Shown: piece by piece, positions 1 through 64,000 of the stretch
Layout: the number at the start of each line of letters is the position of its first letter
Position numbering within the stretch: position 1 is the first letter of the stretch
Virus record (IMG/VR): IMGVR_UViG_3300044695_003767
Strand: one strand, 5' to 3'
From: a virus
DNA: 64,000 nucleotides
The notes under the pieces: generated by a model
What the model was told of the DNA's origin: nothing
Seen by the model: the letters and a program-made list of their open reading frames with translations, nothing else
Database searches by the model: none
Translations under genes and position numbers: made by a program

Positions 1-630
1 ACTTATGGACCTTCTATTTCTCACTGGGGAACTAGTGTGATTATGGATGGTCGTTATGATGATGATAAATCTTTGGTCTTTACTTACGGTCAAAGAACTG
101 CTACTACTATTTCTCCTGGTGCAACACGGGCACTACTTGCAATTCGTGTTGCACCATCAGTAGACAATGGAGTTGCCGCAGCATTTGGACAAAGAGAATT
201 AATCAATAGAATGCAATTAGTTCTTCGAAATCTGGGAATCTCAATTCGTGGTAGTACAACATCAAACATTCTTGTACAAGCACTCTTAAATGCGACTCCA
301 TCAACCACAAATACTTGGACGAATGCTATTGGTAATGCTACGGGACAACAAAATTCCAGTTTGGCACAAATTGTCGATTATGCTGGTGGTTCAACTACAG
401 TAACAGGTGGTGAAGTTACTGCAGGTCTATTCTCTTCTGGTACTAGCACACTTGATTTAAGTTCTGTAAGAGACTTGGGTAATTGTATTCTTGGTGGAGG
501 TGGTGCTACTTCAAATAGTGGAATATATCCAGACGGTCCAGATACATTAACAATTACTGTAACTAATATTGCTGCCACTGGTGATGTCAATGTAACTGCA
601 AGAATTTCTTGGACGGAGGCACAAGCATAA
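1..630 (+). CDS. Virion structural/tail protein, C-terminal part (gene begins upstream of the window)
   Basis: Frame 1 is open from base 1 (TYGPSISHWGTSVIMDGRYDDDKS...) to ...ISWTEAQA*; G/T/S-rich beta composition typical of cyanomyophage virion proteins. Confidence 0.7.
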   Translation, partial: TYGPSISHWGTSVIMDGRYDDDKSLVFTYGQRTATTISPGATRALLAIRVAPSVDNGVAAAFGQRELINRMQLVLRNLGISIRGSTTSNILVQALLNATPSTTNTWTNAIGNATGQQNSSLAQIVDYAGGSTTVTGGEVTAGLFSSGTSTLDLSSVRDLGNCILGGGGATSNSGIYPDGPDTLTITVTNIAATGDVNVTARISWTEAQA

Positions 631-633
631 GAA

Positions 634-2250
634 ATGGCTAAACTTAAATCTGGTACAAGGATTTACGGAACAGCGACAATTGATACTAGTGTTGTAGTAG
701 GTTCTGCCGTAACATTAAGTTCTTCCGGAATTTTGATTGGTTCTGCAACATCAACGGGAACCGCATCACAACCATTACAAGTTACTGGTGGTGCTTATGT
801 TTCTGGTAATCTTGGTATAGGAATCACAAATCCATCACAATCTTTACACGTTCAAGGTAATGCTAGAGTTACTGGTGCTGTTTATGATTCAACAAACTCA
901 CCAGGAACATCAGGTCAGGTCCTCCAATCAACAGTAACGGGAACCCAATGGACTACTGCAGCAGCAGGTGGTGGTGGATCTGGTAAGTTTGATACATCAA
1001 TTGATAATGTTGTTTACGTTCAACCAACAGGAACATTGGATATTGTTGGAGTTGGTACAACAACCACACAAATCACAACACTTCCTGCTGGTTCGAATAA
1101 GTATTTGGTCCATTCAATTCACGTTACTAATATATCCAACGGTGATGCTGAAATTACTTCTGGGTTTGTAATGAATGCAAGAAAAGTTCCCGCAACAATT
1201 GTTTCTGGTGGTGGAATTGGAGTTGCAGCTGCTGGTATTCATACCATTAGAGTTAGTGTGGCAAGCAGTATTAGAATTGGTATGGCTGTAACTGGACAAG
1301 GAAATATTGGAGAGACAATAGGTATTGGTTCAACTGCAGGATTCCAGTATAACACATATGTAACAAGTGTAGATGGAAACCTAATTACATTAAGTAAACC
1401 AATTGCAGGTGCTGCTGTATCTGGTACTGCTTGGTTTTCACCAGTTTCTAAAGTTTCATCTCGTCTTCCAGTTCCTGTTGGTTCTGCAGTTGAACTTTTA
1501 AAACAACCGATGGTTTTGGATGCATTGGATAGTATTGTGCTACAATCTACTGGTGCTGGCACTGGTGTCGGTACAACTTCAACTGCTGTATTCACACAAA
1601 CAGCAAACTCAAATATTGTATCTTGCACTGTTGGTTCTGCGATTACAAACTTCATTTATGCAGGTCAATTAGTTCAAGGTATAGGAACCAATACTGGCAT
1701 TCAAACAAATACATTTATTGGTGTTGGTTATACTCCAGGATCAAACTTAGTTCCACTTACAAGACCAGCAACATCTACATTAGCATCACAAACACTTTCA
1801 TTCACTGATGTTATAACACCACAAGATGGTGCATTACAAGCAACAATTGTCTATCAATCTTCTACAGACACTTCATATTTAAATGGAACTGGTACTGTTG
1901 TTGGTATTGTAACATTAGCATCACAGGCAGTTTCAGGAGTTACTTCAACAACTCCATTCCCTTATTATGGAACTGGAAACCTTTATCCTTCTACTGTTCA
2001 GTCTATTCGAGTTTCAAATATATCTGATGGTTCTATCTATCCTGGTGGAGATTATCCTGTCTCTGTAGGTATTGGTAATAGTGATACAGTATTCTCCTGG
2101 TTGGCATATAATATGGTGATTCCAAGAAACTCTTCAATTGAACTTTGTGAGGCACCAAAGAGATTGGGGATTGGACAGTCAATCTTTGCATTATCAAACA
2201 CAGTTGGAGTTATCGAAATACAGGTCGCAGGAAAACAAAAAACAACATAA
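634..2250 (+). CDS. Tail fibre-like virion structural protein
   Basis: Fibre motifs (GTASQPLQVTGGAYVSGNLGIGITNP); internally duplicated domain (HSIHVTNIS...PVGSAVELLKQP / QSIRVSNIS...PRNSSIELCEAP). Confidence 0.7.
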   Translation: MAKLKSGTRIYGTATIDTSVVVGSAVTLSSSGILIGSATSTGTASQPLQVTGGAYVSGNLGIGITNPSQSLHVQGNARVTGAVYDSTNSPGTSGQVLQSTVTGTQWTTAAAGGGGSGKFDTSIDNVVYVQPTGTLDIVGVGTTTTQITTLPAGSNKYLVHSIHVTNISNGDAEITSGFVMNARKVPATIVSGGGIGVAAAGIHTIRVSVASSIRIGMAVTGQGNIGETIGIGSTAGFQYNTYVTSVDGNLITLSKPIAGAAVSGTAWFSPVSKVSSRLPVPVGSAVELLKQPMVLDALDSIVLQSTGAGTGVGTTSTAVFTQTANSNIVSCTVGSAITNFIYAGQLVQGIGTNTGIQTNTFIGVGYTPGSNLVPLTRPATSTLASQTLSFTDVITPQDGALQATIVYQSSTDTSYLNGTGTVVGIVTLASQAVSGVTSTTPFPYYGTGNLYPSTVQSIRVSNISDGSIYPGGDYPVSVGIGNSDTVFSWLAYNMVIPRNSSIELCEAPKRLGIGQSIFALSNTVGVIEIQVAGKQKTT

Positions 2251-2253
2251 TTT

Positions 2254-2907
2254 ATGAGTATTCTTATATCATTACCTTGTTATGGTGGATTAGTGAATGA
2301 AAAAACCACAACATCACTGTTTAATCTTGGTAAACTTTTAGTTCGCAATAATATAGATCACGGCATAATGACTGTCGCAAATGAGTCTTTGATTACTCAC
2401 GGACGGTCAAGAATTGCTAATTTCTTTATGAATAATACTGAGTTTGAGTATCTGTTCTGTCTGGATGCTGATGTTGCCTTTTCGCCAGAAGATATGTTGA
2501 AGTTATATTCGTATCAAAAACCAATCGTGTCTGCATCATATCCTATGAAGACACTACCAATACGACACTGTTATGAACTTTATAATCCTGTAAAGTTATG
2601 TGGAAATCTTGTGAAGATTGGTGGAATTGGTATGGGATTTGTATTAATTCATAGAAGTGTCTTTGAGAAACTAAATAATCATTATAGTGAATTAAAGTAT
2701 TTTCCGGGATTGAATAATTCAAACTATCCAATTACTGAAAAAGAATATCATAATTCATATCACTACTTTGCAGAAATGAATAAGGAAGGAAAATACTTGG
2801 GAGAAGATATGAGTTTCTTTCATCGTGTCAGTGATATTGGTTATGATGTTTGGTTGGATACAAGTATAGAATTACAGCACATCGGTTCTCACGTATTCGG
2901 TAAGTAA
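2254..2907 (+). CDS. GT-A fold glycosyltransferase-like protein
   Basis: DxD motif (CLDADV), GMGFVLIHR, GEDMSFF, terminal H-x-G. Confidence 0.7.
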   Translation: MSILISLPCYGGLVNEKTTTSLFNLGKLLVRNNIDHGIMTVANESLITHGRSRIANFFMNNTEFEYLFCLDADVAFSPEDMLKLYSYQKPIVSASYPMKTLPIRHCYELYNPVKLCGNLVKIGGIGMGFVLIHRSVFEKLNNHYSELKYFPGLNNSNYPITEKEYHNSYHYFAEMNKEGKYLGEDMSFFHRVSDIGYDVWLDTSIELQHIGSHVFGK

Positions 2908-2908
2908 A

Positions 2909-4783
2909 ATGGCAATTGGAGTATTTGGTCTACAAGTTGCTTACAGATTAAAGAGACTTGAGGTGATGAGTGTTGATGATACTCACGGATGGTTTGGTGG
3001 TGGTTTTCCAGCACTATTAACAGTAGACCGTATAGATTTTTCTAATGATACTGGAACTACAAACATTAGAGGTTCATTAAGTGTAGGAAGAAGTGCTGCG
3101 GGAGCAACAGGAAACTCTAACTATGGTTGGTTTGGTGGTGGTAATTCTCCAGGAGTATTATCATCAGTAGATAGAGTAGATTTTTCCAATGATTCTCCAG
3201 CAGTATCAGTAAGAGGTCCATTAAGTTTAGCAAGAGATGGAGTATCAGCAACAGGAAACTCTAACTATGGTTGGTTTGGTGGTGGATTTGGTGTAAGTAG
3301 TAGATCAATTGTAGACCGTATAGATTTCTCTAATGATTCTTCCACGGCATCACCAAGAGGTCCATTAAGTTCATCAAGATATAGTGGAGCGTCAACAGGA
3401 AACTCTAACTATGGTTGGATTTCTGGTGGGCAAAATCCAACACTATTTTCAACAGTAGACCGTATAGATTTTGCAAATGATTCTTCAACGGCATCACCAA
3501 GAAGTCCATTGAGTTCAGCAAGAAGTTCTTTATCAGCAACAGGAAACTCTAATTATGGTTGGTTTGGCGGTGGTACTACTCCAGGACCAGTAGTAGCAAC
3601 AGTAGACCGTATAGATTTCTCAAATGATTCTGTATCAGTATCAGTAAGGGGTTCATTATTTACGGCAAGATATGGTTTAGCAGCAACAGGAAACTCTAAC
3701 TATGGTTGGTTCGGTGGTGGTTCTATTAGTGGACCAGGAGTATCAACAGTAGACCGTATAGATTTCTCTAATGATTCAGTATCAGCATCACCAAGAGGAC
3801 CATTAAGTTTAGCAAGACAAGGTTTAGCATCAACATCGGGACAAGCAAAAGGACCAGCAATCAAACTGCAAAAAGCAGGGAATTATGGTTGGTTTGGTGG
3901 TGGTGGACCATCACTTGCGGGGGGTGCAACTGCAACAGTAGATCGTATAGATTTTTCTAATGATTTGGCAACAGCATCACCAAGAGGTTCATTAAGTAAA
4001 ACAAAATCTCAAATATCAGCAACAGGAAATTCTAACTATGGTTGGTTTGGTAGTGGTATTACTACACCACCAACACCAGCAACAGTATCAACAGTAGACC
4101 GTATAGATTTTTCTAATGATTTGGCAACAGCATCAGTTAGAGGTATATTAAGTTCAACAAGATATGCTTTAGCAGCAACAGGAAACTCTAACTATGGTTG
4201 GTTTGGTGGTGGTGGTCTTAATCCGCCAATAACATCAATAGTGGACCGTATCAATTTTTCAAATGATTTAGAAACAGCATCACCTAGAGGTTCATTAACT
4301 CAAACAAGATTTAGATTAGCAGCAACAGGAAATTCTAACTATGGTTGGTTTGGTGGTGGTAGAGGTGGTTCTCCAATATCAACAGTAGCAACAGTAGACC
4401 GTATAGATTTTTCCAATGATTCTGCAACAGCATCACCAAGAGGTCCATTAAGTGCTGCAAGATATTCTTTAGCAGCAACAGGAAACTCTAACTATGGTTG
4501 GTTTGGTGGTGGTGCTTTTCCAGCAAAAGCAACAGTGGACCGTATAGATTTCTCTAATGATTCCACAACGACATCAGTTAGAGGTCCATTAAGTTCGGCA
4601 AGATATCATTTATCGGCAACAGGAAACTCTAATTATGGTTGGTTTGGTGCAGGTCTTTCACCAGCACAAGTATCAACAGCAGATCGTATAAACTTTTCAA
4701 ATGATTCTGTGTCAGCATCAATTAGAGGATTACTTGGGACAAAAACCTTCTTCTATGGAGCAACCTCCAACAGCACCAAATAA
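2909..4783 (+). CDS. Kelch-like double beta-propeller protein 1 (12 repeats)
   Basis: 12 copies of ~47-aa YGWFGGG-x(n)-VDRIDFSND-x4-PRGPLSxAR-xx-LAATGNSN, with a linker after repeat 6. Confidence 0.8.
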   Translation: MAIGVFGLQVAYRLKRLEVMSVDDTHGWFGGGFPALLTVDRIDFSNDTGTTNIRGSLSVGRSAAGATGNSNYGWFGGGNSPGVLSSVDRVDFSNDSPAVSVRGPLSLARDGVSATGNSNYGWFGGGFGVSSRSIVDRIDFSNDSSTASPRGPLSSSRYSGASTGNSNYGWISGGQNPTLFSTVDRIDFANDSSTASPRSPLSSARSSLSATGNSNYGWFGGGTTPGPVVATVDRIDFSNDSVSVSVRGSLFTARYGLAATGNSNYGWFGGGSISGPGVSTVDRIDFSNDSVSASPRGPLSLARQGLASTSGQAKGPAIKLQKAGNYGWFGGGGPSLAGGATATVDRIDFSNDLATASPRGSLSKTKSQISATGNSNYGWFGSGITTPPTPATVSTVDRIDFSNDLATASVRGILSSTRYALAATGNSNYGWFGGGGLNPPITSIVDRINFSNDLETASPRGSLTQTRFRLAATGNSNYGWFGGGRGGSPISTVATVDRIDFSNDSATASPRGPLSAARYSLAATGNSNYGWFGGGAFPAKATVDRIDFSNDSTTTSVRGPLSSARYHLSATGNSNYGWFGAGLSPAQVSTADRINFSNDSVSASIRGLLGTKTFFYGATSNSTK

Positions 4784-4799
4784 ATAACTCAAACTACAT
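4781..4799 (+). promoter_or_regulatory. T4-type late promoter plus leader (TAAATAACTCAAACTACAT)
   Basis: ATAAATA late -10 element; 18/19 identical to 12117-12135. Confidence 0.55.
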
Positions 4800-4807
4800 C
4801 ATTTCTT

Positions 4808-5419
4808 ATGAAGCAGAATATTATTATTGTTGATAATTTCTATGAGAATCCATATGAAGTTCGTCAATACGCATTAAATCTGGAGTATCCACAACCACAA
4901 GACGGATATACCTATCCAGGTAGAAACTCAAAAGGAACTTTTTATAATCAAGAGATTCACGATAAGTTTGAGAATTTAATTGGAAGACATTTAGTTCCTG
5001 CTGATTGTGGTAATCATGGAGATTTTAGATTATCATTAGAAGCAGATACATTCCAACAAGACATTCATATTGACCCAATCTGGGAATGGGGTTGTGTTCT
5101 TTACATGAATCTACCGCATCAGTGTATTGATGAGGCAGGAACATCATTCTGGAAACATAAGAAACTGGGGTGGGAAAGAGTTCCAGAACAACAAGAAGCA
5201 GGTTGGTTTGGTTATACTTCTTATGATGAAATCCGTGATGGTATTGTGTATGGTGATGGACTTGACCGTTCTAAGTGGGAGAGATACTGTTTGGCAAATA
5301 TGAAGTATAATAGAGCAGTCATCTTTGACCCAAAACTCTGGCACTCACACGGAGCAAACTTTGGAGATAGTTTAGAAAATGGTAGATTAGTTCAATTGTT
5401 CTTCTTTAATAATGCATAA
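4808..5419 (+). CDS. 2OG-Fe(II) oxygenase-like protein (DUF6445-like)
   Basis: IVDNFYENP..VR..AL N-terminus, HID, WHS and RLVQLFF, matching the HxD...H...R pattern. Confidence 0.7.
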   Translation: MKQNIIIVDNFYENPYEVRQYALNLEYPQPQDGYTYPGRNSKGTFYNQEIHDKFENLIGRHLVPADCGNHGDFRLSLEADTFQQDIHIDPIWEWGCVLYMNLPHQCIDEAGTSFWKHKKLGWERVPEQQEAGWFGYTSYDEIRDGIVYGDGLDRSKWERYCLANMKYNRAVIFDPKLWHSHGANFGDSLENGRLVQLFFFNNA

Positions 5420-6242
5420 GACTTATTTTTTTGAGAGTGGATTGCCACGTTCTGGTTCTACATTACTTTCTGCAATTCTAAATCAAAATCCAGATATTCA
5501 CTGCGGTGCAATTTCTCCTGTGCTGGAGATTATGTATTATACAGAGCAATACTTTGAAGGGTCGGAGCAGGCACTTGCATATCCAAAACCAGAGCAACAT
5601 CATAAGATTATTTCAAGTGTGATTGATAATTATTATGATGATATTGATAAACCAATCGTAGTGGATAAATGCCGTGCCTGGACTAATAACACCGATAGAA
5701 TACAAGAATACATTACAAAGACTCCAAAGATTCTGTGCCCTGTGAGAGATGTTGTAGAGATTCTTGCATCGTTTATTCAAATGATTCATCGCAATTCCAA
5801 TCAAGTATCTTTTGTAGATAAGGCACTCACAGAACAAGGATATGAACTGACTGATGATAATCGGTGCGACCATCTAATGTCTCCCGTAGGTATTGTAGAC
5901 CAGTCCTTATATGCCTTTGGAGAGGGGTTCAGAAAGGGTTGTGAGAGGTATATGCATATGATTGAGTATAATGACTTGGTAAATTGTCCAGAAGAAACGA
6001 TGCACAAGGTTTATAAGTTCTTAGAGATTCCCGAATACAAACACGACTTTGGTAATGTCAGTCATAAATACCGTGAGAGAGATAATGATATTTACGGACT
6101 AAGTGATATGCACGAAGTTCGTAAGCAAGTAAAAAGAACTTCTAAAAGACCTGAAGAAGTTTTAAGTGATTATGTATTGAATAAGTATTCTGGTATGGAA
6201 TTTTGGAGAAAGGCAAAACCACCAATTAGTTTGTTCATATAA
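5412..6242 (+). CDS. Sulfotransferase (P-loop, PAPS-dependent)
   Basis: 5'-PSB GLPRSGSTLL; DKCRAW; RDVVEILASF; YNDLV..PEETM. Confidence 0.85.
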   Translation: MHKTYFFESGLPRSGSTLLSAILNQNPDIHCGAISPVLEIMYYTEQYFEGSEQALAYPKPEQHHKIISSVIDNYYDDIDKPIVVDKCRAWTNNTDRIQEYITKTPKILCPVRDVVEILASFIQMIHRNSNQVSFVDKALTEQGYELTDDNRCDHLMSPVGIVDQSLYAFGEGFRKGCERYMHMIEYNDLVNCPEETMHKVYKFLEIPEYKHDFGNVSHKYRERDNDIYGLSDMHEVRKQVKRTSKRPEEVLSDYVLNKYSGMEFWRKAKPPISLFI

Positions 6243-6246
6243 GTAA

Positions 6247-8130
6247 ATGACAATCAATAATAACAATATATTTGGAGCATTTACACTTGGAGAAGTTCGT
6301 AGTGGACGACTGACTGGTGAATGGTTAAATAAAGAATCCGTTGCGAATTATGGTTGGTTTGGTGGTGGTTATAATAGTATTGCAACAGTAGATCGTATAG
6401 ATTTCTCCAATGATTCTTCCACGGCATCACCAAGAGGTTCATTAAGTTCGGGAAGACATGGTTTAGCAGCAACAGGAAACTCTAACTACGGTTGGTTTGG
6501 TGGTGGTGTTATTCCTGCAAGATCACTTTCTACAGTAGATCGTATAGACTTTTCTAATGATTCTCCAACTGCATCAATTAGAGGTTCATTAAGTTCAGCA
6601 AGATATTACTTAGCAGCAACAGGAAACTCTAACTATGGTTGGTTTGGTGGTGGTTTCCCTGGTCCAAGATCAATAGTAGACCGTATAGATTTCTCTAATG
6701 ATGCAGCAACAGCATCACCTAGAGGATCATTAAGTTTAGCAAGATATAATTTAGCAGCAACAGGAAACTCCAATTATGGTTGGTTTGGTGGTGGAAATCC
6801 AGGGTTTACATCAACAGTAGACCGTATAGATCTTTCTAATGATTCTGGAACAGCATCACCAAGAGGTCCATTAAGTTCGGCAAGATATAGTTTAGCAGCA
6901 ACAGGAAACTCTAACTATGGTTGGTTCGGTGGTGGTGGACCTAGTTCTACACCAGGACCATTATCAAGAGTAGATCGTATTGATTTCTCTAATGATTCTT
7001 CAACAGCATCAGTAAGAGGTCCATTAACTTTAGAAAGAACTCGATTGGCGGCAACAGGAAACTCTAATTATGGTTGGTTTGGTGGTGGTTATAATACAGT
7101 TACTAGGAGTACAGTAGACCGTATAGATTTTTCTAATGATTCTGTATCAGCATCATTAAGGGGTTCATTAAATCCTGCAGGAAAAACAACACACACAGCA
7201 ACCTCAGGAGTTCTCAATATTCGCAGACAAAAAGCAGGGAATTATGGTTGGTTTGGTGGTGGTTTTCCATCAGCAGACAGAGTAGACCGTATAGATTTTT
7301 CTAATGATTCCGCAACAGCATCAGTTAGAGGTCCATTAAGTTCAGCAAGATATAGATTAGCAGCAACAGGAAACTCTAACTACGGTTGGTTTGGTGGTGG
7401 TAGAGCAGGATCTCCAATAGCAAATACATCAAGAGTAGACCGTATTAATTTCGCAAATGATTCTCCATCAGCATCAGTAAGAGGACCATTAAGTTTAGCA
7501 AGATCTAGTATGGGTGCAACAGGAAATTCTAACTATGGTTGGTTCGGTGGTGGTGGTACTCCATCAGTAGTAGCAACGGTACATCGCATAGATTTCTCAA
7601 ATGATTCTTCAACCGCATCAACAAAAGGTCCATTAAGTTCCGGAAGATATACTCCAGGAGCAACAGGAAACTCTAACTACGGTTGGTTTGGTGGTGGATT
7701 TGTTTCATCTCCGACACCATCTTATGTAACAACAGTAGACCGTATAGATTTCTCTAATGATTCTTCAACCGCATCACCAAGAGGTCCATTAAGTTCAGCA
7801 AGATATGGTTTAGCAGCAACAGGAAACTCTAACTATGGTTGGTTTGGTGGTGGTTATGCTCCTACAACAGTTAGATCAACAGTAGACCGTATAGATTTCT
7901 CCAATGATTCCTCAACAACATCAGTAAGAGGTCCATTAAGTTCAGCAAGATATAGATTAGCAGCAACAGGAAACTCTAACTACGGTTGGTTTGGTGGTGG
8001 TGATCCTGGACCATTATCAACAGTAGACCGTATCAATTTTGCAAATGATTCTGCAACAGCATCACCAAGAGGTTCATTATTTACAACAAAATATTCTTCA
8101 GCAGCAACCTCCAACACCCCAATAGGATAA
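6247..8130 (+). CDS. Kelch-like double beta-propeller protein 2 (12 repeats)
   Basis: Same 12-repeat, 6+6 architecture with QKAGNYGWF linker; ends SNTPIG. Confidence 0.8.
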   Translation: MTINNNNIFGAFTLGEVRSGRLTGEWLNKESVANYGWFGGGYNSIATVDRIDFSNDSSTASPRGSLSSGRHGLAATGNSNYGWFGGGVIPARSLSTVDRIDFSNDSPTASIRGSLSSARYYLAATGNSNYGWFGGGFPGPRSIVDRIDFSNDAATASPRGSLSLARYNLAATGNSNYGWFGGGNPGFTSTVDRIDLSNDSGTASPRGPLSSARYSLAATGNSNYGWFGGGGPSSTPGPLSRVDRIDFSNDSSTASVRGPLTLERTRLAATGNSNYGWFGGGYNTVTRSTVDRIDFSNDSVSASLRGSLNPAGKTTHTATSGVLNIRRQKAGNYGWFGGGFPSADRVDRIDFSNDSATASVRGPLSSARYRLAATGNSNYGWFGGGRAGSPIANTSRVDRINFANDSPSASVRGPLSLARSSMGATGNSNYGWFGGGGTPSVVATVHRIDFSNDSSTASTKGPLSSGRYTPGATGNSNYGWFGGGFVSSPTPSYVTTVDRIDFSNDSSTASPRGPLSSARYGLAATGNSNYGWFGGGYAPTTVRSTVDRIDFSNDSSTTSVRGPLSSARYRLAATGNSNYGWFGGGDPGPLSTVDRINFANDSATASPRGSLFTTKYSSAATSNTPIG

Positions 8131-8133
8131 AAT

Positions 8134-9867
8134 ATGAAATCAGGAGCAAGTGAAAGTTCTTATTTTTTTCTTGAAGAATATTATAAGTTTCCAGAAAACA
8201 TTATAGTTTCTCATTTACCACAAGAACTTCAACAATCAAATAAACCAATCAAAGTATTATGGTCGCAACATTCTTACGACCAACCAGTTTATCTTAACTT
8301 TGATTTTTCAATTTGTGATTTAATTGTCTCTCCATCCAACTGGTGTAGAGAACAATTCATTAAGTATCATCATATCCCAGAGAATAAAATTGTCACAATT
8401 CCAACAGGAGTATCAAAGCAATTTACATACTCATCAAGAAAATCAAAGACATTTATCTATACTTCCATACCATATAAAGGTCTTGAGGTATTAGCACAAA
8501 TCATTCCTCATATTCCAGAGGCAACATTCAAGATTTTCTCTGCGATGAATCTTTATGATATTCAAGAAGACCCATACACAGAACTTTATGAATATCTTAA
8601 ATCACTTCCAAATGTCGTCTACTCACCAGCAGTAGACCAAGCAGAACTCATAGAGCACTTACAGGATGCTGCATTCTTTATTCATCCAAATATTTGGGAG
8701 GAAACATTCTGTGTTTCATTAGCAGAAGCAATGTCTTGTGGATGCTTTCCAATTCTTACAGATATTGGAGCACTTCCAGAAGTATCAAATGAGATTGCAA
8801 ATATTGTTCCTATGGAAGGTATAAGAACCACCAAAGGATATGAAGTCACAGACAACTTCCTAAATAACTTTATAGATGCCTGTAAATCTGCAGTATATTT
8901 CTTTGATAATGACAGGCAGTACTACGACCAAATTTCACAATCTGTTTCACATTATGCTACTGAAACTTATGATTGGAAAAAAATTGCAAACGTTTGGAAA
9001 CAAACATTAGAACCATTTAGTAAACAAACTATGACTGAAAATTGTAACCAACTGCAAATTATTTCCCCAGAGGAAGCAGTAAGTAACGAAGAGTATTTAC
9101 AACAGGCATTTCAAGAAGTGCTTCGTTGGGAAGAAGCAGACAAAGAACTGGCACAAGGAAGAACTAATTTTCAGATTGAGAAGTTCTTTCTGTTAGAGCA
9201 ATATACAGTTCCTGCAGCATTTCAGGCAGCAATTAAGAATCGTCGTATTCTTGCCGAAGGTTATATGCAGAAACTGATTGAGATGAAAGAAAAGGTTCGT
9301 GAGTTTGAGTATCGTTGGAAAGGTAAGAATACTGATGAACCCGTAGAGTGGCATACTTCTGGACCGAATGGTGGTTCCACAAAACTCTATTGGTATGATT
9401 TGGATTCAATCTCAACTCAAAACTATTTGAAGTCTTGTGAGTTGGAAATTCGTGACCGCATTCAGCAGATGAATTTCTTTGATAAGATTATTAATCGTCT
9501 GATTGAACTAAATGGTGGTAAGACAGTTACTAGAGAACAGTTTGAAGCAGAAGATCACGTTTATTGGGAACGTCGTTTTGCAGAGCAATCTCTGGATGAA
9601 ATGGTAAGTTCCAAGACTGGTATTAGTATTGGTAATCTCCACTCAATGAGAAGAGGAACTGCACCTACTCTTGTAAGTGATGATACAAATAGAATCAAGA
9701 ATGGTTATGGTTCACTTGCCGATGCAATTAATGACCCTGATAGATTCTTGAATACTCTGCAAGAGAAAGTTCTTCGTGGTATTGAAGAAGTGACGAATAC
9801 TGATTTAGGTTTGCTTGCACCTGGAACAGAACAACATCAACAACTTTTAGAATCCAGAAACTCATAA
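8134..9867 (+). CDS. GT-B (GT4-like) glycosyltransferase fused to an uncharacterised helical C-terminal domain
   Basis: YTSIPYKGL, HPNIWEETFCVSLAEAMSCG (Ex7E), TDIGALPE; second domain from ~9031. Confidence 0.8.
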   Translation: MKSGASESSYFFLEEYYKFPENIIVSHLPQELQQSNKPIKVLWSQHSYDQPVYLNFDFSICDLIVSPSNWCREQFIKYHHIPENKIVTIPTGVSKQFTYSSRKSKTFIYTSIPYKGLEVLAQIIPHIPEATFKIFSAMNLYDIQEDPYTELYEYLKSLPNVVYSPAVDQAELIEHLQDAAFFIHPNIWEETFCVSLAEAMSCGCFPILTDIGALPEVSNEIANIVPMEGIRTTKGYEVTDNFLNNFIDACKSAVYFFDNDRQYYDQISQSVSHYATETYDWKKIANVWKQTLEPFSKQTMTENCNQLQIISPEEAVSNEEYLQQAFQEVLRWEEADKELAQGRTNFQIEKFFLLEQYTVPAAFQAAIKNRRILAEGYMQKLIEMKEKVREFEYRWKGKNTDEPVEWHTSGPNGGSTKLYWYDLDSISTQNYLKSCELEIRDRIQQMNFFDKIINRLIELNGGKTVTREQFEAEDHVYWERRFAEQSLDEMVSSKTGISIGNLHSMRRGTAPTLVSDDTNRIKNGYGSLADAINDPDRFLNTLQEKVLRGIEEVTNTDLGLLAPGTEQHQQLLESRNS

Positions 9868-9878
9868 GGAGAAAGTAG

Positions 9879-12119
9879 ATGCCAGCAGGAGACGTATTTG
9901 GTCTTGATGGATTTTTTCTAAACGTATCAAATCCCATTACGGTTTCTGCTGTAGATATTAACTCTACTGCTGCTGGTGCCGGTATTACTGTAACTGCTGG
10001 TTCTTTTAGTTCTGGAACAGTCACTCTTACACTTTCAACTGCTGCTGGTCTTTCTACAACACCTTTTTATACTGGTGCAAAGATAGCAGTTTCTGGTCTC
10101 GCAATCGCATCAGGAGTAGCACATACTGGATATAATGGAAATTTTGTAGTCACAGGATTTGCAGGAACCACAACAGTTTCTTATGCGACTACTGGTTATG
10201 TTGGTCCTGTGACTGCTGGTATTACCACAACTGGTTTGGTAATGTTAGTGACTGATACTGCAGTTACGAATACCACTTGGAGTAGTTCTCAAACTCACGG
10301 TTGGTTCGGTGGTGGACAATCTCCATCAACAGGATTTTCAACAGTAGACCGCATAGATTTCTCCAATGATACTGGAACTGCAAATATTAGAGGTTCATTA
10401 AGTTCAGCAAGAAATGAGTTAGCAGCAACAGGAAACTCTAACTATGGTTGGTTTGGTGGTGGATATGTTCCAGTAGCATATTCAACAGTAGACCGTATAG
10501 ATTTCTCTAATGATTCTTCAACGGCATCACCTAGAGGTCCATTGAGTCGTACTAGATATCGTTTAGCAGCAACAAGTAACAGTTCTTATGGTTGGTTTGG
10601 TGGTGGTGAATTCTCACCATTTGTATTATCAACAGTAGACCGTATAGATTTCTCTAATGATTCTGGAACAGCATCAGTCAGAGGTCCATTAAGTTTTGCT
10701 GCGAATATATTAGCAGCAACAGGAAACTCTAACTATGGTTGGTTTGGTGGTGGTAATACTCCAGGAGTATTATCATCAGTAGGTCGTATAGATTATGCTA
10801 ATGATGCAGCAACAGCATCACCTAGAGGTCCATTAAGTTCAGCAAGAAGAGATTTAGCAGCAACAAGTAACAGTTCTTATGGTTGGTTTGGTGGTGGTTT
10901 TCCTGGTCCAGGAGTATTATCAAGAGTAGACCGTATAGATTTTTCTAATGATTCTTCAACGGCATCAGTAAGAGGTTCATTAAGTTCAGCAAGAAATCTT
11001 TTAGCAGCAACAGGAAACTCTAATTATGGTTGGTTTGGTGGTGGTACTGGTGGTTCTGGTGCAATATCAAGAGTAGACCGCATAGATTTTTCTAATGATT
11101 CCACAACAACATCACCAAGAGGTCCATTAAGTTCATCAAGATATCGTTTAGCAGCAACATCAGGGCAGGCAAGGTCTTCAAGTATTCGTCTACAAAAAGC
11201 AGGGAATTATGGTTGGTTTGGTGGTGGAAGTTCTGGGGGAGCACCATTTACTGGATACTCAACAGTAGATCGTATAGATTTCTCAAATGATTCCTCAACA
11301 GCATCACCAAGAGGTTCATTGATTGCAACAAAATATATAAAAGCAGCAACAGGAAACTCTAACTATGGTTGGTTTGGTGGACAATTCATCACTCCTACAC
11401 CAGGAAGAGCATCAACAGTAGACCGTATAAATTTCTCCAATGATTCTGCAACACCACTAATTAGAGGTTCATTGAGTTCAGCAAAAAATAATGTAGCAGC
11501 AACAGGAAATTATAATTATGGGTGGTTTGGTGGTGGATATCCGGGATCTGTTGGAACAGCAGCAGTAGACCGTATAAATTTTTCTAATGATGAATTAACA
11601 GCATCATCAAGAGGACCATTGAGTTCAGCAAAATATAATTCTGCAGCAACAGGAAATTATAATTATGGGTGGTTTTCTGGTGGAACTATTCAACCATCAC
11701 CTGCACTTCCACCGGTTAATTTATCATCAACAGACCGTATAGATTTCTCTAATGATTCTGCAACAGCATCACCAAGAGGTCTATTAAGTTTAGCAAGAGG
11801 AGGTTTAGCAGCAACAGGAAACTCTAACTATGGTTGGTTTGGTGGTGGTAGTGGACCAATATCAACAGTAGACCGTATAGATTTTTCAAATGATTCTGCA
11901 ACAGCAACTGTTAGAGGTCCATTAAATGGAGTAAGATCTCTTCTAGCAGCAACAGGAAACTCTAACTATGGATGGTTTGGTGGTGGTATTTCTCCTGGAG
12001 GAACATCAACAGTGCATCGATTAGATTTCTCTAACGATTCTGTATCAGCATCACCAAGGGGTCTATTAAGTCAGGCAAGATCATTATTAGCAGCAACAGC
12101 CAATACACCAATAGGATAA
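9879..12119 (+). CDS. Kelch-like double beta-propeller protein 3 (12 repeats, extra N-terminal beta domain)
   Basis: ~140-aa N-terminal domain (GYNGNFVVT), then 12 repeats; ends ANTPIG. Confidence 0.8.
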   Translation: MPAGDVFGLDGFFLNVSNPITVSAVDINSTAAGAGITVTAGSFSSGTVTLTLSTAAGLSTTPFYTGAKIAVSGLAIASGVAHTGYNGNFVVTGFAGTTTVSYATTGYVGPVTAGITTTGLVMLVTDTAVTNTTWSSSQTHGWFGGGQSPSTGFSTVDRIDFSNDTGTANIRGSLSSARNELAATGNSNYGWFGGGYVPVAYSTVDRIDFSNDSSTASPRGPLSRTRYRLAATSNSSYGWFGGGEFSPFVLSTVDRIDFSNDSGTASVRGPLSFAANILAATGNSNYGWFGGGNTPGVLSSVGRIDYANDAATASPRGPLSSARRDLAATSNSSYGWFGGGFPGPGVLSRVDRIDFSNDSSTASVRGSLSSARNLLAATGNSNYGWFGGGTGGSGAISRVDRIDFSNDSTTTSPRGPLSSSRYRLAATSGQARSSSIRLQKAGNYGWFGGGSSGGAPFTGYSTVDRIDFSNDSSTASPRGSLIATKYIKAATGNSNYGWFGGQFITPTPGRASTVDRINFSNDSATPLIRGSLSSAKNNVAATGNYNYGWFGGGYPGSVGTAAVDRINFSNDELTASSRGPLSSAKYNSAATGNYNYGWFSGGTIQPSPALPPVNLSSTDRIDFSNDSATASPRGLLSLARGGLAATGNSNYGWFGGGSGPISTVDRIDFSNDSATATVRGPLNGVRSLLAATGNSNYGWFGGGISPGGTSTVHRLDFSNDSVSASPRGLLSQARSLLAATANTPIG

Positions 12120-12143
12120 ATACCTCAAACTACATTATAAGCA

Positions 12144-12794
12144 ATGAATTTATTATCCAAAGTTTTGATTGCACCAAAAGTCATCAATCAGGAAGGTATT
12201 GATGCACTGGTAAATCATATGAAAACTTCAAAAACAGAAGACCTTTCAGTATTTGATCCAGACAAATCCAATCAGACACGAGGAACTGAATGGATTACAG
12301 ATAAGAAAACAAGAGATACTCAAATTGCTCCAATTGAACCTGTATTTCCACAGGTTAACGAATTGATGCATCATATTGTAAAGCAAGTTATCAATCCTTT
12401 TTATCAGTTTGAAGTTGATAGTTCAGAAGTTCCACAACTACTCTGCTATGGTGTAGGAGGACACTACCAACCTCATATTGATGGTGAAGGTATATGGACT
12501 GCACCAGATCAGACACAACTTTGGAGAAAGACAGTAGATCGTGATTTGTCTATGGTCTTATATTTGAATGATGGATTTGAAGGTGGAGATTTTGTATTTC
12601 CAGACCTTCATATTCATATTCGTCCTGAACCTGGACTTCTTGTATGTTTTCCTTCTAATAGGTATTATCGTCACGGTGTTGAACCAGTCACCAAAGGAAA
12701 CCGATATTCAATGGTAACTTGGATGACAGTCAAAGGATTTGAGAGTATGGAGACACAATGCAATAATCTCAAATCTAAATATGGGGTGTGTTGA
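12144..12794 (+). CDS. 2OG-Fe(II) oxygenase, prolyl-4-hydroxylase-like
   Basis: YGVGGHYQPHID, SMVLYLNDGFEGGDF, HGVEPVTKGNRYSMVTW. Confidence 0.85.
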   Translation: MNLLSKVLIAPKVINQEGIDALVNHMKTSKTEDLSVFDPDKSNQTRGTEWITDKKTRDTQIAPIEPVFPQVNELMHHIVKQVINPFYQFEVDSSEVPQLLCYGVGGHYQPHIDGEGIWTAPDQTQLWRKTVDRDLSMVLYLNDGFEGGDFVFPDLHIHIRPEPGLLVCFPSNRYYRHGVEPVTKGNRYSMVTWMTVKGFESMETQCNNLKSKYGVC

Positions 12795-12819
12795 CAAAAA
12801 CTTTTAATTACCCTATAAT
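12791..12819 (+). promoter_or_regulatory. Sigma70-type promoter
   Basis: TTGACA-N17-TATAAT, perfect consensus. Confidence 0.85.
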
Positions 12820-12825
12820 ATCCAA

Positions 12826-12923
12826 GTCTTCAACATCCTTGTAACTTTGGGAATGAAGACCCTCTCTGTGGTGGGAGAGGTGAGTTGGTGGTTACTAAGG
12901 AGGGTTTATATCCTCCTTTTTTT
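12826..12923 (+). ncRNA. Candidate stand-alone structured small RNA (~95 nt)
   Basis: Lies between a perfect promoter and a terminator; hairpins GTCTTCA/TGAAGAC and CCTCTC/GAGAGG; possible GTAAC/GTTAC pseudoknot. Confidence 0.55.
12897..12923 (+). terminator. Rho-independent terminator
   Basis: AAGGAGG...CCTCCTT followed by a T run. Confidence 0.75.
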
Positions 12924-12957
12924 CTATTATAAATTATAATAAAAATAGATAACAATT

Positions 12958-13200
12958 ATGAATTTCACAGTATACTCAAAAGAAGATTGCCCATATTGCT
13001 ATAAAGTTAAACAAGTTCTTGAATTGACAGGAAGTAACTTTGTGGTTTATAATTTAGGGGAACATTTTACCAGAGATGAGTTTTATGCTGAGTTTGGTGA
13101 AGGATCTACCTTTCCACAGGTTATTTGTAATGACAAGAAATTAGGAGGATCAGTTGACACAATCAAATTCCTCAAGGAACAACAAATCATCAAATCCTGA
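12958..13200 (+). CDS. nrdC: Glutaredoxin
   Basis: CPYC active site, TFPQV, GG motif. Confidence 0.9.
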   Translation: MNFTVYSKEDCPYCYKVKQVLELTGSNFVVYNLGEHFTRDEFYAEFGEGSTFPQVICNDKKLGGSVDTIKFLKEQQIIKS

Positions 13201-13405
13201 CCTAAATAAAAAAGAAGACCACAGAAATCGTGGTATTGAACTCATTCTTTATGGGGGTAAAAGAAAGCAAACTCAACCATTTCACATCATTTTTGAGAAG
13301 ATAGTTTGCTTTCTAAATCGGGAAGTCACTATCTATTTCGAATTTTCCTTTAAGTCAAGGAAGAAAAAAGTAGTTTCCCGAGGTAAAAGAAATGTTAGCA
13401 GTTAG
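13154..13405 (+). CDS. Hypothetical protein
   Basis: ORF tiling between its neighbours; start uncertain. Confidence 0.45.
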   Translation: MTQSNSSRNNKSSNPDLNKKEDHRNRGIELILYGGKRKQTQPFHIIFEKIVCFLNREVTIYFEFSFKSRKKKVVSRGKRNVSS

Positions 13406-13622
13406 TTTAGTATTTGGTTCCTTTCTAACAGTATTGTTTCTTATAGTGGGAGTAATGGTAGGTTGGGTAGCAAGAGAATATATGATGAACTATCGGGAAA
13501 TTCCAAGACCTCACCCCGAAATGTTTGATAATCAGGGAAACTTGATTCCAGATGAGGTGATCGCATTTAATTTTGAGAACTATCATGACTACGACGACAC
13601 AGAAGAAGACAACGACGACTAA
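13392..13622 (+). CDS. Small membrane protein
   Basis: N-terminal TM helix, HPEMFD.QGNLI motif, acidic tail. Confidence 0.65.
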   Translation: MLAVSLVFGSFLTVLFLIVGVMVGWVAREYMMNYREIPRPHPEMFDNQGNLIPDEVIAFNFENYHDYDDTEEDNDD

Positions 13623-14193
13623 AACAACTAAACCAAAGGTAGTTAAAGAAACTCCTATTGTGGAACTTCCTAACAATCCTCTTGCTTTTGAAGTCTTTGA
13701 TTTAATTTCTAAGCAAAGATCTAACCAAAAGAAGGTAGAACTGTTGCAAAAGTATAATCATGATTCAATACGGGCTCTTTTGATTTGGAACTTTGATGAA
13801 TCAGTAATTACAATGCTTCCTGATGGGCCAGTTCCTTATTCGAGTTATGGTGATCAAACTGTAAATAGTGGAACTCTTTCTAATAAACTTACGGAAGAAA
13901 TTCGAGCTATGTATGAGACTGGTTCATTCTCTTTAGGTGTATCGGATGTTCAAGGAAGAACAACAATTCGTAAAGAGTATAAACATTTTTATCATTTTAT
14001 TAAGGGCGGTAATGATGCTATAAGCTCCATTCGTCGTGAGACAATGTTTATCAATCTTTTGCAGGGACTTCACCCACTTGAAGCAGAAATTATTTGTTTC
14101 GTTAAAGATAAAAAACTTCAAGAAAAATATAAAATTAGCAAAGAAATTGTATCTGAAGCTTTTCCTCAGATTACTTGGGGAGGACGTTCGTGA
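13585..14193 (+). CDS. Conserved T4-like phage hypothetical protein
   Basis: LLIWNFD..LP.GPVPY, RRETMFI.LL.GLHP.EAE; probable start MTTTT. Confidence 0.65.
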   Translation: MTTTTQKKTTTTKTTKPKVVKETPIVELPNNPLAFEVFDLISKQRSNQKKVELLQKYNHDSIRALLIWNFDESVITMLPDGPVPYSSYGDQTVNSGTLSNKLTEEIRAMYETGSFSLGVSDVQGRTTIRKEYKHFYHFIKGGNDAISSIRRETMFINLLQGLHPLEAEIICFVKDKKLQEKYKISKEIVSEAFPQITWGGRS

Positions 14194-14528
14194 ACCAAGT
14201 TATTAATAAAACTACGGAAAAGCATATGGACCATTGGACATCAGCAGAAAAGGAAACCTGTAAGTCACGATACGGTTGTGACATTTTGATTGAAAATTGT
14301 TCGTATGCTGATGTCTGTACTAAAGAAGCACCGAATGATGCACATATCATTAAATATATGGTCGATGATAAACTTTGCTTTGATTTAACAAGGGGAACTA
14401 AAATTCGTTTATTCGATATGTATTGGGATAAGTTTCGTGAAAATTTAAAGTCAATTGATTGGGGATACGGCAAATACAATCCAAAGACCTGGGGTTACCA
14501 GGCACCTAAAACCAAAAAGCGGAAGTGA
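14175..14528 (+). CDS. Hypothetical protein
   Basis: ORF with D.TRG...FD.Y.D.F...G.G.YNP..WG; true start probably further downstream. Confidence 0.6.
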   Translation: MGRTFVNQVINKTTEKHMDHWTSAEKETCKSRYGCDILIENCSYADVCTKEAPNDAHIIKYMVDDKLCFDLTRGTKIRLFDMYWDKFRENLKSIDWGYGKYNPKTWGYQAPKTKKRK

Positions 14529-14588
14529 TTCCCCAGATCGGGGGAAAAAATCCCGGCAAAATTTTTGTCTATTAAGATTTTATAAAAT

Positions 14589-14604
14589 TGTAACATTTTA
14601 TACA
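14589..14604 (+). promoter_or_regulatory. NtcA box
   Basis: TGTA-acatttta-TACA equals the extended GTA-N8-TAC consensus; lies just upstream of TTGCTA-N18-TATAAT (14613-14642). Confidence 0.6.
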
Positions 14605-14650
14605 ATCAATTGTTGCTAAATATCCCCGAAAGGGAGTATAATACTCTCAT

Positions 14651-14866
14651 CGTTCATCTGGAAATCCAGACGGAAGTAAGACAACTCGGAACGGGTCGTT
14701 CATCTATGGAGACACTCATTCTTACATGCCTACAAGCACAATTGATTGCTGGGAGAGTTAATAAACAAGACATTCCCAGACAATATAAGAATGATTTGAT
14801 ATGGGAGATTAAACAAATTTCTCCAAAAGAGTGTAAAATAGACGCAAAAGTTGACTGAAGGAACGC
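14651..14866 (+). ncRNA. Glutamine riboswitch (glnA-type), tandem/interlocked aptamers
   Basis: CGTTC-A-TCTGG(AAAT)CCAGA-CGGAAGTAAG...CTGAAG-GAACG matches the glnA-RNA core; a second CGTTCATCTA...TAGACGCA unit is present; upstream of a DUF4278-like gene. Confidence 0.75.
14706..14858 (+). CDS. 50-aa peptide ORF embedded in the riboswitch
   Basis: ATG at 14706 in an aptamer stem, TGA inside CTGAAGGAACG; METLILTCLQAQ...PKECKIDAKVD. Confidence 0.55.
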   Translation: METLILTCLQAQLIAGRVNKQDIPRQYKNDLIWEIKQISPKECKIDAKVD

Positions 14867-14897
14867 TACCTAACCTAACAGTAAAGGAGCAAACCTA

Positions 14898-15029
14898 ATG
14901 ACAACAGCAACCTATCGTGGTGTTAAATACAACGTAGAAGATCGTAAGATCAATGTTCTTCAATTGATTAAAGAACAAATTGAAAAAGAACAACGTCGTA
15001 AAGAAGCACAATTAGCAGCAATTAAATAA
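14898..15029 (+). CDS. DUF4278-like small protein (43 aa)
   Basis: AAGGAG RBS; MTTATYRGVKY motif; DUF4278 genes are known targets of glutamine riboswitches. Confidence 0.7.
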   Translation: MTTATYRGVKYNVEDRKINVLQLIKEQIEKEQRRKEAQLAAIK

Positions 15030-15033
15030 TATG

Positions 15034-15070
15034 AAGGAGGGTTGATTCCCTCCTTTTTTTATGCTAAAAT
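15034..15070 (+). terminator. Terminator overlapping a sigma70 promoter
   Basis: AAGGAGGG-TTGATT-CCCTCCTT plus T run; TTGATT-N17-TAAAAT. Confidence 0.65.
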
Positions 15071-15091
15071 GTCTTGAGAGAATGGTATCTT

Positions 15092-15247
15092 ATGGACACA
15101 GATAAACTAAAACTTATTGTCCGTAATTTAGAACTCTTAGTTGATTCTCTAAAAGCAGAAATATATTCTGATGTTAGGGCATATAATTTTGATGATATCA
15201 AACCAAAGGAGTTAGATTACGACGAAATTTTTGAGGATTCTGAATGA
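15092..15247 (+). CDS. Hypothetical protein (51 aa)
   Basis: MDTDKLKLIVRNLELLVDSLKAEIYSD...; ATGA-coupled to the next gene. Confidence 0.65.
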   Translation: MDTDKLKLIVRNLELLVDSLKAEIYSDVRAYNFDDIKPKELDYDEIFEDSE

Positions 15248-15399
15248 GAAGTAAAAAAGTAATTCAATTAATTAAAGAAGCACTAAAGCAAGACTATTTG
15301 TATTCTAGTGAAGAACTTCATTTTATGAGAGAACAACTTTCTATGCTACAATTAGAAAAGCAAAATTTAAAAGAATATCGAGGATTTGGAAAGAAATGA
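15244..15399 (+). CDS. Hypothetical protein (51 aa)
   Basis: MRSKKVIQLIKEALK...RGFGKK; ATGA-coupled on both sides. Confidence 0.6.
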   Translation: MRSKKVIQLIKEALKQDYLYSSEELHFMREQLSMLQLEKQNLKEYRGFGKK

Positions 15400-16031
15400 C
15401 AGTTAAACTTATTTCGGTAACTCCCGATGCAGAAAAAACAATGGCATTTATTGCACGAGTTAGCAATCCTGCGAATCAAGACAACGAAAACTATGCCAAG
15501 TTGCTTGCTTATTGCATTAAGCATAATCATTGGTCTGTTTTTGAACAGTCTTCTATGACTCTTGAGATTGAGACCAATCGTGGCATTGCGGCTCAGATTT
15601 TGCGTCATAGGTCCTTTACATATCAGGAATTTTCACAACGATATGCAGATACAAATCTGATCACCGAGAATATTCCTATTCCAGAACTTCGCAAGCAAGA
15701 TACCAAGAATCGTCAGAATTCTACGGATGATCTTGGTGACTATGTGAAGTTAAAGTTCCAATCAGAAATTGCTGAACTGTTTACCAATGCTAATAACCTC
15801 TACAAGAGGATGTTAGAAGCAGGTGTGGCAAAGGAGTGTGCAAGGTTTGTACTGCCCTTAGCGACTCCCACACGTATCTATATGACCGGTTCTTGCAGGT
15901 CATGGATACATTATATCAATCTCCGTTCGGCAAACGGAACTCAGAAAGAACATATGGACATTGCTCTGGAATGTAAGAAGGTATTCACCGAACAATTTCC
16001 AACGGTTGCAGAAGCTCTTGAGTGGATCTAA
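15396..16031 (+). CDS. thyX: FAD-dependent thymidylate synthase
   Basis: HWSVFEQ; RHRSFTYQEFSQRY ThyX motif. Confidence 0.97.
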   Translation: MTVKLISVTPDAEKTMAFIARVSNPANQDNENYAKLLAYCIKHNHWSVFEQSSMTLEIETNRGIAAQILRHRSFTYQEFSQRYADTNLITENIPIPELRKQDTKNRQNSTDDLGDYVKLKFQSEIAELFTNANNLYKRMLEAGVAKECARFVLPLATPTRIYMTGSCRSWIHYINLRSANGTQKEHMDIALECKKVFTEQFPTVAEALEWI

Positions 16032-16057
16032 ATAAATTATCTTGAATTCGTAACTTT

Positions 16058-16306
16058 ATGGCGACTTATCCTGTTATTAACAATATCACTGGTGAACAGA
16101 AAGAAGTGGAAATGAGTGTTCACGACTGGGATCAGTGGAAAAAAGACAATCCAGACTGGGCTCGCGACTGGTCTGATCCATCTACTTGCCCTTCTCCTGG
16201 AGAAGTTGGTGAGTGGAGAGATAAACTTGTAAATAAGCATCCTGGATGGAACGAAGTTCTTTCTAAGGCAAGTAAAGCACCAGGTTCCCGTGTAAAAAAA
16301 ATCTAA
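16058..16306 (+). CDS. Conserved hypothetical protein upstream of phoH
   Basis: MATYPVIN..TGEQKE, GWNEVLSK; late-promoter-like TAAATA upstream. Confidence 0.7.
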   Translation: MATYPVINNITGEQKEVEMSVHDWDQWKKDNPDWARDWSDPSTCPSPGEVGEWRDKLVNKHPGWNEVLSKASKAPGSRVKKI

Positions 16307-17064
16307 TGGCAAGAAGAAAAAGAAGTAACGAGATCCAACCAATTGGAGTTGGTTTAACTGCAAAACAAATGAAGAGGAGAAAACCTCTCAGTGCTGAATA
16401 TTTGGTCGATATTGATCCACTGACAGAAAACCAAAAACGTCTATTTGAATCTTATGCCGAAGGCAAACATCTTGTTGCCTATGGGTGTGCTGGAACTGGT
16501 AAGACCTTTATTTCTCTTTATAATGCCCTACAGGATGTTCTAGATGAATCAACTCCTTATGAGAAAATTTATCTTGTTCGTTCTCTAGTAGCTACAAGAG
16601 AAATTGGTTTTCTTCCTGGAACACACGATGATAAGGCAGATATTTACCAGATTCCTTATAAGAATATGGTGAAGTATATGTTCCAACTTTCAAGTGATGC
16701 TGAATTTGAGATGCTTTATGGTAACTTAAAGTCACAGGAAACTATCAAGTTTTGGAGCACATCTTTCCTTCGTGGAACAACTCTTGATAATGCAATCATC
16801 ATTGTGGATGAGTTTCAGAATCTTAATTTCCACGAACTAGATTCTATTATTACTCGTGTAGGTGAGAATACAAAAATCTGTTTCTGTGGTGATGCTTCTC
16901 AATCAGACTTGCAGAAAACAAATGAGCGCAATGGTATTGTGGACTTTATGACAGTCTTGCGTAAAATGCCATCATTTGATATAATTGAATTTGGTGTAGA
17001 CGATATTGTTCGTTCTGGACTTGTTAAGGAGTACATTATTGCTAAAATGGATGCTGGTTTTTAA
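16306..17064 (+). CDS. phoH: PhoH-family ATPase
   Basis: GCAGTGKT, IGFLPG, LRGTTLD, DEFQN, GDASQSDL, DIVRSGLV. Confidence 0.95.
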   Translation: MARRKRSNEIQPIGVGLTAKQMKRRKPLSAEYLVDIDPLTENQKRLFESYAEGKHLVAYGCAGTGKTFISLYNALQDVLDESTPYEKIYLVRSLVATREIGFLPGTHDDKADIYQIPYKNMVKYMFQLSSDAEFEMLYGNLKSQETIKFWSTSFLRGTTLDNAIIIVDEFQNLNFHELDSIITRVGENTKICFCGDASQSDLQKTNERNGIVDFMTVLRKMPSFDIIEFGVDDIVRSGLVKEYIIAKMDAGF

Positions 17065-17744
17065 TGTTTAATCATATTGATATTGAACTCCCTCAGTTGG
17101 AGCGTGAAACCATTGATGGTGTAAGGTACTACAAAGTTCCTGATGAAGAAGAACTTATTCGACTGGTCTCCATCACTTCGGTGACCAGTCATTTTAATAA
17201 AGAAATCTTTGTTAACTGGCGTAAAAAAGTTGGTGAAGAGGAGGCAGATAAAATTACACGACAAGCAACAAGTCGTGGAACGGATATGCACTCTCTTACA
17301 GAGCATTACCTTAAAAATCAAAAACTACCAGAAGTTCAACCTTTATCCGATTTTCTGTTTAAGATTGCAAAAACAGAAATTAATCGTATAAATAATATCT
17401 ATGCCCTTGAAGGGTCCCTATATAGTAGGCAACTGGGTATTGCTGGGACAGTTGATTGTATTGCCGAATATAATGGCGAGTTATCAATAATCGACTTTAA
17501 GACTTCTAAAAAACCAAAACCACGTGAGTGGATCGAACATTATTTCGTTCAGGCAGCAGCATATGCTTGTATGTTTTATGAACTGACTGAAATCCCTGTG
17601 AAAAAACTTGTAATTTTAATGGCTTGTGAAAATGGAGAATGCGTCGTCTATGAAGAATATGATAAAGCAAAATACATCAAACTACTCAGCAAATACATTA
17701 GAAAGTTTGTTGGAGATAAACTGGAACTCTATGGAACCAAATAA
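17064..17744 (+). CDS. PD-(D/E)xK exonuclease
   Basis: SITSV, RGTDMH, AGTVDCIA, IIDFKTS, QAAAYA. Confidence 0.85.
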   Translation: MFNHIDIELPQLERETIDGVRYYKVPDEEELIRLVSITSVTSHFNKEIFVNWRKKVGEEEADKITRQATSRGTDMHSLTEHYLKNQKLPEVQPLSDFLFKIAKTEINRINNIYALEGSLYSRQLGIAGTVDCIAEYNGELSIIDFKTSKKPKPREWIEHYFVQAAAYACMFYELTEIPVKKLVILMACENGECVVYEEYDKAKYIKLLSKYIRKFVGDKLELYGTK

Positions 17745-17991
17745 AGAACTAGAACAGGCAATAGAAAATAAGTTTTTAACTCCTTCCAAGTTTGCTCTTG
17801 AGATTGAAAAGATTGTAGCAGAAGAAAATTTTAACTATATTGATGCAATTTGTCACTATTGCGAAATCAATTGTCTTGAGGTAGAATCTGTTACAAAACT
17901 CATTTCAAAACCTTTGAAAGAGAAATTAAAGTGGGACGCAACCCGTCTTAACTTTATGAAACGAACTTCGAGAGCAAAACTTCCGTTATGA
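17731..17991 (+). CDS. gp33: Late promoter transcription coactivator
   Basis: F..EIE.IV....NYIDAI.HYCE, KLISKPLKEKLK.DA..LNF; lies before gp59. Confidence 0.85.
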   Translation: MEPNKELEQAIENKFLTPSKFALEIEKIVAEENFNYIDAICHYCEINCLEVESVTKLISKPLKEKLKWDATRLNFMKRTSRAKLPL

Positions 17992-18578
17992 GTCCCTTTG
18001 AGACGTATCAAACTTATCTTTCTATGAAAAGTCATTTTACTAACAGTAAATATGACTTTTTTAAGTATGGAGGCAAATCGAGAGCAACTGTCACTTCGTT
18101 CAATAAACGTAAAGACAAATACTGGTTTGAAAAAAGTTCAAGGAAATATTCAGATAAAGAAATAGTAGACTTTTTACTAGCAAATTTTGTATCTACAGAC
18201 AACCCACAAAACTTATGGATTGGAGAAATTATCAATTCTGGAGAAAGGACTTACGCAGATTGGATGCGGAGACAACAGAGTTTGACTTACTTGTTCAAAG
18301 AACAGTCAACGGAATTGTTCTCAGAGAACGAATTAGAAACTGTGTTCAATTGTTCCAAAGGTCACCCGATAGTTCTCAAAAGGTTTCTAAGCGGGAAATT
18401 ATCGCCAGAAACATTCGTAATCTACGACAAAATATTTTCAATCGTCAAAGATTTTGATAAAAAACTTCTGGATCCAGTGTGGGAAACCGTAAGTTTGAAA
18501 ATCAAGAAGTACAATCCATTTCTAAATATTGATGTATTCCAGTACAAGAAGATTTTAAGGGCAATCATAGATGAGTAA
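17988..18578 (+). CDS. gp59: Loader of DNA helicase
   Basis: YL.MK.HF...YDFFKY.GK, F.KRKDKY.FEK. Confidence 0.9.
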   Translation: MSPFETYQTYLSMKSHFTNSKYDFFKYGGKSRATVTSFNKRKDKYWFEKSSRKYSDKEIVDFLLANFVSTDNPQNLWIGEIINSGERTYADWMRRQQSLTYLFKEQSTELFSENELETVFNCSKGHPIVLKRFLSGKLSPETFVIYDKIFSIVKDFDKKLLDPVWETVSLKIKKYNPFLNIDVFQYKKILRAIIDE

Positions 18579-18903
18579 CTTTTTTGACTCCGATATTATT
18601 CAAGACGAACTGAAAGAAATCAATAAGTTACAAGAGGAGATTTACGGAAGTATTCTCACTTTTGGTATGATGACCCGTGAAGATAAACTGGAACATATTG
18701 AAAAACTACAAGTACTCCTTGAAAAGCAACGTGTAATGTACACACGTTTGTCTCTTTCCGATGACCCAGAAGCGGTTGAAATGAAAGAGAATCTTCGTAA
18801 ATCAGTTGCTTTGATGGGTTTCCCACCAGAGACTGATATGAGTATCTTGTTTAAGAGTATGGACAAAACAATCGAATCTTTAAAGCAGTTTGTTGACCGA
18901 TGA
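18571..18903 (+). CDS. DUF1825-like cyanobacterial/cyanophage protein
   Basis: FFDSDIIQ.E, EKQRVMYTRLSLSDDPEA. Confidence 0.7.
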   Translation: MSNFFDSDIIQDELKEINKLQEEIYGSILTFGMMTREDKLEHIEKLQVLLEKQRVMYTRLSLSDDPEAVEMKENLRKSVALMGFPPETDMSILFKSMDKTIESLKQFVDR

Positions 18904-18964
18904 GGTCATTCCTGCTATAATATCCGAGTAATCCCCCGAATCCAATTAATCCGAGGTAATCCAA
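18893..18964 (+). promoter_or_regulatory. Sigma70 promoter and ATCC-repeat leader of gp32
   Basis: TTGACC-N17-TATAAT, then five ATCC units at ~9-nt spacing before the ATG. Confidence 0.65.
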
Positions 18965-19888
18965 ATGTCTTTTGCTGACCTTAAGAAGCAATCTAAACTT
19001 GGCAATCTTACTGCCAAATTGGTTAAAGAAGTTGAAAAAATGAATACAAGCAGCGGTTCTTCTGATGACCGTCTGTGGAAACTGGATGTAGATAAGAGTG
19101 GCAATGGTTATGCCGTCATCCGTTTCCTCCCTGCTCCGAACGGTGAGGACCTTCCGTTCGTGAAACTCTACAGTCACGCATTCCAAGGTCCTGGTGGTTG
19201 GTATATTGAGAATTCTCTGACTACTCTCAATCAGAAAGATCCCGTGTCGGAACTGAACTCTGAACTGTGGAACAATGGTACTGATGCTGGCAAAGAACTG
19301 GCACGTAAGCAAAAACGTAAACTGACTTACGTTTCCAACATCTACGTTGTGAAGGATCCTGCTAACCCTTCCAACGAAGGTAAGGTCTTCCTGTACAAGT
19401 TTGGTAAGAAGATCTTCGACAAACTGACTGCTGCGATGCAACCTGAGTTTGAAGATGAAGAAGCAATCGATCCGTTTGACTTCTGGCAAGGTGCCAACTT
19501 TAAACTGAAGGCAAAGAACGTTGCTGGTTATCGCAACTATGATTCCAGTGAGTTTGCCGCACAAGGTGCTCTGCTGGACGATGATGATGCAATGGAAGCA
19601 ATCTGGAAGAAGCAATATTCTCTTGCTGAACTGGTTGCTGCTGATCAGTTCAAGTCTTATGATGAACTGAAGAAGCGTCTTGACTATGTGCTGGGTTCCA
19701 AAGGTTCCCGCCGTGTGGATGAAGAAGTTGCTGAAGAGGAAGAGTATTCCCGTGGTCCTGCGAAAGAATTGACTGAAGATCTTCGCAGTGAACTCAACAA
19801 TCTTCAACCCACCCGTCGTGCTGTTGCGGTTGAAGAAGATGAGGATGATGATGCCCTGTCCTACTTTGCCCGTCTTGCCGAAGAGTGA
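18965..19888 (+). CDS. gp32: Single-stranded DNA-binding protein
   Basis: GNGYAVIRFLPA, HAFQGPGGWYIENSLTT, FGKKIFDK, FDFWQGANFKLK, acidic tail. Confidence 0.97.
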   Translation: MSFADLKKQSKLGNLTAKLVKEVEKMNTSSGSSDDRLWKLDVDKSGNGYAVIRFLPAPNGEDLPFVKLYSHAFQGPGGWYIENSLTTLNQKDPVSELNSELWNNGTDAGKELARKQKRKLTYVSNIYVVKDPANPSNEGKVFLYKFGKKIFDKLTAAMQPEFEDEEAIDPFDFWQGANFKLKAKNVAGYRNYDSSEFAAQGALLDDDDAMEAIWKKQYSLAELVAADQFKSYDELKKRLDYVLGSKGSRRVDEEVAEEEEYSRGPAKELTEDLRSELNNLQPTRRAVAVEEDEDDDALSYFARLAEE

Positions 19889-20502
19889 AGTCAGATTACA
19901 CTATTAACCGTGTAAATAAGTCCGAAGCCGCAGAGTTACTTCTGCGGTTTCATTATCTTAAGGACTTTTCAAAAGGTTTTAAATCTGGGTATAACTACGG
20001 TCTTTATAAAAATAATGACTTCTGCCCATTGAATATTGGTGGTATTCAGGGAGTCTGTGTGTTTACAGGACTCCCTGTTCCTGAAATTGCTCAAGGTGCT
20101 TTTGGATTAGAAAGAAATGAACAACAAGGACTTTTTGAACTTTCCAGATTATGCATCCACCCAGACACACAATCTGGCGAACATAATATCACTTCTTGGT
20201 TTGTTTCAAGATCGATTAGACAGTTACGGAAGGATACTGAAGTTAAAGCAATCATCTCTTACGCTGATAGTGATTTCCATAATGGTACAATCTATCGTGC
20301 TTGTAACTTTAAATATTGCGGACTCACAGACCCAAAGAAAGATTTCTACTATGCAGACGGAACTAAACACTCTAGAGGCAAAATTAAAGGTGCTGCAGGA
20401 GAATGGAAAGAACGCTCCCGCAAGCACCGATATGTGATGATGTTTGATAAGAGTTTAGAACTCTTATGGCATAGTGATCCTGGTATTTTCAGTTCGGATT
20501 AA
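19885..20502 (+). CDS. Mom-like (GNAT-fold) DNA modification protein
   Basis: FHYL, ELSRLC, ISYADS..H.GTIYRACNF. Confidence 0.7.
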   Translation: MKSDYTINRVNKSEAAELLLRFHYLKDFSKGFKSGYNYGLYKNNDFCPLNIGGIQGVCVFTGLPVPEIAQGAFGLERNEQQGLFELSRLCIHPDTQSGEHNITSWFVSRSIRQLRKDTEVKAIISYADSDFHNGTIYRACNFKYCGLTDPKKDFYYADGTKHSRGKIKGAAGEWKERSRKHRYVMMFDKSLELLWHSDPGIFSSD

Positions 20503-21153
20503 AGATTCATCAACATATTGAGAAGAACGATCATAAATCATAATTTCTCTCATATCATTCAAGAATTGTTGTAGATATGATGGTTTAAGCAAATAAATTG
20601 AAGATTTTTCATCATTTTTTATAGATTCATATTCATAATTGCTTACACCAATAATTGGATTTGGTATTTTTATAACATTTGCACCTAAAATCGTACTATC
20701 ATTTGTATAGTATTCATTATTATAATAATACTGAATCTTAAAATCTAGAGGAACAACTTTTTTTGCTGGCAAAATTAATTTTCCATCTGGATCTTTTACC
20801 TCAACAGTTTCATAGTGGTGGATATCATTGAGTGCAGTTCCATACAGATTTTCTGCATACTTATAAAGTTGATAATTAGACAAAGGCCATTCATTACGAA
20901 CATTAATAATACCAGCAGTCATCAAAACTACCCAATCGAGTTCTGCATCCCCATAAAATTCTTCTGCAACAGTATCTGGTCTTGCACCGTCAACAATTTC
21001 ATATTTGTTAAAGATAGTAAAAACACCTTTTAAGTCGTCACGTAATTTATTTCTTCTGAATAAATTTTTAACCCTCAAATAACTTTGCGATGAAGTTTTA
21101 TCAGAAAGAAAGGATTGATAATCTAATTCTGGAAGTTCTCTAAAGTATCCCAT
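20464..21153 (-). CDS. gp53: Baseplate wedge subunit
   Basis: YF.ELP, RPDTVAEEFYGD..LDWVVL, EWPLS, IHHYET. Confidence 0.9.
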   Translation of the reverse strand: MGYFRELPELDYQSFLSDKTSSQSYLRVKNLFRRNKLRDDLKGVFTIFNKYEIVDGARPDTVAEEFYGDAELDWVVLMTAGIINVRNEWPLSNYQLYKYAENLYGTALNDIHHYETVEVKDPDGKLILPAKKVVPLDFKIQYYYNNEYYTNDSTILGANVIKIPNPIIGVSNYEYESIKNDEKSSIYLLKPSYLQQFLNDMREIMIYDRSSQYVDESLIRTENTRITMP

Positions 21154-21154
21154 T

Positions 21155-21994
21155 TTAGAATCCTACTCCATTTGCTGCCGAAGTATAGTCTCTATCATAA
21201 ATTGGTTCAATTTCCTTAAATCCTAAGTCCATATTGTAAGATATTGGGGATCCATCACTATATGTTGCATAAACACCCTCACCAGTATAATTGACAGACA
21301 TATCTGTTAAGAATGTTTGTTTAAACAAATGTAGATATGGGTGAATCTCATTTCCTTTTTTATAGGTTAATTGGAAAATATCTGGTGTTTTTAAAAATTT
21401 TTCAGAGGTTCCTGTTTTTGGTGCCATTGATTTTTTCAACGTATTTATTATTTCTCTAATATTCTTTGCTTCATCTGGATCTCTAGGAGTCATCTTAAAA
21501 GAAAATTTAAAAGATCTCAAAGTGACACCATTGAAGAGAAGTTCCATATTTGGGTTTATAATCTGTCCATCTTCTCTTGCAACAATTTGACCAAGACTTA
21601 GGTTTCCACCAAAAGGAATATTTGCTGCTTGTGCTGCTATAGATTGACCATATCTTTTTGCAACTTCTGGATCTGTAAACACATTAGTCAAGTTTGATAG
21701 TGTTTTACTAAGTTCTTCCCCTGCAGAAACACTATTGGGTCCATTACCTATATCGGGACTGATAGCATTATAGACTCCAGCAGTAAAACCATCTAAACTA
21801 TCATCAGAATAGGAGACACTATTACCATCCTGAATATTTGATGGTATGGGAAGTATGATCGTACCTATAATATTCTTTGCAACACTTTGAGCATTCCCAG
21901 TAATAGTTCCTTTCGGACGACTATAATCCAGAATTTGAATCTGCAAATAATCTGTAGTTCCTGATATAATTTCTGCAGGATATCTAAGTGCCAT
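21155..21994 (-). CDS. gp48: Baseplate tail-tube cap
   Basis: I.LPIP.NIQD, NPNMELLFNGVTLRSF.F.F...P, F.E.EPI. Confidence 0.85.
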   Translation of the reverse strand: MALRYPAEIISGTTDYLQIQILDYSRPKGTITGNAQSVAKNIIGTIILPIPSNIQDGNSVSYSDDSLDGFTAGVYNAISPDIGNGPNSVSAGEELSKTLSNLTNVFTDPEVAKRYGQSIAAQAANIPFGGNLSLGQIVAREDGQIINPNMELLFNGVTLRSFKFSFKMTPRDPDEAKNIREIINTLKKSMAPKTGTSEKFLKTPDIFQLTYKKGNEIHPYLHLFKQTFLTDMSVNYTGEGVYATYSDGSPISYNMDLGFKEIEPIYDRDYTSAANGVGF

Positions 21995-22008
21995 TTATCC
22001 TTTTCTAA

Positions 22009-22419
22009 CTATTTAGAAGGATTTTCCGAAAGATCTGCATATGGAAGTCTCTGTATATCCGTTAATTCTTCTTTTTGAACTTCATAAAGATCTCCGACTA
22101 TTTCTTCCCAAGTATATTGTCGAGATTCTCCCCAATGAAAATTAATTCCTGTAAATCCCCAATTAAAAACTTTGGTGACACCAACTAATGGATACATATC
22201 ATAACTTAAACCAGGTGTTTTAGCGATGTAAGTAAATGTATAAATGCTGTTTGGTTGTACCTGAACTTTTTTAATAACTGGTAAAATATTTTTAATTTCA
22301 TTCATTAAATTATCTGGTTTTTCAATACCAATTAAACTATCAACCAATTCACGGAGTTGATTAGTCTTATCATCGGTTGGATTTTGCTCTCTTCTTTCTT
22401 TAAGAGTTTTTCTTGGCAT
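22009..22419 (-). CDS. gp2-like DNA end protector (short form)
   Basis: YTFTY.AKT...YD.YPLV...GF.GINFHW; located between gp48 and gp4. Confidence 0.55.
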   Translation of the reverse strand: MPRKTLKERREQNPTDDKTNQLRELVDSLIGIEKPDNLMNEIKNILPVIKKVQVQPNSIYTFTYIAKTPGLSYDMYPLVGVTKVFNWGFTGINFHWGESRQYTWEEIVGDLYEVQKEELTDIQRLPYADLSENPSK

Positions 22420-22856
22420 TACTTAATACCTAATTCGTTTTCTGTTAGGATTTTAAATTCATAACCACGATCAAGACACCATTCTTTTGCTGCTTTCCAT
22501 TTTGCCTGATTTTTAGCATATTCAACCACTTCGTAGATGTAACCCTTAGTTTTTCTTTTTGGAACTTTTGGCTCTATTGTTTGTCTTTGTGGTTTGATCT
22601 CAATAATATATTTTTTAACTTGACCAGTAGATTCCTTTACTTTGATATAAAAGTCTGGAAAATATCTGTGAATGCGATTATCTACTGGTGAACGGTAGGG
22701 TAATGCTAATTCTTCACTTCCCCATTCAATGATATTTTCATTGAGATCACAATAGACCATAAACTTTCTTTCCCACAATGATCTATAAATGATGTTTGTT
22801 GGGTCACCTTTGTATTTTTTAGGATAAGAAGGTTGGAATCTTCCTTTATATGACAT
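22419..22856 (-). CDS. gp4: Head completion nuclease
   Basis: KYKGDPTNIIYRSLWE, HRYFPDF, EIKP..QT, NQAKW.AA. Confidence 0.93.
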   Translation of the reverse strand: MSYKGRFQPSYPKKYKGDPTNIIYRSLWERKFMVYCDLNENIIEWGSEELALPYRSPVDNRIHRYFPDFYIKVKESTGQVKKYIIEIKPQRQTIEPKVPKRKTKGYIYEVVEYAKNQAKWKAAKEWCLDRGYEFKILTENELGIK

Positions 22857-22896
22857 CTAAATACTTAATAATATAAGTCTCGTATAAGGTATTTAG
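22857..22896. promoter_or_regulatory. Pair of crossed late promoters for divergent genes
   Basis: CTAAATA on + (22857) and on - (22890-22896) in the 41-bp gap between gp4 and the gp54-like gene. Confidence 0.6.
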
Positions 22897-22897
22897 A

Positions 22898-23797
22898 GTG
22901 GCAAATTCTCTTGTCCAGAAACTTACAATGTCCGAGATGAAAGAACGGATAGGTAATCTCGCTCAAACTAATTATTACTATGTTGAACTTGGTATATCTA
23001 ACGAATTACAAAATCATTTCAAGACCAGTTATGGTGGCGAACTAACTGATATTGGTAGATTCGTGAATAGATTGGGTTATTTGTGCTCAGAAGCTTCTCT
23101 ACCAACAACTTCATATGCAACCGCAGAAGTTAAAGATAATTTTATGGGAGTAACGCAAGAATTTGCTCATACTAGATTATATACTGATATTGATTTAACT
23201 TTTTATGTGGATGCTGAATATAATGTTTTAAGATTTTTTGAGGGGTGGATGGATTATATTGCTGGTGGAAATAAACCAAAAGAAGAACCTGCTGCTTCTT
23301 CTTATCCCAGTGGTCTTAGTGGAAGCATTTATAGAAGATTTAATTATCCAAAATTTTACAAAATGAATACAATGAAAATTTATAAATTTGAGAGAGATTA
23401 TAAAAAACAATTAGAATATACTTTTATAAATGCATTTCCAAAGTCACTTTCAACTGTTGCAGTTTCTTATGGTCCAGCAGATATATTAAAAGCCACAGTT
23501 ACCTTTAATTTTGATAGATATCTTGTTCAAAGATCTGATATGTATCAAGAACCTGAAGATACTAGTAAAATTCAAAATCCAACTTCAGGAAATTCTGCAT
23601 CAAATGCAGGTTTACCAGCAGATCCAAAACTACAACTTCAATTGAGTCAGTCTTCTGGATCAAGAAGTAGTTTGAGACAAGATATTTTTGAAATACAACA
23701 ATCAACATTAGCTTCAATTTTAAGGCAGCAGGGATATAATGCAGTATCTGGAGGTCCGACAGGAGTAACTGTAAACGGCCTTCCATTATATCAATAA
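22898..23797 (+). CDS. Tail-tube-like baseplate protein (gp54/gp19 fold)
   Basis: LCSEASLP, AHTRLY..IDLTFYVD, FFEGWMDYI, NAFPKS. Confidence 0.75.
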   Translation: MANSLVQKLTMSEMKERIGNLAQTNYYYVELGISNELQNHFKTSYGGELTDIGRFVNRLGYLCSEASLPTTSYATAEVKDNFMGVTQEFAHTRLYTDIDLTFYVDAEYNVLRFFEGWMDYIAGGNKPKEEPAASSYPSGLSGSIYRRFNYPKFYKMNTMKIYKFERDYKKQLEYTFINAFPKSLSTVAVSYGPADILKATVTFNFDRYLVQRSDMYQEPEDTSKIQNPTSGNSASNAGLPADPKLQLQLSQSSGSRSSLRQDIFEIQQSTLASILRQQGYNAVSGGPTGVTVNGLPLYQ

Positions 23798-23827
23798 ATA
23801 ATTAAAACTGAATTGTATTAAGGGATT

Positions 23828-24550
23828 ATGCCTTTACCAAAAATTAATACTCCAGCTTATGAGTTGGAACTACCTTCGACTGGTAAAAAAATTAAATATC
23901 GTCCTTTCCTAGTCCGAGAAGAAAAAATCTTACTGATGGCACTAGAATCTGAAGATATGAAGCAGATTACTGATGCAGTAGTTCAAATTTTATCAGATTG
24001 TCTACTTACAAAAACAGTTAAGGTTTCAGACCTTTCTACATTTGATATTGAATATTTGTTCTTAAATGTTCGTTCCAGATCAGTTGGAGAAACTGTTGAA
24101 GTAAATGTTACTTGTCCTGATGATGGTGAAACTCAGGTCACGATGGAAATTGATTTAGATACAATTAAAGTTCAAAAAAATAAAGACCATAATAGCATTA
24201 TTAAATTAGATGATAATCTTTCAATGAAACTCAAGTATCCATCTCTTGAGCAATTTATTGATAATAACTTTGAGACTAGTGAAGATATGAGCAACGTCGA
24301 TAAGTCTCTTGAGTTAGTAACTTCTTGTATTGATATTATCTATGATTCTGAAGAAAGTTGGCGTGCTGCAGATTGCACAAAGAAAGAACTTGAAGAATTT
24401 CTTGAGCAATTGAATACAAAGCAGTTTAAAGAAATTGAAACTTTCTTTACGACAATGCCAAAATTGAGTCATACAATTAAGGTTAAGAATCCAAATACAA
24501 AAGTCGAATCTGAGGTTGTCCTGGAGGGCCTAGCAAGTTTTTTCAGTTGA
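23828..24550 (+). CDS. gp26: Baseplate hub subunit
   Basis: MPLPKI..P.Y.L.LPS, YRPFLVREEK.LL.A, FDIEYLFL..R..SVGE. Confidence 0.92.
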   Translation: MPLPKINTPAYELELPSTGKKIKYRPFLVREEKILLMALESEDMKQITDAVVQILSDCLLTKTVKVSDLSTFDIEYLFLNVRSRSVGETVEVNVTCPDDGETQVTMEIDLDTIKVQKNKDHNSIIKLDDNLSMKLKYPSLEQFIDNNFETSEDMSNVDKSLELVTSCIDIIYDSEESWRAADCTKKELEEFLEQLNTKQFKEIETFFTTMPKLSHTIKVKNPNTKVESEVVLEGLASFFS

Positions 24551-24552
24551 GT

Positions 24553-24732
24553 ATGGCTCATACTAATCTTGAGTCATACTACAAGATTAATTTTGCTTTG
24601 ATGCAGCACCATAAATATTCACTAACAGAGCTTGAAAATATGATTCCCTGGGAAAGGGATATTTATATTGCTTTATTAGAACAATTTATTGAAGCAGAAA
24701 ATCTAAAGGCACAACAACGTAGTGGAATTTAA
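24553..24732 (+). CDS. gp51: Baseplate hub assembly catalyst
   Basis: YYKINFALMQHHKYSLTELENMIPWER.IY. Confidence 0.88.
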   Translation: MAHTNLESYYKINFALMQHHKYSLTELENMIPWERDIYIALLEQFIEAENLKAQQRSGI

Positions 24733-26893
24733 TCAGAGTTTTAAAGCACCATCGATACCAAAATTGAGTAAGAAGAATATTTCTTCTTCGGTTCTTCGTG
24801 TGTCTTCTGCGGCCTCTTCTTCTTCCAACACATTAGAATCAAAATCAAAAATTACAAAATTTTCTTTTAGACCATTTTCGTCAAAGTTAAATGAAAAAAT
24901 TGAAACTATAAATCAACCAATATCTGAAGCACTTAAACCTACTGAGCAAAGTAAAAATAATAATTCTGATGTACAAGGAGCACTTGTAGAGACAAATAGA
25001 ATTCTTGTTGAGATACAGAAACAACTTGCTCTTGATTTTGCAATGCGAATTGCAGAAGAAAAGCAATCTCTTAAAAAAATAAAAGCATCAGAGGCAAAAA
25101 GAAAAGTCTTTGATAAAGAAAAATTTGTAGAAGGTGGAAAAAAATTAGTAGATACTGGAAAAAATATAGTTAATAAACTTACTCAACCAGTAAAGAGTAT
25201 TTTTGATAAAATTAAAGAATTTTTTGGATTAATTTTAACTAAAGTACTTTTAGGAGAAGCATTTAAGTGGTTACGAGATCCTAATAATAGAAAATTATTA
25301 GATGGAATTTTTTATTGGATAGGAAAAGCATTTATTCCTGCCGTCATTGCAATTATTGGTTACAAAGTTTTTAAGTGGGTAAAAAGACTTTGGATGATTG
25401 GAAAATTCCTTTGGAAACTTCCTGGAAGATTAATAGGAGTTATAGGAAAATTACTTACTGCTTTGGGTTTAAAAGGTGCTCCAGCAGCAACTTCTGCAGC
25501 TAGTGCAGCAACGTCTGCAGCAGTAAAGGCAAGTACCTCATCAGCATATGCAGCAACAAAGGCAGGAAAAGCATATGCTGGAATGCAGGCACAAAGAAAC
25601 TTACCTAAATGGGCACAAAAGGCAGCAGGTGGAAGTGCTAGTAGATTTGCAGCATCTAATGAAAGAATTATTCAGGGCACAGCAAATCTAGGAGATAAAT
25701 TAAGAGTTGGCTCTAGAATGAAGGGGATGCCTGGCATTGGTCAGATTGCAGAAGGTTTTAGTGGTGGTGTAAAGGGAATTTTTGGTAAAGCTGGTGGTGC
25801 AATAAGTGGATTTGGTGATTCAATAACTACAAAATTTGTTTCACCAATTATTGATGTTGTACTACCAAAAGTTCCACCTAAAGTTAGACAAAAAGTTGCT
25901 GGTGCAGTGGCATCAAAAGGATTAAAAAGATTTCTTCCTTTTGTCAATACATTATTTGGAACTGTAGAAGGTGCCTCACGATTATTTAAGGGAGATATTG
26001 AAGGTGCATTAATATCATTTGCTTCTGCTATTCCAGTTGTTGGATGGGGTGCCCTGGCATTAGACATTTATAGGTCTGTTGATCCGGAGGGATATAAAAA
26101 GAATATAAGAATGGGAATGACCACAGAAGATATGAATGCTGCTATTTCTCAGGGATTTGGTAGTATCGGTACAGGTATGTCTGCTGCAGGAATGGCAACA
26201 GGTGGTACAGTTCCTGGATCTGGATCTGGAAAGGTTGATAGTGTAAAAACTATGCTTGCCCCTGGAGAAGAAGTTATTAATACGTCTTCTGCAATGTTAT
26301 TCAGACCCTTGCTAAAAGATATTAATGACAATTCTGGAAGATTGTGGACTACCTTTAGTAAGGCAGTTCGTAAATTATCTGCAACTTCAGAATATCAAAA
26401 AGATGTATCTGAAGAGTATTCTAAGGTTATTGATGAATTTAATGAAAATATTAAAAAGTCAATTGATAAAAAGAAGAAACCAAGACCAAATCCAAACCCA
26501 AGTCCACCAGTAACGACAACTCCCCCTCCTACCCCATCTTTACCTCCACCAGCAACTCCAACTACATCTATTCCAGAAAAAGATAAAGAAAAGAAAGATG
26601 ATAAACCAGCAGCTTTATCTGGTGGATCAATAACACCAGTGCAACCAAAGGATCAACCTGGGGCAAGTGTGACACCTGGTGGAGGATCTTCAATGTCTGG
26701 TGTCATACCACCAGATACATCTGGTGCTGGTGGTATGAATTTCTTACAAATGAATTTACCTGATGCTGGTGGAGTTCCTAGAATTCCTCAACCACCATCA
26801 CAAGCAACTGATGTTTCTGTTATAGCACCATTTAATCCTATAAATCCATATATGAATGTTACTCCTGGATGGTATGGAATTCATATGAGATAA
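24722..26893 (+). CDS. Baseplate hub/tape-measure-like virion protein
   Basis: Coiled-coil and Ala/Gly-rich helices, GG.VPG.G....DSV..ML.PGE.V motif, Pro-rich tail. Confidence 0.55.
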   Translation: MEFNQSFKAPSIPKLSKKNISSSVLRVSSAASSSSNTLESKSKITKFSFRPFSSKLNEKIETINQPISEALKPTEQSKNNNSDVQGALVETNRILVEIQKQLALDFAMRIAEEKQSLKKIKASEAKRKVFDKEKFVEGGKKLVDTGKNIVNKLTQPVKSIFDKIKEFFGLILTKVLLGEAFKWLRDPNNRKLLDGIFYWIGKAFIPAVIAIIGYKVFKWVKRLWMIGKFLWKLPGRLIGVIGKLLTALGLKGAPAATSAASAATSAAVKASTSSAYAATKAGKAYAGMQAQRNLPKWAQKAAGGSASRFAASNERIIQGTANLGDKLRVGSRMKGMPGIGQIAEGFSGGVKGIFGKAGGAISGFGDSITTKFVSPIIDVVLPKVPPKVRQKVAGAVASKGLKRFLPFVNTLFGTVEGASRLFKGDIEGALISFASAIPVVGWGALALDIYRSVDPEGYKKNIRMGMTTEDMNAAISQGFGSIGTGMSAAGMATGGTVPGSGSGKVDSVKTMLAPGEEVINTSSAMLFRPLLKDINDNSGRLWTTFSKAVRKLSATSEYQKDVSEEYSKVIDEFNENIKKSIDKKKKPRPNPNPSPPVTTTPPPTPSLPPPATPTTSIPEKDKEKKDDKPAALSGGSITPVQPKDQPGASVTPGGGSSMSGVIPPDTSGAGGMNFLQMNLPDAGGVPRIPQPPSQATDVSVIAPFNPINPYMNVTPGWYGIHMR

Positions 26894-26894
26894 T

Positions 26895-29036
26895 ATGGAA
26901 AAAGAAATAACAAAGTTAAAATTAAATGCTACGAATATTAAAAGTTCTTTGGTCTTTTCTAATAAAGAACTGAGAAAACTTAGAATTCAAAAAAATGATT
27001 TATTCGTGAGATTAGAAAAGCAAAAAGAATTAAGAACAAAAGAACAAGCATTAGAAACACCTAAAATAGGTGCGGCATTTCAGAGACTAACATCTATTGT
27101 AACAACACCCGTCAAGAGTATTTTTGATCGTATACTTGAATTTTTTGGTTTAATTGCTCTTAAGGTTTTGATAGGTGAATTACCAAAACTTATCGATCAA
27201 GTTAATTCCTTTTTTAACAGTGGATTTGTAAAATCTGTTGGCAGTATCTTATCAATAATTGGAACTGGTCTTCAAAAAGTTGGTGAATTGATTGGTTTGA
27301 TTCCAAAACAAGAACAAGATCAAATTATGAGTGATTTGAAAGAGATAGAGAAAAATGTAGATGATGATTTAAAATTAGCAGATCAATCTGATAAAGATAT
27401 TGCTACATTGCAAAGGCAATTAAATCTCGCCGAAAAACCAGAGAAACCAGAAAAACCACCAAAGCCAGAAAAACCATTACCATCTCCACCACCTACAAGA
27501 GAAGCAGTACAATCTCAAAAAGATAATTCTAAAACTGCTCAGTCTGGGGCATTCTCGGTTTCTACTCAAAATAGAGAAATACCAGCACCAAAACTAACAC
27601 CAATGAGGGAAAATGTTCAAAAATTTGCTCAGGGTGGAACAGTTAAATCAGAAAACGAAAAAGGAAAACCAACATATCAACCAAAGAAAAGTATAGCACT
27701 AAAAACATCTCAACGTTCACTTACTGATGGATTTACTCAATTTTCTTCTGCTGTAAATAACATTTCAGATTCTGCAGAACGAGATGAAGAAAATATGCTT
27801 GCACTTGCCGAAGTATCAAAGAATTTTAATAAGTGGGATTCAATGTTAAAATTCTTTGGTGGTGGAGATGGAGGTGATGGTGGAGATGGAGGTGATGGGG
27901 GTGGAGATGGAGGTGATGGTGGAGATGGAGGTGGATTAACTGTTGGTAAATGGGGTCCAATGCTTGATTTAATTGCTTCTGGTGAAGGTGGATATGATTC
28001 TGTTAATCCTGGTTTAGTGAGACCAGAAATTAGAGATATGAATCTGGGGCAATTACTTGATTTCATGGCAGAATCTAAACGTAAAAAGGGTGGTTCTGCA
28101 GCACTTGGGAGATATCAATTCATTAATCCACAATTAGCATATCAATTATCTGGATTGAATCCTAGTGAAAAATTTACTCCTGCAAACCAAGACAAAATGG
28201 CTGTTGCTTATCTTGAGAAAAAACGTCCTGGTAAAGAATGGTTGGCGGGGAAAATATCAACTAGAGATTATATTGAAGAACTTTCTAATGAGTGGGGTGC
28301 TTTTAGAAGTTATAGTGGTAATGTTTTACCTGGAAATAGTGGAAAAATAGGACCAGAAAAAATTGAAGCAGCATTAAAAAAAGTTAAAAAAGGTGGTTAT
28401 TCTGCAGAAGAACTTTCTAGATCCATCGAACAAGTACCACCAGGAAATACAAAAGTAGTTGTTTCAAGTAGATATGGTGTTCAAAGAGGTAGTAGAATGC
28501 ATGGTGGAACTGATCTTTCCACCAAGCATGGCACTCCTCTTAGAGCAGTTGCAGATGGTAAAATTGTTGAAACTGGATTTGATGGGAAAGGATGGGGATA
28601 CTTTTTAGTTTATAAAGATACTTCTGGTCTTTATCATCTCTATGGGCATATGCCAAAAGGATCTTTCAAAACTAGTGGGACAGTTAAAAAAGGTGAAGTG
28701 ATTGGTAAAGTTGGCTCAACTGGCAGATCTACTGGACCACACCTTCACTGGGAAATTGGGAAAAGTTGGAACGGAACTATTGGTGGAAAATTTGATCCTT
28801 TGAAAATTTATAGCCCAAATGCACCATTTAATACTCCATTACAAAGTGTTGCATCTAAACAAAATAAAACTTTAGTTACACCAAACCAACCACAAACTCC
28901 AGAACAAGCAGCAATGGTTATTTTTGCCAGACAACCCAGAACACAATATATTCCAGTTCCATTCCAACAACCATCGCCAGCAAGAAATTCATTGGCAGCA
29001 CCCACACCGTCATTATCACCATTATGGGGAGGTTAA
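26895..29036 (+). CDS. Virion-associated muralytic protein: lysozyme-like plus M23 peptidase domains
   Basis: LDLIASGEGGY...AALGRYQF; M23 motifs HGGTD, YGH, GSTGRSTGPHLHWE. Confidence 0.85.
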   Translation: MEKEITKLKLNATNIKSSLVFSNKELRKLRIQKNDLFVRLEKQKELRTKEQALETPKIGAAFQRLTSIVTTPVKSIFDRILEFFGLIALKVLIGELPKLIDQVNSFFNSGFVKSVGSILSIIGTGLQKVGELIGLIPKQEQDQIMSDLKEIEKNVDDDLKLADQSDKDIATLQRQLNLAEKPEKPEKPPKPEKPLPSPPPTREAVQSQKDNSKTAQSGAFSVSTQNREIPAPKLTPMRENVQKFAQGGTVKSENEKGKPTYQPKKSIALKTSQRSLTDGFTQFSSAVNNISDSAERDEENMLALAEVSKNFNKWDSMLKFFGGGDGGDGGDGGDGGGDGGDGGDGGGLTVGKWGPMLDLIASGEGGYDSVNPGLVRPEIRDMNLGQLLDFMAESKRKKGGSAALGRYQFINPQLAYQLSGLNPSEKFTPANQDKMAVAYLEKKRPGKEWLAGKISTRDYIEELSNEWGAFRSYSGNVLPGNSGKIGPEKIEAALKKVKKGGYSAEELSRSIEQVPPGNTKVVVSSRYGVQRGSRMHGGTDLSTKHGTPLRAVADGKIVETGFDGKGWGYFLVYKDTSGLYHLYGHMPKGSFKTSGTVKKGEVIGKVGSTGRSTGPHLHWEIGKSWNGTIGGKFDPLKIYSPNAPFNTPLQSVASKQNKTLVTPNQPQTPEQAAMVIFARQPRTQYIPVPFQQPSPARNSLAAPTPSLSPLWGG
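27858..27935 (+). repeat. GGD low-complexity linker repeat (GGWGGWGAT units)
   Basis: Tandem 9-nt units encoding GGDGGDGGD. Confidence 0.8.
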
Positions 29037-29039
29037 TAA

Positions 29040-30320
29040 ATGTCTAGTGCATCACAAGCATCTACATACGAGATTTTCAAAATTCAAAAAAAGGGAAGAC
29101 CTGCGATAGACATTACGGGTCAGGAAAAAATAGGACCAAAGACGGTTGGATTTAATTATTATGAAAGTTTATTTTCTCCAAGTGTAACTGCTACATTGAG
29201 TGTCATTGAAACTGGATCATCAGTTAATTATGATCCAAAATACGATAGTCAGTCAAGAATTGGAACACTTAGTTCTGCATTACCATTATCTGGAGATGTT
29301 TCTGTTGCTTTTAAAATCAGAAGTAAGTATGGAATTTTAGATTTTACAAAAAATTCACTTCTTTTTGATAAGATTATATCTCCAGGATCTGAATCTAACC
29401 GTGAAGCAATTATAATGAATTTGGTTTCTAAAAACTTTAAATTAAATGAAGAAGCAACGGTTTATAAAAAATATTCTGGAAATATAGGAAACAGTGTTCG
29501 TGGTTTGATAGAGGAGTATTTAAAAACTAATGTTGCCGTAGATCAAACTAAAAACTCATATTCATTCATTGGGAATGGAAAGTCTCCTTTTGAAATAATT
29601 TGCAAATTAGCATCTAAATCAATACCTGGGAAGGGAAATCCTGGATATTTTTTCTATGAAACAAGATCTGGTTTAAATTTTAAATCAATCGATGAATTAA
29701 TTCGTCAACAACCTGTCGCAAGTTACTACCGAACTGATGTTTTAAGATCAAACATTGATAATGATGAAAACGATTTCAAAATTCTCTTTAAAACTGATGT
29801 TAGAAAAAGTGATCTTGCCAATCTCTTAAGATCGGGTGCCATTTATAGTAAGAATGTATTTTTTGATCCACAATCTTTTAAATATGAAGAAAAAATTGAA
29901 AATCTTTCTGAGAATCTTTCAACATCTTTAGGTAAAGATCCTGTTTTACCTACAGTAAGTTCTTTTACGAGAACTCATTTTCATATAAAAGATATTGGTG
30001 CTTTGAGTCAAAAAATTCTAGATGATGTTAATAATGATCCCAAAGAATGGCAAGCAAGATCGACAATGAGATATAATATGTTATTTTCTCAAGCAATTCA
30101 AATTCAGGTTCCTTGTAATATCAAATTAAAAGCTGGAGATATAATTATTTGCAATTTTGAGGCAGTTACTTCGGACAGTAAGATTCAAGGACCAGATCCA
30201 GTGATGAGTGGAAAATATTTAATTGTTAATTTATGTCATCATTTTGATCCCTTAAGATCTTTTACTTCATTAACTCTTGCTCGTGATAGTTATGGTCTAT
30301 ATACTAATAAAAGCAAATAA
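29040..30320 (+). CDS. Baseplate hub/tail protein (gp27-like)
   Basis: YYESLFSP, GYFFYET..G..FKSID.L, L.AGD.I, SGKYLI..LCH.F; precedes gp5. Confidence 0.65.
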   Translation: MSSASQASTYEIFKIQKKGRPAIDITGQEKIGPKTVGFNYYESLFSPSVTATLSVIETGSSVNYDPKYDSQSRIGTLSSALPLSGDVSVAFKIRSKYGILDFTKNSLLFDKIISPGSESNREAIIMNLVSKNFKLNEEATVYKKYSGNIGNSVRGLIEEYLKTNVAVDQTKNSYSFIGNGKSPFEIICKLASKSIPGKGNPGYFFYETRSGLNFKSIDELIRQQPVASYYRTDVLRSNIDNDENDFKILFKTDVRKSDLANLLRSGAIYSKNVFFDPQSFKYEEKIENLSENLSTSLGKDPVLPTVSSFTRTHFHIKDIGALSQKILDDVNNDPKEWQARSTMRYNMLFSQAIQIQVPCNIKLKAGDIIICNFEAVTSDSKIQGPDPVMSGKYLIVNLCHHFDPLRSFTSLTLARDSYGLYTNKSK

Positions 30321-30808
30321 TGGCTGATAGTTTAGCTCAAGTATATCTTTCAAAACCTTTTCTTGCTCAAGTTGCACCTGGTCAAAATCAATATCTCAAA
30401 GGTGCAAAATGGGATGAGGCTCATGGTGATAGAGTTAGAATAAGAATACCTGGAAAACATCCAAGCACTAATGAACTCAATGATGATGATTTACCCTGGG
30501 CTATTATAGCAAAACCAACATCACAAGGAAATCGTAATGGTGGGTCTGTAGGTATATGGGGTGGTGAGTGGGTTTTGGCTTGTTATTTGGATGAAAGTGA
30601 GCAAGTTCCTATTATCACTCACGTTCTTGGAAATAATTTATCCGATTATGATCTAAGAGAATCTAAAAATGGAACAACGGAATTTAAAAGAGTAGATCGA
30701 TTTAATTATGGGTTATTACCAGCAAATCATCAAGTAATTGGTGATGCAAAAAAACCATTTGGTCCTGCACAACCAACTAGAGATGAATTTAAAAATGCAA
30801 TGAAATGA
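30320..30808 (+). CDS. gp5: gp5 N-terminal OB-fold domain protein
   Basis: GDRVRIRIPG.H...DDDLPWA....P, GEWV...LD...Q.PII..VL. Confidence 0.7.
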   Translation: MADSLAQVYLSKPFLAQVAPGQNQYLKGAKWDEAHGDRVRIRIPGKHPSTNELNDDDLPWAIIAKPTSQGNRNGGSVGIWGGEWVLACYLDESEQVPIITHVLGNNLSDYDLRESKNGTTEFKRVDRFNYGLLPANHQVIGDAKKPFGPAQPTRDEFKNAMK

Positions 30809-30842
30809 GAAATAAATATCAACACAAGGAGGTGAAGTATTA

Positions 30843-32873
30843 ATGGCAGATCAGATTGGATCACAAAGTCAACCAGCAAGGGTTCCAGATCCTGTTGAAA
30901 CACAACCAATACCTGTTTTAACAACATTAAGTACTGAAGACTTAAACAATATAGAAGCAACAAATCGTAATGTCATTACAGATTTGAATCAAATTCAATC
31001 TGATAGTTGGACTGATGAAGAGTGGAAATTATATACTGCCGCTGCTGGAAATATAAAAGCAGTTCAAGACGCTAAAACTGCAAAAACTTCTGATGATTGC
31101 AATACAAAGCAAACTGATAAAGGATATACATTATCTGATTCAAAAAAATGTGAGGCATTTGTCAATTCTACGGCATATAAACAAGCAAGACAGACGCAAC
31201 AAGAACAAATATCTTTACCAGATCCTTGTGGAACTTCTGAATTAGCAGGTATTAATACAGAATTACTTAAATTCTTTCAAAGACTTAAGGCAATTAAACA
31301 GTGGGGTCAACTTTATGTTAATGGCACCATTAATAAGGTTGGCAAAATATCAAGTTTAATAAGAAATAGTGCTAGTATCATTGGAGCAATTCTTAAAATT
31401 TTAATTCAAAGACTACGAGATTATCTAATAGGTAAAATAAGAGCAGGTATACAAGATTTAATCGATTTACTTTTACCTACCGTTGCAAAAGCAATTAAAA
31501 ATACAATCATTCAAAAAGTTGTAGATGCTATTTTCTGTAAGTTTAAAGATATCGCAGCTGGAATCGCAAATATGGTTGCTGATTTCTTATTTGAATTGAT
31601 TGGAAAAATTGTTAATGTTCCATTTTGTGCAGCACTGCAATGGACAAATGCATTAGTTAATAAGTTGGCTTCACAAATTGACAAATCAATTGGTCCAATA
31701 TTAGATCAAATTAATGATGTATTGGGTGGAGTTACTAAAATTGTTGGTAGTGTATTCCAAGCATTAGATTTTATTCTTGGATTTGAATCTTTCTTGTGTG
31801 CAAAACCAAATTGTCCAGAAATAAAAGATTTTAAAGCAGACCCTTTTTGGGGTGGACCAACACAAAAAGACATTGATAACTTTAATAATTTCTTACCTGT
31901 TCCTAGTGATTCTGATCTTATTGAAGGTGCCACTGGATGGACAAAGGATCTTCCAATTTTTGGGGGTAAATTGGGACAATATGATGGAACATTACCTTCC
32001 AGTGTAATTCAGTGTGATACCACACCTTTCCGTTGCGGTCCACCATCTGTAGTAATTTTTGGTGGTGGTGGATTTGGTGCTGCAGCTAATGCTGTTGTTG
32101 ATACAATGGGTCAAATTGTTGGTGTCGATTTAGCATCTCGTGGTTCTGGATATACAACTCCACCTTTTATTAGCATTGTAGATAATTGTCAAAATGGAAG
32201 TTATGCATCAGCATATGCGGAAATTAACGATGATGGTGAAGTTTCGGATATTGTTATCGTTAATCCTGGAAATGGTTATTTACCAGAACCCAATGGACTA
32301 GATGAGTTTGGTCAACCTATTGATTCTTCTACTAATACTAATTTAAATTCCACACAAAATAATATAATTAATGACTATGTTATTTGTCTCTCTGGATTTA
32401 AAGTTCTTTCTACTGGAATAGGTTATAAAGCATCCGATAGTATTAAAATCGCACCAAATATACCAGGACTGAACGCCACTGTAAGACTGACAGAATCTGG
32501 TCAAATTTTTGATATTAAACTCACGAATAAAGTATGTGGATTAACTGAAATACCAGAAATACAAATAAATAGTGAAATAGGTGCTGGTTGTGAAATCAAA
32601 CCCATATTTGATATTATTAAAGTTAGTGAAACAAATCCTTTAGATTCTAGATCAATAGATGTCAATAATTCTGGACAATCTCAACTTTTAGATAGTCAAC
32701 AAGTGGCTGATATTTCTATTGATTCAATCAGTAAAGAAGTTTTAGATTCAAATACACGTAGAGCTTTGGTTCAGGGTGAAATTGCAGATGAAACACAACT
32801 TTTTGCAACGATTCGATCTGGGTCTAGAGTAGGAAAAACAAACATTGTAAGAGTTATTGATTGTGTGAGATAA
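30843..32873 (+). CDS. Baseplate hub protein (cyanophage gp5-associated body)
   Basis: CGPP.V.IFGGGG.GA, GSGYTTPP, C-terminal VIDCV. Confidence 0.65.
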   Translation: MADQIGSQSQPARVPDPVETQPIPVLTTLSTEDLNNIEATNRNVITDLNQIQSDSWTDEEWKLYTAAAGNIKAVQDAKTAKTSDDCNTKQTDKGYTLSDSKKCEAFVNSTAYKQARQTQQEQISLPDPCGTSELAGINTELLKFFQRLKAIKQWGQLYVNGTINKVGKISSLIRNSASIIGAILKILIQRLRDYLIGKIRAGIQDLIDLLLPTVAKAIKNTIIQKVVDAIFCKFKDIAAGIANMVADFLFELIGKIVNVPFCAALQWTNALVNKLASQIDKSIGPILDQINDVLGGVTKIVGSVFQALDFILGFESFLCAKPNCPEIKDFKADPFWGGPTQKDIDNFNNFLPVPSDSDLIEGATGWTKDLPIFGGKLGQYDGTLPSSVIQCDTTPFRCGPPSVVIFGGGGFGAAANAVVDTMGQIVGVDLASRGSGYTTPPFISIVDNCQNGSYASAYAEINDDGEVSDIVIVNPGNGYLPEPNGLDEFGQPIDSSTNTNLNSTQNNIINDYVICLSGFKVLSTGIGYKASDSIKIAPNIPGLNATVRLTESGQIFDIKLTNKVCGLTEIPEIQINSEIGAGCEIKPIFDIIKVSETNPLDSRSIDVNNSGQSQLLDSQQVADISIDSISKEVLDSNTRRALVQGEIADETQLFATIRSGSRVGKTNIVRVIDCVR

Positions 32874-32874
32874 A

Positions 32875-33465
32875 ATGACACTTAAACCAGAACATACGCT
32901 AACAGATAATACCTATGGAACCATTTTTATGGGTCCTTCCGGTGACGAGAAGAATAATCCTGGAACACATTATGTGAGATCTTTGGCCAATGGAAACATT
33001 GAAATGCATACAAAACCAGGAAATAAATCTGAAATTATTCAAGGAACAAATCATGAAGTTGTCGTTGGTTCAGTTCCTGGAGATGATCGAAAGAAAAAAG
33101 AAAAAGAAACTGTAGCAAGATCTATTACTGTTAAAGATGGTGATATTGCTATCATTGCAGAAAATGGTAATATTAAATTAAAAGCTAAAAATATTTTTAT
33201 TGAAACTGTTGGTGATGGTAATGATGGATCATTTATGGTAAAGGCAAACGAAGCCATTACAATGGTTGCTGGTGAACAAATGACTTTAGGTGGTGCAAAA
33301 ATTTGTTTGTCAAGTGCAGACTCTATAACATTAAATGGTCAGGGTTTGCTTTACATTTTATGCAAAGATATTAGTGAGGGTTCCCCATTATCTGGATTAT
33401 TAAGTAATTTTGTTCCTGGAGCAGTTTCAAAATTAATCGATGCAATTGCGTTAAGTTGCAAATAA
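32875..33465 (+). CDS. Spike/beta-helix-like baseplate protein
   Basis: GDIAIIAENGNIKLKAKNI.IE repeats; follows the gp5 genes. Confidence 0.5.
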   Translation: MTLKPEHTLTDNTYGTIFMGPSGDEKNNPGTHYVRSLANGNIEMHTKPGNKSEIIQGTNHEVVVGSVPGDDRKKKEKETVARSITVKDGDIAIIAENGNIKLKAKNIFIETVGDGNDGSFMVKANEAITMVAGEQMTLGGAKICLSSADSITLNGQGLLYILCKDISEGSPLSGLLSNFVPGAVSKLIDAIALSCK

Positions 33466-33474
33466 GGAGAAAAT

Positions 33475-34296
33475 ATGGCATTTACTAAACTTGAGAGTGG
33501 TACTTTAGACGTTTTTAGTCCTTTAGCCGGTGGAGCTCTTCTTTTTCCAAAAGGATTTTGGGAACCTGGAACTGCATCAATACATAAACTACATTGTGGT
33601 CAGGGAGCATCTGCAGTACCATTTTCTGCATCACTGGTTGTAGGACCATCTATAACTTCACCACTTTCAATTAACACTGTTGGAATGGAAGTTCTCACTG
33701 GAGTGAGAAATTTATTTGGTGTTGATACTACAGTTGGGCAAGATATTAGTCTTGGTGCATTGAATGTTGAATGGTCTTCTCTAGGGAATCATTTTACTGG
33801 TGCAGAATTTATAGTAAGTCCACTTGCAGAATCTGTATCTCCACGAATACCTTTAAGTGCTTTAAGTGGTGATTTAAATGGTTTTTGGAAAGTCAATGGT
33901 CTTCCAGTATCTGGAGAACCTGATTTAACATCTGATGTAAGATTGAAGAAAAATATTGAGACCTTTAGTAATGGGCTAGAAATCATTCTTCAGTTAAATC
34001 CCGTTCGATTTGATTGGAGAGAAGATTTATGTCCTGATTCTTTCTTAAATGAATATAGAGAACCAGAAGATGAATATGGTTACCCTGGAGAAATTAAAAG
34101 ACAGTATGGTTTAATTGCACAAGAAGTAGAAACAATTGCACCAGATTTAATTGGTGAAAGAAAAATGTATGATGAAACATACAAGTTGATTAGATATGAA
34201 AAGATTGTTCCGATTTTAATTTCTGCCGTCAAAGATCAACAAGATCAAATAGATGAATTGAAGAGAGAAATACAATCTTTAAAAGAAAATAAATAG
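33475..34296 (+). CDS. Tail protein with C-terminal S74 intramolecular chaperone
   Basis: TSDVRLKKNI...LNPVRFDW...GLIAQEVE..P...YEKIVPILISAVK. Confidence 0.8.
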   Translation: MAFTKLESGTLDVFSPLAGGALLFPKGFWEPGTASIHKLHCGQGASAVPFSASLVVGPSITSPLSINTVGMEVLTGVRNLFGVDTTVGQDISLGALNVEWSSLGNHFTGAEFIVSPLAESVSPRIPLSALSGDLNGFWKVNGLPVSGEPDLTSDVRLKKNIETFSNGLEIILQLNPVRFDWREDLCPDSFLNEYREPEDEYGYPGEIKRQYGLIAQEVETIAPDLIGERKMYDETYKLIRYEKIVPILISAVKDQQDQIDELKREIQSLKENK

Positions 34297-34315
34297 ACAA
34301 AAAGTGAATTGAAAG

Positions 34316-35962
34316 ATGGATCAAAGTTTAAAAAATAGCATCATTAATATTTTTAAAGAAGAGCAAGATCAAATGGATGGTGCTCTAGATAATAAGAGTG
34401 ACGTAAAAGCACCTGATACAATTACTGAATATACTGTCACACAAAATTCTGATGGTACTTGGTCTAAAAATGAAAGAACAAAAAAACCTGATTTTTATGA
34501 TGGTAGTGTAGATAAGAAAAATAGAGATAAAGTTAAAAAAAAGGCAAAAGACTTACAAGCATTTTGCAGAGAAATTGATAATAAAATTTTAGATTTCAAT
34601 TCTCAAATTGATGCCAAAAAACAACAATTGGTCAGTCTAACAGCACAGGCAAAAACTGCAAATTGTTGGGTAGGTACTGCTCATAGTTTACCTGTTGGTG
34701 GAATATCCAAATATTATGGAACAGATATTGCATTTAATGGTGAAGTTGAAAATATTAAAATTTATCCCAAAATGGCAGGTCCTCAACAGGATAATAATGC
34801 AAAAAATGTATTTGATCCAGATACAATATATACACTAAATGATACTTACTCTGGATATGGTTATAAGAATCTACCAGAGAGAGTAGTTTATGAAAATACA
34901 GACGGTGTTGGAACTGGTTCTAGTATCGATGGTAGTGGTAGTTCTCTAGGTGCTGTAAAGTTCGATATTTCAAAAATACAGTCTGATCACAATGCACGTT
35001 CATTCAGTTCAGTTGGTGTTGGCACTAATGCAATTTGGACTTGGTACTATGACGGAGCAACTTCACCAGCAACTTGTGTTTCTATTGCAAATAGCATAGA
35101 CAGCATTTACGACGAAATTATATCCTTAAGAAAAGAAAGAAATGCTTTAAGACGTGATTTGAACGTAATAAAAGATAAAAAGATGGAAAAAGAACTTGCT
35201 TCTTGGGGACTAAACAGAGTCGCATCGGAAGTAAAGGAAAGAAAGACGGTTCATACATCTGTGATTAATGCAATTAATAGTTTTAATGATGATATTACTG
35301 TCAATGATAAGTCTCTTGTTCTTTATCTTGATGCCGGAGACAATGATTCTTATTCTGGAGTCGGAACTTCTTGGTATGATTTGAATGGTAGTGGTAAAGT
35401 TGCAACTCTTGTCAATGGTCCTACTTATGATTATGCAAATGGTGGATCGATTGTATTTGTTGAAATTCCAAATCTACAGTATGCAACAGTATCTACTTCA
35501 ACAGTTACTGCACATTCTAATAATCCATTTACGTTAGAATCGTGGGCAAAAAATACATTAAGTGGTGATTATAATACTGTTTTAACTGCAGTTGGACCAG
35601 ATAGAGAAATTGGATTTCATAATGGACAATTTCTTTATGGTGGAAATGGTGGTGCTGGAAATACATTAAGATTTGCTGGGACAAATACAATAGGAAATTG
35701 GTATCATTTAGTGATGACTTTTGAAGGTTTAGGAGACAAGATAGCAAAATTTTATGTAAATGGAGTTTTAATTGATGCAAACTCAATTGGTGATAATGGA
35801 GCAACTTCAACTTCTACTATAAGGATTGGTTCTTACTCTACTTCTGGATCTGAATTTTTAACTGGAAATGTTGCAATTGCACGAATTTATAATAAGTGTT
35901 TATCGGCAGCAGAAGTAACACAAAACTTTAATGATACTAAGGGAAGATTTAACATCTCATAA
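34316..35962 (+). CDS. Virion protein with C-terminal LamG/ConA-like domain
   Basis: LVLYLDAG...SY.G.GT.WYDL, WYHLV.T, RIYNK.LS..EV.QNF. Confidence 0.75.
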   Translation: MDQSLKNSIINIFKEEQDQMDGALDNKSDVKAPDTITEYTVTQNSDGTWSKNERTKKPDFYDGSVDKKNRDKVKKKAKDLQAFCREIDNKILDFNSQIDAKKQQLVSLTAQAKTANCWVGTAHSLPVGGISKYYGTDIAFNGEVENIKIYPKMAGPQQDNNAKNVFDPDTIYTLNDTYSGYGYKNLPERVVYENTDGVGTGSSIDGSGSSLGAVKFDISKIQSDHNARSFSSVGVGTNAIWTWYYDGATSPATCVSIANSIDSIYDEIISLRKERNALRRDLNVIKDKKMEKELASWGLNRVASEVKERKTVHTSVINAINSFNDDITVNDKSLVLYLDAGDNDSYSGVGTSWYDLNGSGKVATLVNGPTYDYANGGSIVFVEIPNLQYATVSTSTVTAHSNNPFTLESWAKNTLSGDYNTVLTAVGPDREIGFHNGQFLYGGNGGAGNTLRFAGTNTIGNWYHLVMTFEGLGDKIAKFYVNGVLIDANSIGDNGATSTSTIRIGSYSTSGSEFLTGNVAIARIYNKCLSAAEVTQNFNDTKGRFNIS

Positions 35963-36012
35963 CCAGTTTTCCAACTGGCACACTTGACACCAACCCCCAT
36001 TTACCCTATAAT
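35963..36012 (+). promoter_or_regulatory. Sigma70 promoter with upstream palindrome CCAGTT-N4-AACTGG
   Basis: AACTGGCACA followed by TTGACA-N17-TATAAT. Confidence 0.75.
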
Positions 36013-36037
36013 ATGGGGGTAATCAACGGAACACCAA

Positions 36038-36238
36038 ATGAGCACCGCACAAGAGACCGTCCAAGGCATTGTGATTGATGTATGCAGCAAGTCTTTTCTT
36101 CTTCTGAGTGATCAGGGAAACACCAAGACTGTACAGTGCGACAATACCGAAGAGTTTATGAACGTGTTGGAAGTTGTTACTGCTCAACTTGATCCTGAGC
36201 AGATTGAGTATGCTGACCTTGCCATTTACGGTGAGTGA
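36038..36238 (+). CDS. Hypothetical protein
   Basis: Directly downstream of the promoter; 66 aa. Confidence 0.65.
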   Translation: MSTAQETVQGIVIDVCSKSFLLLSDQGNTKTVQCDNTEEFMNVLEVVTAQLDPEQIEYADLAIYGE

Positions 36239-36269
36239 TGCTATAATATAAATACCGAAAAAGAAACGA

Positions 36270-36443
36270 ATGGAAGTTTTCACAGTGGAAGAGTTTCAAG
36301 AGAGGTTTGACGAACTCATTGAGAGAGTGGAAAACGGAGAGCAATTAGGTATAATTAATGAGAATGGGCAGGCAGCAGTTATGATGCCTGCAGATGATGA
36401 CTTTGTACGAATACACACTGTGTGTAATAACGAAGCATCATAA
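36270..36443 (+). CDS. Phd/YefM antitoxin-like protein (57 aa)
   Basis: MEVFTVEEFQERFDELIERVENGEQLGIINENGQAAVMMP fits the Phd beta-alpha-alpha-beta-beta pattern; TATAAT and TATAAATA upstream. Confidence 0.55.
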   Translation: MEVFTVEEFQERFDELIERVENGEQLGIINENGQAAVMMPADDDFVRIHTVCNNEAS

Positions 36444-36451
36444 ACGCAGAA

Positions 36452-36539
36452 GCGAGTGAGACTTGGTAGTCAGAGGAGTCTTATAAACTCTTTCCGCCAG
36501 ATTAGCGGCTTTGACCTGGTTCGAATCCAGGCACTCGTA
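36452..36539 (+). tRNA. Non-canonical tRNA, anticodon UAU (Ile)
   Basis: Acceptor GCGAGTG/CACTCGT, T-arm CCTGG-TTCGAAT-CCAGG, anticodon loop CTTATAA, short D-arm, long variable arm. Confidence 0.7.
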
Positions 36540-36592
36540 TCACTCTAAACTACATTAGAGTATAAATAAAAGTGTAGAGTGGTCTAACTTCT

Positions 36593-37012
36593 ATGGTAGG
36601 AACTTGTAAAAAATGCGAGAAAACTTTTAAATATTCTCCATCCCAATCAAACGGCATCTATTGTTCCAATAAATGTCAGCAAGAATACCTTTATGAACAA
36701 AATATTACTGATTGGTTGTCCAAAAAAATAACTGGAAAAGTTAGGGATGGAAGGCCAAGTGATTTTGTTAGAAGGTATATGCTTGAAGAAGCAGGACATA
36801 AATGTTCTGAATGTGGTTGGGGAAAAGCAAATCCAGTAAATGGTATTATCTACCTTGAAATAGACCACATAGATGGTTCGAGAGAAAATGGATACAAAGA
36901 AAACTTACGAGTTTTGTGTCCAAACTGTCATACTTTGACTGATACTTATAAAACTTTAAACAAAAAAGTTGGGTATCATAAAAAAAGAAAGCAGTTAAAC
37001 GAGCTGGTTTAG
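36593..37012 (+). mobile_element. Free-standing HNH endonuclease
   Basis: CxxC pairs; LEIDHIDG...NLRVLCPNCH; TATAAATA late promoter at 36561; inserted between tRNAs. Confidence 0.85.
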
Positions 37013-37075
37013 CAATCTGGCGAATGCAATCGACTCATAATCGATGGGAGGCGAGTTCGATCCTCGCAACCAGCA
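37003..37075 (+). tRNA. tRNA with CAU anticodon (elongator Met or Ile2)
   Basis: GCTGGTT/AACCAGC acceptor, ATCGA-CTCATAA-TCGAT, GCGAG-TTCGATC-CTCGC; paired G1-C72, so not initiator. Confidence 0.85.
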
Positions 37076-37076
37076 C

Positions 37077-37105
37077 TTGACCACTACAACTCTATGAGTT
37101 ATAAT
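37077..37105 (+). promoter_or_regulatory. Sigma70 promoter for tRNA-Leu
   Basis: TTGACC-N17-TATAAT. Confidence 0.7.
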
Positions 37106-37117
37106 GGTCTCATACAA

Positions 37118-37200
37118 GCGAGTATGGTGGAATCGGTAGACACACCAGACTTAAAATCTGTTGGGCATTGCTCGTGGGAGTTCAAGTCTCCCTACTCGCA
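37118..37200 (+). tRNA. tRNA-Leu(UAA)
   Basis: GCGAGTA/TACTCGC acceptor, CAGA-CTTAAAA-TCTG, variable arm, GGGAG-TTCAAGT-CTCCC. Confidence 0.92.
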
Positions 37201-37232
37201 CTAAAAATAAATACAAGATATGGGAATTTCCT

Positions 37233-37538
37233 ATGTCTTATCGTATCGATCACGCATACTGCTGGTACAATAATGGCAGTATGATTGTGAAGATGTACTT
37301 TATCAATCATATTCCTTTTACATTTGACGAACTTCCCGATGGACACTTATATGATCTAGATCTTTGTAGATTGGCAGACAAAGAAAGATCTTTTGAGCCA
37401 GAAGACTTGTACAGAAATTCTTTCTATCTGATAGATGAAGAGGTACATCCTTGCTTCTTTCCAGTTGAGTTAGAGAATCCTGAAGATATGCCTGACGATA
37501 TAGAATTTGAATATGATGGGGAAGATTTGACTAACTAA
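37233..37538 (+). CDS. Conserved cyanophage hypothetical protein
   Basis: MSYRIDHAYCWY...MYFINHIPFTFDEL...YLIDEE.HP; late promoter ATAAATA at ~37207. Confidence 0.7.
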   Translation: MSYRIDHAYCWYNNGSMIVKMYFINHIPFTFDELPDGHLYDLDLCRLADKERSFEPEDLYRNSFYLIDEEVHPCFFPVELENPEDMPDDIEFEYDGEDLTN

Positions 37539-37573
37539 ATAAAACATAGAAATCTTCTGGTTGTTATAATCCG

Positions 37574-40500
37574 ATGCCTCTTAATAAGTTAGATAATTTT
37601 ATCAAGAATACTGAAGGTCGTATTCTTTATGTAAGTCCAAGTGATCTTGATTCAACAGACAGTATTGATAATCAGGGTAATTCTCTTGCCAGACCCTTTA
37701 AAACAGTTCAGAGAGCACTTTTAGAGGCTGCAAGATTTTCATATGTGAAGGGTGATGATAATGATATTACAGAAAAAACAACAATTTTACTTCTTCCTGG
37801 TGAGCACATAATTGATAATAGACCAGGTTTTAGACTTTACAATGATGCAGGGACTGCTAAAGTCGTATCACCAGATTCGAGTATTGGTGTAACAAATCCA
37901 ACTGCAACTGCAGCTTTAAGTTTATCACTTTCTTCTAATTTTGATTTAACTCAACTTGATAATATCCTATACAAGTTTAATAGTATTTACGGTGGTGTTA
38001 TCGTACCTAGAGGTGTATCGATAGTTGGTTTAGACCTTAGAAAGACAAAGATTCGTCCTAAGTATGTACCAAACCCAACAGACTCATCAGCATCTAAAAC
38101 TGCTATTTTTAGACTCACCGGTGCTTGTTACTTATGGCAGTTTTCTTTCTTTGATGCTAGAGAAAGTGAATTAGCATATACAAATCCAACAGATTTTACT
38201 GATACAGCAAAACCAACATTTTCCCACCACAAAGTAACGTGTTTTGAATATTGTGATGGTGTAAACAAATATGCTAATACTGGTCTTACAGACCTTGATA
38301 TGTATTATGCAAAATTATCTCACGCATATGGCACTAGTGCTGGTACGAGAGAAATTGATCAAAAATATCCAACTGATGCTGGTGGGTTTGCAAAACAACG
38401 TCCAGAATGGGAAATTGTTGGTGCTTTTGATAGTGATGTAATTCCTGTTTCTGCAATTAGTATTAGCTCTTCTGGTAGCAATTTAGTTACAGTCACAACA
38501 TCAGTTCCTCACGAATTTAATGAAGGAACTCCAATCAAGGTTAGAAATGTAATTCCAGTAGATTACAATATTTCCACAAAAGTTCAAACAGTTTTAAGTG
38601 ATACTAAATTTACTTATTTGATTCCTAATGCAAGACGAGATCTTGACTTAAATGGCAATGCTTCTTCTGCAACTGTAGTTATTGAAACTGATACTGTTTC
38701 TGGTGCTTCTCCTTATATCTTCAACATCTCTATGCGTTCTGTATGGGGTATGAACGGAATGCACGCTGATGGTGCAAAGGCTTCTGGTTTCCGTTCAATG
38801 GTTGTTGCCCAATTTACGGGTGTTTCTCTGCAAAAAGATGATCGTGCTTTTGTAAAATACTTCCAAGATTCTAGAAAGTATATTGGAATTGATGTAACTA
38901 AAGTAACAGGATCGGAATTATCTGGTCGATCTTCATCTACAGATCCTGGGACTGCATTCCACCTAGATCCTGCAGCAATTTACCGAAATGGTTGGGAGTC
39001 TTCTCACATTAAGGCATCGAATGATTCATTTATTCAGGTCGTATCTGTATTCGCAATTGGATTTACTAAACATTTTGATGGAGAATCTGGTGCAGACTAC
39101 AGTATTACAAACTCTAACTCTAACTTTGGACAAATTTCTCTAAATGGTGATGGTTTTAAAGCAGAAGCATTTGATAAAGATAATAATTTATTCCTGACAA
39201 ATATTGTTACACCCAAATCTATTGTAGGAACGCCAAAAACCGTTGACTGGATTTCACTTGATGTTGGAGTTACAACTACTGTCGGTGTATCAACTCGACT
39301 CTATCTGTTTGGATTTAAATCTCAAGATGATATTCCACCAGTTTTAACTCAAGGATATCGCATTGGTGGCGCAGTAAATGATAAGTTGTATGTGACAATA
39401 AACAATGTCGAATATTCGGCAGACATTGTGATGTCTGATGGAGTGACTAGTAGTGTAAAAGATTACACAGTATCAACTGTCAATAATAATAGATTTACAC
39501 TAAGTAGTGCTCATACTCTAGAGAATACAGAAAAAGTTACATTACAGAGTTTAAGTGGAGATCTTCCTGAAAATATTACCGAGCACACTGTTTATTATGC
39601 AATTACTTCTAGCATTAATGCTACTCGAACAGATGGTATAACGTTATCATCAACTCAGATTCAACTTGCAACTTCTCAGGCAGATGCAAGTCTTGGTATT
39701 CCCGTTACAATTTATGGTGGTAAAGATCTTAAACTTTTAAGTAGAGTTCACGATAAACAAGCTGGAGATATTGGGCATTCTGTTCAGTTTGATTCTACGA
39801 ATAAGCAATGGTTTATTACTGTAAAATCAACAAACAATACAATCTATAGTCAACTTGCTGCTTTAGGTGTCGGTGGATATCAAGCTAGAACTGATCCATC
39901 GTATATTAAGAGGATTCCAGATACAAGAAGTTTGGATGAAAAATTATATAAACTTAGAGTTGTCATTCCAAAAGAACTTTTGGGTGCAAAAGCTCCAGAA
40001 CCTGGATTTATTATTCAAGAGAGTAGTACAACTGGTGCAAGAAATGATTCCGATTTCCTTCTTCCAACTACCAGGAATCTAAATTATTTTGACTACAATT
40101 ATAGTAAAAATCCAAGATTAATTGCAAGTTGCTCAAGATCTACTGCAGTTAATGGAGTTTATACTGTAACAGTTGTAAGTGAAACCCCTCACGATCTCCA
40201 AGTTGGCAATAGCATTAAAATTTATAATGTAAAAGATTCTACTCTTAATCCATTTGGTGAATATGGATATGGGTATAATGGAAAGTTTTCCGTAAAATCT
40301 GTAGTAAACGATATGGCGTTTACTTATGATATTGTATCTGGAGTATCAACAAACGCAACATTCCCAACTACAAGAGGAACTTCTTGGCCAAGATTTGAGA
40401 AAAATGATGTAAAAAATAACTTTGTTGTTTATCGCAGTGTTGTTATTTCTGAATATGCGGAAGGTCAAAGAGATGGTGTTTATCATCTGTTTGTTATAAA

Positions 40501-43414
40501 TGCAGACAATAGAGTTGAAGAAGAGTTTACTTCAAGTGCATACACTCAAAATATTGTAGATCTTTATCCACAATTAGATAGAGACAATATCAATGATAAC
40601 CCTCCAGCTTCTAAATCTTATGCACTTAGAGCACCTCTGGGTAAAGTTATAACAAATGATTTAAAGCGTAGTCTTACAAGAGAAACCACAGATAAATTTG
40701 CTAGGACATTTGGGTTTGGTTTAGGAATTACCACTGTATCAACTGCATCAACTTCTGCAACATTAAGTTTTGATAGAAATCACGGATATGGTGGTATAAT
40801 TTCTGTTGGCATCTCATCTGGTGGAGTTGGATATTCAACTGGTACTTATTATAATGTTAAAATTTTACCAGATGGAACCATAACAAGTAATTGGCAAGGT
40901 GCTACTGCAACTGTTGTAGTTAATAGTAGTAGAAACGTATCTTCTGTTCAAATTACAAACCCTGGATCTGGATATGCATCAGGAACCTATCAATTAGATG
41001 AAAGTGTAATTGGAAACAACGGTGCTTCGACAAATGTATCATTGACTGTAACTTCTGGCGGCATTTCAACTTCAATTGGTCAAGTTGTGCAAGTCACTGG
41101 TATTGGTACAACATCTGATGGTTATTACAGAATTAGTGGAGTTCCTGCTCCAAATCAAATTTCAATCGCAAAAACTGCAGGAGATCCAACAGCAATAGTT
41201 GGACAATATGCATTCCTTGTTGGTCCATCGATCTCAATTTCCTCAATAGAATCAAATGCCACTCTTGGGATTACTACTTTCAATTGCTCTTCAGCACACG
41301 GATTAGTTGCTGGCAATAAATTTAGAGTCATTGACAGCAACAATAATAATCTTGGTGATTATTTGGTCAATTCAAGAGTTGGAGTTAACACATTTAATGT
41401 GGCATCTGCAGGTATCACCACAGCTGCATTTGTATTGAAGCACGGATTGGCATCAAATGATGGATCTTCTGATCAGGCATCAGAAAACTTAAGTACAAGA
41501 ACTAGTTTCATCTTTGATAAGGAAATTGCTTATGTTGTTGGATTTACTGATGATACAAAAATTAGAATCTCAGTTCCATCGTCTGGAGTAGGAACTGCAA
41601 ATAGATTCTACTATGGATCTTACATTCAAATTGATGATGAGATTATGAGAGTTGCAAGTAACACTCTCGGTGGAACATTCAATGATGAGATTACAGTTCT
41701 TCGTGGTGTTCTTGCTACAAGAAAAGTATCTCACGATGTTGGATCAATTATTAGAAGAATTTCTCCAGTTCCTTTAGAAATTCGTAGACCAACGACAATG
41801 AGAGCGTCTGGTCATACATTTGAATATCTTGGTTATGGTCCTGGAAACTATTCAACAGGTCTTCCTCAAGTACAAATTAGATCTCTGACGGAAAGAGAAG
41901 AGTTTCTTTCCCAATCTCAAGAAAAGAGTGGTGGTATTGTTGTTTACACTGGTATGAACAACAGAGGAGATTCTTTCCAAGGAAACTCCAAATCAACTGC
42001 AGCTAGTGGTCAAATTGTCACGTTTGACATTCCAACACCAACGATTACTGGTGAAAATACATCTAGATTGAGTGTTGTATTTGATGAAGTTACCGTTAAA
42101 GAAAGAATCGTTGTAGAAGGTGGTAGTTCAAATACTGTTCTTTCTCAGTTTGATGGACCATTAAATGTTAATGGTGAATCTAACTTTACTGCACCAGTTA
42201 TAGTTAGACATCTCTTTACTGTTAGAGATGAAACTGACTCTACTAGTGTTACTAATGGTGCTTTAATGGTTACCGGTGGTGCTGGTATTGCAAAGAATGT
42301 AACGATTGGTGGAACTTGTAGAGTTGTCAATACAATAGACTCCACATCTTCCACAACAGGATCTTTAATTATTTCTGGTGGAGTTGGTGTTGCAAAAACC
42401 ATTACAGTTGGTGGATCATTAAATATTAATGCTGGAATAGGGACTACTAGACTAAATTCATTAAGTGTTAGAGGAAGTAACAACTCATCTCCAATCGCAG
42501 CAAAGTCTGGTTCGCACGATACAGTTTGGTCTGTTTTACCTCATAGTGATGGAATTACTTACCTTTCTTCAGGAACATATTATGACAATGGATCTTGGAT
42601 TCACGCTTCACCTAATACAAATAGTTGTCTTCTTGGAATAACTGGTCTAACTGGAGCAAGATGGTATGCATCGGGAAATTCGTCTGCTACTTGGAACTTA
42701 GCAAGTGATGTTCAACTTTGGGATAATACTGGTGTTTGGAAAAATACTATTAACATTGGATCAAATACTGCTACCATAGGAACTTTAAATGTTACCAATA
42801 CAACTACTTTTAGTAGTACTGTAAACTTTACTTCTAATGCATCTTTTGCTGATAATGATGTATTAAATTTTGGTGATGGTAATGACTTACAAATTTTCCA
42901 TAATGGAAGCAATAGTTACATTGATGATGCCGGAACTGGTATTCTATACATAAGATCTAATCAAACTGAAATACAAAAATATACTGGAGAAACAATAGCT
43001 CAATTTGTATCAGATGGAGCAGTAAATCTCTACTATGATAACTCCAAGAAATTTGAAACTACAAATACAGGAGTAAGTATTAGTGGAGAAATAACTGCCA
43101 GTGGTGATATCACAGCATTCTTCACTTCTGACCAAAGATTGAAAGATAATATTGTTGCGATTGAAGATCCACTTGCAAAAGTACTTTCAATTAGTGGTAA
43201 CACTTATACTTGGAATGAAAAGTCTGGTAAAGAAGGAAATGATGTTGGTGTAATTGCTCAAGAAGTTCTTGAAGTTCTTCCAGAAGCAGTTACAACAAGA
43301 GATAATGGATATCTTGCGGTTCGATATGAAAAACTTGTCCCACTTCTTGTAGAAGCAATCAAAGAACTCTCACATAAAGTTGAAGTTCTCGAACAAAAAC
43401 TACAAGATAAATAA
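37574..43414 (+). CDS. Large tail fibre/virion protein with C-terminal S74 chaperone
   Basis: MPLNKLDNFIKNTEGRILYV..., RPFKTVQRALLEAARFSY, SGHTFEYLGYGPGNYSTGLPQ, TSDQRLKDNI...GVIAQEV. Confidence 0.85.
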   Translation: MPLNKLDNFIKNTEGRILYVSPSDLDSTDSIDNQGNSLARPFKTVQRALLEAARFSYVKGDDNDITEKTTILLLPGEHIIDNRPGFRLYNDAGTAKVVSPDSSIGVTNPTATAALSLSLSSNFDLTQLDNILYKFNSIYGGVIVPRGVSIVGLDLRKTKIRPKYVPNPTDSSASKTAIFRLTGACYLWQFSFFDARESELAYTNPTDFTDTAKPTFSHHKVTCFEYCDGVNKYANTGLTDLDMYYAKLSHAYGTSAGTREIDQKYPTDAGGFAKQRPEWEIVGAFDSDVIPVSAISISSSGSNLVTVTTSVPHEFNEGTPIKVRNVIPVDYNISTKVQTVLSDTKFTYLIPNARRDLDLNGNASSATVVIETDTVSGASPYIFNISMRSVWGMNGMHADGAKASGFRSMVVAQFTGVSLQKDDRAFVKYFQDSRKYIGIDVTKVTGSELSGRSSSTDPGTAFHLDPAAIYRNGWESSHIKASNDSFIQVVSVFAIGFTKHFDGESGADYSITNSNSNFGQISLNGDGFKAEAFDKDNNLFLTNIVTPKSIVGTPKTVDWISLDVGVTTTVGVSTRLYLFGFKSQDDIPPVLTQGYRIGGAVNDKLYVTINNVEYSADIVMSDGVTSSVKDYTVSTVNNNRFTLSSAHTLENTEKVTLQSLSGDLPENITEHTVYYAITSSINATRTDGITLSSTQIQLATSQADASLGIPVTIYGGKDLKLLSRVHDKQAGDIGHSVQFDSTNKQWFITVKSTNNTIYSQLAALGVGGYQARTDPSYIKRIPDTRSLDEKLYKLRVVIPKELLGAKAPEPGFIIQESSTTGARNDSDFLLPTTRNLNYFDYNYSKNPRLIASCSRSTAVNGVYTVTVVSETPHDLQVGNSIKIYNVKDSTLNPFGEYGYGYNGKFSVKSVVNDMAFTYDIVSGVSTNATFPTTRGTSWPRFEKNDVKNNFVVYRSVVISEYAEGQRDGVYHLFVINADNRVEEEFTSSAYTQNIVDLYPQLDRDNINDNPPASKSYALRAPLGKVITNDLKRSLTRETTDKFARTFGFGLGITTVSTASTSATLSFDRNHGYGGIISVGISSGGVGYSTGTYYNVKILPDGTITSNWQGATATVVVNSSRNVSSVQITNPGSGYASGTYQLDESVIGNNGASTNVSLTVTSGGISTSIGQVVQVTGIGTTSDGYYRISGVPAPNQISIAKTAGDPTAIVGQYAFLVGPSISISSIESNATLGITTFNCSSAHGLVAGNKFRVIDSNNNNLGDYLVNSRVGVNTFNVASAGITTAAFVLKHGLASNDGSSDQASENLSTRTSFIFDKEIAYVVGFTDDTKIRISVPSSGVGTANRFYYGSYIQIDDEIMRVASNTLGGTFNDEITVLRGVLATRKVSHDVGSIIRRISPVPLEIRRPTTMRASGHTFEYLGYGPGNYSTGLPQVQIRSLTEREEFLSQSQEKSGGIVVYTGMNNRGDSFQGNSKSTAASGQIVTFDIPTPTITGENTSRLSVVFDEVTVKERIVVEGGSSNTVLSQFDGPLNVNGESNFTAPVIVRHLFTVRDETDSTSVTNGALMVTGGAGIAKNVTIGGTCRVVNTIDSTSSTTGSLIISGGVGVAKTITVGGSLNINAGIGTTRLNSLSVRGSNNSSPIAAKSGSHDTVWSVLPHSDGITYLSSGTYYDNGSWIHASPNTNSCLLGITGLTGARWYASGNSSATWNLASDVQLWDNTGVWKNTINIGSNTATIGTLNVTNTTTFSSTVNFTSNASFADNDVLNFGDGNDLQIFHNGSNSYIDDAGTGILYIRSNQTEIQKYTGETIAQFVSDGAVNLYYDNSKKFETTNTGVSISGEITASGDITAFFTSDQRLKDNIVAIEDPLAKVLSISGNTYTWNEKSGKEGNDVGVIAQEVLEVLPEAVTTRDNGYLAVRYEKLVPLLVEAIKELSHKVEVLEQKLQDK

Positions 43415-43430
43415 TTAAAAAGCATATAAA

Positions 43431-46160
43431 ATGGCAAATTATAGGAAGTCATTTAACTTTAGAAGTGGAGTTCAGGTTGATAATGATCGATTTATTGTAG
43501 ATGGAAGAGGAAATGTTGGAGTAGGAACGTCTGCTCCAAATAGAATTCTTGATGTATATGGTACTGCGAGATTTGATGGAACAACAGAATTAAATAGGAT
43601 TCAAACCTCTGGAGTTTCCACATTTACGTCATTAGTAAACATTGGATCTAGTGTATTCTTAAATCCATCTACTGGGATTATATCGGCCTACTCTTATCGA
43701 GGTGATGGTAGACTTCTTGATGGTGTGATTGCTATCGCTACTGATGGTTGGAAAGTAAAGGCAGGAACTCTTTCTACAACTTTTAGTGTTTATGTCGGTC
43801 TTGGGTCTGATATTGCTCAGACAAGATTCCAAGTTGGATTAGGAACGTCAACGTTTGTTGTTACTGATAGTGGCACTATTGGAATTGGAACAATATCACC
43901 AGCATCAAAATTTCACGTGGTTGGTGATGCATTAATTTCTAATAGGTTAGTATCTTCAAATATTACTGTTGGTACTGGATTAAGTGTTTCTGGAATTTCT
44001 ACACTTGGAGTCACCACATTCACAGGTGCCGTAAGTTTTGGTTCTTCCATTTACTTTGGTGATAATGATGTATTAAATATTGGTGATAGTAATGATTTAC
44101 AAATTTATCATAGTGGATCTACTAGTTTTATTTTAGATAATGGAACTGGAAATCTTGCTTTAGGATCAAATGGAGATAGGGTTTCTATAGTAAAAGGAGA
44201 TGGAACAGAAACTCTTGCAAGATTTAATATAGACGATTCTGTTGAACTTTGGTTTAATAACGTAAAAGAATTTGAAACCACTGGATATGGTGCAACTGTT
44301 TATGGAGTTTTACAATCCGAAGGACTTCAATCTTCTGGAATTACTACATTAGCAGTTAATAGTTCTTCGGATGCATTAAGAATTACTCAACTTGGTTCTG
44401 GAAATGCCTTAGTTGTTGAAGATGAAACAAATCCCGATTCAACACCTTTTGTAGTTACTGGTATTGGAAGTGTTGGTATAGGAAAAGCAAGTCCCGTAGC
44501 AAAACTTGATGTTGTAGGAGATGCAAGAATTTCTAATTCTGTTCTTGCATCTACTTTTATTGGTGATTTAACAGGAACAGCAACAAATGCAACAAACCTT
44601 TCAGATGGTGCAAATATTACTACGGGCACAATTAATGATGCGAGATTGCCAGATATAATTACATCAAACCTATCAGCATCCACAGGAATTTCTACAGTTA
44701 CTAAACTTAGATCTGAAAGTATTGGAATTGGAACCGATACTTTTACTTCAGATTTAGCAATCATAAAGGATGCCTCAGTTTCTCTTGAATTAATTTCTAG
44801 AACGGGAAATACAACAATAGGTCTTGGTTCAGAAACTATAGGTAATAATAACACAGCAAGAATTAAATATACACCACTCAGTCAAGTTTTAGATTTTGAA
44901 AATTATGGATCTGGAGAAGTTAATTTCCACGTTCATAAGGGAACTGGTGCAGTAGTTGGTACTCAAACTGGAGGATTTTATTTTAAAACTGGTTCTGTCA
45001 GTAGGACCTTGATGAATTTGGCTTATGATGGAAGAGTCTCAATAAATGAAGAAGTTCCTTTATTGACTGATTTAGGTTACCGATTGATGGTCAATGGCAA
45101 CACCAAAATTAGAGGAAGATTAGATTTAGATCAAGGAATAACTGCTGGTATTGTAACTGTTTCCAGTTTAAACAGTGTGAGTCCATCTACATTCCCAACA
45201 ACTCAAAACTTTAACACTCAATCTGGAATATCAACATTTAATCAGTTTAGAGTTACAAATCTATTAAATGTAACTGGTGTAAGTTCTTTTGCGGGAATTA
45301 CAACGTTCCTTAGTGGAGTTTCAATTGGTAGTTCCACTGTAGGTACAAATAGCCCATTAAACATTTATTCGACAGCAACATTAACAAATTCTACTCTTGG
45401 ACTGTCTACATCAAAAATTTATTATGATTATGTGGGAGGAATAACGACAGGATTCTCAGATCCAAGAAATCAAACAAAATTAAGTGGACTTATTGCGGAT
45501 CCAAATAAGAAAATTTCTGCGTTTGGTTATGGTGATTATCAAGTAAGAACCGGTGGATTGAGTATTATTTGTCAAGATTATATTAATATACATCCATCCA
45601 TTGCCATTACTACTGCAGGTAATTGGGAAGGATTGACTGTAGCAGAAAATAGTGATATGGGTCTAAGATATTCAAATGGTAGTAATTTACCAATGATTGG
45701 TATTAATACTATATTTGCAAGATCAATTGTTGATGTTGGTTATGCAGTAACTTCAATGAATAGTTACTTTATACCACCAAGATTAACGACCACAGAACTT
45801 TATTTTGTAAGTCAATTGTGGAATCCTGCAGTTGCTGGTCCTTCAGCAGGTAACTGGTTTAATCATTTGAGAGCAAATTCTTCTACTCCAAATGGTGTTG
45901 TAAGTGGTGCAATTGTTTTTGATACAACTGCATCACAACTTAAGGTTGGTATTGGAAGCACGACTTTTGTTGGTATTGCAACATTTACAAATAATCATAG
46001 TGGATTTAGTGCATTTATTCCACCTAGGATGAGTACCACTGAAAGAAATACAATGACAAATGCTGGTATTTCTAGTGGAGCAATCATTTATAATTCCACA
46101 ACAGATAGATTGGAAGTCAGGTTAAAAGGTTCCTGGTTTGGTATTACAACTGCAGTCTAA
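43431..46160 (+). CDS. Tail fibre protein
   Basis: KSFNFRSGVQVD, GNVGVGT, GIGT..P repeats, PPRMSTTER...GAIIYNSTT..L. Confidence 0.8.
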   Translation: MANYRKSFNFRSGVQVDNDRFIVDGRGNVGVGTSAPNRILDVYGTARFDGTTELNRIQTSGVSTFTSLVNIGSSVFLNPSTGIISAYSYRGDGRLLDGVIAIATDGWKVKAGTLSTTFSVYVGLGSDIAQTRFQVGLGTSTFVVTDSGTIGIGTISPASKFHVVGDALISNRLVSSNITVGTGLSVSGISTLGVTTFTGAVSFGSSIYFGDNDVLNIGDSNDLQIYHSGSTSFILDNGTGNLALGSNGDRVSIVKGDGTETLARFNIDDSVELWFNNVKEFETTGYGATVYGVLQSEGLQSSGITTLAVNSSSDALRITQLGSGNALVVEDETNPDSTPFVVTGIGSVGIGKASPVAKLDVVGDARISNSVLASTFIGDLTGTATNATNLSDGANITTGTINDARLPDIITSNLSASTGISTVTKLRSESIGIGTDTFTSDLAIIKDASVSLELISRTGNTTIGLGSETIGNNNTARIKYTPLSQVLDFENYGSGEVNFHVHKGTGAVVGTQTGGFYFKTGSVSRTLMNLAYDGRVSINEEVPLLTDLGYRLMVNGNTKIRGRLDLDQGITAGIVTVSSLNSVSPSTFPTTQNFNTQSGISTFNQFRVTNLLNVTGVSSFAGITTFLSGVSIGSSTVGTNSPLNIYSTATLTNSTLGLSTSKIYYDYVGGITTGFSDPRNQTKLSGLIADPNKKISAFGYGDYQVRTGGLSIICQDYINIHPSIAITTAGNWEGLTVAENSDMGLRYSNGSNLPMIGINTIFARSIVDVGYAVTSMNSYFIPPRLTTTELYFVSQLWNPAVAGPSAGNWFNHLRANSSTPNGVVSGAIVFDTTASQLKVGIGSTTFVGIATFTNNHSGFSAFIPPRMSTTERNTMTNAGISSGAIIYNSTTDRLEVRLKGSWFGITTAV

Positions 46161-46163
46161 TAC

Positions 46164-46192
46164 TTGACATAATCCTCAAATACCACTAGACT
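46164..46192 (+). promoter_or_regulatory. Sigma70 promoter
   Basis: TTGACA-N17-TAGACT. Confidence 0.6.
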
Positions 46193-46222
46193 ACCTTTGT
46201 CTGGGTTGGAGATGAGGCTCTA

Positions 46223-46279
46223 GGCCACTTTAAGAACCGTCACAGGACCCCTCACAGGGTCCTGTTTTTGCTGTATAAT
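46223..46279 (+). promoter_or_regulatory. Operator-hairpin-TATAAT promoter module
   Basis: GGCCACTT-N4-AACCGTCACA, hairpin CAGGACCC/GGGTCCTG plus T run, TATAAT 29 nt after the motif. Confidence 0.65.
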
Positions 46280-46292
46280 ATTCCTATATTCA

Positions 46293-47528
46293 ATGAGACC
46301 TGTGATTCAACTCCGTCCACACCAAGAACGTGCTCTGGATGCTCTTGTCAAGTATCAGAAAGGTCAAGTCATCATTCCGACTGGTGGTGGTAAGACCAAC
46401 GTTGCTATCTTTGATGCTTTGCGTGAGTTTCAATCTGATGCTCCTAAGACCATTGTAGTGGTTGCTCCTCGCATTCTACTTGCTGAGCAACTTTCTAGTG
46501 AGTTTCTTGAGTTTATCACCACTGCTGCTGTTCTTCACGTTCACAGTGGTGAGACGCATCACCAGAGCACCACTAAACCTGCTGAGATTCATAACTGGTC
46601 TCTTCGTGCTTATAAGCATCAACTGATTTTCACTACCTACAACTCCCTGCAACGTCTGCAACAGGCAGATCTTAAGGTTGATACGATTTACTTTGATGAG
46701 GCACACAACAGTGTTCAACGTCACTTTTTCCCTGCTACGGAGCACTTCTCTTCTACTGCTGACCGCTGCTATTTCTTCACTGCTACTCCTAAGCATTCTG
46801 CTACTATTTCCAAACCTGGGATGAATGATGGTGCAGTGTATGGTCAGGTGATCTGCAATGTGCCAGCACCTGAACTTGTTGAGGGTGGTTTCATTGTGCC
46901 CCCTAAGGTTGTGGTGCAGCAGTTTGAGATGCTGGGTAAGGGTCAAATCGTTGCTGATGTTGACTGTGAGAATCTGATTCAGACCATCGATGCTCAAGAT
47001 GTGGGTAAGGTTCTGATTTGCTCCAAGGCAACTAAGCAGATTCAGAATCTGGTTTCTCAGACTGATTTTTGCACTCAACTGGAGGATCGTGGTTATTCTT
47101 GGATGTATATTACTGCCAAGACTGGTGCCGTGATTGATGGTCGTAAGGTCAACCGTGAGGTATTCTTTGACACTCTCTCTGCTTGGGGCAAGGATGACTC
47201 TAAGAAGTTCGTTGTTCTTCACCACAGCATCCTGAGCGAAGGCATTAACGTTTCTGGACTGGAGGCAGTGCTGTTTATGCGGTCTATGGACTACATTGGG
47301 ATCTCCCAGACCATCGGACGGGTGATCCGTCTCCACAAGGACGACGCAGAGGGTCTCAGCAGTGGCAGGATTGCCCCTGGTGCCCTTGCAGACTACACCA
47401 AGTCGTTTGGACTGGTCTGCATCCCTGTCTACTCTTCTGTGGGCATCAGCACCGCAAAGAAGGTGCAAGCAGTGGTCGATACGGTGTTCAATCAAGGTCT
47501 CCCTGCCATCAGCGTTGTCAAACGTTGA
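46293..47528 (+). CDS. SF2 DEAH helicase (type III restriction Res-like)
   Basis: LRPHQ, PTGGGKT, FDEAH, FTATP, LSEGINV, QTIGRVIR. Confidence 0.9.
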   Translation: MRPVIQLRPHQERALDALVKYQKGQVIIPTGGGKTNVAIFDALREFQSDAPKTIVVVAPRILLAEQLSSEFLEFITTAAVLHVHSGETHHQSTTKPAEIHNWSLRAYKHQLIFTTYNSLQRLQQADLKVDTIYFDEAHNSVQRHFFPATEHFSSTADRCYFFTATPKHSATISKPGMNDGAVYGQVICNVPAPELVEGGFIVPPKVVVQQFEMLGKGQIVADVDCENLIQTIDAQDVGKVLICSKATKQIQNLVSQTDFCTQLEDRGYSWMYITAKTGAVIDGRKVNREVFFDTLSAWGKDDSKKFVVLHHSILSEGINVSGLEAVLFMRSMDYIGISQTIGRVIRLHKDDAEGLSSGRIAPGALADYTKSFGLVCIPVYSSVGISTAKKVQAVVDTVFNQGLPAISVVKR

Positions 47529-47568
47529 TTTTTCTGCTAAACTACTTACACACAAGGAGGAATCCCCA

Positions 47569-47706
47569 ATGCGTTGCAAAGTCGAACTCTATGTTGCTGG
47601 TAAAGTGTTCTATGAGCACGTTGAAGCACGGGACTATCAGGATGCCAAACGTACTGCAATTGCACGTAATCCAACAGCAAAAGTGGTCAGTGTGACTGCC
47701 GTATGA
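47569..47706 (+). CDS. Hypothetical protein (45 aa)
   Basis: AGGAGG RBS; MRCKVELYVAGKVF...ARNPTAKVV. Confidence 0.65.
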   Translation: MRCKVELYVAGKVFYEHVEARDYQDAKRTAIARNPTAKVVSVTAV

Positions 47707-47924
47707 ACATTCAAAACGAAACTCTCCTGAACTCTGTACCAGGAGACCCAAATGGATATGTGACTAAAGATGGAATGTGGGCAGCAGTTCCTTGGGGAAA
47801 AAAATTCATTATCATTCATAATGGACATCAAGTTCATACTGCAAACAACTACAAATCCGCAAAAACCTACATTCAAAAGTCCGCAAAAGGTGCATCGGTT
47901 TCTAGTTTAGATAAGTTTCTTTAA
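47703..47924 (+). CDS. Hypothetical protein
   Basis: ATGA-coupled; GYVTKDGMWAAVP. Confidence 0.6.
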   Translation: MNIQNETLLNSVPGDPNGYVTKDGMWAAVPWGKKFIIIHNGHQVHTANNYKSAKTYIQKSAKGASVSSLDKFL

Positions 47925-47956
47925 ACTCGTTAAATAGTATAACTGTCCTACACATT

Positions 47957-48127
47957 ATGGAAGAATCTTCTGAACTCAAATGGAATCGTGGTCTTGACTT
48001 GTTTATTGAAAGTGTTCATAAACCAGACCACGAACTCCGTCAATGTGCTCACAATCAAAAGTGTTACAACGAACTAATGGCAGTTCGTGACCACGTTTTA
48101 GAATATCTAAAAACAATCAGACGATGA
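47957..48127 (+). CDS. Hypothetical protein (56 aa)
   Basis: KWNRGLDLFIESVHKPD..LRQCAHNQ.CYNELM. Confidence 0.6.
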   Translation: MEESSELKWNRGLDLFIESVHKPDHELRQCAHNQKCYNELMAVRDHVLEYLKTIRR

Positions 48128-48354
48128 CTTATTACGGTTGGTTTGTTGTATTTGCAGTAGTGGCATACTTCATTGTAACAGATGATAGTGTCGCTGCTGC
48201 TTTTTATTATCTTATAAGGTTAGCAAAATCTAACTTTGAGAAACAAAAGTGGTGGTTACTGAACAATCCACGTAATCCTGTGGTAAAATATCTAATGTGG
48301 CGTCGTTCTATGAAACTCGCAAAGGAGTTAATGGACGAATACGAAAATAAATAA
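48124..48354 (+). CDS. Small membrane protein
   Basis: N-terminal TM segment; ATGA-coupled. Confidence 0.6.
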   Translation: MTYYGWFVVFAVVAYFIVTDDSVAAAFYYLIRLAKSNFEKQKWWLLNNPRNPVVKYLMWRRSMKLAKELMDEYENK

Positions 48355-48374
48355 CACTACATCTGGTAATACGT

Positions 48375-48701
48375 ATGCTCTCTACACAATATCGCCTGCG
48401 TCTTGAAGTAATCTGCGATAAGATTGCAACTGGCGATGAGGTGAGTTTAGAAGATATGATCTGGGCAGAAAAACTTGCAAAAGCAAATCGATCTGCTGGA
48501 ACAATGCTACGTCAGGCAAGAAGGAAAGCAGAAAATCCTGATATGCAAGACGGAGATATGGATGATTTTTTGAATCAACTTGACATTGGTGGTACTGGAA
48601 ACGAACGTTTTGGTATTAAAGGATTTAATAGTGTTGATGATATTGTAGATTTCTTTGGTGAAGGTAGGGATAAACCAGATGATTGGAGACAACGTGACTG
48701 A
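48375..48701 (+). CDS. Conserved cyanophage hypothetical protein
   Basis: MLSTQYRLRLE.IC..I, MIWAEKLAKAN, DWRQRD. Confidence 0.7.
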   Translation: MLSTQYRLRLEVICDKIATGDEVSLEDMIWAEKLAKANRSAGTMLRQARRKAENPDMQDGDMDDFLNQLDIGGTGNERFGIKGFNSVDDIVDFFGEGRDKPDDWRQRD

Positions 48702-49197
48702 TAGAATTATCAGTCAATACACTGACATATTTGATGAAACCCAGGTAAATAATATTTGGGAATACTTAACTAAACCAAATTGGGGATTTTGGCAGTCTAG
48801 TAGACCAGACTCTAAAAATTTTTTCTGGTATATGAATCTTGATGATCATTCCTTTTTCACTCAAGAATTATTTTCTAAAATTAAAACTTTAATTGGTGAA
48901 GATTTTTTTATTGAAAAAGTCTATGCGAATGGTCAAACTTTCGGATTAGATGGGGAATTTCATATTGATGACCCAGATGATAATGCATATACTTTTCTTT
49001 ATTACCCTATGAGAGATTGGAATTTATCTTGGGGTGGTGAAACAGTCATTCTTGATCCTGAAGGTGTGATAAGCACTATACATCCGATGCCAAATAGTGC
49101 TATAATATTCCCATCAAATTGGTTACACTGTGGTAAATCACCATCTAAAAACTTCACAGATTTGAGAGTCACCATTGCTTATAAATTGAAAAAATGA
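48694..49197 (+). CDS. 2OG-Fe(II) oxygenase
   Basis: YANGQT, FHIDD, WGGET, FPSNWLH, R.TIAYK. Confidence 0.8.
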   Translation: MTDRIISQYTDIFDETQVNNIWEYLTKPNWGFWQSSRPDSKNFFWYMNLDDHSFFTQELFSKIKTLIGEDFFIEKVYANGQTFGLDGEFHIDDPDDNAYTFLYYPMRDWNLSWGGETVILDPEGVISTIHPMPNSAIIFPSNWLHCGKSPSKNFTDLRVTIAYKLKK

Positions 49198-51718
49198 AAC
49201 CCAACTTTCGTAAGGTATTAGAGATGGCACTGGAAGAAGGTGTTCGATTTGGATACAATCGTGCTCATAAACACGTAGAAAATCCACATCAAGATGCTGT
49301 GGTTGATTGTGTGGTAGATTGTGCGATGAACTCCCTGTATGAATGGTTTGATTTTGAGGAGAACAATGAACTTGGTTAAATTTAATAAACGCAAATTTTT
49401 GATTAAGTACAATCATCGTGAAGATTTTGGGCACGAATGGTATGTTCAGATCTTAAATATCAAGCGTTGGAGTTTGATTCAAGCATCTGTAAGTTGGAAT
49501 GATTATCCATCCTGGCCTTATCTACAAATTAAGTCTGGATCTGGTGATGTGTTGAGTATTCTATTTTGGGCATATAAGTTTGGATTTGATATTGATTTTA
49601 TCTCTCGCACTTGGAACTGGGATCATTTGGAGGAACTAGATGAAGACGAAACTGAACTGGTTTGAGTATTACTTCGGTCATTGTTTCCAAACTGGTTGGA
49701 GAGAAATCTGGAACAACTTTAAGATGTGGAGAGATCTCATCAGTGGAAACTATGCCGATTATGCTCTGCTAAAGAATGACGACCCATACGAAGAATGTTA
49801 TCAGTGGTTCTGGACTTCTATCAATCTTGACGAAACATATCCTAAAGAGTTTCTTGAGTACCTGATGGAAATGTGTGACAGAATTGATCGGGGTGAAGAG
49901 AAACTGATTCCATTGGATGAAGATTTCTTTAATAGAATAAAAGAACTTACTGATGATATAGAGTTGAATGATGAAGACTTTACCTGATAAAAGAGAACTG
50001 GATATTATGTGGACGGTTGCCACATCGACCAGTATTGAAACTGGCACAAGACCCCACTACGGGTTTGCCAACCTGCTGTATGATTACCTCACAGACAACC
50101 TCAAAAACAAATACGGAGTTGAACTCTGCTATGAACCTCAAAGAGAAGAAGGCACTGCTCAAGAAACTTGAGACTGCCTACAATACCTGTTTTGATTGTG
50201 GGAAGAAGTATGGAGTGTATTCTGTAGGATGCTCCTCTGTTTATGAGTCAAAGTGTGGTGTATGTGGTGAAATCAAACCCATTACGGAGACTCGTGACTT
50301 TGCTTATTTCTTTCCTACCATTCGAAAACTGAAACTAGAGATTCAAAATGAGAAGAGTAACAGTCAAACCAAAGTCCAGCAAAGCGAAGAACCGTCTTGC
50401 TAATACTATGGACAACAATCCTGTTTGTATTGTAGAGCAGGATACTGGTGGTGAATTGTTCCTTGCTTCCGAAAATCGTAAATACTTTTTTTGGGTTAGC
50501 ACTCGCACTGGTACTAACCGTTTTGGTGACAAATCTGACGCACATTGGGAGGTTATTGAATGAGTTTTTCTAAAACTGTTTCTGTTTTTGCTGCTCTTGC
50601 AAGTATCTTTGCTGCTGGTGCTACTGGTTGGAAACTTGCAGATTCACAAAAAGAAGTTCCTTTGAGTCCATTAGACCAAAAGGTGATGGAGTTGGAGAAG
50701 AAATTGGACCAAGCACAGCAACCGCAAGTTGCTCCTGAACCAGTAAAACTTCCAGCACCTATCGTTCAAACACCACTACAACCTAACGTACTTCCTGCTC
50801 CAACACCACCTCCTCCTGTTTCCGAAAATGCCACTCCTTGATACTCTCAACTACTTCATACAAGACCAAGAAGGACACCTACAATGTCTTGAATGGGAAA
50901 TCAGGGATGAAACCAATTATGAGAACAATGACATTGATTGGTATTGTGAACAGTATGATGAAGCAAAACAACGAATAGAAGACCTTAAACAAATCAAATC
51001 CATTATTGAAGCACAACAATGACTTACGATCAACTCTACGAGCACATTGTCAACTACATTGCTCAACCACTAGATGATAAGCGTCGTGCCTGTCTGATTC
51101 TGGGTGCATTTATGGAGTTTAACCTTGATTGTCTTGATGAAGGTGTAGACCCTCGCACTATTGATATGACTGGTTTTGTGAATGAGAAACTTGATGAACT
51201 GGAGGGCAAATGAGATTTCGTGATATTGAGTTCCGTTGGAGTAAATGCAACAACAAGTATGAACTCGTTAAGTGGTATCAATCTAATGGTTCAGGACAAG
51301 AGAACTGCTATGTGATTGCTTTTTTTGATAAAGGCAAAGAGTGTTATGATATGAGAACCATCGGTACTAGGTTCTTTGAGGATAAAGATGCCTGGGTTGT
51401 AGGTAAGTATGGTTTGGAGTTTCTAAATGAAATCTTTGAGATTGAAAGGATTGAAGAGGAACTGAAATGAATAAGGACGAATACTACGATTGGATTGCCG
51501 AAAATGATTCATATCCAGAACATTCTCATAAGTGGATAGTGGGACTTTATACTCCTGATGGTGGTAGATTTGATATGCTACACAGATACTTTGGACCTTT
51601 TGAAACCAAAGAACAAGCACGGGTATTCGCAGCAGATTATAAGGACAAATACACAAAACCAGGATTTATTTCCAGAACCAAAATCTTCCCACTCTGTGAG
51701 GTAGTAAAGGACACTTGA
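49194..51718 (+). other. Run of ~11 small overlapping hypothetical ORFs, including a CxxC Zn-finger ORF from 50131 and a signal-peptide/Pro-rich ORF at 50560-50841
   Basis: Tiled + strand ORFs with ATGA overlaps. Confidence 0.6.
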
Positions 51719-51766
51719 AGAACTGGCACAGGGCATCTCCACAGGTGCCCTTTTTCGTTGTATAAT
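51708..51766 (+). promoter_or_regulatory. Operator-hairpin-TATAAT promoter module
   Basis: GGACACTTGAAGAACTGGCACA, hairpin GGGCATCT/AGGTGCCC plus T run, TGTATAAT. Confidence 0.7.
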
Positions 51767-51788
51767 GACTTTATAAACAAACAAACCA

Positions 51789-54700
51789 ATGACTGAACTT
51801 ACTCCTGAAGCACAAGCAGTTGTAGATGCCTTCTATCGTGAATTGCCCCCAAACTATCAGCAAGGAGGTATTACTGCTGCTCTCCGTGCTGCTATTGATA
51901 GTGTAGTTCCTGAAGAAGCAGAAGCACCGAGGGCACAGTTTGATTGTCCTCCTCGTAAGTTGTGGTCAATCAATAAAGAAAAAGAAAGGTGGGGATATGA
52001 GCATTCAGATCATCTGAGGAGGCAGTTTGCTCAAGACAAACTGGATATTCGTTGGGAACAACGACAACAAACCCGTGCTTTGATGCTTGCTATTGTCGTT
52101 GAACTTGAGAACCTGAAATGAACTACCTCTGCCTTGTTGATGGTGTTGTAGAATACGGTAGCACAGACCTCTACCAATTCAATCATTATCGTATGGTGTA
52201 TTACGAAGACCACAAAGATGCTGAAAATGTAGAGTATCTTGTGCTGACTGATGAGGCATACAACGAAATGTTCCCTTGTGAGGATGAAGAATGACTAAAA
52301 TCCAACTCAAAGCAATCACAGTTACTTACACCAGAACTCTCACAGTTTCACCCACAACTGAAATGTTTGAGGACTGGGAGGATTATCCAGACCAAGAAGG
52401 ATTTGAGAGTTTAGTGCTTAATGAATTGTTTGATAAAATCCATTATGAGATGGGAGGACCCGCAAATCCTATGCCTTACACTGATGTAAAACAGTTTGAA
52501 ACCGTTGAGATTGACTGGGAGGGTGAAGAATGACTGACGCAGCATACAAAGTTTGGGAAGCATTCAAAGCAGAATTGATTGTAGAACCCACCGATGATAT
52601 GAAAGAAGCACTTGCTACTGCTATTCGTGAGATTGCTGACCAACTTTATTTTGACCCTGATGTAGATTATCTAAATCGTCTTTCCTATAATGTGGAGGCA
52701 CTATGACTGAACGAGCACAAAAGATTATGAAAGCATACGAAGCAGAGGATACTTACAACTTTCCAAAAGATGGAGTTGTTGCTGTTATTCGTGCTATTGT
52801 GAATGAACATCAATACTATCAGTGTTGTAGAGACCAGGATATAGAAGATATGGTAGTTGATGCTCGATTGCTTTATGAACTTGCTGATGAATTGGAGGCA
52901 CTATGAAACTCTACCGATACAAGAAAGACGGACACCTTTATACTCTCTATGAGCAGTTGAGACCATTCTATAATCTTGTAGCAGTTCCTTATTTTCCCAA
53001 TCAAGGTATTCTTGCTAAAAGTAAGAGGAGTATTTCTATGGATGATTTTGTGGTGGTTGCTGAACGATGACTGACGAAGAATGGGAAACCACACTCAAAA
53101 GTATGAATGAGAATGTGAAGAAGTGGGTGAATGAAGAAATTGATAAAATTAAGTATAGTATCATCAAAGACATTATTGACAAAGAACTCAAATGAAACTT
53201 TTTATCTTTACTCTCATCATTCCACTTCTTATCATTACTGGTTATTTCCTTTCTATGGAACTACTGAATACTTACAATACTCAAAAGGATAGGGAGATGT
53301 TCTTGAAATCTTATGAGATTGTGTTAGAATGTAGAAAGTCTTATAATGTGATTAATTCCGCAACTAACATTTGTGGTGAAGTTCCTGTATTTGTGGATGC
53401 TGTAAAATGAAAGTTTATTCACTCTATCACAACGAAACTTATGTTGCTTCCTTTCCAAATAAGGAAGATGCTGTTTTCTATGGTAAGCAATTCTATGAGG
53501 ATGGATGGTCTTGTAATATTATTGAAGAGTATTTGAGTAAATCTGCACCACTTTATAGCACTCCTTATATTCCACCTGCTTCAAGCACTACTCCTACTAT
53601 TCACAAGATAGATTAGGATAATAGAGTAGAAGGAGTTGATTATTGATTATGACTGAACCAACCGACGAACAAATTGATGAACTTTGGGATGAGATTGGAG
53701 GGTATTACAATCTTTATCCCGAAGTTAGAAATACTATTCGTGAAGCACTTCATCGTTGGGGAAATGTGGAGGATGAAGAATGACTTACGAAGTTCAAACT
53801 TGGGATGACACAGATAAAACTGTGTATTATGAAACCGTAAAGGATGCTATTGATTATGAGAATGCTCGTGATATAATTGTAGAGAAGTATCCAAACCGTA
53901 AAGTAATTGCTGTAATTAGAAAATGACTGAACCATTAAATCACAAACTTGATATAAGTAAAATCAAAACCCTCAAAGATGTAAAGAATGTCTTTGAGTGT
54001 ATGAATTTGTATGCTTCTGCTGAAGAAGGTTACGAAAAGTATGAACTTCTCAAAGAATACTTTACGATCCCAAACGAACCACAAGAAATCAAATTTGAAT
54101 TACCACGCAAGTCATTAGAAGAAATCTCACAAGAGTTTGATGAGAAGATTGATTACCTTTTGGTGAAAACCCAAAGAAAGTTTGCCGTATCCAAAGAAAC
54201 TGCCGAACATTTTTATAATCACAAGTTCAATAGGATTATTGAGAACTTTGAGTATGCGAAAGAACACGGACAATTCCCAGTCAGACTTACAATAGGTAAT
54301 TTAGATTGTTCTACTCTTGGTGTGAGCAGTGCTGTAGATTGGAGCACAGAGTTTAGAATTGGTAAAGATGAGGTAGGATACTGGAACATCAAACCAAACA
54401 TCAAAGTGTATCTGAAAAAGAAACCAAATCGTGTTGTGAGATACTTTACTAAACTACTTCTTGATTTTACTTGGAAAGATAAATGACTAAACTATCAGCA
54501 GCAGACCTTATGGTAATTCATAATACTCTCTATAAAAGTTTGAGTGTCGTTGGAAATAGTATTTGGACACAAGAAACCAGAGAAAGAGTTATGGATAAGG
54601 TGTCTATTATTATGGAAAATATGAACGCAGAAGTTGTCTGTGGTGATGTAGAACCTATTGTAGTGAGTGGAGATGTTGGTGGATAGTATTGAAGAACTCC

Positions 54701-54833
54701 AAAAATACTTGGATGACCATAACATTACATTTGAAGAGTATATGAGAGCAAATATGATTACTGATGAAGAACGGAAATATATTGATAAGATATGGATGGA
54801 TGCGATTTATAAGAACTTGGGTGAGGACACTTG
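51789..54833 (+). other. Operon of small hypothetical ORFs, including paralogues 51789-52121, 52530-52706 and 52703-52906
   Basis: Tiled ORFs with ATGA coupling after the promoter module. Confidence 0.6.
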
Positions 54834-54881
54834 AAGAACTGGCACAGGGGATGCTCTGGGTGTCTCTGGATGCCTTATAAT
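54824..54881 (+). promoter_or_regulatory. Operator-TATAAT promoter module
   Basis: 26-nt exact repeat of 51708-51733; TATAAT 29 nt after AACTGGCACA. Confidence 0.7.
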
Positions 54882-54904
54882 ACTCTCATACACACAGACA
54901 CCTG

Positions 54905-57900
54905 ATGACTGAACAAGAACTTATTGAACTCTGGGGTAATGGAACCCAGTTTGGAATGAATACTCTTGGTGCTGGTGTTATGACTGGTGCTATGAATAAT
55001 GCCTTTCGTGAGGTTGCTGTAAAGTTTGCTCTTGTAGTTGCTGATAAAGCATATGGTATTGGTTATGATATTGGAGCAGGTGATGAGTATGATAGGGGAT
55101 ATGTTGATGGTGTGGAAAGTGTAAGGTCTGGTGTTCTTGGAGATTGAAATGACTGCCTTCAATTACAAAGGATACGGACGCATCTACACCAATTCAAGGA
55201 ACATTCAAAATGTAGAAAAAATCATTCAAGAACTTGATGAGTTTGAGTGGGGTTATTATCCAGGAGGTCTCGTAGCATCTTGGGATATGTATCCAAATGT
55301 AGAGTATATTGGTAAGTTTGAACTGAATGAAGACAAGTTCAAACAAATCTGTAAGGAACGAAACATTCCTGTTTTTGTCTTTAATGCTTATGATAATGAG
55401 TATCCTCGTGGTTATGTCAAAACTTTGAATAGAGAAGAAATCAAACAACTTTCTTATGGAGAACTGAAATGACTGAACGAGTAAAATTCAAAACTATCAC
55501 ACGAGTGATTGACCCAAAGACACGCATTCATTATCTAGATGCTGTTGATGAGAATGGATACCACTGGACTGCCGAAATGTCACCACACGAAGAGAGATGG
55601 TTGTGCTATACTGATGTATGGAAAAAAGACCCCCAGCAGCCCTATGACCTTTAATTATGAAAGACCTTGAACTCGGACAAATGATTTTTGGCAATCCCAC
55701 AGAGGAATATAGTGTTCCTCGTGAGAAATGGATGGGTGGTCCATTCCAAATCTTGATTGATGCGATTACAGAAAAGACAGGAGAAAAAGATTATGGATAT
55801 ACTCCACATTTCTCCAACGATTTTTTCATCATCCGTCCTTATTATTGGGGTGATGAAGAAGATGAAATGGATAAACCTAACTTTGAAATTCCAAGTGAAA
55901 ACTTTCGTTTGACTTGGTATAAGTATCCTTTTAGGAGTTCTTATGCGAGTGAGAAACTTACTCCGAAGAGGTGGAATGCCCTTATTCAAAAATGTATCAA
56001 GAGTTTGGAAGAATGACCCTTGAAGAAATCCTAGAAGAATACGGACAGGAAGTATTAGACACATACTACGAACTGTTCCCAGACAAAAACATCTCAAAGT
56101 TTGGTGATAGGTGTTGTGGATTTGTTGGTGAGTATCAGGATTTTGTGTTAGACTGTTATCATTCAACTGGTAGTGATGAACTGGAAACACTTGAAGAGTT
56201 TATGAATGGTGTATTTCAGGAGTATTATTACTACTGCGAAAAAACAGCAACAGGATTTGTATTTTATAATGAACGATGATTAAAGAAGAACTCAAAGCAA
56301 TCTTGTTTATTCTTGGATTATTGCTACTTTTAGGAATACTCACATCATTTACTACTGATTATCAAAAAACAAAATGTTTGGAAGACGGTGGTAGGTGGAT
56401 TAGTGGATTTGTAGGTGGAAATTGGACTTATTTTTGTTTGCCGAAATGACCAAACATCCTACATCAGAATGGGAGTGGGAAGACACTGCCGAAGTCGCAT
56501 TTCAGGAATGGTTTAACGACCTTTATACTCCTTATACCTTTCGTTGTGAATGGTTCTATGGAGATTGTGCCGTAGAAGACCTGAAAACCCGTGAGGATTT
56601 GTTGAGAAAGTGGTTGCATTCTGCCTTCTTGACGGGTTATAATACTGGTAGATGCTCCAAGACCGATGAGTGACCTAATCTTCTACACAAATGGTGAGGA
56701 AACATATCGTATTTCTCCTCCAACTATTGGAACCAAGTGCCCTGAAATGAAACTTGAAATCAAAATGACTGAAACTGACATCTCAAAAGTTCTCATAGAA
56801 GGAGAATATGCAACCATTATGGGTGTGAAATATAAGAGAGTGGAAGAACCAAAATCACCAGTAGAAGAAGCATACAAAGAGTGGTGGGGACAATATCCTG
56901 AATTGGAAACTGATTCCAAGTATGATGATATGAGGTGGCAGGGTTTCCAAGCAGGTTATGAACTAGCACAAGTAAAAGATGGGTGCCCTGAACCACCTGA
57001 TGAACCAGATTATTATGATGAAGTTGAATGGGATGAGAAAGACAACTCAAAACCTATGGATGAGGTTGTGAATAGGTTGGTGAAAAAATACGAAGCACAA
57101 AAACTTTTTAATAGATTGGTAGATGAACTTGGTTATGATTTTGATGCTTGTAATGATGTTGTAGATTTGGTAGAAGATTGGTTGCCGAAAGAACAATCAG
57201 CAGCAGGAAGTCAAAATGTAGATACTGAATTGCTTGTTGATGGATTTAATGATTGTTTGCGTAAAATCAAGGGGATGCTACGATGACTGAACGCAACTTT
57301 GCCAAAGAACTTTGCCATCACCGCTATATTGATATGGAGGATGGGAATGATACTGAAACTATTTGCTATCCTTCTTTGATTTGTATTATCACCGAGTTGT
57401 GTGATAGAATAGAGCAACTGGAGAAGGACAACGAACTTCTGAAATCTTATGCTTGGGAACAATGAACAATGATATGCCTTGGGTCAATCTCACCCAAGAA
57501 GAAGTAGAAGAACTCCGCAACAAAAAGCACACACTCACCGAATATGGCAGAGAACAACTGAAACGACTTATGATGAACCAAGAACCTTATCCTGACGAAT
57601 TTTTTGAGGAAGCAGAACGTCGTGAGAAGAGTAATCGTATTCTGCAACGATATAATGACTTTCACAATCTTGAAACTTCTGGACTTCCTCACGGCACACC
57701 AATCACACCAGAGCATCAGCAGATTATTGCAATGGAAAGTATGATTGATGCTATTCGTTGCGAGTATCTCAATCGGGAGTATAATCATATTGCGATTGAA
57801 GATATTGAGGATTTGATTGAACGACTTCGTGAGCAAGCAACTGCATTTCTTGAACGAGTGAGGCAGAACAATGACCGATAAACCATTCTATCGTTTCTTT

Positions 57901-58164
57901 GCGATTGATTATTGTGCAACTGGTGAAGGTCGCTCTATTTGGTTAATGATCTGTCGTTATGACCTTGATGGAGAAAGAGATTATGAGTATGAAAGATTTG
58001 CAAACTTTGTTAATTATGATCATTACCTACACGGATTTGATGAACTTACAGAGCGAGAGTTTCTGGATAAGTATACGAGATTTATTCCTCACCTGATTGC
58101 TAATATGTTACAAAAGAAAACTATCGGAACTTGGCAAACTCATTTGCATTTTAATCTCAGTTAA
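54905..58164 (+). other. Operon of small hypothetical ORFs
   Basis: Tiled acidic/aromatic small ORFs with overlaps. Confidence 0.6.
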
Positions 58165-58220
58165 GACACTTACCAAACTGGCACACCCACACACCACAGA
58201 CCCACAAAATACCCTATAAT
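58164..58220 (+). promoter_or_regulatory. Operator-TATAAT promoter module
   Basis: AGACACTT-ACCA-AACTGGCACA; TATAAT 29 nt downstream. Confidence 0.65.
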
Positions 58221-58505
58221 ACACCCATAAACACCCATTATTGTGATGACTTTCCAACCCTACAACATTGTTCCTGGAACCGACATTCTTCATAGTTTGA
58301 CTGATGTTTATGAATTTTGTGATGAAGTAGAAGGAATGACTTATCGTGTAGAACTCAATGCTGATAATGGTGGAGTTTACATTAAGTCCAGTGAAAAAGG
58401 ACACGAAGAAGGTTCTAAAAACATCACCGAAGATATGTCTATCGGCAACAAACAACTTTCCATCGTTGTTGCTCGTCGTATTCTTGAACTTTATGGAGAA
58501 CTGAA

Positions 58506-58706
58506 ATGAATACAAAAGCACAAACAATCTGGAAAGTATTTTGTGAAGAACTGATTGTAGAACCCACAGATGATATGAGAGAAGCACTTGCGACTGCTGT
58601 TCGTGAGATTGTGAATGAGTTTCAATACTATCACTTTGGTGATGGTGAAGATATGGTAGTTGATGCTCGTGTTCTTTATGAACTTGCGGAGGAACTTGAG
58701 AAATGA
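58506..58706 (+). CDS. Hypothetical protein, mosaic paralogue of the 52530 and 52703 ORFs
   Basis: ELIVEPTDDM.EALATA.REI plus IVNE.QYY...EDMVVDAR.LYELA.ELE. Confidence 0.7.
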   Translation: MNTKAQTIWKVFCEELIVEPTDDMREALATAVREIVNEFQYYHFGDGEDMVVDARVLYELAEELEK

Positions 58707-59236
58707 ACGACGAAAAGAACCCTGATGAGATTGTCGTCAGGGACATTGATATGATACACTTTGAGATGATGGATGATGGATTCCTCTGGTGCGGAATCTA
58801 TCATAAGAATGGGCAGATTGACCACTTCAATATCACTGCAAAGAAAAACAAACTCTCTACACTCTGGATGCCTAATTGTGGATAATACTATGAGATTTGA
58901 AAACCCAACAAAATGGGAACTTTTCCTTGATGGATTTCGTAATGTCCTGTATATTCTTGACTGTTATGATGACGGTGATGAATGGGGTTATGGTGAGTTC
59001 TGGGAATCGTTGAGTATTGGATGGATGCAGATGGAAATTTATCCTTATGATGACCCCTACAACCTAACTATCAGTCCAGAACGTAGGTTGAGATTAGGAC
59101 AAGAACCAGAAAGGATTATTGTATCCGCAGAAGCATATGATGAACTTGTGCGACGAATCAATGAACCACAAGACCCTGCTGTGGTGGAAAGAATTAAAGA
59201 ACTTATGAGTCGCAAAGCACCGTGGGATGATTGATT

Positions 59237-59839
59237 ATGACACTCATAACATATCCATTTCATTATCTCTATTTTGAGAATTTTTATTCCCAAGAAGAAT
59301 TGGATTTAATATGGGAAGAATTGAATAGTTTATATGTTGAAGGTGATAAATTTTTATCACCAGATGATACTCATAGTGCCAAAGATGATAATGGAAATTA
59401 TATAAAAGCAAATAGAGGTTTATGGTTAGAGGATAAATCATCCAATCTTTTTAATATCACAAAAAAATTATATGATCCAACCATAATAAATCATCCATCA
59501 TCTTGGTTTTTTAAAGACACTAATTTTAATAAGGATGTGACACTCATATCATATTATGATGACGATGATTATTATGCTAAGCATAATGATTCATCCTACA
59601 TTACTGCTTGTACTTGGTTATATAAAGAACCAAAGCAATTTTTGGGTGGAGAGTTTTGGTTCCCTGATTATGATATAAAAGTTCCCTGTAAAAATAATTC
59701 CTGTATTATATTCCCGTCAAACATCTGGCATTCGGTTAAAAAAGTTTATCTACCAGATGAATATAAAAATAAAGGATATGGTAGGTATTGTATAAGTCAA
59801 TTTGTATCTGTAAATATTGGTAAAGATGTCTCTCAGTGA
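59237..59839 (+). CDS. 2OG-Fe(II) oxygenase
   Basis: YYAKHND, W.YKEPK.F.GGEF.F, FPS..WHSV, RYCISQF. Confidence 0.85.
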   Translation: MTLITYPFHYLYFENFYSQEELDLIWEELNSLYVEGDKFLSPDDTHSAKDDNGNYIKANRGLWLEDKSSNLFNITKKLYDPTIINHPSSWFFKDTNFNKDVTLISYYDDDDYYAKHNDSSYITACTWLYKEPKQFLGGEFWFPDYDIKVPCKNNSCIIFPSNIWHSVKKVYLPDEYKNKGYGRYCISQFVSVNIGKDVSQ

Positions 59840-60926
59840 TAAGGATAAAATATACTACAACGTATGGTCTTGTGCCTATCGTCGTCGATATGCTGCGAAA
59901 CTCAAACAAGACTGGGAATTGTATGATCGTGAACATCAAACTTTACTGATGTGCCTTAAAATAGCAAAGTGGACAACATTTGATACAGAAAAAAGGAATT
60001 ATTTAAAATGACTTCAACGTTTAAACAAACTTGTGATAAACCTTATGATCACCACGATTATAAGTTGGTTTATGAAGATGGTAAAAAGGTAATCTTTGAT
60101 AATTATGAGGATGTCCAACTGACTTGGTTTCAAAATGGTGGACACTTTTTAAGTCATATTGAAGTTTTGGATAAAAAGAAAAGCAAGGGGTTCAAATGAT
60201 GTTTAAATTGTTATGTGAGGACCATCACTACGGGTGGGTGGTGAATAGTCACTATGATTGGGTGAATATGCTCACTAAGATGGAAAAGAAAAAACCACAA
60301 AGATTTGAAGAGTTTCAATACTCAAGAGCAACTATCTACCACTACCTAGATAGAATACAACAGGAGCAAAACCTTTACGACTAATGAACTTTACACCTGA
60401 ACAATATAAACTCATCTACTCTGCCGTGCGAAGGTATCAGTATGATAAGACCGTACTGAACAGTAAAGAGTATCATACCTGCAGTGAGGTACTTGACGAA
60501 CTGTTCGATTCCGTCTATACTCAACGTGTTGAGCAACCTACCTGATAAATTATGGGACGATCTAAAAAAGTTGAAGAGGTTACTCCAGAATTCAAGTATG
60601 ATATGTTTCCAGTTATCATTGTCCACAAGGATGGTAAAGACCTAAAAGACACTAAGACTTGTTATTTTGACAATGAAGTTAATGCTAACAAGTACATTCA
60701 AAAATCAAAGTTCAAGAAAACCGATTACAAAATTTATATCAAAGGGCAAACAAAATGACGACACGAAATTTTATTGATAAAAACGGAAACTCTTGGGAAT
60801 GGGAAGAAACTCCTGAAACTGTTGAGGCACTCAAACAACTTCATGGAACTGTAAAAAAAGCAAATGAAATTAAGTTTGCTGGTAATTATCCTGGTCCTCT
60901 CTATGCTCCGCATCCAGATATAAAAA

Positions 60927-61436
60927 ATGTCTAATACAGATTTTAATATTAAAGAATACACAAGGAAAGTATTAAGTGAAGATTTTGTAAAAGAAAATAA
61001 TAAAATTTTTAATTTATCTGATCAAAGTTACAAAGATTTTAAGATAGTAAAAAAATATATTTCATCGTTTCAGCAAAAAAATTTAGAGGATATTTCTTTT
61101 ATTTTTTCTGAAGATGTTGTTTTGATTACTAATGGTCAAAAATTTATTGAACAAAAAAATGTAATTGAACACTTAAAATCTATCATTGACAATTTCAATC
61201 CTAATGAACTACCAATTAAATCTAGAGACAGTTTTATTTCTGTTTCTATGGAACTTGGTGAGATTAAAAAAGATTGCCATGATGACGCAGAAGGTTGTTT
61301 ATTTGCCATTCCTTGGGTGCATTTCTTTTCTTGTAGAATAATTTTAGAATACTATAATATTGAAAATAAATTAGACATCAATCATTCAATTAAGTTTGAT
61401 GATAATGGCAAAATATGTGAAATAATCTTACATTGA
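60927..61436 (+). CDS. NTF2/SnoaL-like protein (tentative)
   Basis: Y..SFQQKNLEDI..IFSEDV.L and I.FDDNGKI.EI pattern; very AT-rich. Confidence 0.45.
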   Translation: MSNTDFNIKEYTRKVLSEDFVKENNKIFNLSDQSYKDFKIVKKYISSFQQKNLEDISFIFSEDVVLITNGQKFIEQKNVIEHLKSIIDNFNPNELPIKSRDSFISVSMELGEIKKDCHDDAEGCLFAIPWVHFFSCRIILEYYNIENKLDINHSIKFDDNGKICEIILH

Positions 61437-62447
61437 AACATAATATGGAAAAGAAACTGATTGATGATTGCTTTTATGTGGAGCAAAAAAAGTATGGACT
61501 CTGGTATTCAACTGACAAAGATGGTAACGGACTTATCACATCTCTCACTGAAGAGCAATGTATCCAAGCAACCCGTTTTTATCTTAAAGGACGGCAGGAA
61601 GGTTTCTCTGAATCCAAAACTTATGAAGGTGAGGTAGGTGGAAAACTCTGATTATCCATATCACGTATTAGATCCTACAACTCCTTGGTATGAGTGGTTG
61701 TGCTACTGTGAAATATGTCATCAGTTAGATATTCAAGGACAACCAAACTGGAATCGTTTTATGAGATATAGAAATTATTTGAAAGAGGTTGGTGTATTAT
61801 GATTATGACTGATCCTTATTGGTTTCATAAAAAGTGGGGACTTAAACCAGAAGTTCCAATGGATGATGTCTATGATCGTCTGGTTGAACTTGAAGATAAA
61901 GTTAGAAAGTTAGAAGAAGAGAATGTAGAACTAATTAATGAACTTTATCGTATGGAAAATTCTCTTGATGCTCGCATAGATATTCTTGCCGAGCATATGA
62001 GAATTGATTACGATGTATGATTTAGACGACTTCGAAAAAGCACTTGCACATTTTGGAACCAGAGTTGATATAATCATTGCACTGGAAATGGGAGGAAAAT
62101 TAGATGCTGACATTGCTTACAAAAATATTAAAACTGAACTTAAAGAACTCAAAAGAATCAGAAAGTCTATCAAAAAAGACAAGGATTTGTGATAAATGTG
62201 GTGAAGAAAAACCATTGAATGCTGATAACTTTCAAAAAGTAAAACATTTTCGTGAAGGATACTCTTATTACTGCAATGAATGCTCAAAACCAAAATCCAG
62301 GGAATGACTCCCTAAAAATAACACAAAATGAGGATGGATCCTTCACAATGGACTGGGACAAGGAAGACCCAAATTGGAAGTGGCTCAATGGGTTGACTTC
62401 TAAGGAAATTCAGGTTATTATGCAACAAGCAATCGAGGATTATCTCA

Positions 62448-63047
62448 ATGACCTCTGACTTTGATTATAAAAAGTATTCTCTTGAAAAACTTGAAACTTG
62501 GGTAAGAGATTCTCTGACTAGTGCAGAAGCAAGCCCACAAGAAATATACAATACCATTAAGGGTGTTGTAGATGAAGAATATCATTACTTCAAGCATTAT
62601 ACTGGTCGTTGCTATGAACTTCTTGCTCTTCTGAATGGTAATGGTAAGGGTCATATTACAGCATACGATGAATATGTTGAGAAAAAAGAAAATCTTGTAT
62701 GTGATAAGGAAGATCCATCACCCGAATGTAAAAACTCTTGGACTTCCTTCTGGGAAGAGTATTTTTACCCAGAAGAAGTAAAGGATGATGGTATGCATCC
62801 TTGGGGGCATAGTGATTTGGAATATCAAGGTTCAACTGTGAGTAGTGTAAAACAAGATAAAGTGAAGAAGTGGGTTCTTCCCGTTGAAGTAAGTGATGAT
62901 TTAGAAGATTATATTGTATCTTTCCCTGATGATCTTTTGGAAGCAGCAAATCTTAAAGAAGGAGATCAAGTGGAGTGGGCAGATCAGGGCGATGGGTCTT
63001 ATCTTCTCCGTAAGGTAATACAACCACTGGGAATGGATGACTGTTAA
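62448..63047 (+). CDS. Hypothetical protein with C-terminal AbrB/MazE-like domain
   Basis: VSFPDDLLEAANLKEGDQVEW.D.GDGSY.LRKV. Confidence 0.6.
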   Translation: MTSDFDYKKYSLEKLETWVRDSLTSAEASPQEIYNTIKGVVDEEYHYFKHYTGRCYELLALLNGNGKGHITAYDEYVEKKENLVCDKEDPSPECKNSWTSFWEEYFYPEEVKDDGMHPWGHSDLEYQGSTVSSVKQDKVKKWVLPVEVSDDLEDYIVSFPDDLLEAANLKEGDQVEWADQGDGSYLLRKVIQPLGMDDC

Positions 63048-63240
63048 TGTTTGAATTTTTATTATGTGGGTATAATATAGTTTGCCATCTTAATACTATT
63101 GAATCAAAAATCAATAATTCAAAATATCAAAAAGATGTAGAACAACTCTGTTACTACTTTGAAGGGCAAGATGTAAATTTACCTGATTATTGTTTTTATA
63201 AACCTGAAATTAAAAAACCTAGAAGGAGAAGTGAATTCTA

Positions 63241-63465
63241 ATGGCACTATCACAATCTGTTGAAGAGTCTTTGAAAGAAGCAGAAGCAGCACTACGCAAT
63301 GCACTAGCATATGCTGCACGTCAAGAACGCCCGATGGTTTGCAGTGTGATCGCAGATCTTATCAGTCGCATTGAATCATTGCAAAGCACTGAGGCAATTC
63401 TTGATAAGTTAGAGAACCGTAAATCGGGAGACTCTGGATTTTTTGGAAATATTTTTGGAGAATAA
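63241..63465 (+). CDS. Conserved cyanophage hypothetical protein
   Basis: MALSQSVEESLKEAE..LRNALAYAARQERP. Confidence 0.65.
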   Translation: MALSQSVEESLKEAEAALRNALAYAARQERPMVCSVIADLISRIESLQSTEAILDKLENRKSGDSGFFGNIFGE

Positions 63466-63821
63466 TGACTGAACCCAACGAACTTGGTAAAGCACTACAA
63501 GAATGGTGGGATTCTGATGCCTGCAAACAACTTCAGAAAGATCTTGAGGAAGGAAAACAACGTGCAGTAGGAAAGTATTTTATGCTTTCCGAAGAGGACA
63601 AACTTGATATGGTTCAGGCAATCTGCTACATTATGTGTAAGGCAGAAAGTGAAGGAACCAGTCATCGTGGTCTTCAAGATACACTGGGAATCTATCCTGC
63701 TGGTTTCTGGATTGATAATCTTATGGATGTTCATAATGCTCTTTGGTCTTACTATCACGACCAAAAAAAGGAAAAAGAACTTAAAGATGACCTAGACAAC
63801 CTTGAAGATTTCATTAAGTAA
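63465..63821 (+). CDS. Hypothetical protein
   Basis: 118-aa ORF coupled to the previous gene. Confidence 0.6.
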   Translation: MTEPNELGKALQEWWDSDACKQLQKDLEEGKQRAVGKYFMLSEEDKLDMVQAICYIMCKAESEGTSHRGLQDTLGIYPAGFWIDNLMDVHNALWSYYHDQKKEKELKDDLDNLEDFIK

Positions 63822-63905
63822 TGTAACGTGATCCCAAAGAAAACATTAAGTTTCTAGATAGTAATGTATTGAAATGCTAATATTGGGAAATATCGCAAGA
63901 AACCT

Positions 63906-64000
63906 ATGACTCTAGCAAAAACTGGCACCGAAGTTCTTACAAAAGAAGAGTGGAATGAACTTGTTGCACTTAAGGACGCAATCACCTATGCTCCACAGAC
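63906..64000 (+). CDS. Hypothetical protein, 5' part (runs off the window)
   Basis: MTLAKTGTEVLTKEEWNELVALKDAITYAPQ... Confidence 0.5.
   Translation, partial: MTLAKTGTEVLTKEEWNELVALKDAITYAPQ

Follow-up and report, generated by a model that had tools for sequence, protein, structure and literature searches.

In a 64,000-nucleotide stretch of viral DNA (the window), we found that genes for three repeat proteins, predicted to fold as double Kelch-type beta-propellers, are interleaved with the genes of five putative enzymes (two glycosyltransferases, two oxygenases and a sulfotransferase), and that this module is found again in many uncultured phages (more than 100 viral contigs), in several gene orders. 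We propose that the phage enzymes modify the phage's own propellers, and perhaps a neighbouring fibre-like protein, giving a sulfated glycoprotein surface, a reading to which we give an even chance of being right. All features given with coordinates below are on the + strand.

The module (2254-12794) comprises eight genes, all in the same direction and downstream of fibre-like structural genes, in the order GT-A glycosyltransferase, propeller 1, DUF6445 oxygenase, sulfotransferase, propeller 2, GT4 fusion, propeller 3 and P4H-like oxygenase; the ORF positions thus bear out the order and orientation given in the original prediction. We identify this region as the host-recognition/fibre part of a T4-type cyanophage resembling S-SKS1. 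The window start cuts a virion structural protein gene, of which the C-terminal part remains (1..630; phrog_5838 'virion structural protein', E 1e-61), and this is followed, immediately 5' of the module, by the gene of a 538-aa Gly/Ser/Thr/Val-rich fibre-like protein (634..2250), which tblastn matched to the N-terminal segments of annotated tail fibre proteins of the Synechococcus phages S-SRM01, SynMITS9220M01 and DSL-LC02. Many related loci also carry its C-terminal part 5' of GT-A. The region is syntenic in the cultured relative S-SKS1, where the module comes after tail fibre and baseplate genes. The five enzyme genes and the propeller genes form one co-directional block without an internal terminator, and one clear terminator-like hairpin (12897..12918; 9 bp stem and T tract, top score on the + strand) ends it. 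ATAAATA motifs resembling T4-type late promoters sit before both oxygenase genes. One (4780..4786) overlaps the propeller 1 stop codon and precedes the start codon of DUF6445 by 21 nt; the other (12116..12122) overlaps the propeller 3 stop codon and comes before the P4H-like gene. As ATAAATA is not enriched across the window (16 found vs. 23.7 expected), these motifs are weak evidence. A ThyX gene and a Mom-like gene are located 3-7 kb downstream. From gene context only, we infer that the propellers are located in the virion.

Propeller 1 (P0001, 624 aa, 2909..4783; phrog_19111, E 4e-137), propeller 2 (P0002, 627 aa, 6247..8130) and propeller 3 (P0003, 746 aa, 9879..12119; Kelch_4, E 6.6e-5) each contain 12 Kelch-type repeats, arranged in all three as six repeats, a linker ending in QKAGN and six more repeats, as had been predicted; in propeller 3 they follow a 139-aa Thr/Gly/Val-rich N-terminal domain. 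The 36 units are 46-61 aa long with the core Y-G-W-F-G-G-G, and show the GG doublet and conserved aromatics of Kelch repeats (44-56 aa). The predicted near-constant scaffold with a variable loop was confirmed, the scaffolds being 76% identical between units in amino acids and 82% in nucleotides, and a comparison of 59 homologues with the query gave 16% identity in the loops and 75% in the scaffold. Pfam Kelch models matched P0003 (Kelch_4, 23.2 bits vs. a cut-off of 21.6) and scored below the cut-off in P0001 (Kelch_3, 18.5 bits vs. 22), and the Pfam search gave no Kelch match in P0002. The AlphaFold2 model of propeller 2 (pLDDT 71) has 48 strands, corresponding to 12 four-stranded blades. Foldseek aligned the model with the six-bladed Kelch domain of Keap1 (TM 0.9, target-normalised; rmsd 2.2 A over ~300 columns; E 1.7e-17), so that the predicted structure agrees with the anticipated two times six blades and places the hypervariable loop as the B-C loop. 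In Keap1, the B-C loops together with the D-A loops make up the ligand-binding face. From the repeats and the model, P0001-P0003 are paralogues, each predicted to form two six-bladed Kelch-type beta-propellers with hypervariable B-C loops. Like Keap1/KLHL proteins, they would have four-stranded blades, a GG doublet ending strand B and a variable B-C loop. They differ in having tandem propellers, no BTB/BACK domains and blades that are 76% identical to each other, and the sequence identity to Keap1 is 18%, with Pfam Kelch models barely registering.

A recount supports the earlier statement that 32 of the 36 loops contain proline (11, 10 and 11 in the three propellers), compared with a chance level of roughly 30% estimated arithmetically from a Pro frequency of 4-5% and loops with ~8 variable positions. 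The B-C loops are rich in Pro, Ser, Thr and Ala and nearly charge-free (T 17.5%, S 15.4%, P 13.8% and D+E+K about 2% in 1113 loops), a composition that is mucin/PTS-like and unlike that of a typical binding loop. However, GGxxP is kept across repeat families only 27-45% identical to one another, and Pro near position +3 after GG is conserved throughout the repeat superfamily; the count of 32 of 36 alone is therefore no evidence of hydroxylation sites, and the loop prolines may have a structural role.

The enzyme assignments of the original prediction proved right in family and PDB matches. The P4H-like 2OG-Fe(II) oxygenase (216 aa, 12144..12794) matches 2OG-FeII_Oxy_3 (PF13640, E 2.9e-17; 63.8 bits vs. 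a cut-off of 27), and H111-x-D113, H177 and R187, corresponding to the iron triad and the basic 2OG-binding residue, are invariant in eight orthologues. Its PDB matches include P3H1, Bacillus anthracis P4H and collagen P4H alpha-2 (E about 2e-7). Among solved structures, it matches prolyl hydroxylases and PKHD-type (PiuC/Sbal_3634) hydroxylases only, and the latter score nearly as high as the former. These matches suggest peptidyl-proline hydroxylation as a candidate activity. Since cyanophages in general often carry PF13640 oxygenases (PMC3037559), mere presence weighs less. The second protein, DUF6445 (203 aa, 4808..5419; PF20043, E 3e-13), is a probable PhyH-like 2OG-Fe(II) oxygenase with invariant H87-x-D89, H179/H181 and R193 in an HxD...H...R pattern; its automatic Atlas cluster name, 'Phytanoyl-CoA dioxygenase family', is a lead only, and a sequence search gave no PDB match.

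The PAPS-type sulfotransferase (276 aa, 5412..6242; Sulfotransfer_3, PF13469, E 1.7e-15) has TPST1/2 as its best PDB relatives (E 3e-9, profile search). Its 5'-PSB motif GLPRSGSTLL, the PAPS loop, is invariant in the orthologues and aligns with GVPRSGTTL of TPST1. The catalytic Glu of TPST, E99 in human TPST2, which we place in the GEET segment that follows the PSB loop, is not conserved: the HMMER alignment puts G-E-E-T of TPST1 opposite g-a-i-s of the phage family, and the column holds I, V, S or N in eight orthologues. We also found no conserved exposed acceptor Tyr in the presumed propeller substrate. Of the blades in the close family, 34% have a Tyr after the D-A-loop Arg, and the distant L085- and L066-type propellers have no Tyr at this position, though the sulfotransferase is retained.

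The GT-A fold glycosyltransferase (217 aa, 2254..2907; phrog_1574 and phrog_34859, glycosyltransferase) has an invariant DxD motif, D71-A-D73, and a profile match to the STIV A197 glycosyltransferase (E 1.4e-7). The GT4 (GT-B) domain is the N-terminal half of a 577-aa fusion (8134..9030; phrog_2170), with matches to Glyco_trans_1_4 (E 6e-11; 43.2 bits, cut-off 27) and Glycos_transf_1 (E 4e-10; 40.0 bits, cut-off 26.4), and its family matches are EPS/glycogen-type transferases. The C-terminal half (9031..9867) is a helical domain, modelled by AlphaFold2 as long helical hairpins (pLDDT 63), with no Pfam or Atlas match and a non-significant prefoldin-like resemblance; in S-SKS1, L050 and other loci it stands as an ORF of its own. 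General Pfam/NCBIfam/PDB searches with both glycosyltransferases returned generic GT-A/GT4 relatives and no Hyp-specific homologue. All five enzymes are soluble and without hydrophobic membrane-type segments.

Linkage of the propellers with these enzymes, for which a neighbourhood survey had been suggested, turned out to be strong and to survive rearrangement, the gene set being retained in at least six different gene orders. A propeller-anchored search found the module present and syntenic in 46 IMG/VR loci, and a sulfotransferase-anchored search found a propeller within 10 kb in 52 of 80 loci, among which P4H, GT4 and close GT-A homologues are confined to the propeller-bearing ones. In 75 of 82 loci, P4H follows a propeller gene at a distance of <400 nt, and the sulfotransferase and DUF6445 genes adjoin a propeller gene in 65/72 and 33/35 cases, respectively. 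Even the most distant propeller lineage (L101/L066) has a PF13640 oxygenase at the end in 4/4 records. Such an oxygenase was present in every propeller lineage examined and we found no P4H-free one, which leaves no P4H-free control for loop Pro. The sulfotransferase tree shows only two changes of the propeller label (two pairs in an independent-pairs test), implying that the co-occurrence reflects mostly one inherited module and not repeated independent association. L092-type phages have Pro-poor (GAQ/GST)n collagen-like tail fibres, of which one carries a tail-collar-like motif, and these are flanked by the sulfotransferase, a GT-A-like gene and DUF6445; an 85-kb record of this type contains no PF13640 oxygenase. 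The collagen-type loci carry UDP-galactopyranose mutase (Glf), and in a close relative GT4 is fused to an FkbM-like methyltransferase; either finding would also suit the synthesis of free glycans. Propeller paralogues with hypervariable loops number three to ten and sit beside Laminin_G/CBM proteins.

In the mechanism we propose, the propellers would be late-expressed fibre or virion-surface proteins for adhesion or receptor binding, and the adjacent enzymes would act on them, and perhaps on the 538-aa fibre-like protein, before assembly in the cytoplasm of the infected cell. Loop residues would be hydroxylated, with Pro as the obvious residue for the P4H-like enzyme to target, and O-glycosylation would be followed by sulfation of a sugar or hydroxyl group, an order that is itself a proposal; the outcome would be a sulfated glycoprotein surface made by the phage. 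The resemblance of the oxygenase to prolyl hydroxylases and of the sulfotransferase to tyrosylprotein sulfotransferases, in each case the closest among solved structures, counts for protein modification, and the related enzyme kit beside collagen-like tail fibres fits modification of co-encoded fibre proteins. The mucin/PTS-like loops and the faster divergence of the propellers than of the enzymes between close relatives also count for this reading. The line of Pro-hydroxylation, glycosylation and sulfation originally envisaged is partly supported, being favoured by the linkage and by nearest solved relatives that modify proteins, and disfavoured by co-occurrence that is mostly inherited, by loop Pro that is superfamily-wide and by the TPST Glu that is not conserved. 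Its most specific form, in which loop Pro is hydroxylated, O-glycosylated and sulfated on the hypervariable face of the propellers, and likewise on the collagen-like fibres of sister lineages, we consider unlikely.

The strongest alternative is that the enzymes act on and reshape glycans of the host envelope (LPS O-chain, EPS or S-layer), blocking superinfection or keeping progeny off debris, and that the propellers are unmodified lectin-like receptor-binding proteins, the genes being linked through the shared host glycan. The blades are strongly self-similar, as is typical of beta-propeller lectins, and between close relatives the enzymes are 93-98% identical and the propellers 60-70%, as expected of receptor-binding proteins. 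The EPS/glycogen-type matches of GT4 and the FkbM-like methyltransferase and Glf of related loci point the same way, and glycosyltransferases from the host-recognition clusters of cyano- and pelagimyophages have been interpreted like this in the literature (PMC7029224). However, flippase, polymerase and priming transferase are all missing from the module, as are membrane proteins of any kind, its oxygenase and sulfotransferase are nearest to protein-modifying enzymes, P4H is nearly always immediately 3' of a propeller gene, and the related kit around collagen-like tail fibres is more easily explained with the fibres as substrates. We regard this alternative as possible, if somewhat doubtful.

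The substrates could instead be the Ser/Thr/Gly-rich 538-aa protein or other fibre proteins, with the propellers as unmodified distal binding domains or assembly partners. This would suit the collagen-type loci, where the partners are fibres, and the 28 of 80 sulfotransferase-anchored loci in which the fibre-like C-terminal part adjoins the GT-A gene. It is nevertheless improbable, as the enzyme genes adjoin propeller genes more tightly than they do the fibre-like gene, and several full-flank loci have propeller and enzymes with no detectable fibre-like homologue. Kelch domains are classic protein-interaction modules and only gene context places the propellers in the virion, so they might work inside the cell as substrate adaptors or decoys, in the manner of poxvirus Kelch proteins, with the enzymes as unrelated cargo of a hypervariable island; but they lie within a co-directional structural block after fibre genes, a domain search found no BTB or other adaptor domain, the three to ten hypervariable-loop paralogues beside Laminin_G/CBM proteins are a receptor-binding-protein pattern, and structural neighbours include jumbo-phage 'virion structural proteins', making this reading very improbable. 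Equally remote is synthesis or modification of a small molecule (secondary metabolite) or of DNA (hypermodified bases), for which one may cite the metabolite synthesis that Iyer et al. proposed for tandem cyanophage dioxygenase arrays, the DNA repair roles suggested by Weigele/Sullivan (PMC3037559) and the ThyX and Mom-like genes downstream, but the matches are to P4H- and PKHD-type and not to TET/JBP- or AlkB-type enzymes, no NRPS, PKS or halogenase is present, and the tight adjacency to repeat-protein genes across lineages is left unexplained.

Modification of a virus's own structural proteins has precedents. Repetitive or Ser/Thr/Pro-rich parts of virion proteins are targets, in the host cytoplasm, of hydroxylases and/or glycosyltransferases that other viruses encode: chlorovirus PBCV-1 has a P4H and its capsid is glycosylated by viral glycosyltransferases, Mimivirus L230 is a collagen hydroxylase/glycosyltransferase, and virion O-glycosylation has reportedly been found in mycobacteriophages by Freeman and colleagues in 2023. 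None of these systems is known to join a hydroxylase, glycosyltransferases and a sulfotransferase to beta-propeller substrates. The idea also resembles Skp1 and plant extensins and AGPs, where a P4H acts first and a GT-A-fold transferase then glycosylates the hydroxyproline, in Ser/Thr/Pro contexts, and Skp1 modification in Dictyostelium and Toxoplasma is likewise cytoplasmic. In contrast, the phage glycosyltransferases showed no detectable homology to Gnt1 (GT60) or HPAT/Hyp-GALT in general Pfam/NCBIfam/PDB searches, and the phage line would have many acceptor sites instead of one, plus sulfation, which is absent from those pathways. A close parallel is the hydroxylation and then sulfation of co-encoded collagen-like/tail-collar proteins predicted in bacteria by Iyer et al. 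2010 (PMC2938197), whose neighbourhoods also have beta-hydroxylase/P4H-type and PhyH-like oxygenases and a sulfotransferase beside a repetitive fibre-type protein. The window holds PF13640, DUF6445 (PhyH-like by its Atlas name, a lead only) and PF13469 in one block, with Kelch propellers in place of the collagen-like/tail-collar partner; the L092-type loci, with collagen-like fibres, sulfotransferase and DUF6445, match the pattern closely. Besides its Kelch partner, the window differs from that pattern, itself a prediction, in its two constant glycosyltransferases and in belonging to a lytic T4-like cyanophage. Beta-propellers are documented or annotated as virion components elsewhere: phage CBB virions contain a Kelch protein, CBB_552 (PMC5259590), PhiPA3 and Noxifer have propeller 'virion structural proteins', and a TolB-like beta-propeller protein was detected with a prolyl-hydroxylase-like oxygenase in a cyanomyovirus virion proteome (PMC12801897). 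These belong to other sequence families, and no dedicated adjoining enzyme set has been reported for them.

If the unlikely most specific form of our reading is true, with loop Pro hydroxylated, O-glycosylated and sulfated, this would be the first bacteriophage with a sulfated glycoprotein virion surface; to our knowledge, no sulfated phage virion protein is known. It would also be a prokaryotic-virus counterpart of Skp1/extensin chemistry and would assign a function to the long-unexplained 2OG oxygenases and sulfotransferases of cyanophages.

The 64-kb window is a section of a T4-like phage genome, and the eight module genes (2254-12794) lie where the original prediction placed them, co-directional and almost abutting, in the order GT-A glycosyltransferase, propeller, DUF6445 protein, sulfotransferase, propeller, GT4 glycosyltransferase fused to a helical domain, propeller and P4H-like oxygenase. 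They are followed on the 3’ side by thyX, phoH, an exonuclease gene, gp59, gp32, the baseplate genes gp53 and gp48, and genes for a tube protein, gp26, a tape-measure-like protein, a gp5-like protein and fibre proteins. Between gp32 and the baseplate genes, 19885-20502 encodes a Mom-like DNA modification protein (phrog_1384, E 9e-34); a 1946-aa ORF (37574-43414) lies within the fibre/baseplate region, and the GC content climbs to 0.45 in the stretch 46001-48000, where a helicase-like ORF is accompanied by a long antisense ORF. Each of the two genes assigned as oxygenases (DUF6445 and P4H-like) comes after a propeller gene whose stop codon overlaps an ATAAATA motif. The sole good terminator of the module region (12897-12918) is 3’ of the gene block, and two perfect TTGACA-N17/18-TATAAT promoters are found directly 3’ of the module, within 12791-12923 and 13024-13053. 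The perfect sigma-70 promoter at 12791 precedes the terminator by ~80 nt, and together they may specify a short non-coding transcript. Megablast against 50,697 phage records returned no close DNA relative of the region; relatives were found at the protein level only, namely S-SKS1 and two single-virus genomes. The nearest cultured phage by protein, Synechococcus phage S-SKS1 (Llyrvirus; host Synechococcus WH7803), shares the gene order, which runs from tail fibre and baseplate genes through repeat proteins, 2OG oxygenases and a sulfotransferase to nrdC, thymidylate synthase, exonuclease, gp33, gp59 and gp32. In the S-SKS1 record (L001:6226-6887 and L001:1663-3060), the P4H-like gene is broken into two overlapping ORFs, SWZG_00286 and SWZG_00285, the terminal part of the repeat gene SWZG_00289 is out of frame, and repeat genes span both record ends; the split and out-of-frame genes are probably frameshift errors or real pseudogenes. 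The module region matches what Zaragoza-Solas et al. termed the host recognition cluster of cyano- and pelagimyophages (PMC7029224).

The three paralogous repeat proteins had been described as double propellers of 12 repeats, and each indeed holds exactly 12 units, six on either side of a linker ending in QKAGN. Scaffold identity between units is 76% in amino acids and 82% in nucleotides, and just 18% of the codons for identical residues differ, which points to concerted evolution alongside selection. The proposed structure prediction was carried out with AlphaFold2 for the second protein (P0002, 6247-8130, 627 aa) with 60 homologues in the input; the model has a mean pLDDT of 71 and 48 strands in twelve four-strand groups, and disorder is limited to the N-terminus and the linker. 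In Foldseek, ~300 columns of the model align with the six-bladed Keap1 Kelch domain and designed symmetric Kelch proteins (TM 0.9 by target, rmsd 2.2 Å). Because of this match and the strand grouping, each repeat protein is predicted to form two six-bladed Kelch-type propellers. Pfam Kelch models scarcely register the repeats, and FAM183 Pfam matches on all three propellers, which contained zero significant stretches, were discarded as compositional artefacts. With the strands ordered as A (LAATG), B (YGWFGG), C (VDRIDF) and D (ASxRGxL), the variable stretch after GWFGGG is the B-C loop; in Keap1, the B-C and D-A loops together make up the peptide-binding face. Across 59 homologues, identity to the query is 16% in the loops and 75% in the scaffold. 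A short N-terminal motif, V/I-F-G-L/A ... W, is common to propellers across lineages, including S-SKS1, and may be a docking peptide. At E ≤ 1e-3 the propeller family takes in more than 1000 metagenomic proteins, many from contigs of 190-250 kb. Among 185,579 prokaryotic species genomes scanned, propeller matches were confined to two tiny MAG contigs, which makes the family phage-only for practical purposes. Each of these contigs, one from a ‘Polynucleobacter’ MAG (CAYOEM010000060.1, 2152 bp) and one from a Verrucomicrobiota MAG (521 bp), carries a propeller gene alone and is most likely mis-binned phage DNA, giving a hint that the lineage of the window is freshwater.

The predicted enzyme families held. 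Pfam bears out the Sulfotransfer_3, GT4 and 2OG-FeII_Oxy_3 assignments; for GT-A, the DxD is invariant and a profile matches the STIV A197 glycosyltransferase. Two oxygenases had been proposed. The P4H-like one (216 aa) is confirmed by Pfam, has an invariant iron triad and Arg, and among solved structures matches only prolyl 3-/4-hydroxylases and PKHD-type hydroxylases. The other belongs to Pfam DUF6445, which had no PDB match by sequence or profile search and no significant hhalign match to the P4H-like family; its assignment therefore stands on an invariant HxD...H...R pattern and the automatic Atlas name, phytanoyl-CoA dioxygenase family, making it a probable oxygenase. The best PDB match of the sulfotransferase is to protein-tyrosine sulfotransferases (TPSTs; E 4e-7 by single sequence, 3e-9 by profile), followed by CurM-type sulfotransferases. 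As only TPSTs had matched, Tyr sulfation at the D-A-loop ‘ARY’ was considered, and it was set aside because distant lineages do not keep the candidate Tyr and the phage enzyme has other residues in place of the TPST catalytic Glu; on these sequence features we do not class the enzyme as a TPST. The helical domain at the C-terminus of the GT4 protein has no Pfam or Atlas match, its model is of low confidence, and its lone Foldseek resemblance, to a prefoldin-like structure, is non-significant; S-SKS1 and the close relative L050 encode it as an ORF of its own (278 aa in the latter). At L050:12678-15062, the GT4 domain is fused instead to another domain with the motif VDIGAHSGYF..., which from this motif we take to be a candidate FkbM-like methyltransferase.

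The neighbourhood survey proposed with the original prediction was run from both the propellers and the sulfotransferase, and from either starting point propellers recur with P4H-like, glycosyltransferase and sulfotransferase genes. The propeller-anchored search gave 46 IMG/VR loci. Close relatives keep the whole cluster in unchanged order, with enzymes 93-98% identical and propellers just 60-70%; remoter loci (enzymes 50-64% identical) retain the set in differing orders. The sulfotransferase-anchored search gave at least 550 viral loci in metagenomes, and among the best 80 of these, 52 have a propeller within 10 kb, to which the P4H-like, GT4 and close GT-A homologues are confined. In 75 of the 82 loci with both genes, fewer than 400 nt separate the end of a propeller gene from the start of the P4H-like gene that follows it, and adjacency to a propeller was found for the sulfotransferase in 65/72, DUF6445 in 33/35, GT-A in 40/49 and GT4 in 52/69, counts in which the two locus sets overlap and some contigs are counted twice. 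In a maximum-likelihood phylogeny of 63 sulfotransferases, the label for a propeller switches only twice, and an independent-pairs test on this tree yielded two pairs, underpowered for independent co-gain. Thus, the association largely reflects a single module passed on by descent and rearranged, rather than repeated independent gains. In the most distant lineage (L101/L066), single-propeller paralogues form tandem arrays, about ten to an array, next to Laminin_G_3/CBM proteins. The L101 array (IMGVR_UViG_3300005512_000094, 2906-20646) has about ten single six-blade propeller genes (342-393 aa), and a motif resembling IRFNTDS..LE.Y.G.W opens most of their products. Scattered among them are Laminin_G_3/CBM genes, a sulfotransferase gene and a GT-A-like gene, and the array ends with a PF13640 oxygenase gene on the opposite strand.

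Proline was present in 32/36 loops of the window, as first counted, and in 85% of 1113 loops from 120 homologues. The composition of these 1113 loops (T 17.5, S 15.4, P 13.8 and A 9.7%, with D+E+K at ~2%) is neutral and seems closer to that of mucin-like O-glycosylation regions than to that of typical binding loops. Repeat families only 27-45% identical to those of the window still conserve a Pro about three residues past GG, and this Pro may therefore be structural; counting the loops with Pro does not by itself provide evidence of hydroxylation. L101/L066 had seemed to offer a P4H-free propeller control, as tblastn found no P4H-like gene, but a Pfam-level search gave PF13640 at the array end in 4/4 records. 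Because a PF13640 oxygenase lies near every propeller lineage examined, a control with Pro-rich loops and no oxygenase was not found. An N-glycosylation sequon (N-D-S or N-E-T, at the C-D turn) was dropped because L053-type repeats have no Asn at that site.

Sulfotransferase loci that have no propeller are the most informative comparison on the substrate of the enzymes. In L092 (IMGVR_UViG_3300031963_000065, 182-12749), a sulfotransferase (50% identical), a GT-A-like gene and a DUF6445 gene, along with a GT2-methyltransferase fusion and UDP-galactopyranose mutase, flank two collagen-repeat proteins of 2285 aa and 453 aa (Pfam Collagen, E 1e-67 and 7e-38). One has an end that we presume to be intramolecular-chaperone-like and the other a motif that we take to be tail-collar-like, and on that reading both would be collagen-like tail fibres. 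The matches to a ‘collagen’ regular expression in propeller loci are at least partly off-frame artefacts, and Pfam verifies the L092 match only. Part of the enzyme kit is thus shared between propellers and collagen fibres, repetitive fibre proteins that are unrelated to each other. The L092 triplets, GAQ/GST, are nearly Pro-free, and no PF13640 oxygenase was found in the 85-kb record; in this one comparison, the P4H-like member accompanies the Pro-bearing partner and not the Pro-poor collagen one.

Taken together, this is a real, conserved, widespread and uncharacterised phage module. On the best-supported reading, to which we give about an even chance, the propellers would be fibre or surface proteins, and the neighbouring soluble enzymes would modify them or adjacent fibre proteins. 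No membrane-type hydrophobic segment was found in any module enzyme, and no flippase, polymerase or priming transferase in the module. The main rival, clearly less probable, is that the glycosyltransferases of the region remodel the host surface while the propellers are lectin-like receptor binders; host-surface remodelling is the published view of glycosyltransferases in this genome region (PMC7029224). Within the modification reading, the specific chain of Pro hydroxylation, Hyp-glycosylation and sulfation that was originally put forward is one option, and an unlikely one. Propellers of another family are among the structural proteins of jumbo phages. Virus-encoded virion glycosylation is already established, and the idea of fibre hydroxylation and sulfation is not new either, having been predicted in 2010. 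In bacteria, Iyer et al. found beta-hydroxylase- and PhyH-type dioxygenases and sulfotransferases beside collagen-like or tail-collar proteins, for which they predicted hydroxylation and then sulfation (PMC2938197), and the phage kit beside two fibre kinds is like this pattern. A virion propeller, again of another family, is CBB_552 (PMC5259590), and TolB-like proteins occur in cyanophage virions, with S-SCSM2R also yielding a prolyl-hydroxylase-like oxygenase (PMC12801897).

Cyanophage 2OG-Fe(II) oxygenases are abundant, and since 2007-2010 guesses at their function have included DNA repair, 2OG drain and metabolite synthesis (PMC3037559, PMC2938197). The role of phage sulfotransferases was still termed unclear in 2023 (PMC10580990). 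The module connects five enzymes (a P4H-like and a PhyH-like oxygenase, a sulfotransferase and two glycosyltransferases) with a specific and abundant class of candidate substrate. Cyanophage oxygenases and sulfotransferases thereby gain a substrate hypothesis that is concrete and can be tested, with a cultured member in S-SKS1. If the fibres are hydroxylated, glycosylated and sulfated, this would give a new view of host range, adsorption and particle stickiness in aquatic phages; if the enzymes target the host envelope, their tight pairing with lectin-like propellers would remain a useful lead into receptor biology.

Follow-up and report, generated by a model that had tools for sequence, protein, structure and literature searches.

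The leader RNA described here, which lies in a window of 64,000 nt of DNA (the whole stretch analysed) from an uncultured T4-like cyanophage, is probably a single composite glutamine sensor in which one ligand-binding core is nested within another, and not a series of two separate aptamers. A real gene is enclosed by one of its stems, and the RNA as a whole would adjust the proportions of two small proteins to the nitrogen status of the host. Structurally, this is a novel form of the glutamine riboswitch that carries a gene within it. As read from sequence comparison, the outer core appears to be of the glutamine-I type and to combine the 5′ half of unit 1 (CGUUC, P2a and CGG-AAGUA) with the 3′ half of unit 2 (GAAG-GAACG-C). 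The inner core appears to be of the glutamine-II type in a permuted form and to combine GAACG-G of unit 1 with the 5′ half of unit 2 (CGUUC, P2b and CGC-AAA). The two cores seem to share a single eight-position helix, P3, and to be located at its opposite ends.

The base-by-base layout of the element and its surroundings is given in Table 1. On re-reading of the sequence, every element named in an earlier note on this DNA was found in place. The tandem units, the E-loop halves split between them and the complementarity of CAACT and AGTTG were borne out at the base level, and the 50-codon ORF indeed forms the P2 loop of unit 2, with its ATG in the stem and its TGA in the core. CAACU/AGUUG was found to be part of a longer inter-unit helix of eight positions, AGACAACU/AGUUGACU, with seven pairs and one A.A mismatch.

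Table 1. Positions of the elements of the composite leader RNA and its transcription unit in the window
Feature	Positions	Strand	Basis and remarks
Terminator-like hairpin	14538-56		Ends upstream gene
Candidate NtcA-type box, GTA-N8-TAC	14590-14603	.	Read from sequence; centred about 52 nt upstream of the inferred start
Sigma-70-like promoter, TTGCTA, 18-nt spacer, TATAAT	14613-14642	+	Consensus match only, 10/12 positions; best of the region
CGUUC of unit 1 (putative outer P1 5′ strand), then A 14656	14651-55	+	Pairs with 14861-65; invariant in all loci; partner from linchpin covariation
P2a hairpin of unit 1, UCUGG/CCAGA (loop AAAU)	14657-70	+	Rfam alignment; covaries in a 20-sequence alignment
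CGGAAGUA of unit 1 (CGG-AAGUA)	14671-78	+	G14673, outer linchpin base; AGUA, E-loop 5′ half
AGACAACU of unit 1 (P3 5′ strand), then CG 14687-88	14679-86	+	Covaries with 14849-56
GAACG of unit 1	14689-93
Putative inner P1: GAACG, loop G-GU, CGUUC	14689-14701	+	G14694, inner linchpin base
CGUUC of unit 2, then A 14702	14697-701		Starts 3 bases past unit 1
P2b 5′ strand, UCUAU	14703-07	+	Pairs with 14838-42; contains the first two bases (A, U) of the ORF's AUG
Embedded ORF	ATG 14706-08 to TGA 14856-58	+	50 codons and stop; ATG overlaps P2b 5′ strand, TGA overlaps CUGAAG
Candidate 4-bp P2b extension, ACAC with GUGU	14712-15 with 14831-34	+	RNAalifold, 22 same-length relatives
P2b 3′ strand, AUAGA	14838-42	+	Stem pairing and covariation; unit 2 resumes here, 130 nt on
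CGCAAA	14843-48	+	C14845, inner linchpin base; glutamine-II-like junction (CGC, without AGUA)
AGUUGACU of unit 2 (P3 3′ strand)	14849-56	+	Covariation with 14679-86
GAAG	14857-60	+	E-loop 3′ half
GAACG of unit 2 (putative outer P1 3′ strand)	14861-65	+	Followed by C14866, outer linchpin base
Anti-SD, GCU-A-CCU	14865-71	+	RNAfold; overlaps last P1 base and outer linchpin
Shine-Dalgarno sequence AGGAGC of the downstream gene	14885-90	+
YRG peptide gene, 43 aa (MTTATYRGVKY...)	14898-15029	+	DUF4278-like at the N-terminus only
Intrinsic terminator	15033-15063	+	9-bp stem (15033-56), then T run; closes the mini-operon

The Rfam search yielded a match to the glutamine-I model RF01739 at 14649-14697 (42 bits against a gathering score of 35; E 9.4e-6), which covers unit 1 only and assumes a local P3 of 2 bp. 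Within 14560-14960 and up to E 10, no Rfam match was detected for unit 2 or RF01704, and the remaining matches were noise; unit 1 of P-TIM68 scored 28.8 bits with RF01704, below the threshold of 33. By motif scan, the 25-nt 3′ motif of unit 2 was detected in more than 120 IMG/VR contigs, and on just six contigs among 185,579 prokaryote genomes, all of them from MAGs or single-cell assemblies and one equal in length to a viral contig of the IMG/VR scan. Since the RF01739 match exceeds the gathering score and the sequence recurs in IMG/VR contigs, the unit 1/unit 2 motif is not a chance occurrence. A scan of IMG/VR for the junction between the units identified 18 further riboswitch loci.

Our comparison set consisted of about 240 phage loci with 117 distinct cores, all counts being taken over related sequences with kinship not corrected by a tree. 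The freshwater cyanophage isolates DSL-LC02, DSL-LC03 and S-SRM01 carry the same layout with a homologous ORF, and S-CREM1 and P-TIM68 carry both units with a short hairpin where the ORF would be. The genes flanking the element in the window are at most 80% identical to those of isolates, in the context of a T4-like cyanomyovirus with thyX and phoH. Classified by the inserts in P2a and P2b, the 117 distinct cores fall into short/long (56, the window among them), short/short (26), long/long (20) and long/short (15) architectures. The layout is common to many cyanophages.

Long inserts in the P2 stems read as genes: all 86 in P2b and all 37 read in P2a hold an ORF of 49–73 aa. Relatives differ in whether P2a, P2b or both stems contain a homologous ORF, and some have none. 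Insert lengths in P2b were multiples of three in 86/86. For 24 distinct sequences of the window type, the median dN/dS was 0.15, and the other two frames contained stop codons in all 24. In an alignment of 44 P2a and P2b proteins, two cysteines, C8 and C43, are the sole invariant residues, and the P2a and P2b protein profiles match each other Cys to Cys (hhalign probability 90.7%, E 1.3e-6). Conservation across homologues, which had been named earlier as a check on the ORF, was thus observed, and the low dN/dS, the invariant cysteines and the insert lengths divisible by three indicate, at the sequence level, a real protein-coding gene.

A profile search with this family detected at least 938 homolog clusters, none with a Pfam domain. 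The protein matched phrog_504 (PHROG 504; E 4.7e-4; residues 6–48 against profile positions 10–52 of 53), a family of no known function. AlphaFold2 predicted a two-helix hairpin (pLDDT 85), a fold too generic for Foldseek, which gave no match in the PDB at E ≤ 0.001; Pfam and the ESM Atlas returned nothing usable for the 50-aa protein. Two readings of the product were rejected. A leader peptide with Gln codons as the sensor was discarded because the protein is under purifying selection and the five Gln of the window protein stand against about one in marine relatives. A lipoprotein or signal peptide, suggested by the hydrophobic N-terminus, was discarded because just seven residues precede Cys8 in the window protein.

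The ORF might instead be a passenger, that is, a mobile mini-gene that landed in a P2 loop, with the riboswitch controlling the downstream gene only. The RNA evidently works without an ORF, because 26 of the 117 distinct cores are ORF-free; the occurrence of one ORF subfamily in either stem, at 84% identity, suggests cassette-like mobility, and the predicted product looks like an ordinary folded mini-protein. However, in the 86 P2b and 37 P2a inserts, the AUG is always 9–12 nt past the C of CGUUCA, and no SD precedes it. The stop lies in or next to the core, being the UGA of GACUGAAGG for P2b, and for P2a the UAA of AAGUAAG or a codon a few nt before it. The last five residues of the window protein (DAKVD) and its stop codon are encoded by the aptamer core, and core-encoded tails, DAKAD or GRK, end 116 of the best 120 relatives, a proportion biased by the inclusion of the tails in the search profile. 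We consider it unlikely that the gene is a mere passenger, and return to the gene-bearing stem as a part of the sensor.

The stem itself is conserved, in agreement with the earlier proposal that P2 closes around the ORF. Among 56 distinct 5′/3′ combinations from the 86 ORF-bearing loci, the five positions of P2b were paired in 56, 56, 56, 54 and 55, with compensatory variants (U-A, C-G, A-U and G-U) at positions 3–5; past position 5, pairing was at the level of chance. ORF-enclosing P2a stems showed the same behaviour. In the subfamily of the window, the alignment of same-length relatives weakly suggests an extension of P2b, with variation at pairs 16:138 (A-U, G-U or G-C) and 19:135 (C-G, A-U or G-U) that is confounded by coding constraints. 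The RNA-structure z-score of the ORF was −4.5 in the window, with a median of −3.4 over 36 relatives; special selection for RNA structure inside the ORF is not claimed, since controls downstream gave a z-score of −2.35 too, probably from terminators.

The P3 helix is formed by the 8 nt after AGUA of unit 1 and the 8 nt before GAAG of unit 2. Position 8 is U-A, A-U, G-C or U-G and was paired in 112/112 distinct cores, compared with a mean of 63 after shuffling, and none of 2000 shuffles reached the observed count. Compensatory changes were also observed at position 1 (A-U, C-G, G-U or G-C) and position 5 (G-C, G-U or A-U). A mismatch nearly always occupies position 3, and either A-U or A.C is found at position 6. 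The local 2-bp P3 of the Rfam alignment is broken in more than 25 loci, and a marine subgroup has a P3 of 5 bp (AGUCA/UGACU or AGUCG/CGACU). The earlier claim that the E-loop and P3 are split across the units, for which covariation of the CAACT/AGTTG helix had been named as the check, is upheld by these changes at positions 8, 1 and 5. The E-loop (AGUA/GAA) and the outer junction are located at one end of P3, and the inner junction (CG/CGCAAA) at the other. The absence of an E-loop from the inner junction, together with its C:G cap, makes this junction glutamine-II-like and circularly permuted. Compared with RF01739, no contiguous three-way junction is formed within a unit: AGUA is present only in unit 1, which lacks GAA, GAAG is present only in unit 2, which lacks AGUA, and the helix between the units covaries. 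Compared with RF01704, the strand order of the inner core is permuted with respect to the H-type pseudoknot (CGUUC...GGAACGG inside the P2 loop), and the long-range C:G pair of that family (CGC...AACGG) is present as C14845-G14694.

Glutamine aptamers contain a linchpin, a long-range pair of the nucleotides that follow ACG and GAACG, which caps the ligand site (PMC6212724, PMC6698751). This pair is G23-C60 in the solved glutamine-I aptamer (PMC6212724) and C19:G41 in glutamine-II (PMC6698751). In the window, unit 1 reads ACG-G...GAACG-G and unit 2 reads ACG-C...GAACG-C, so that pairing within a unit would give G.G or C.C and pairing across the units gives two Watson-Crick pairs: the outer linchpin G14673-C14866, the counterpart of glutamine-I G23-C60, and the inner linchpin C14845-G14694. 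The linchpin of RF01739 is thus formed across the units only, unit 1 of the window by itself giving G.G.

The same preference was observed over the whole set of related cores. The outer linchpin, between unit 1 ACG-X and unit 2 GAACG-Y, was Watson-Crick in 117/117 (82 C-G, 35 G-C and none mismatched), and the inner linchpin, between unit 2 ACG-X′ and unit 1 GAACG-Y′, in 115/117 (106 C-G, 9 G-C and 2 C.A). All four combinations of the cross-unit pairs were found (77, 29, 5 and 4 cores), and in the 18 loci of the junction scan, picked for C at the unit 1 position, the inner linchpin swaps to G-C in 18/18. In contrast, same-unit pairing of ACG-X with its own GAACG-Y′ in unit 1 was Watson-Crick in 81/117, as was that of ACG-X′ with its own GAACG-Y in unit 2; the other 36 cores showed G.G, C.C or G.A in either unit. 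Each ACG-X runs on without a break from the CGUUC and P2 of its unit, so these pairs also assign the P1 partners: CGUUC of unit 1 would pair with GAACG of unit 2 to form the outer core, and GAACG of unit 1 with CGUUC of unit 2 to form the inner core. The earlier note took the P1 strands to be interchangeable; the linchpins point beyond mere interchangeability, to swapped P1 partners in a nested outer and inner core.

Two ordinary aptamers lying side by side, each with its own P1 and touching through a kissing helix of the junction strands, as interlocked tandem aptamers in the literal sense would do, would account for the complete score that Rfam gives to unit 1 alone (42 bits). The identical P1 sequences permit both pairings, and the local P1 of unit 1 can form first during transcription. 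Moreover, the P1 strands are invariant, so the nested topology rests on two single long-range pairs and P3, and the 3-nt loop that closes inner P1 in the window is sterically tight, which counts against the nested fold; among all loci this loop is 3–6 nt, and the linker past the inner linchpin is at least 2 nt. The side-by-side arrangement also has a similar nearest-neighbour energy: the minimum free energy (MFE) was −58.2 kcal/mol, compared with −53.1 with the nested fold enforced and −51.9 with the side-by-side fold, in models that ignore tertiary and ligand energy. A thermodynamic ranking of the two folds was dropped, as both lie 5–6 kcal/mol above the MFE. However, separate aptamers would leave the same-unit linchpins mismatched in 36 of the 117 cores, when the cross-unit linchpins are never or almost never so, and would leave neither unit with both halves of the E-loop. 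On an alignment of 20 ORF-free tandems, pair counting gave 20/20 for each cross-unit pair and 14/20 for each same-unit pair. We therefore regard the side-by-side arrangement as improbable. It is more improbable still that the conserved cores no longer sense glutamine and serve as a structured scaffold through which the micro-operon of small proteins is translationally coupled, processed or stabilized, as the permuted inner core without an E-loop might suggest. Both cores keep invariant, over about 117 variants, the bases that contact glutamine in the solved structures (C1, G2, G22, C58, G59 and the capping pair), and genes of the YRG type, to which the downstream gene belongs, regularly follow glutamine riboswitches.

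The nested element is the leader of a self-contained transcription unit, which extends from promoter to terminator. Transcription would begin near 14649, 2 nt ahead of the aptamer. Of 113 related loci, 92 have GTAN8TAC in the 100 nt upstream, against a background of 0.016 per 100 nt, mostly 58–62 nt before CGUUCA; the distance in the window is 61 nt. The gene following the leader had been labelled DUF4278-like. The Pfam part of this label is weak, the 43-aa protein scoring 14.3 bits with PF14105 (cut-off, 25.3; E 0.054; residues 3–20 only), but the protein carries the TYRG motif, and the (T)YRG motif is typical of peptides downstream of glutamine riboswitches. The protein also matched phrog_5049 and phrog_545, and an (A/S)xVTYRGV gene occupies this place in nearly all related loci.

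According to RNAfold, the outer linchpin region would pair with the SD of the YRG gene except where it is itself taken up by the aptamer. In the predicted fold without the aptamer, the SD pairs with the anti-SD and has an unpaired probability of about 0. When 14857-66 are constrained to the aptamer, 14888-90 is predicted to be unpaired with a probability of about 0.96, and 14885-87 to remain largely paired with a downstream CCU. Most freshwater relatives have a different anti-SD, CUCUUUAA, against UAAGGAG at the same place, likewise starting at the linchpin C.

These features suggest how the RNA might act. Glutamine would stabilize the nested fold, possibly at two sites, and the bound fold would pull G14865 and C14866 from the anti-SD helix, turning translation of the YRG peptide ON. 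The same anti-SD mechanism, also as an ON switch, has been proposed for the type-1 gifB riboswitch (PMC6212724). The same bound fold would bury in inner P1 and P2b the start region of the embedded gene, which has no SD, and translation of this gene would decrease. Ribosomes on the embedded gene would act on the sensor in turn. One initiating at 14706 would cover about 14691–14721 (inner P1/P2b), and one terminating at 14856 about 14841–14870 (P3/outer P1); either would therefore unfold the sensor, and the latter would also displace the anti-SD. The RNA would in this way set the ratio of the two small proteins by host nitrogen status, with the NtcA-type box at the promoter as a possible second nitrogen input. 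We infer from this scheme a response to glutamine and a reciprocal control of both genes; the geometry of the overlaps, taken by itself, further suggests that translation and folding may be mutually exclusive, with attenuator-like control. P2b is present in the ligand-free MFE structure as well, so masking of the start codon may not depend on glutamine. Likewise, a ribosome that terminates on the embedded gene would itself dislodge the anti-SD, and the two genes could then be coupled instead of being controlled in opposite directions. A wider reading, which we put forward tentatively and hold to be the less probable one, is a two-site, strand-swapped glutamine sensor with genes in its stems, in which ligand-driven folding and ribosomes would reciprocally pick among two or three small proteins of the cyanophage by host nitrogen status, and in which the invariant cores would serve as recombination joints for ORF cassettes passing from stem to stem and from phage to phage.

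Riboswitch aptamers are usually taken to be compact, non-coding and self-contained. In this element, two cores are probably nested with their strands exchanged, the inner one being a permuted copy, and genes lie within the stems. The ORF-free form, of about 95 nt, is a tractable target for structure determination and for analysis of two-site binding, and in the ORF-bearing forms it can be asked directly whether translation competes with ligand-dependent folding. In addition, the element draws attention to two-Cys mini-proteins as an unstudied family, the at least 938 clusters detected above, tied to nitrogen sensing in cyanophage infection.

It has been described that glnA RNAs occur in tandem (PMC2864571, PMC10265488) and that a few phages carry glutamine riboswitches (PMC5473149, PMC9964418, PMC9004378), one census listing two aptamers in two cyanophage genomes (PMC5473149). 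Such censuses of phage riboswitches undercount, because covariance-model scans report only a fragment of the element, and in the wrong register. In a literature search whose reach did not include Ames & Breaker 2011, neither strand-swapped nesting nor genes in the stems of glutamine riboswitches were found. The closest relative is glutamine-I (RF01739; the Synechocystis gifB leader, PMC6212724, and S. elongatus 5DDP), with which the element shares the CGUUC/GAACG P1, the P2 hairpin, the AGUA/GAA E-loop by P3, the G-C linchpin, an anti-SD starting from the linchpin C, a downstream IF17/DUF4278-like gene and a predicted translational ON switch. Unlike glutamine-I, the core is here built from two distant halves, and the 'loop' of P3 holds a second core and a gene; the Rfam glutamine-I model detects a pseudo-complete unit 1 only, in a register contradicted by covariation. 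With glutamine-II (RF01704, the Downstream-peptide motif; 6QN3), the inner core shares CGC after P2, GGAACG-G, the long-range C:G pair and the lack of an E-loop, and short YRG peptides are located downstream in both. Unlike glutamine-II, GGAACGG here precedes CGUUC and is closed by a 3-nt loop, without the P2 helix of glutamine-II.

Three more distant systems share single features with the element. In the tandem glycine riboswitch, a pair of aptamers for the same ligand are in contact between domains, each closing its own helices and docked side by side. Both RNAs have two structurally interdependent sites for the same amino acid on one leader; in the present element, strands are exchanged between the helices and one core lies within the other. 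The group I introns of phage T4 (td, nrdB and sunY) are ribozymes with mobile endonuclease ORFs looped out from peripheral stems. In them as in this element, a functional RNA has a long-range helix with a protein gene in its loop, and translation and folding hence compete; unlike these introns, the RNA is here a metabolite sensor, and the gene encodes a small two-Cys protein with its ends built from the sensor core. In leader-peptide attenuators (trp, his and erm), translation of a short upstream ORF remodels the downstream RNA; such peptides are not known as conserved, folded proteins or to involve a ligand-binding aptamer. Unlike the trp, his and erm leader peptides, the peptide embedded in this element is under purifying selection, as indicated by its dN/dS of 0.15.

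A predicted NtcA-type palindrome lies directly upstream of the promoter that precedes the glutamine-riboswitch-like element. Among the upstream regions of related loci L001–L125, such a palindrome was found within 100 nt upstream in 92 of 113 loci, the background rate being 0.016 per 100 nt. Its distance to CGUUCA, the 5' start of the element, was mostly 58–62 nt in these loci and is 61 nt in the window. The classical position of an activator is −41.5, whereas the box in the window is centred near −52, one helical turn further upstream.

The open reading frames (ORFs) enclosed by the P2 stems of units 1 and 2 (P2a and P2b, respectively) were also compared between phages. One ORF subfamily occupies P2b in one phage and P2a in the other (L091:1690-1887 and L012:3074-3265, both on the minus strand; 84% identity over 57 aa), and its core-encoded C-terminal tail reads DAKAD in the P2b copy and GRK in the P2a copy. 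This arrangement suggests that ORF cassettes may move between stems via recombination at the invariant aptamer cores. In databases, P2a and P2b ORFs are at times fused by gene callers into one protein of 97–126 aa (hits P0003 and P0102), these calls reading through the aptamer core, and several 50-aa members of the family carry spurious automatic names, for example 'indole-3-glycerol phosphate synthase' or 'maleate cis-trans isomerase'.

The RNA of the embedded gene within P2b (14703-14842) folds at −35.1 kcal/mol, compared with −20.6 kcal/mol for its shuffles (z, −4.5). The median z for the corresponding RNA of relatives was −3.4; downstream control regions likewise scored low (−2.35), and special selection on embedded-gene RNA structure is therefore not established.

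A second IMG/VR scan yielded a marine subgroup (L159, L195, L210, L226 and L240), in which the inter-unit P3 is a shorter, 5-bp helix (AGUCA/UGACU or AGUCG/CGACU), AAAGG replaces GAAGG, and the inner linchpin, a cross-unit pair capping the ligand site, is swapped to G-C. In prokaryote genomes, the unit-2 motif gave only six matches, each on a contig of a MAG or a single-cell assembly. The labels of these contigs are Acetobacteraceae, Dehalococcoidia, Rhodospirillaceae, Paracoccaceae and Prochlorococcus, but the contigs are probably phage DNA binned or co-sorted with cells.

Further features of the window (window coordinates)
Feature	Position	Basis
NtcA-type palindrome (T)GTA-N8-TAC(A), predicted, directly upstream of −35 box	14590-14603	Sequence motif
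Genes around the element	13573-14193, 14175-14528, 15074-15399, 15396-16031, 16306-17064	
Neighbours: DUF6433 protein (phrog_461), phrog_485 protein, two small proteins (phrog_878, phrog_9772)		Family
Neighbours: ThyX-like thymidylate synthase, PhoH-like protein		ORF translations only
Two tRNA genes	37003-37075, 37118-37200	Rfam, 55 and 58 bits

Of the two tRNA genes, the one at 37118-37200 has a long variable arm. The gene context around the element is that of a typical T4-like cyanomyovirus, and in S-SRM01 and P-TIM68 the riboswitch cassette is located upstream of thymidylate synthase, as in the window.
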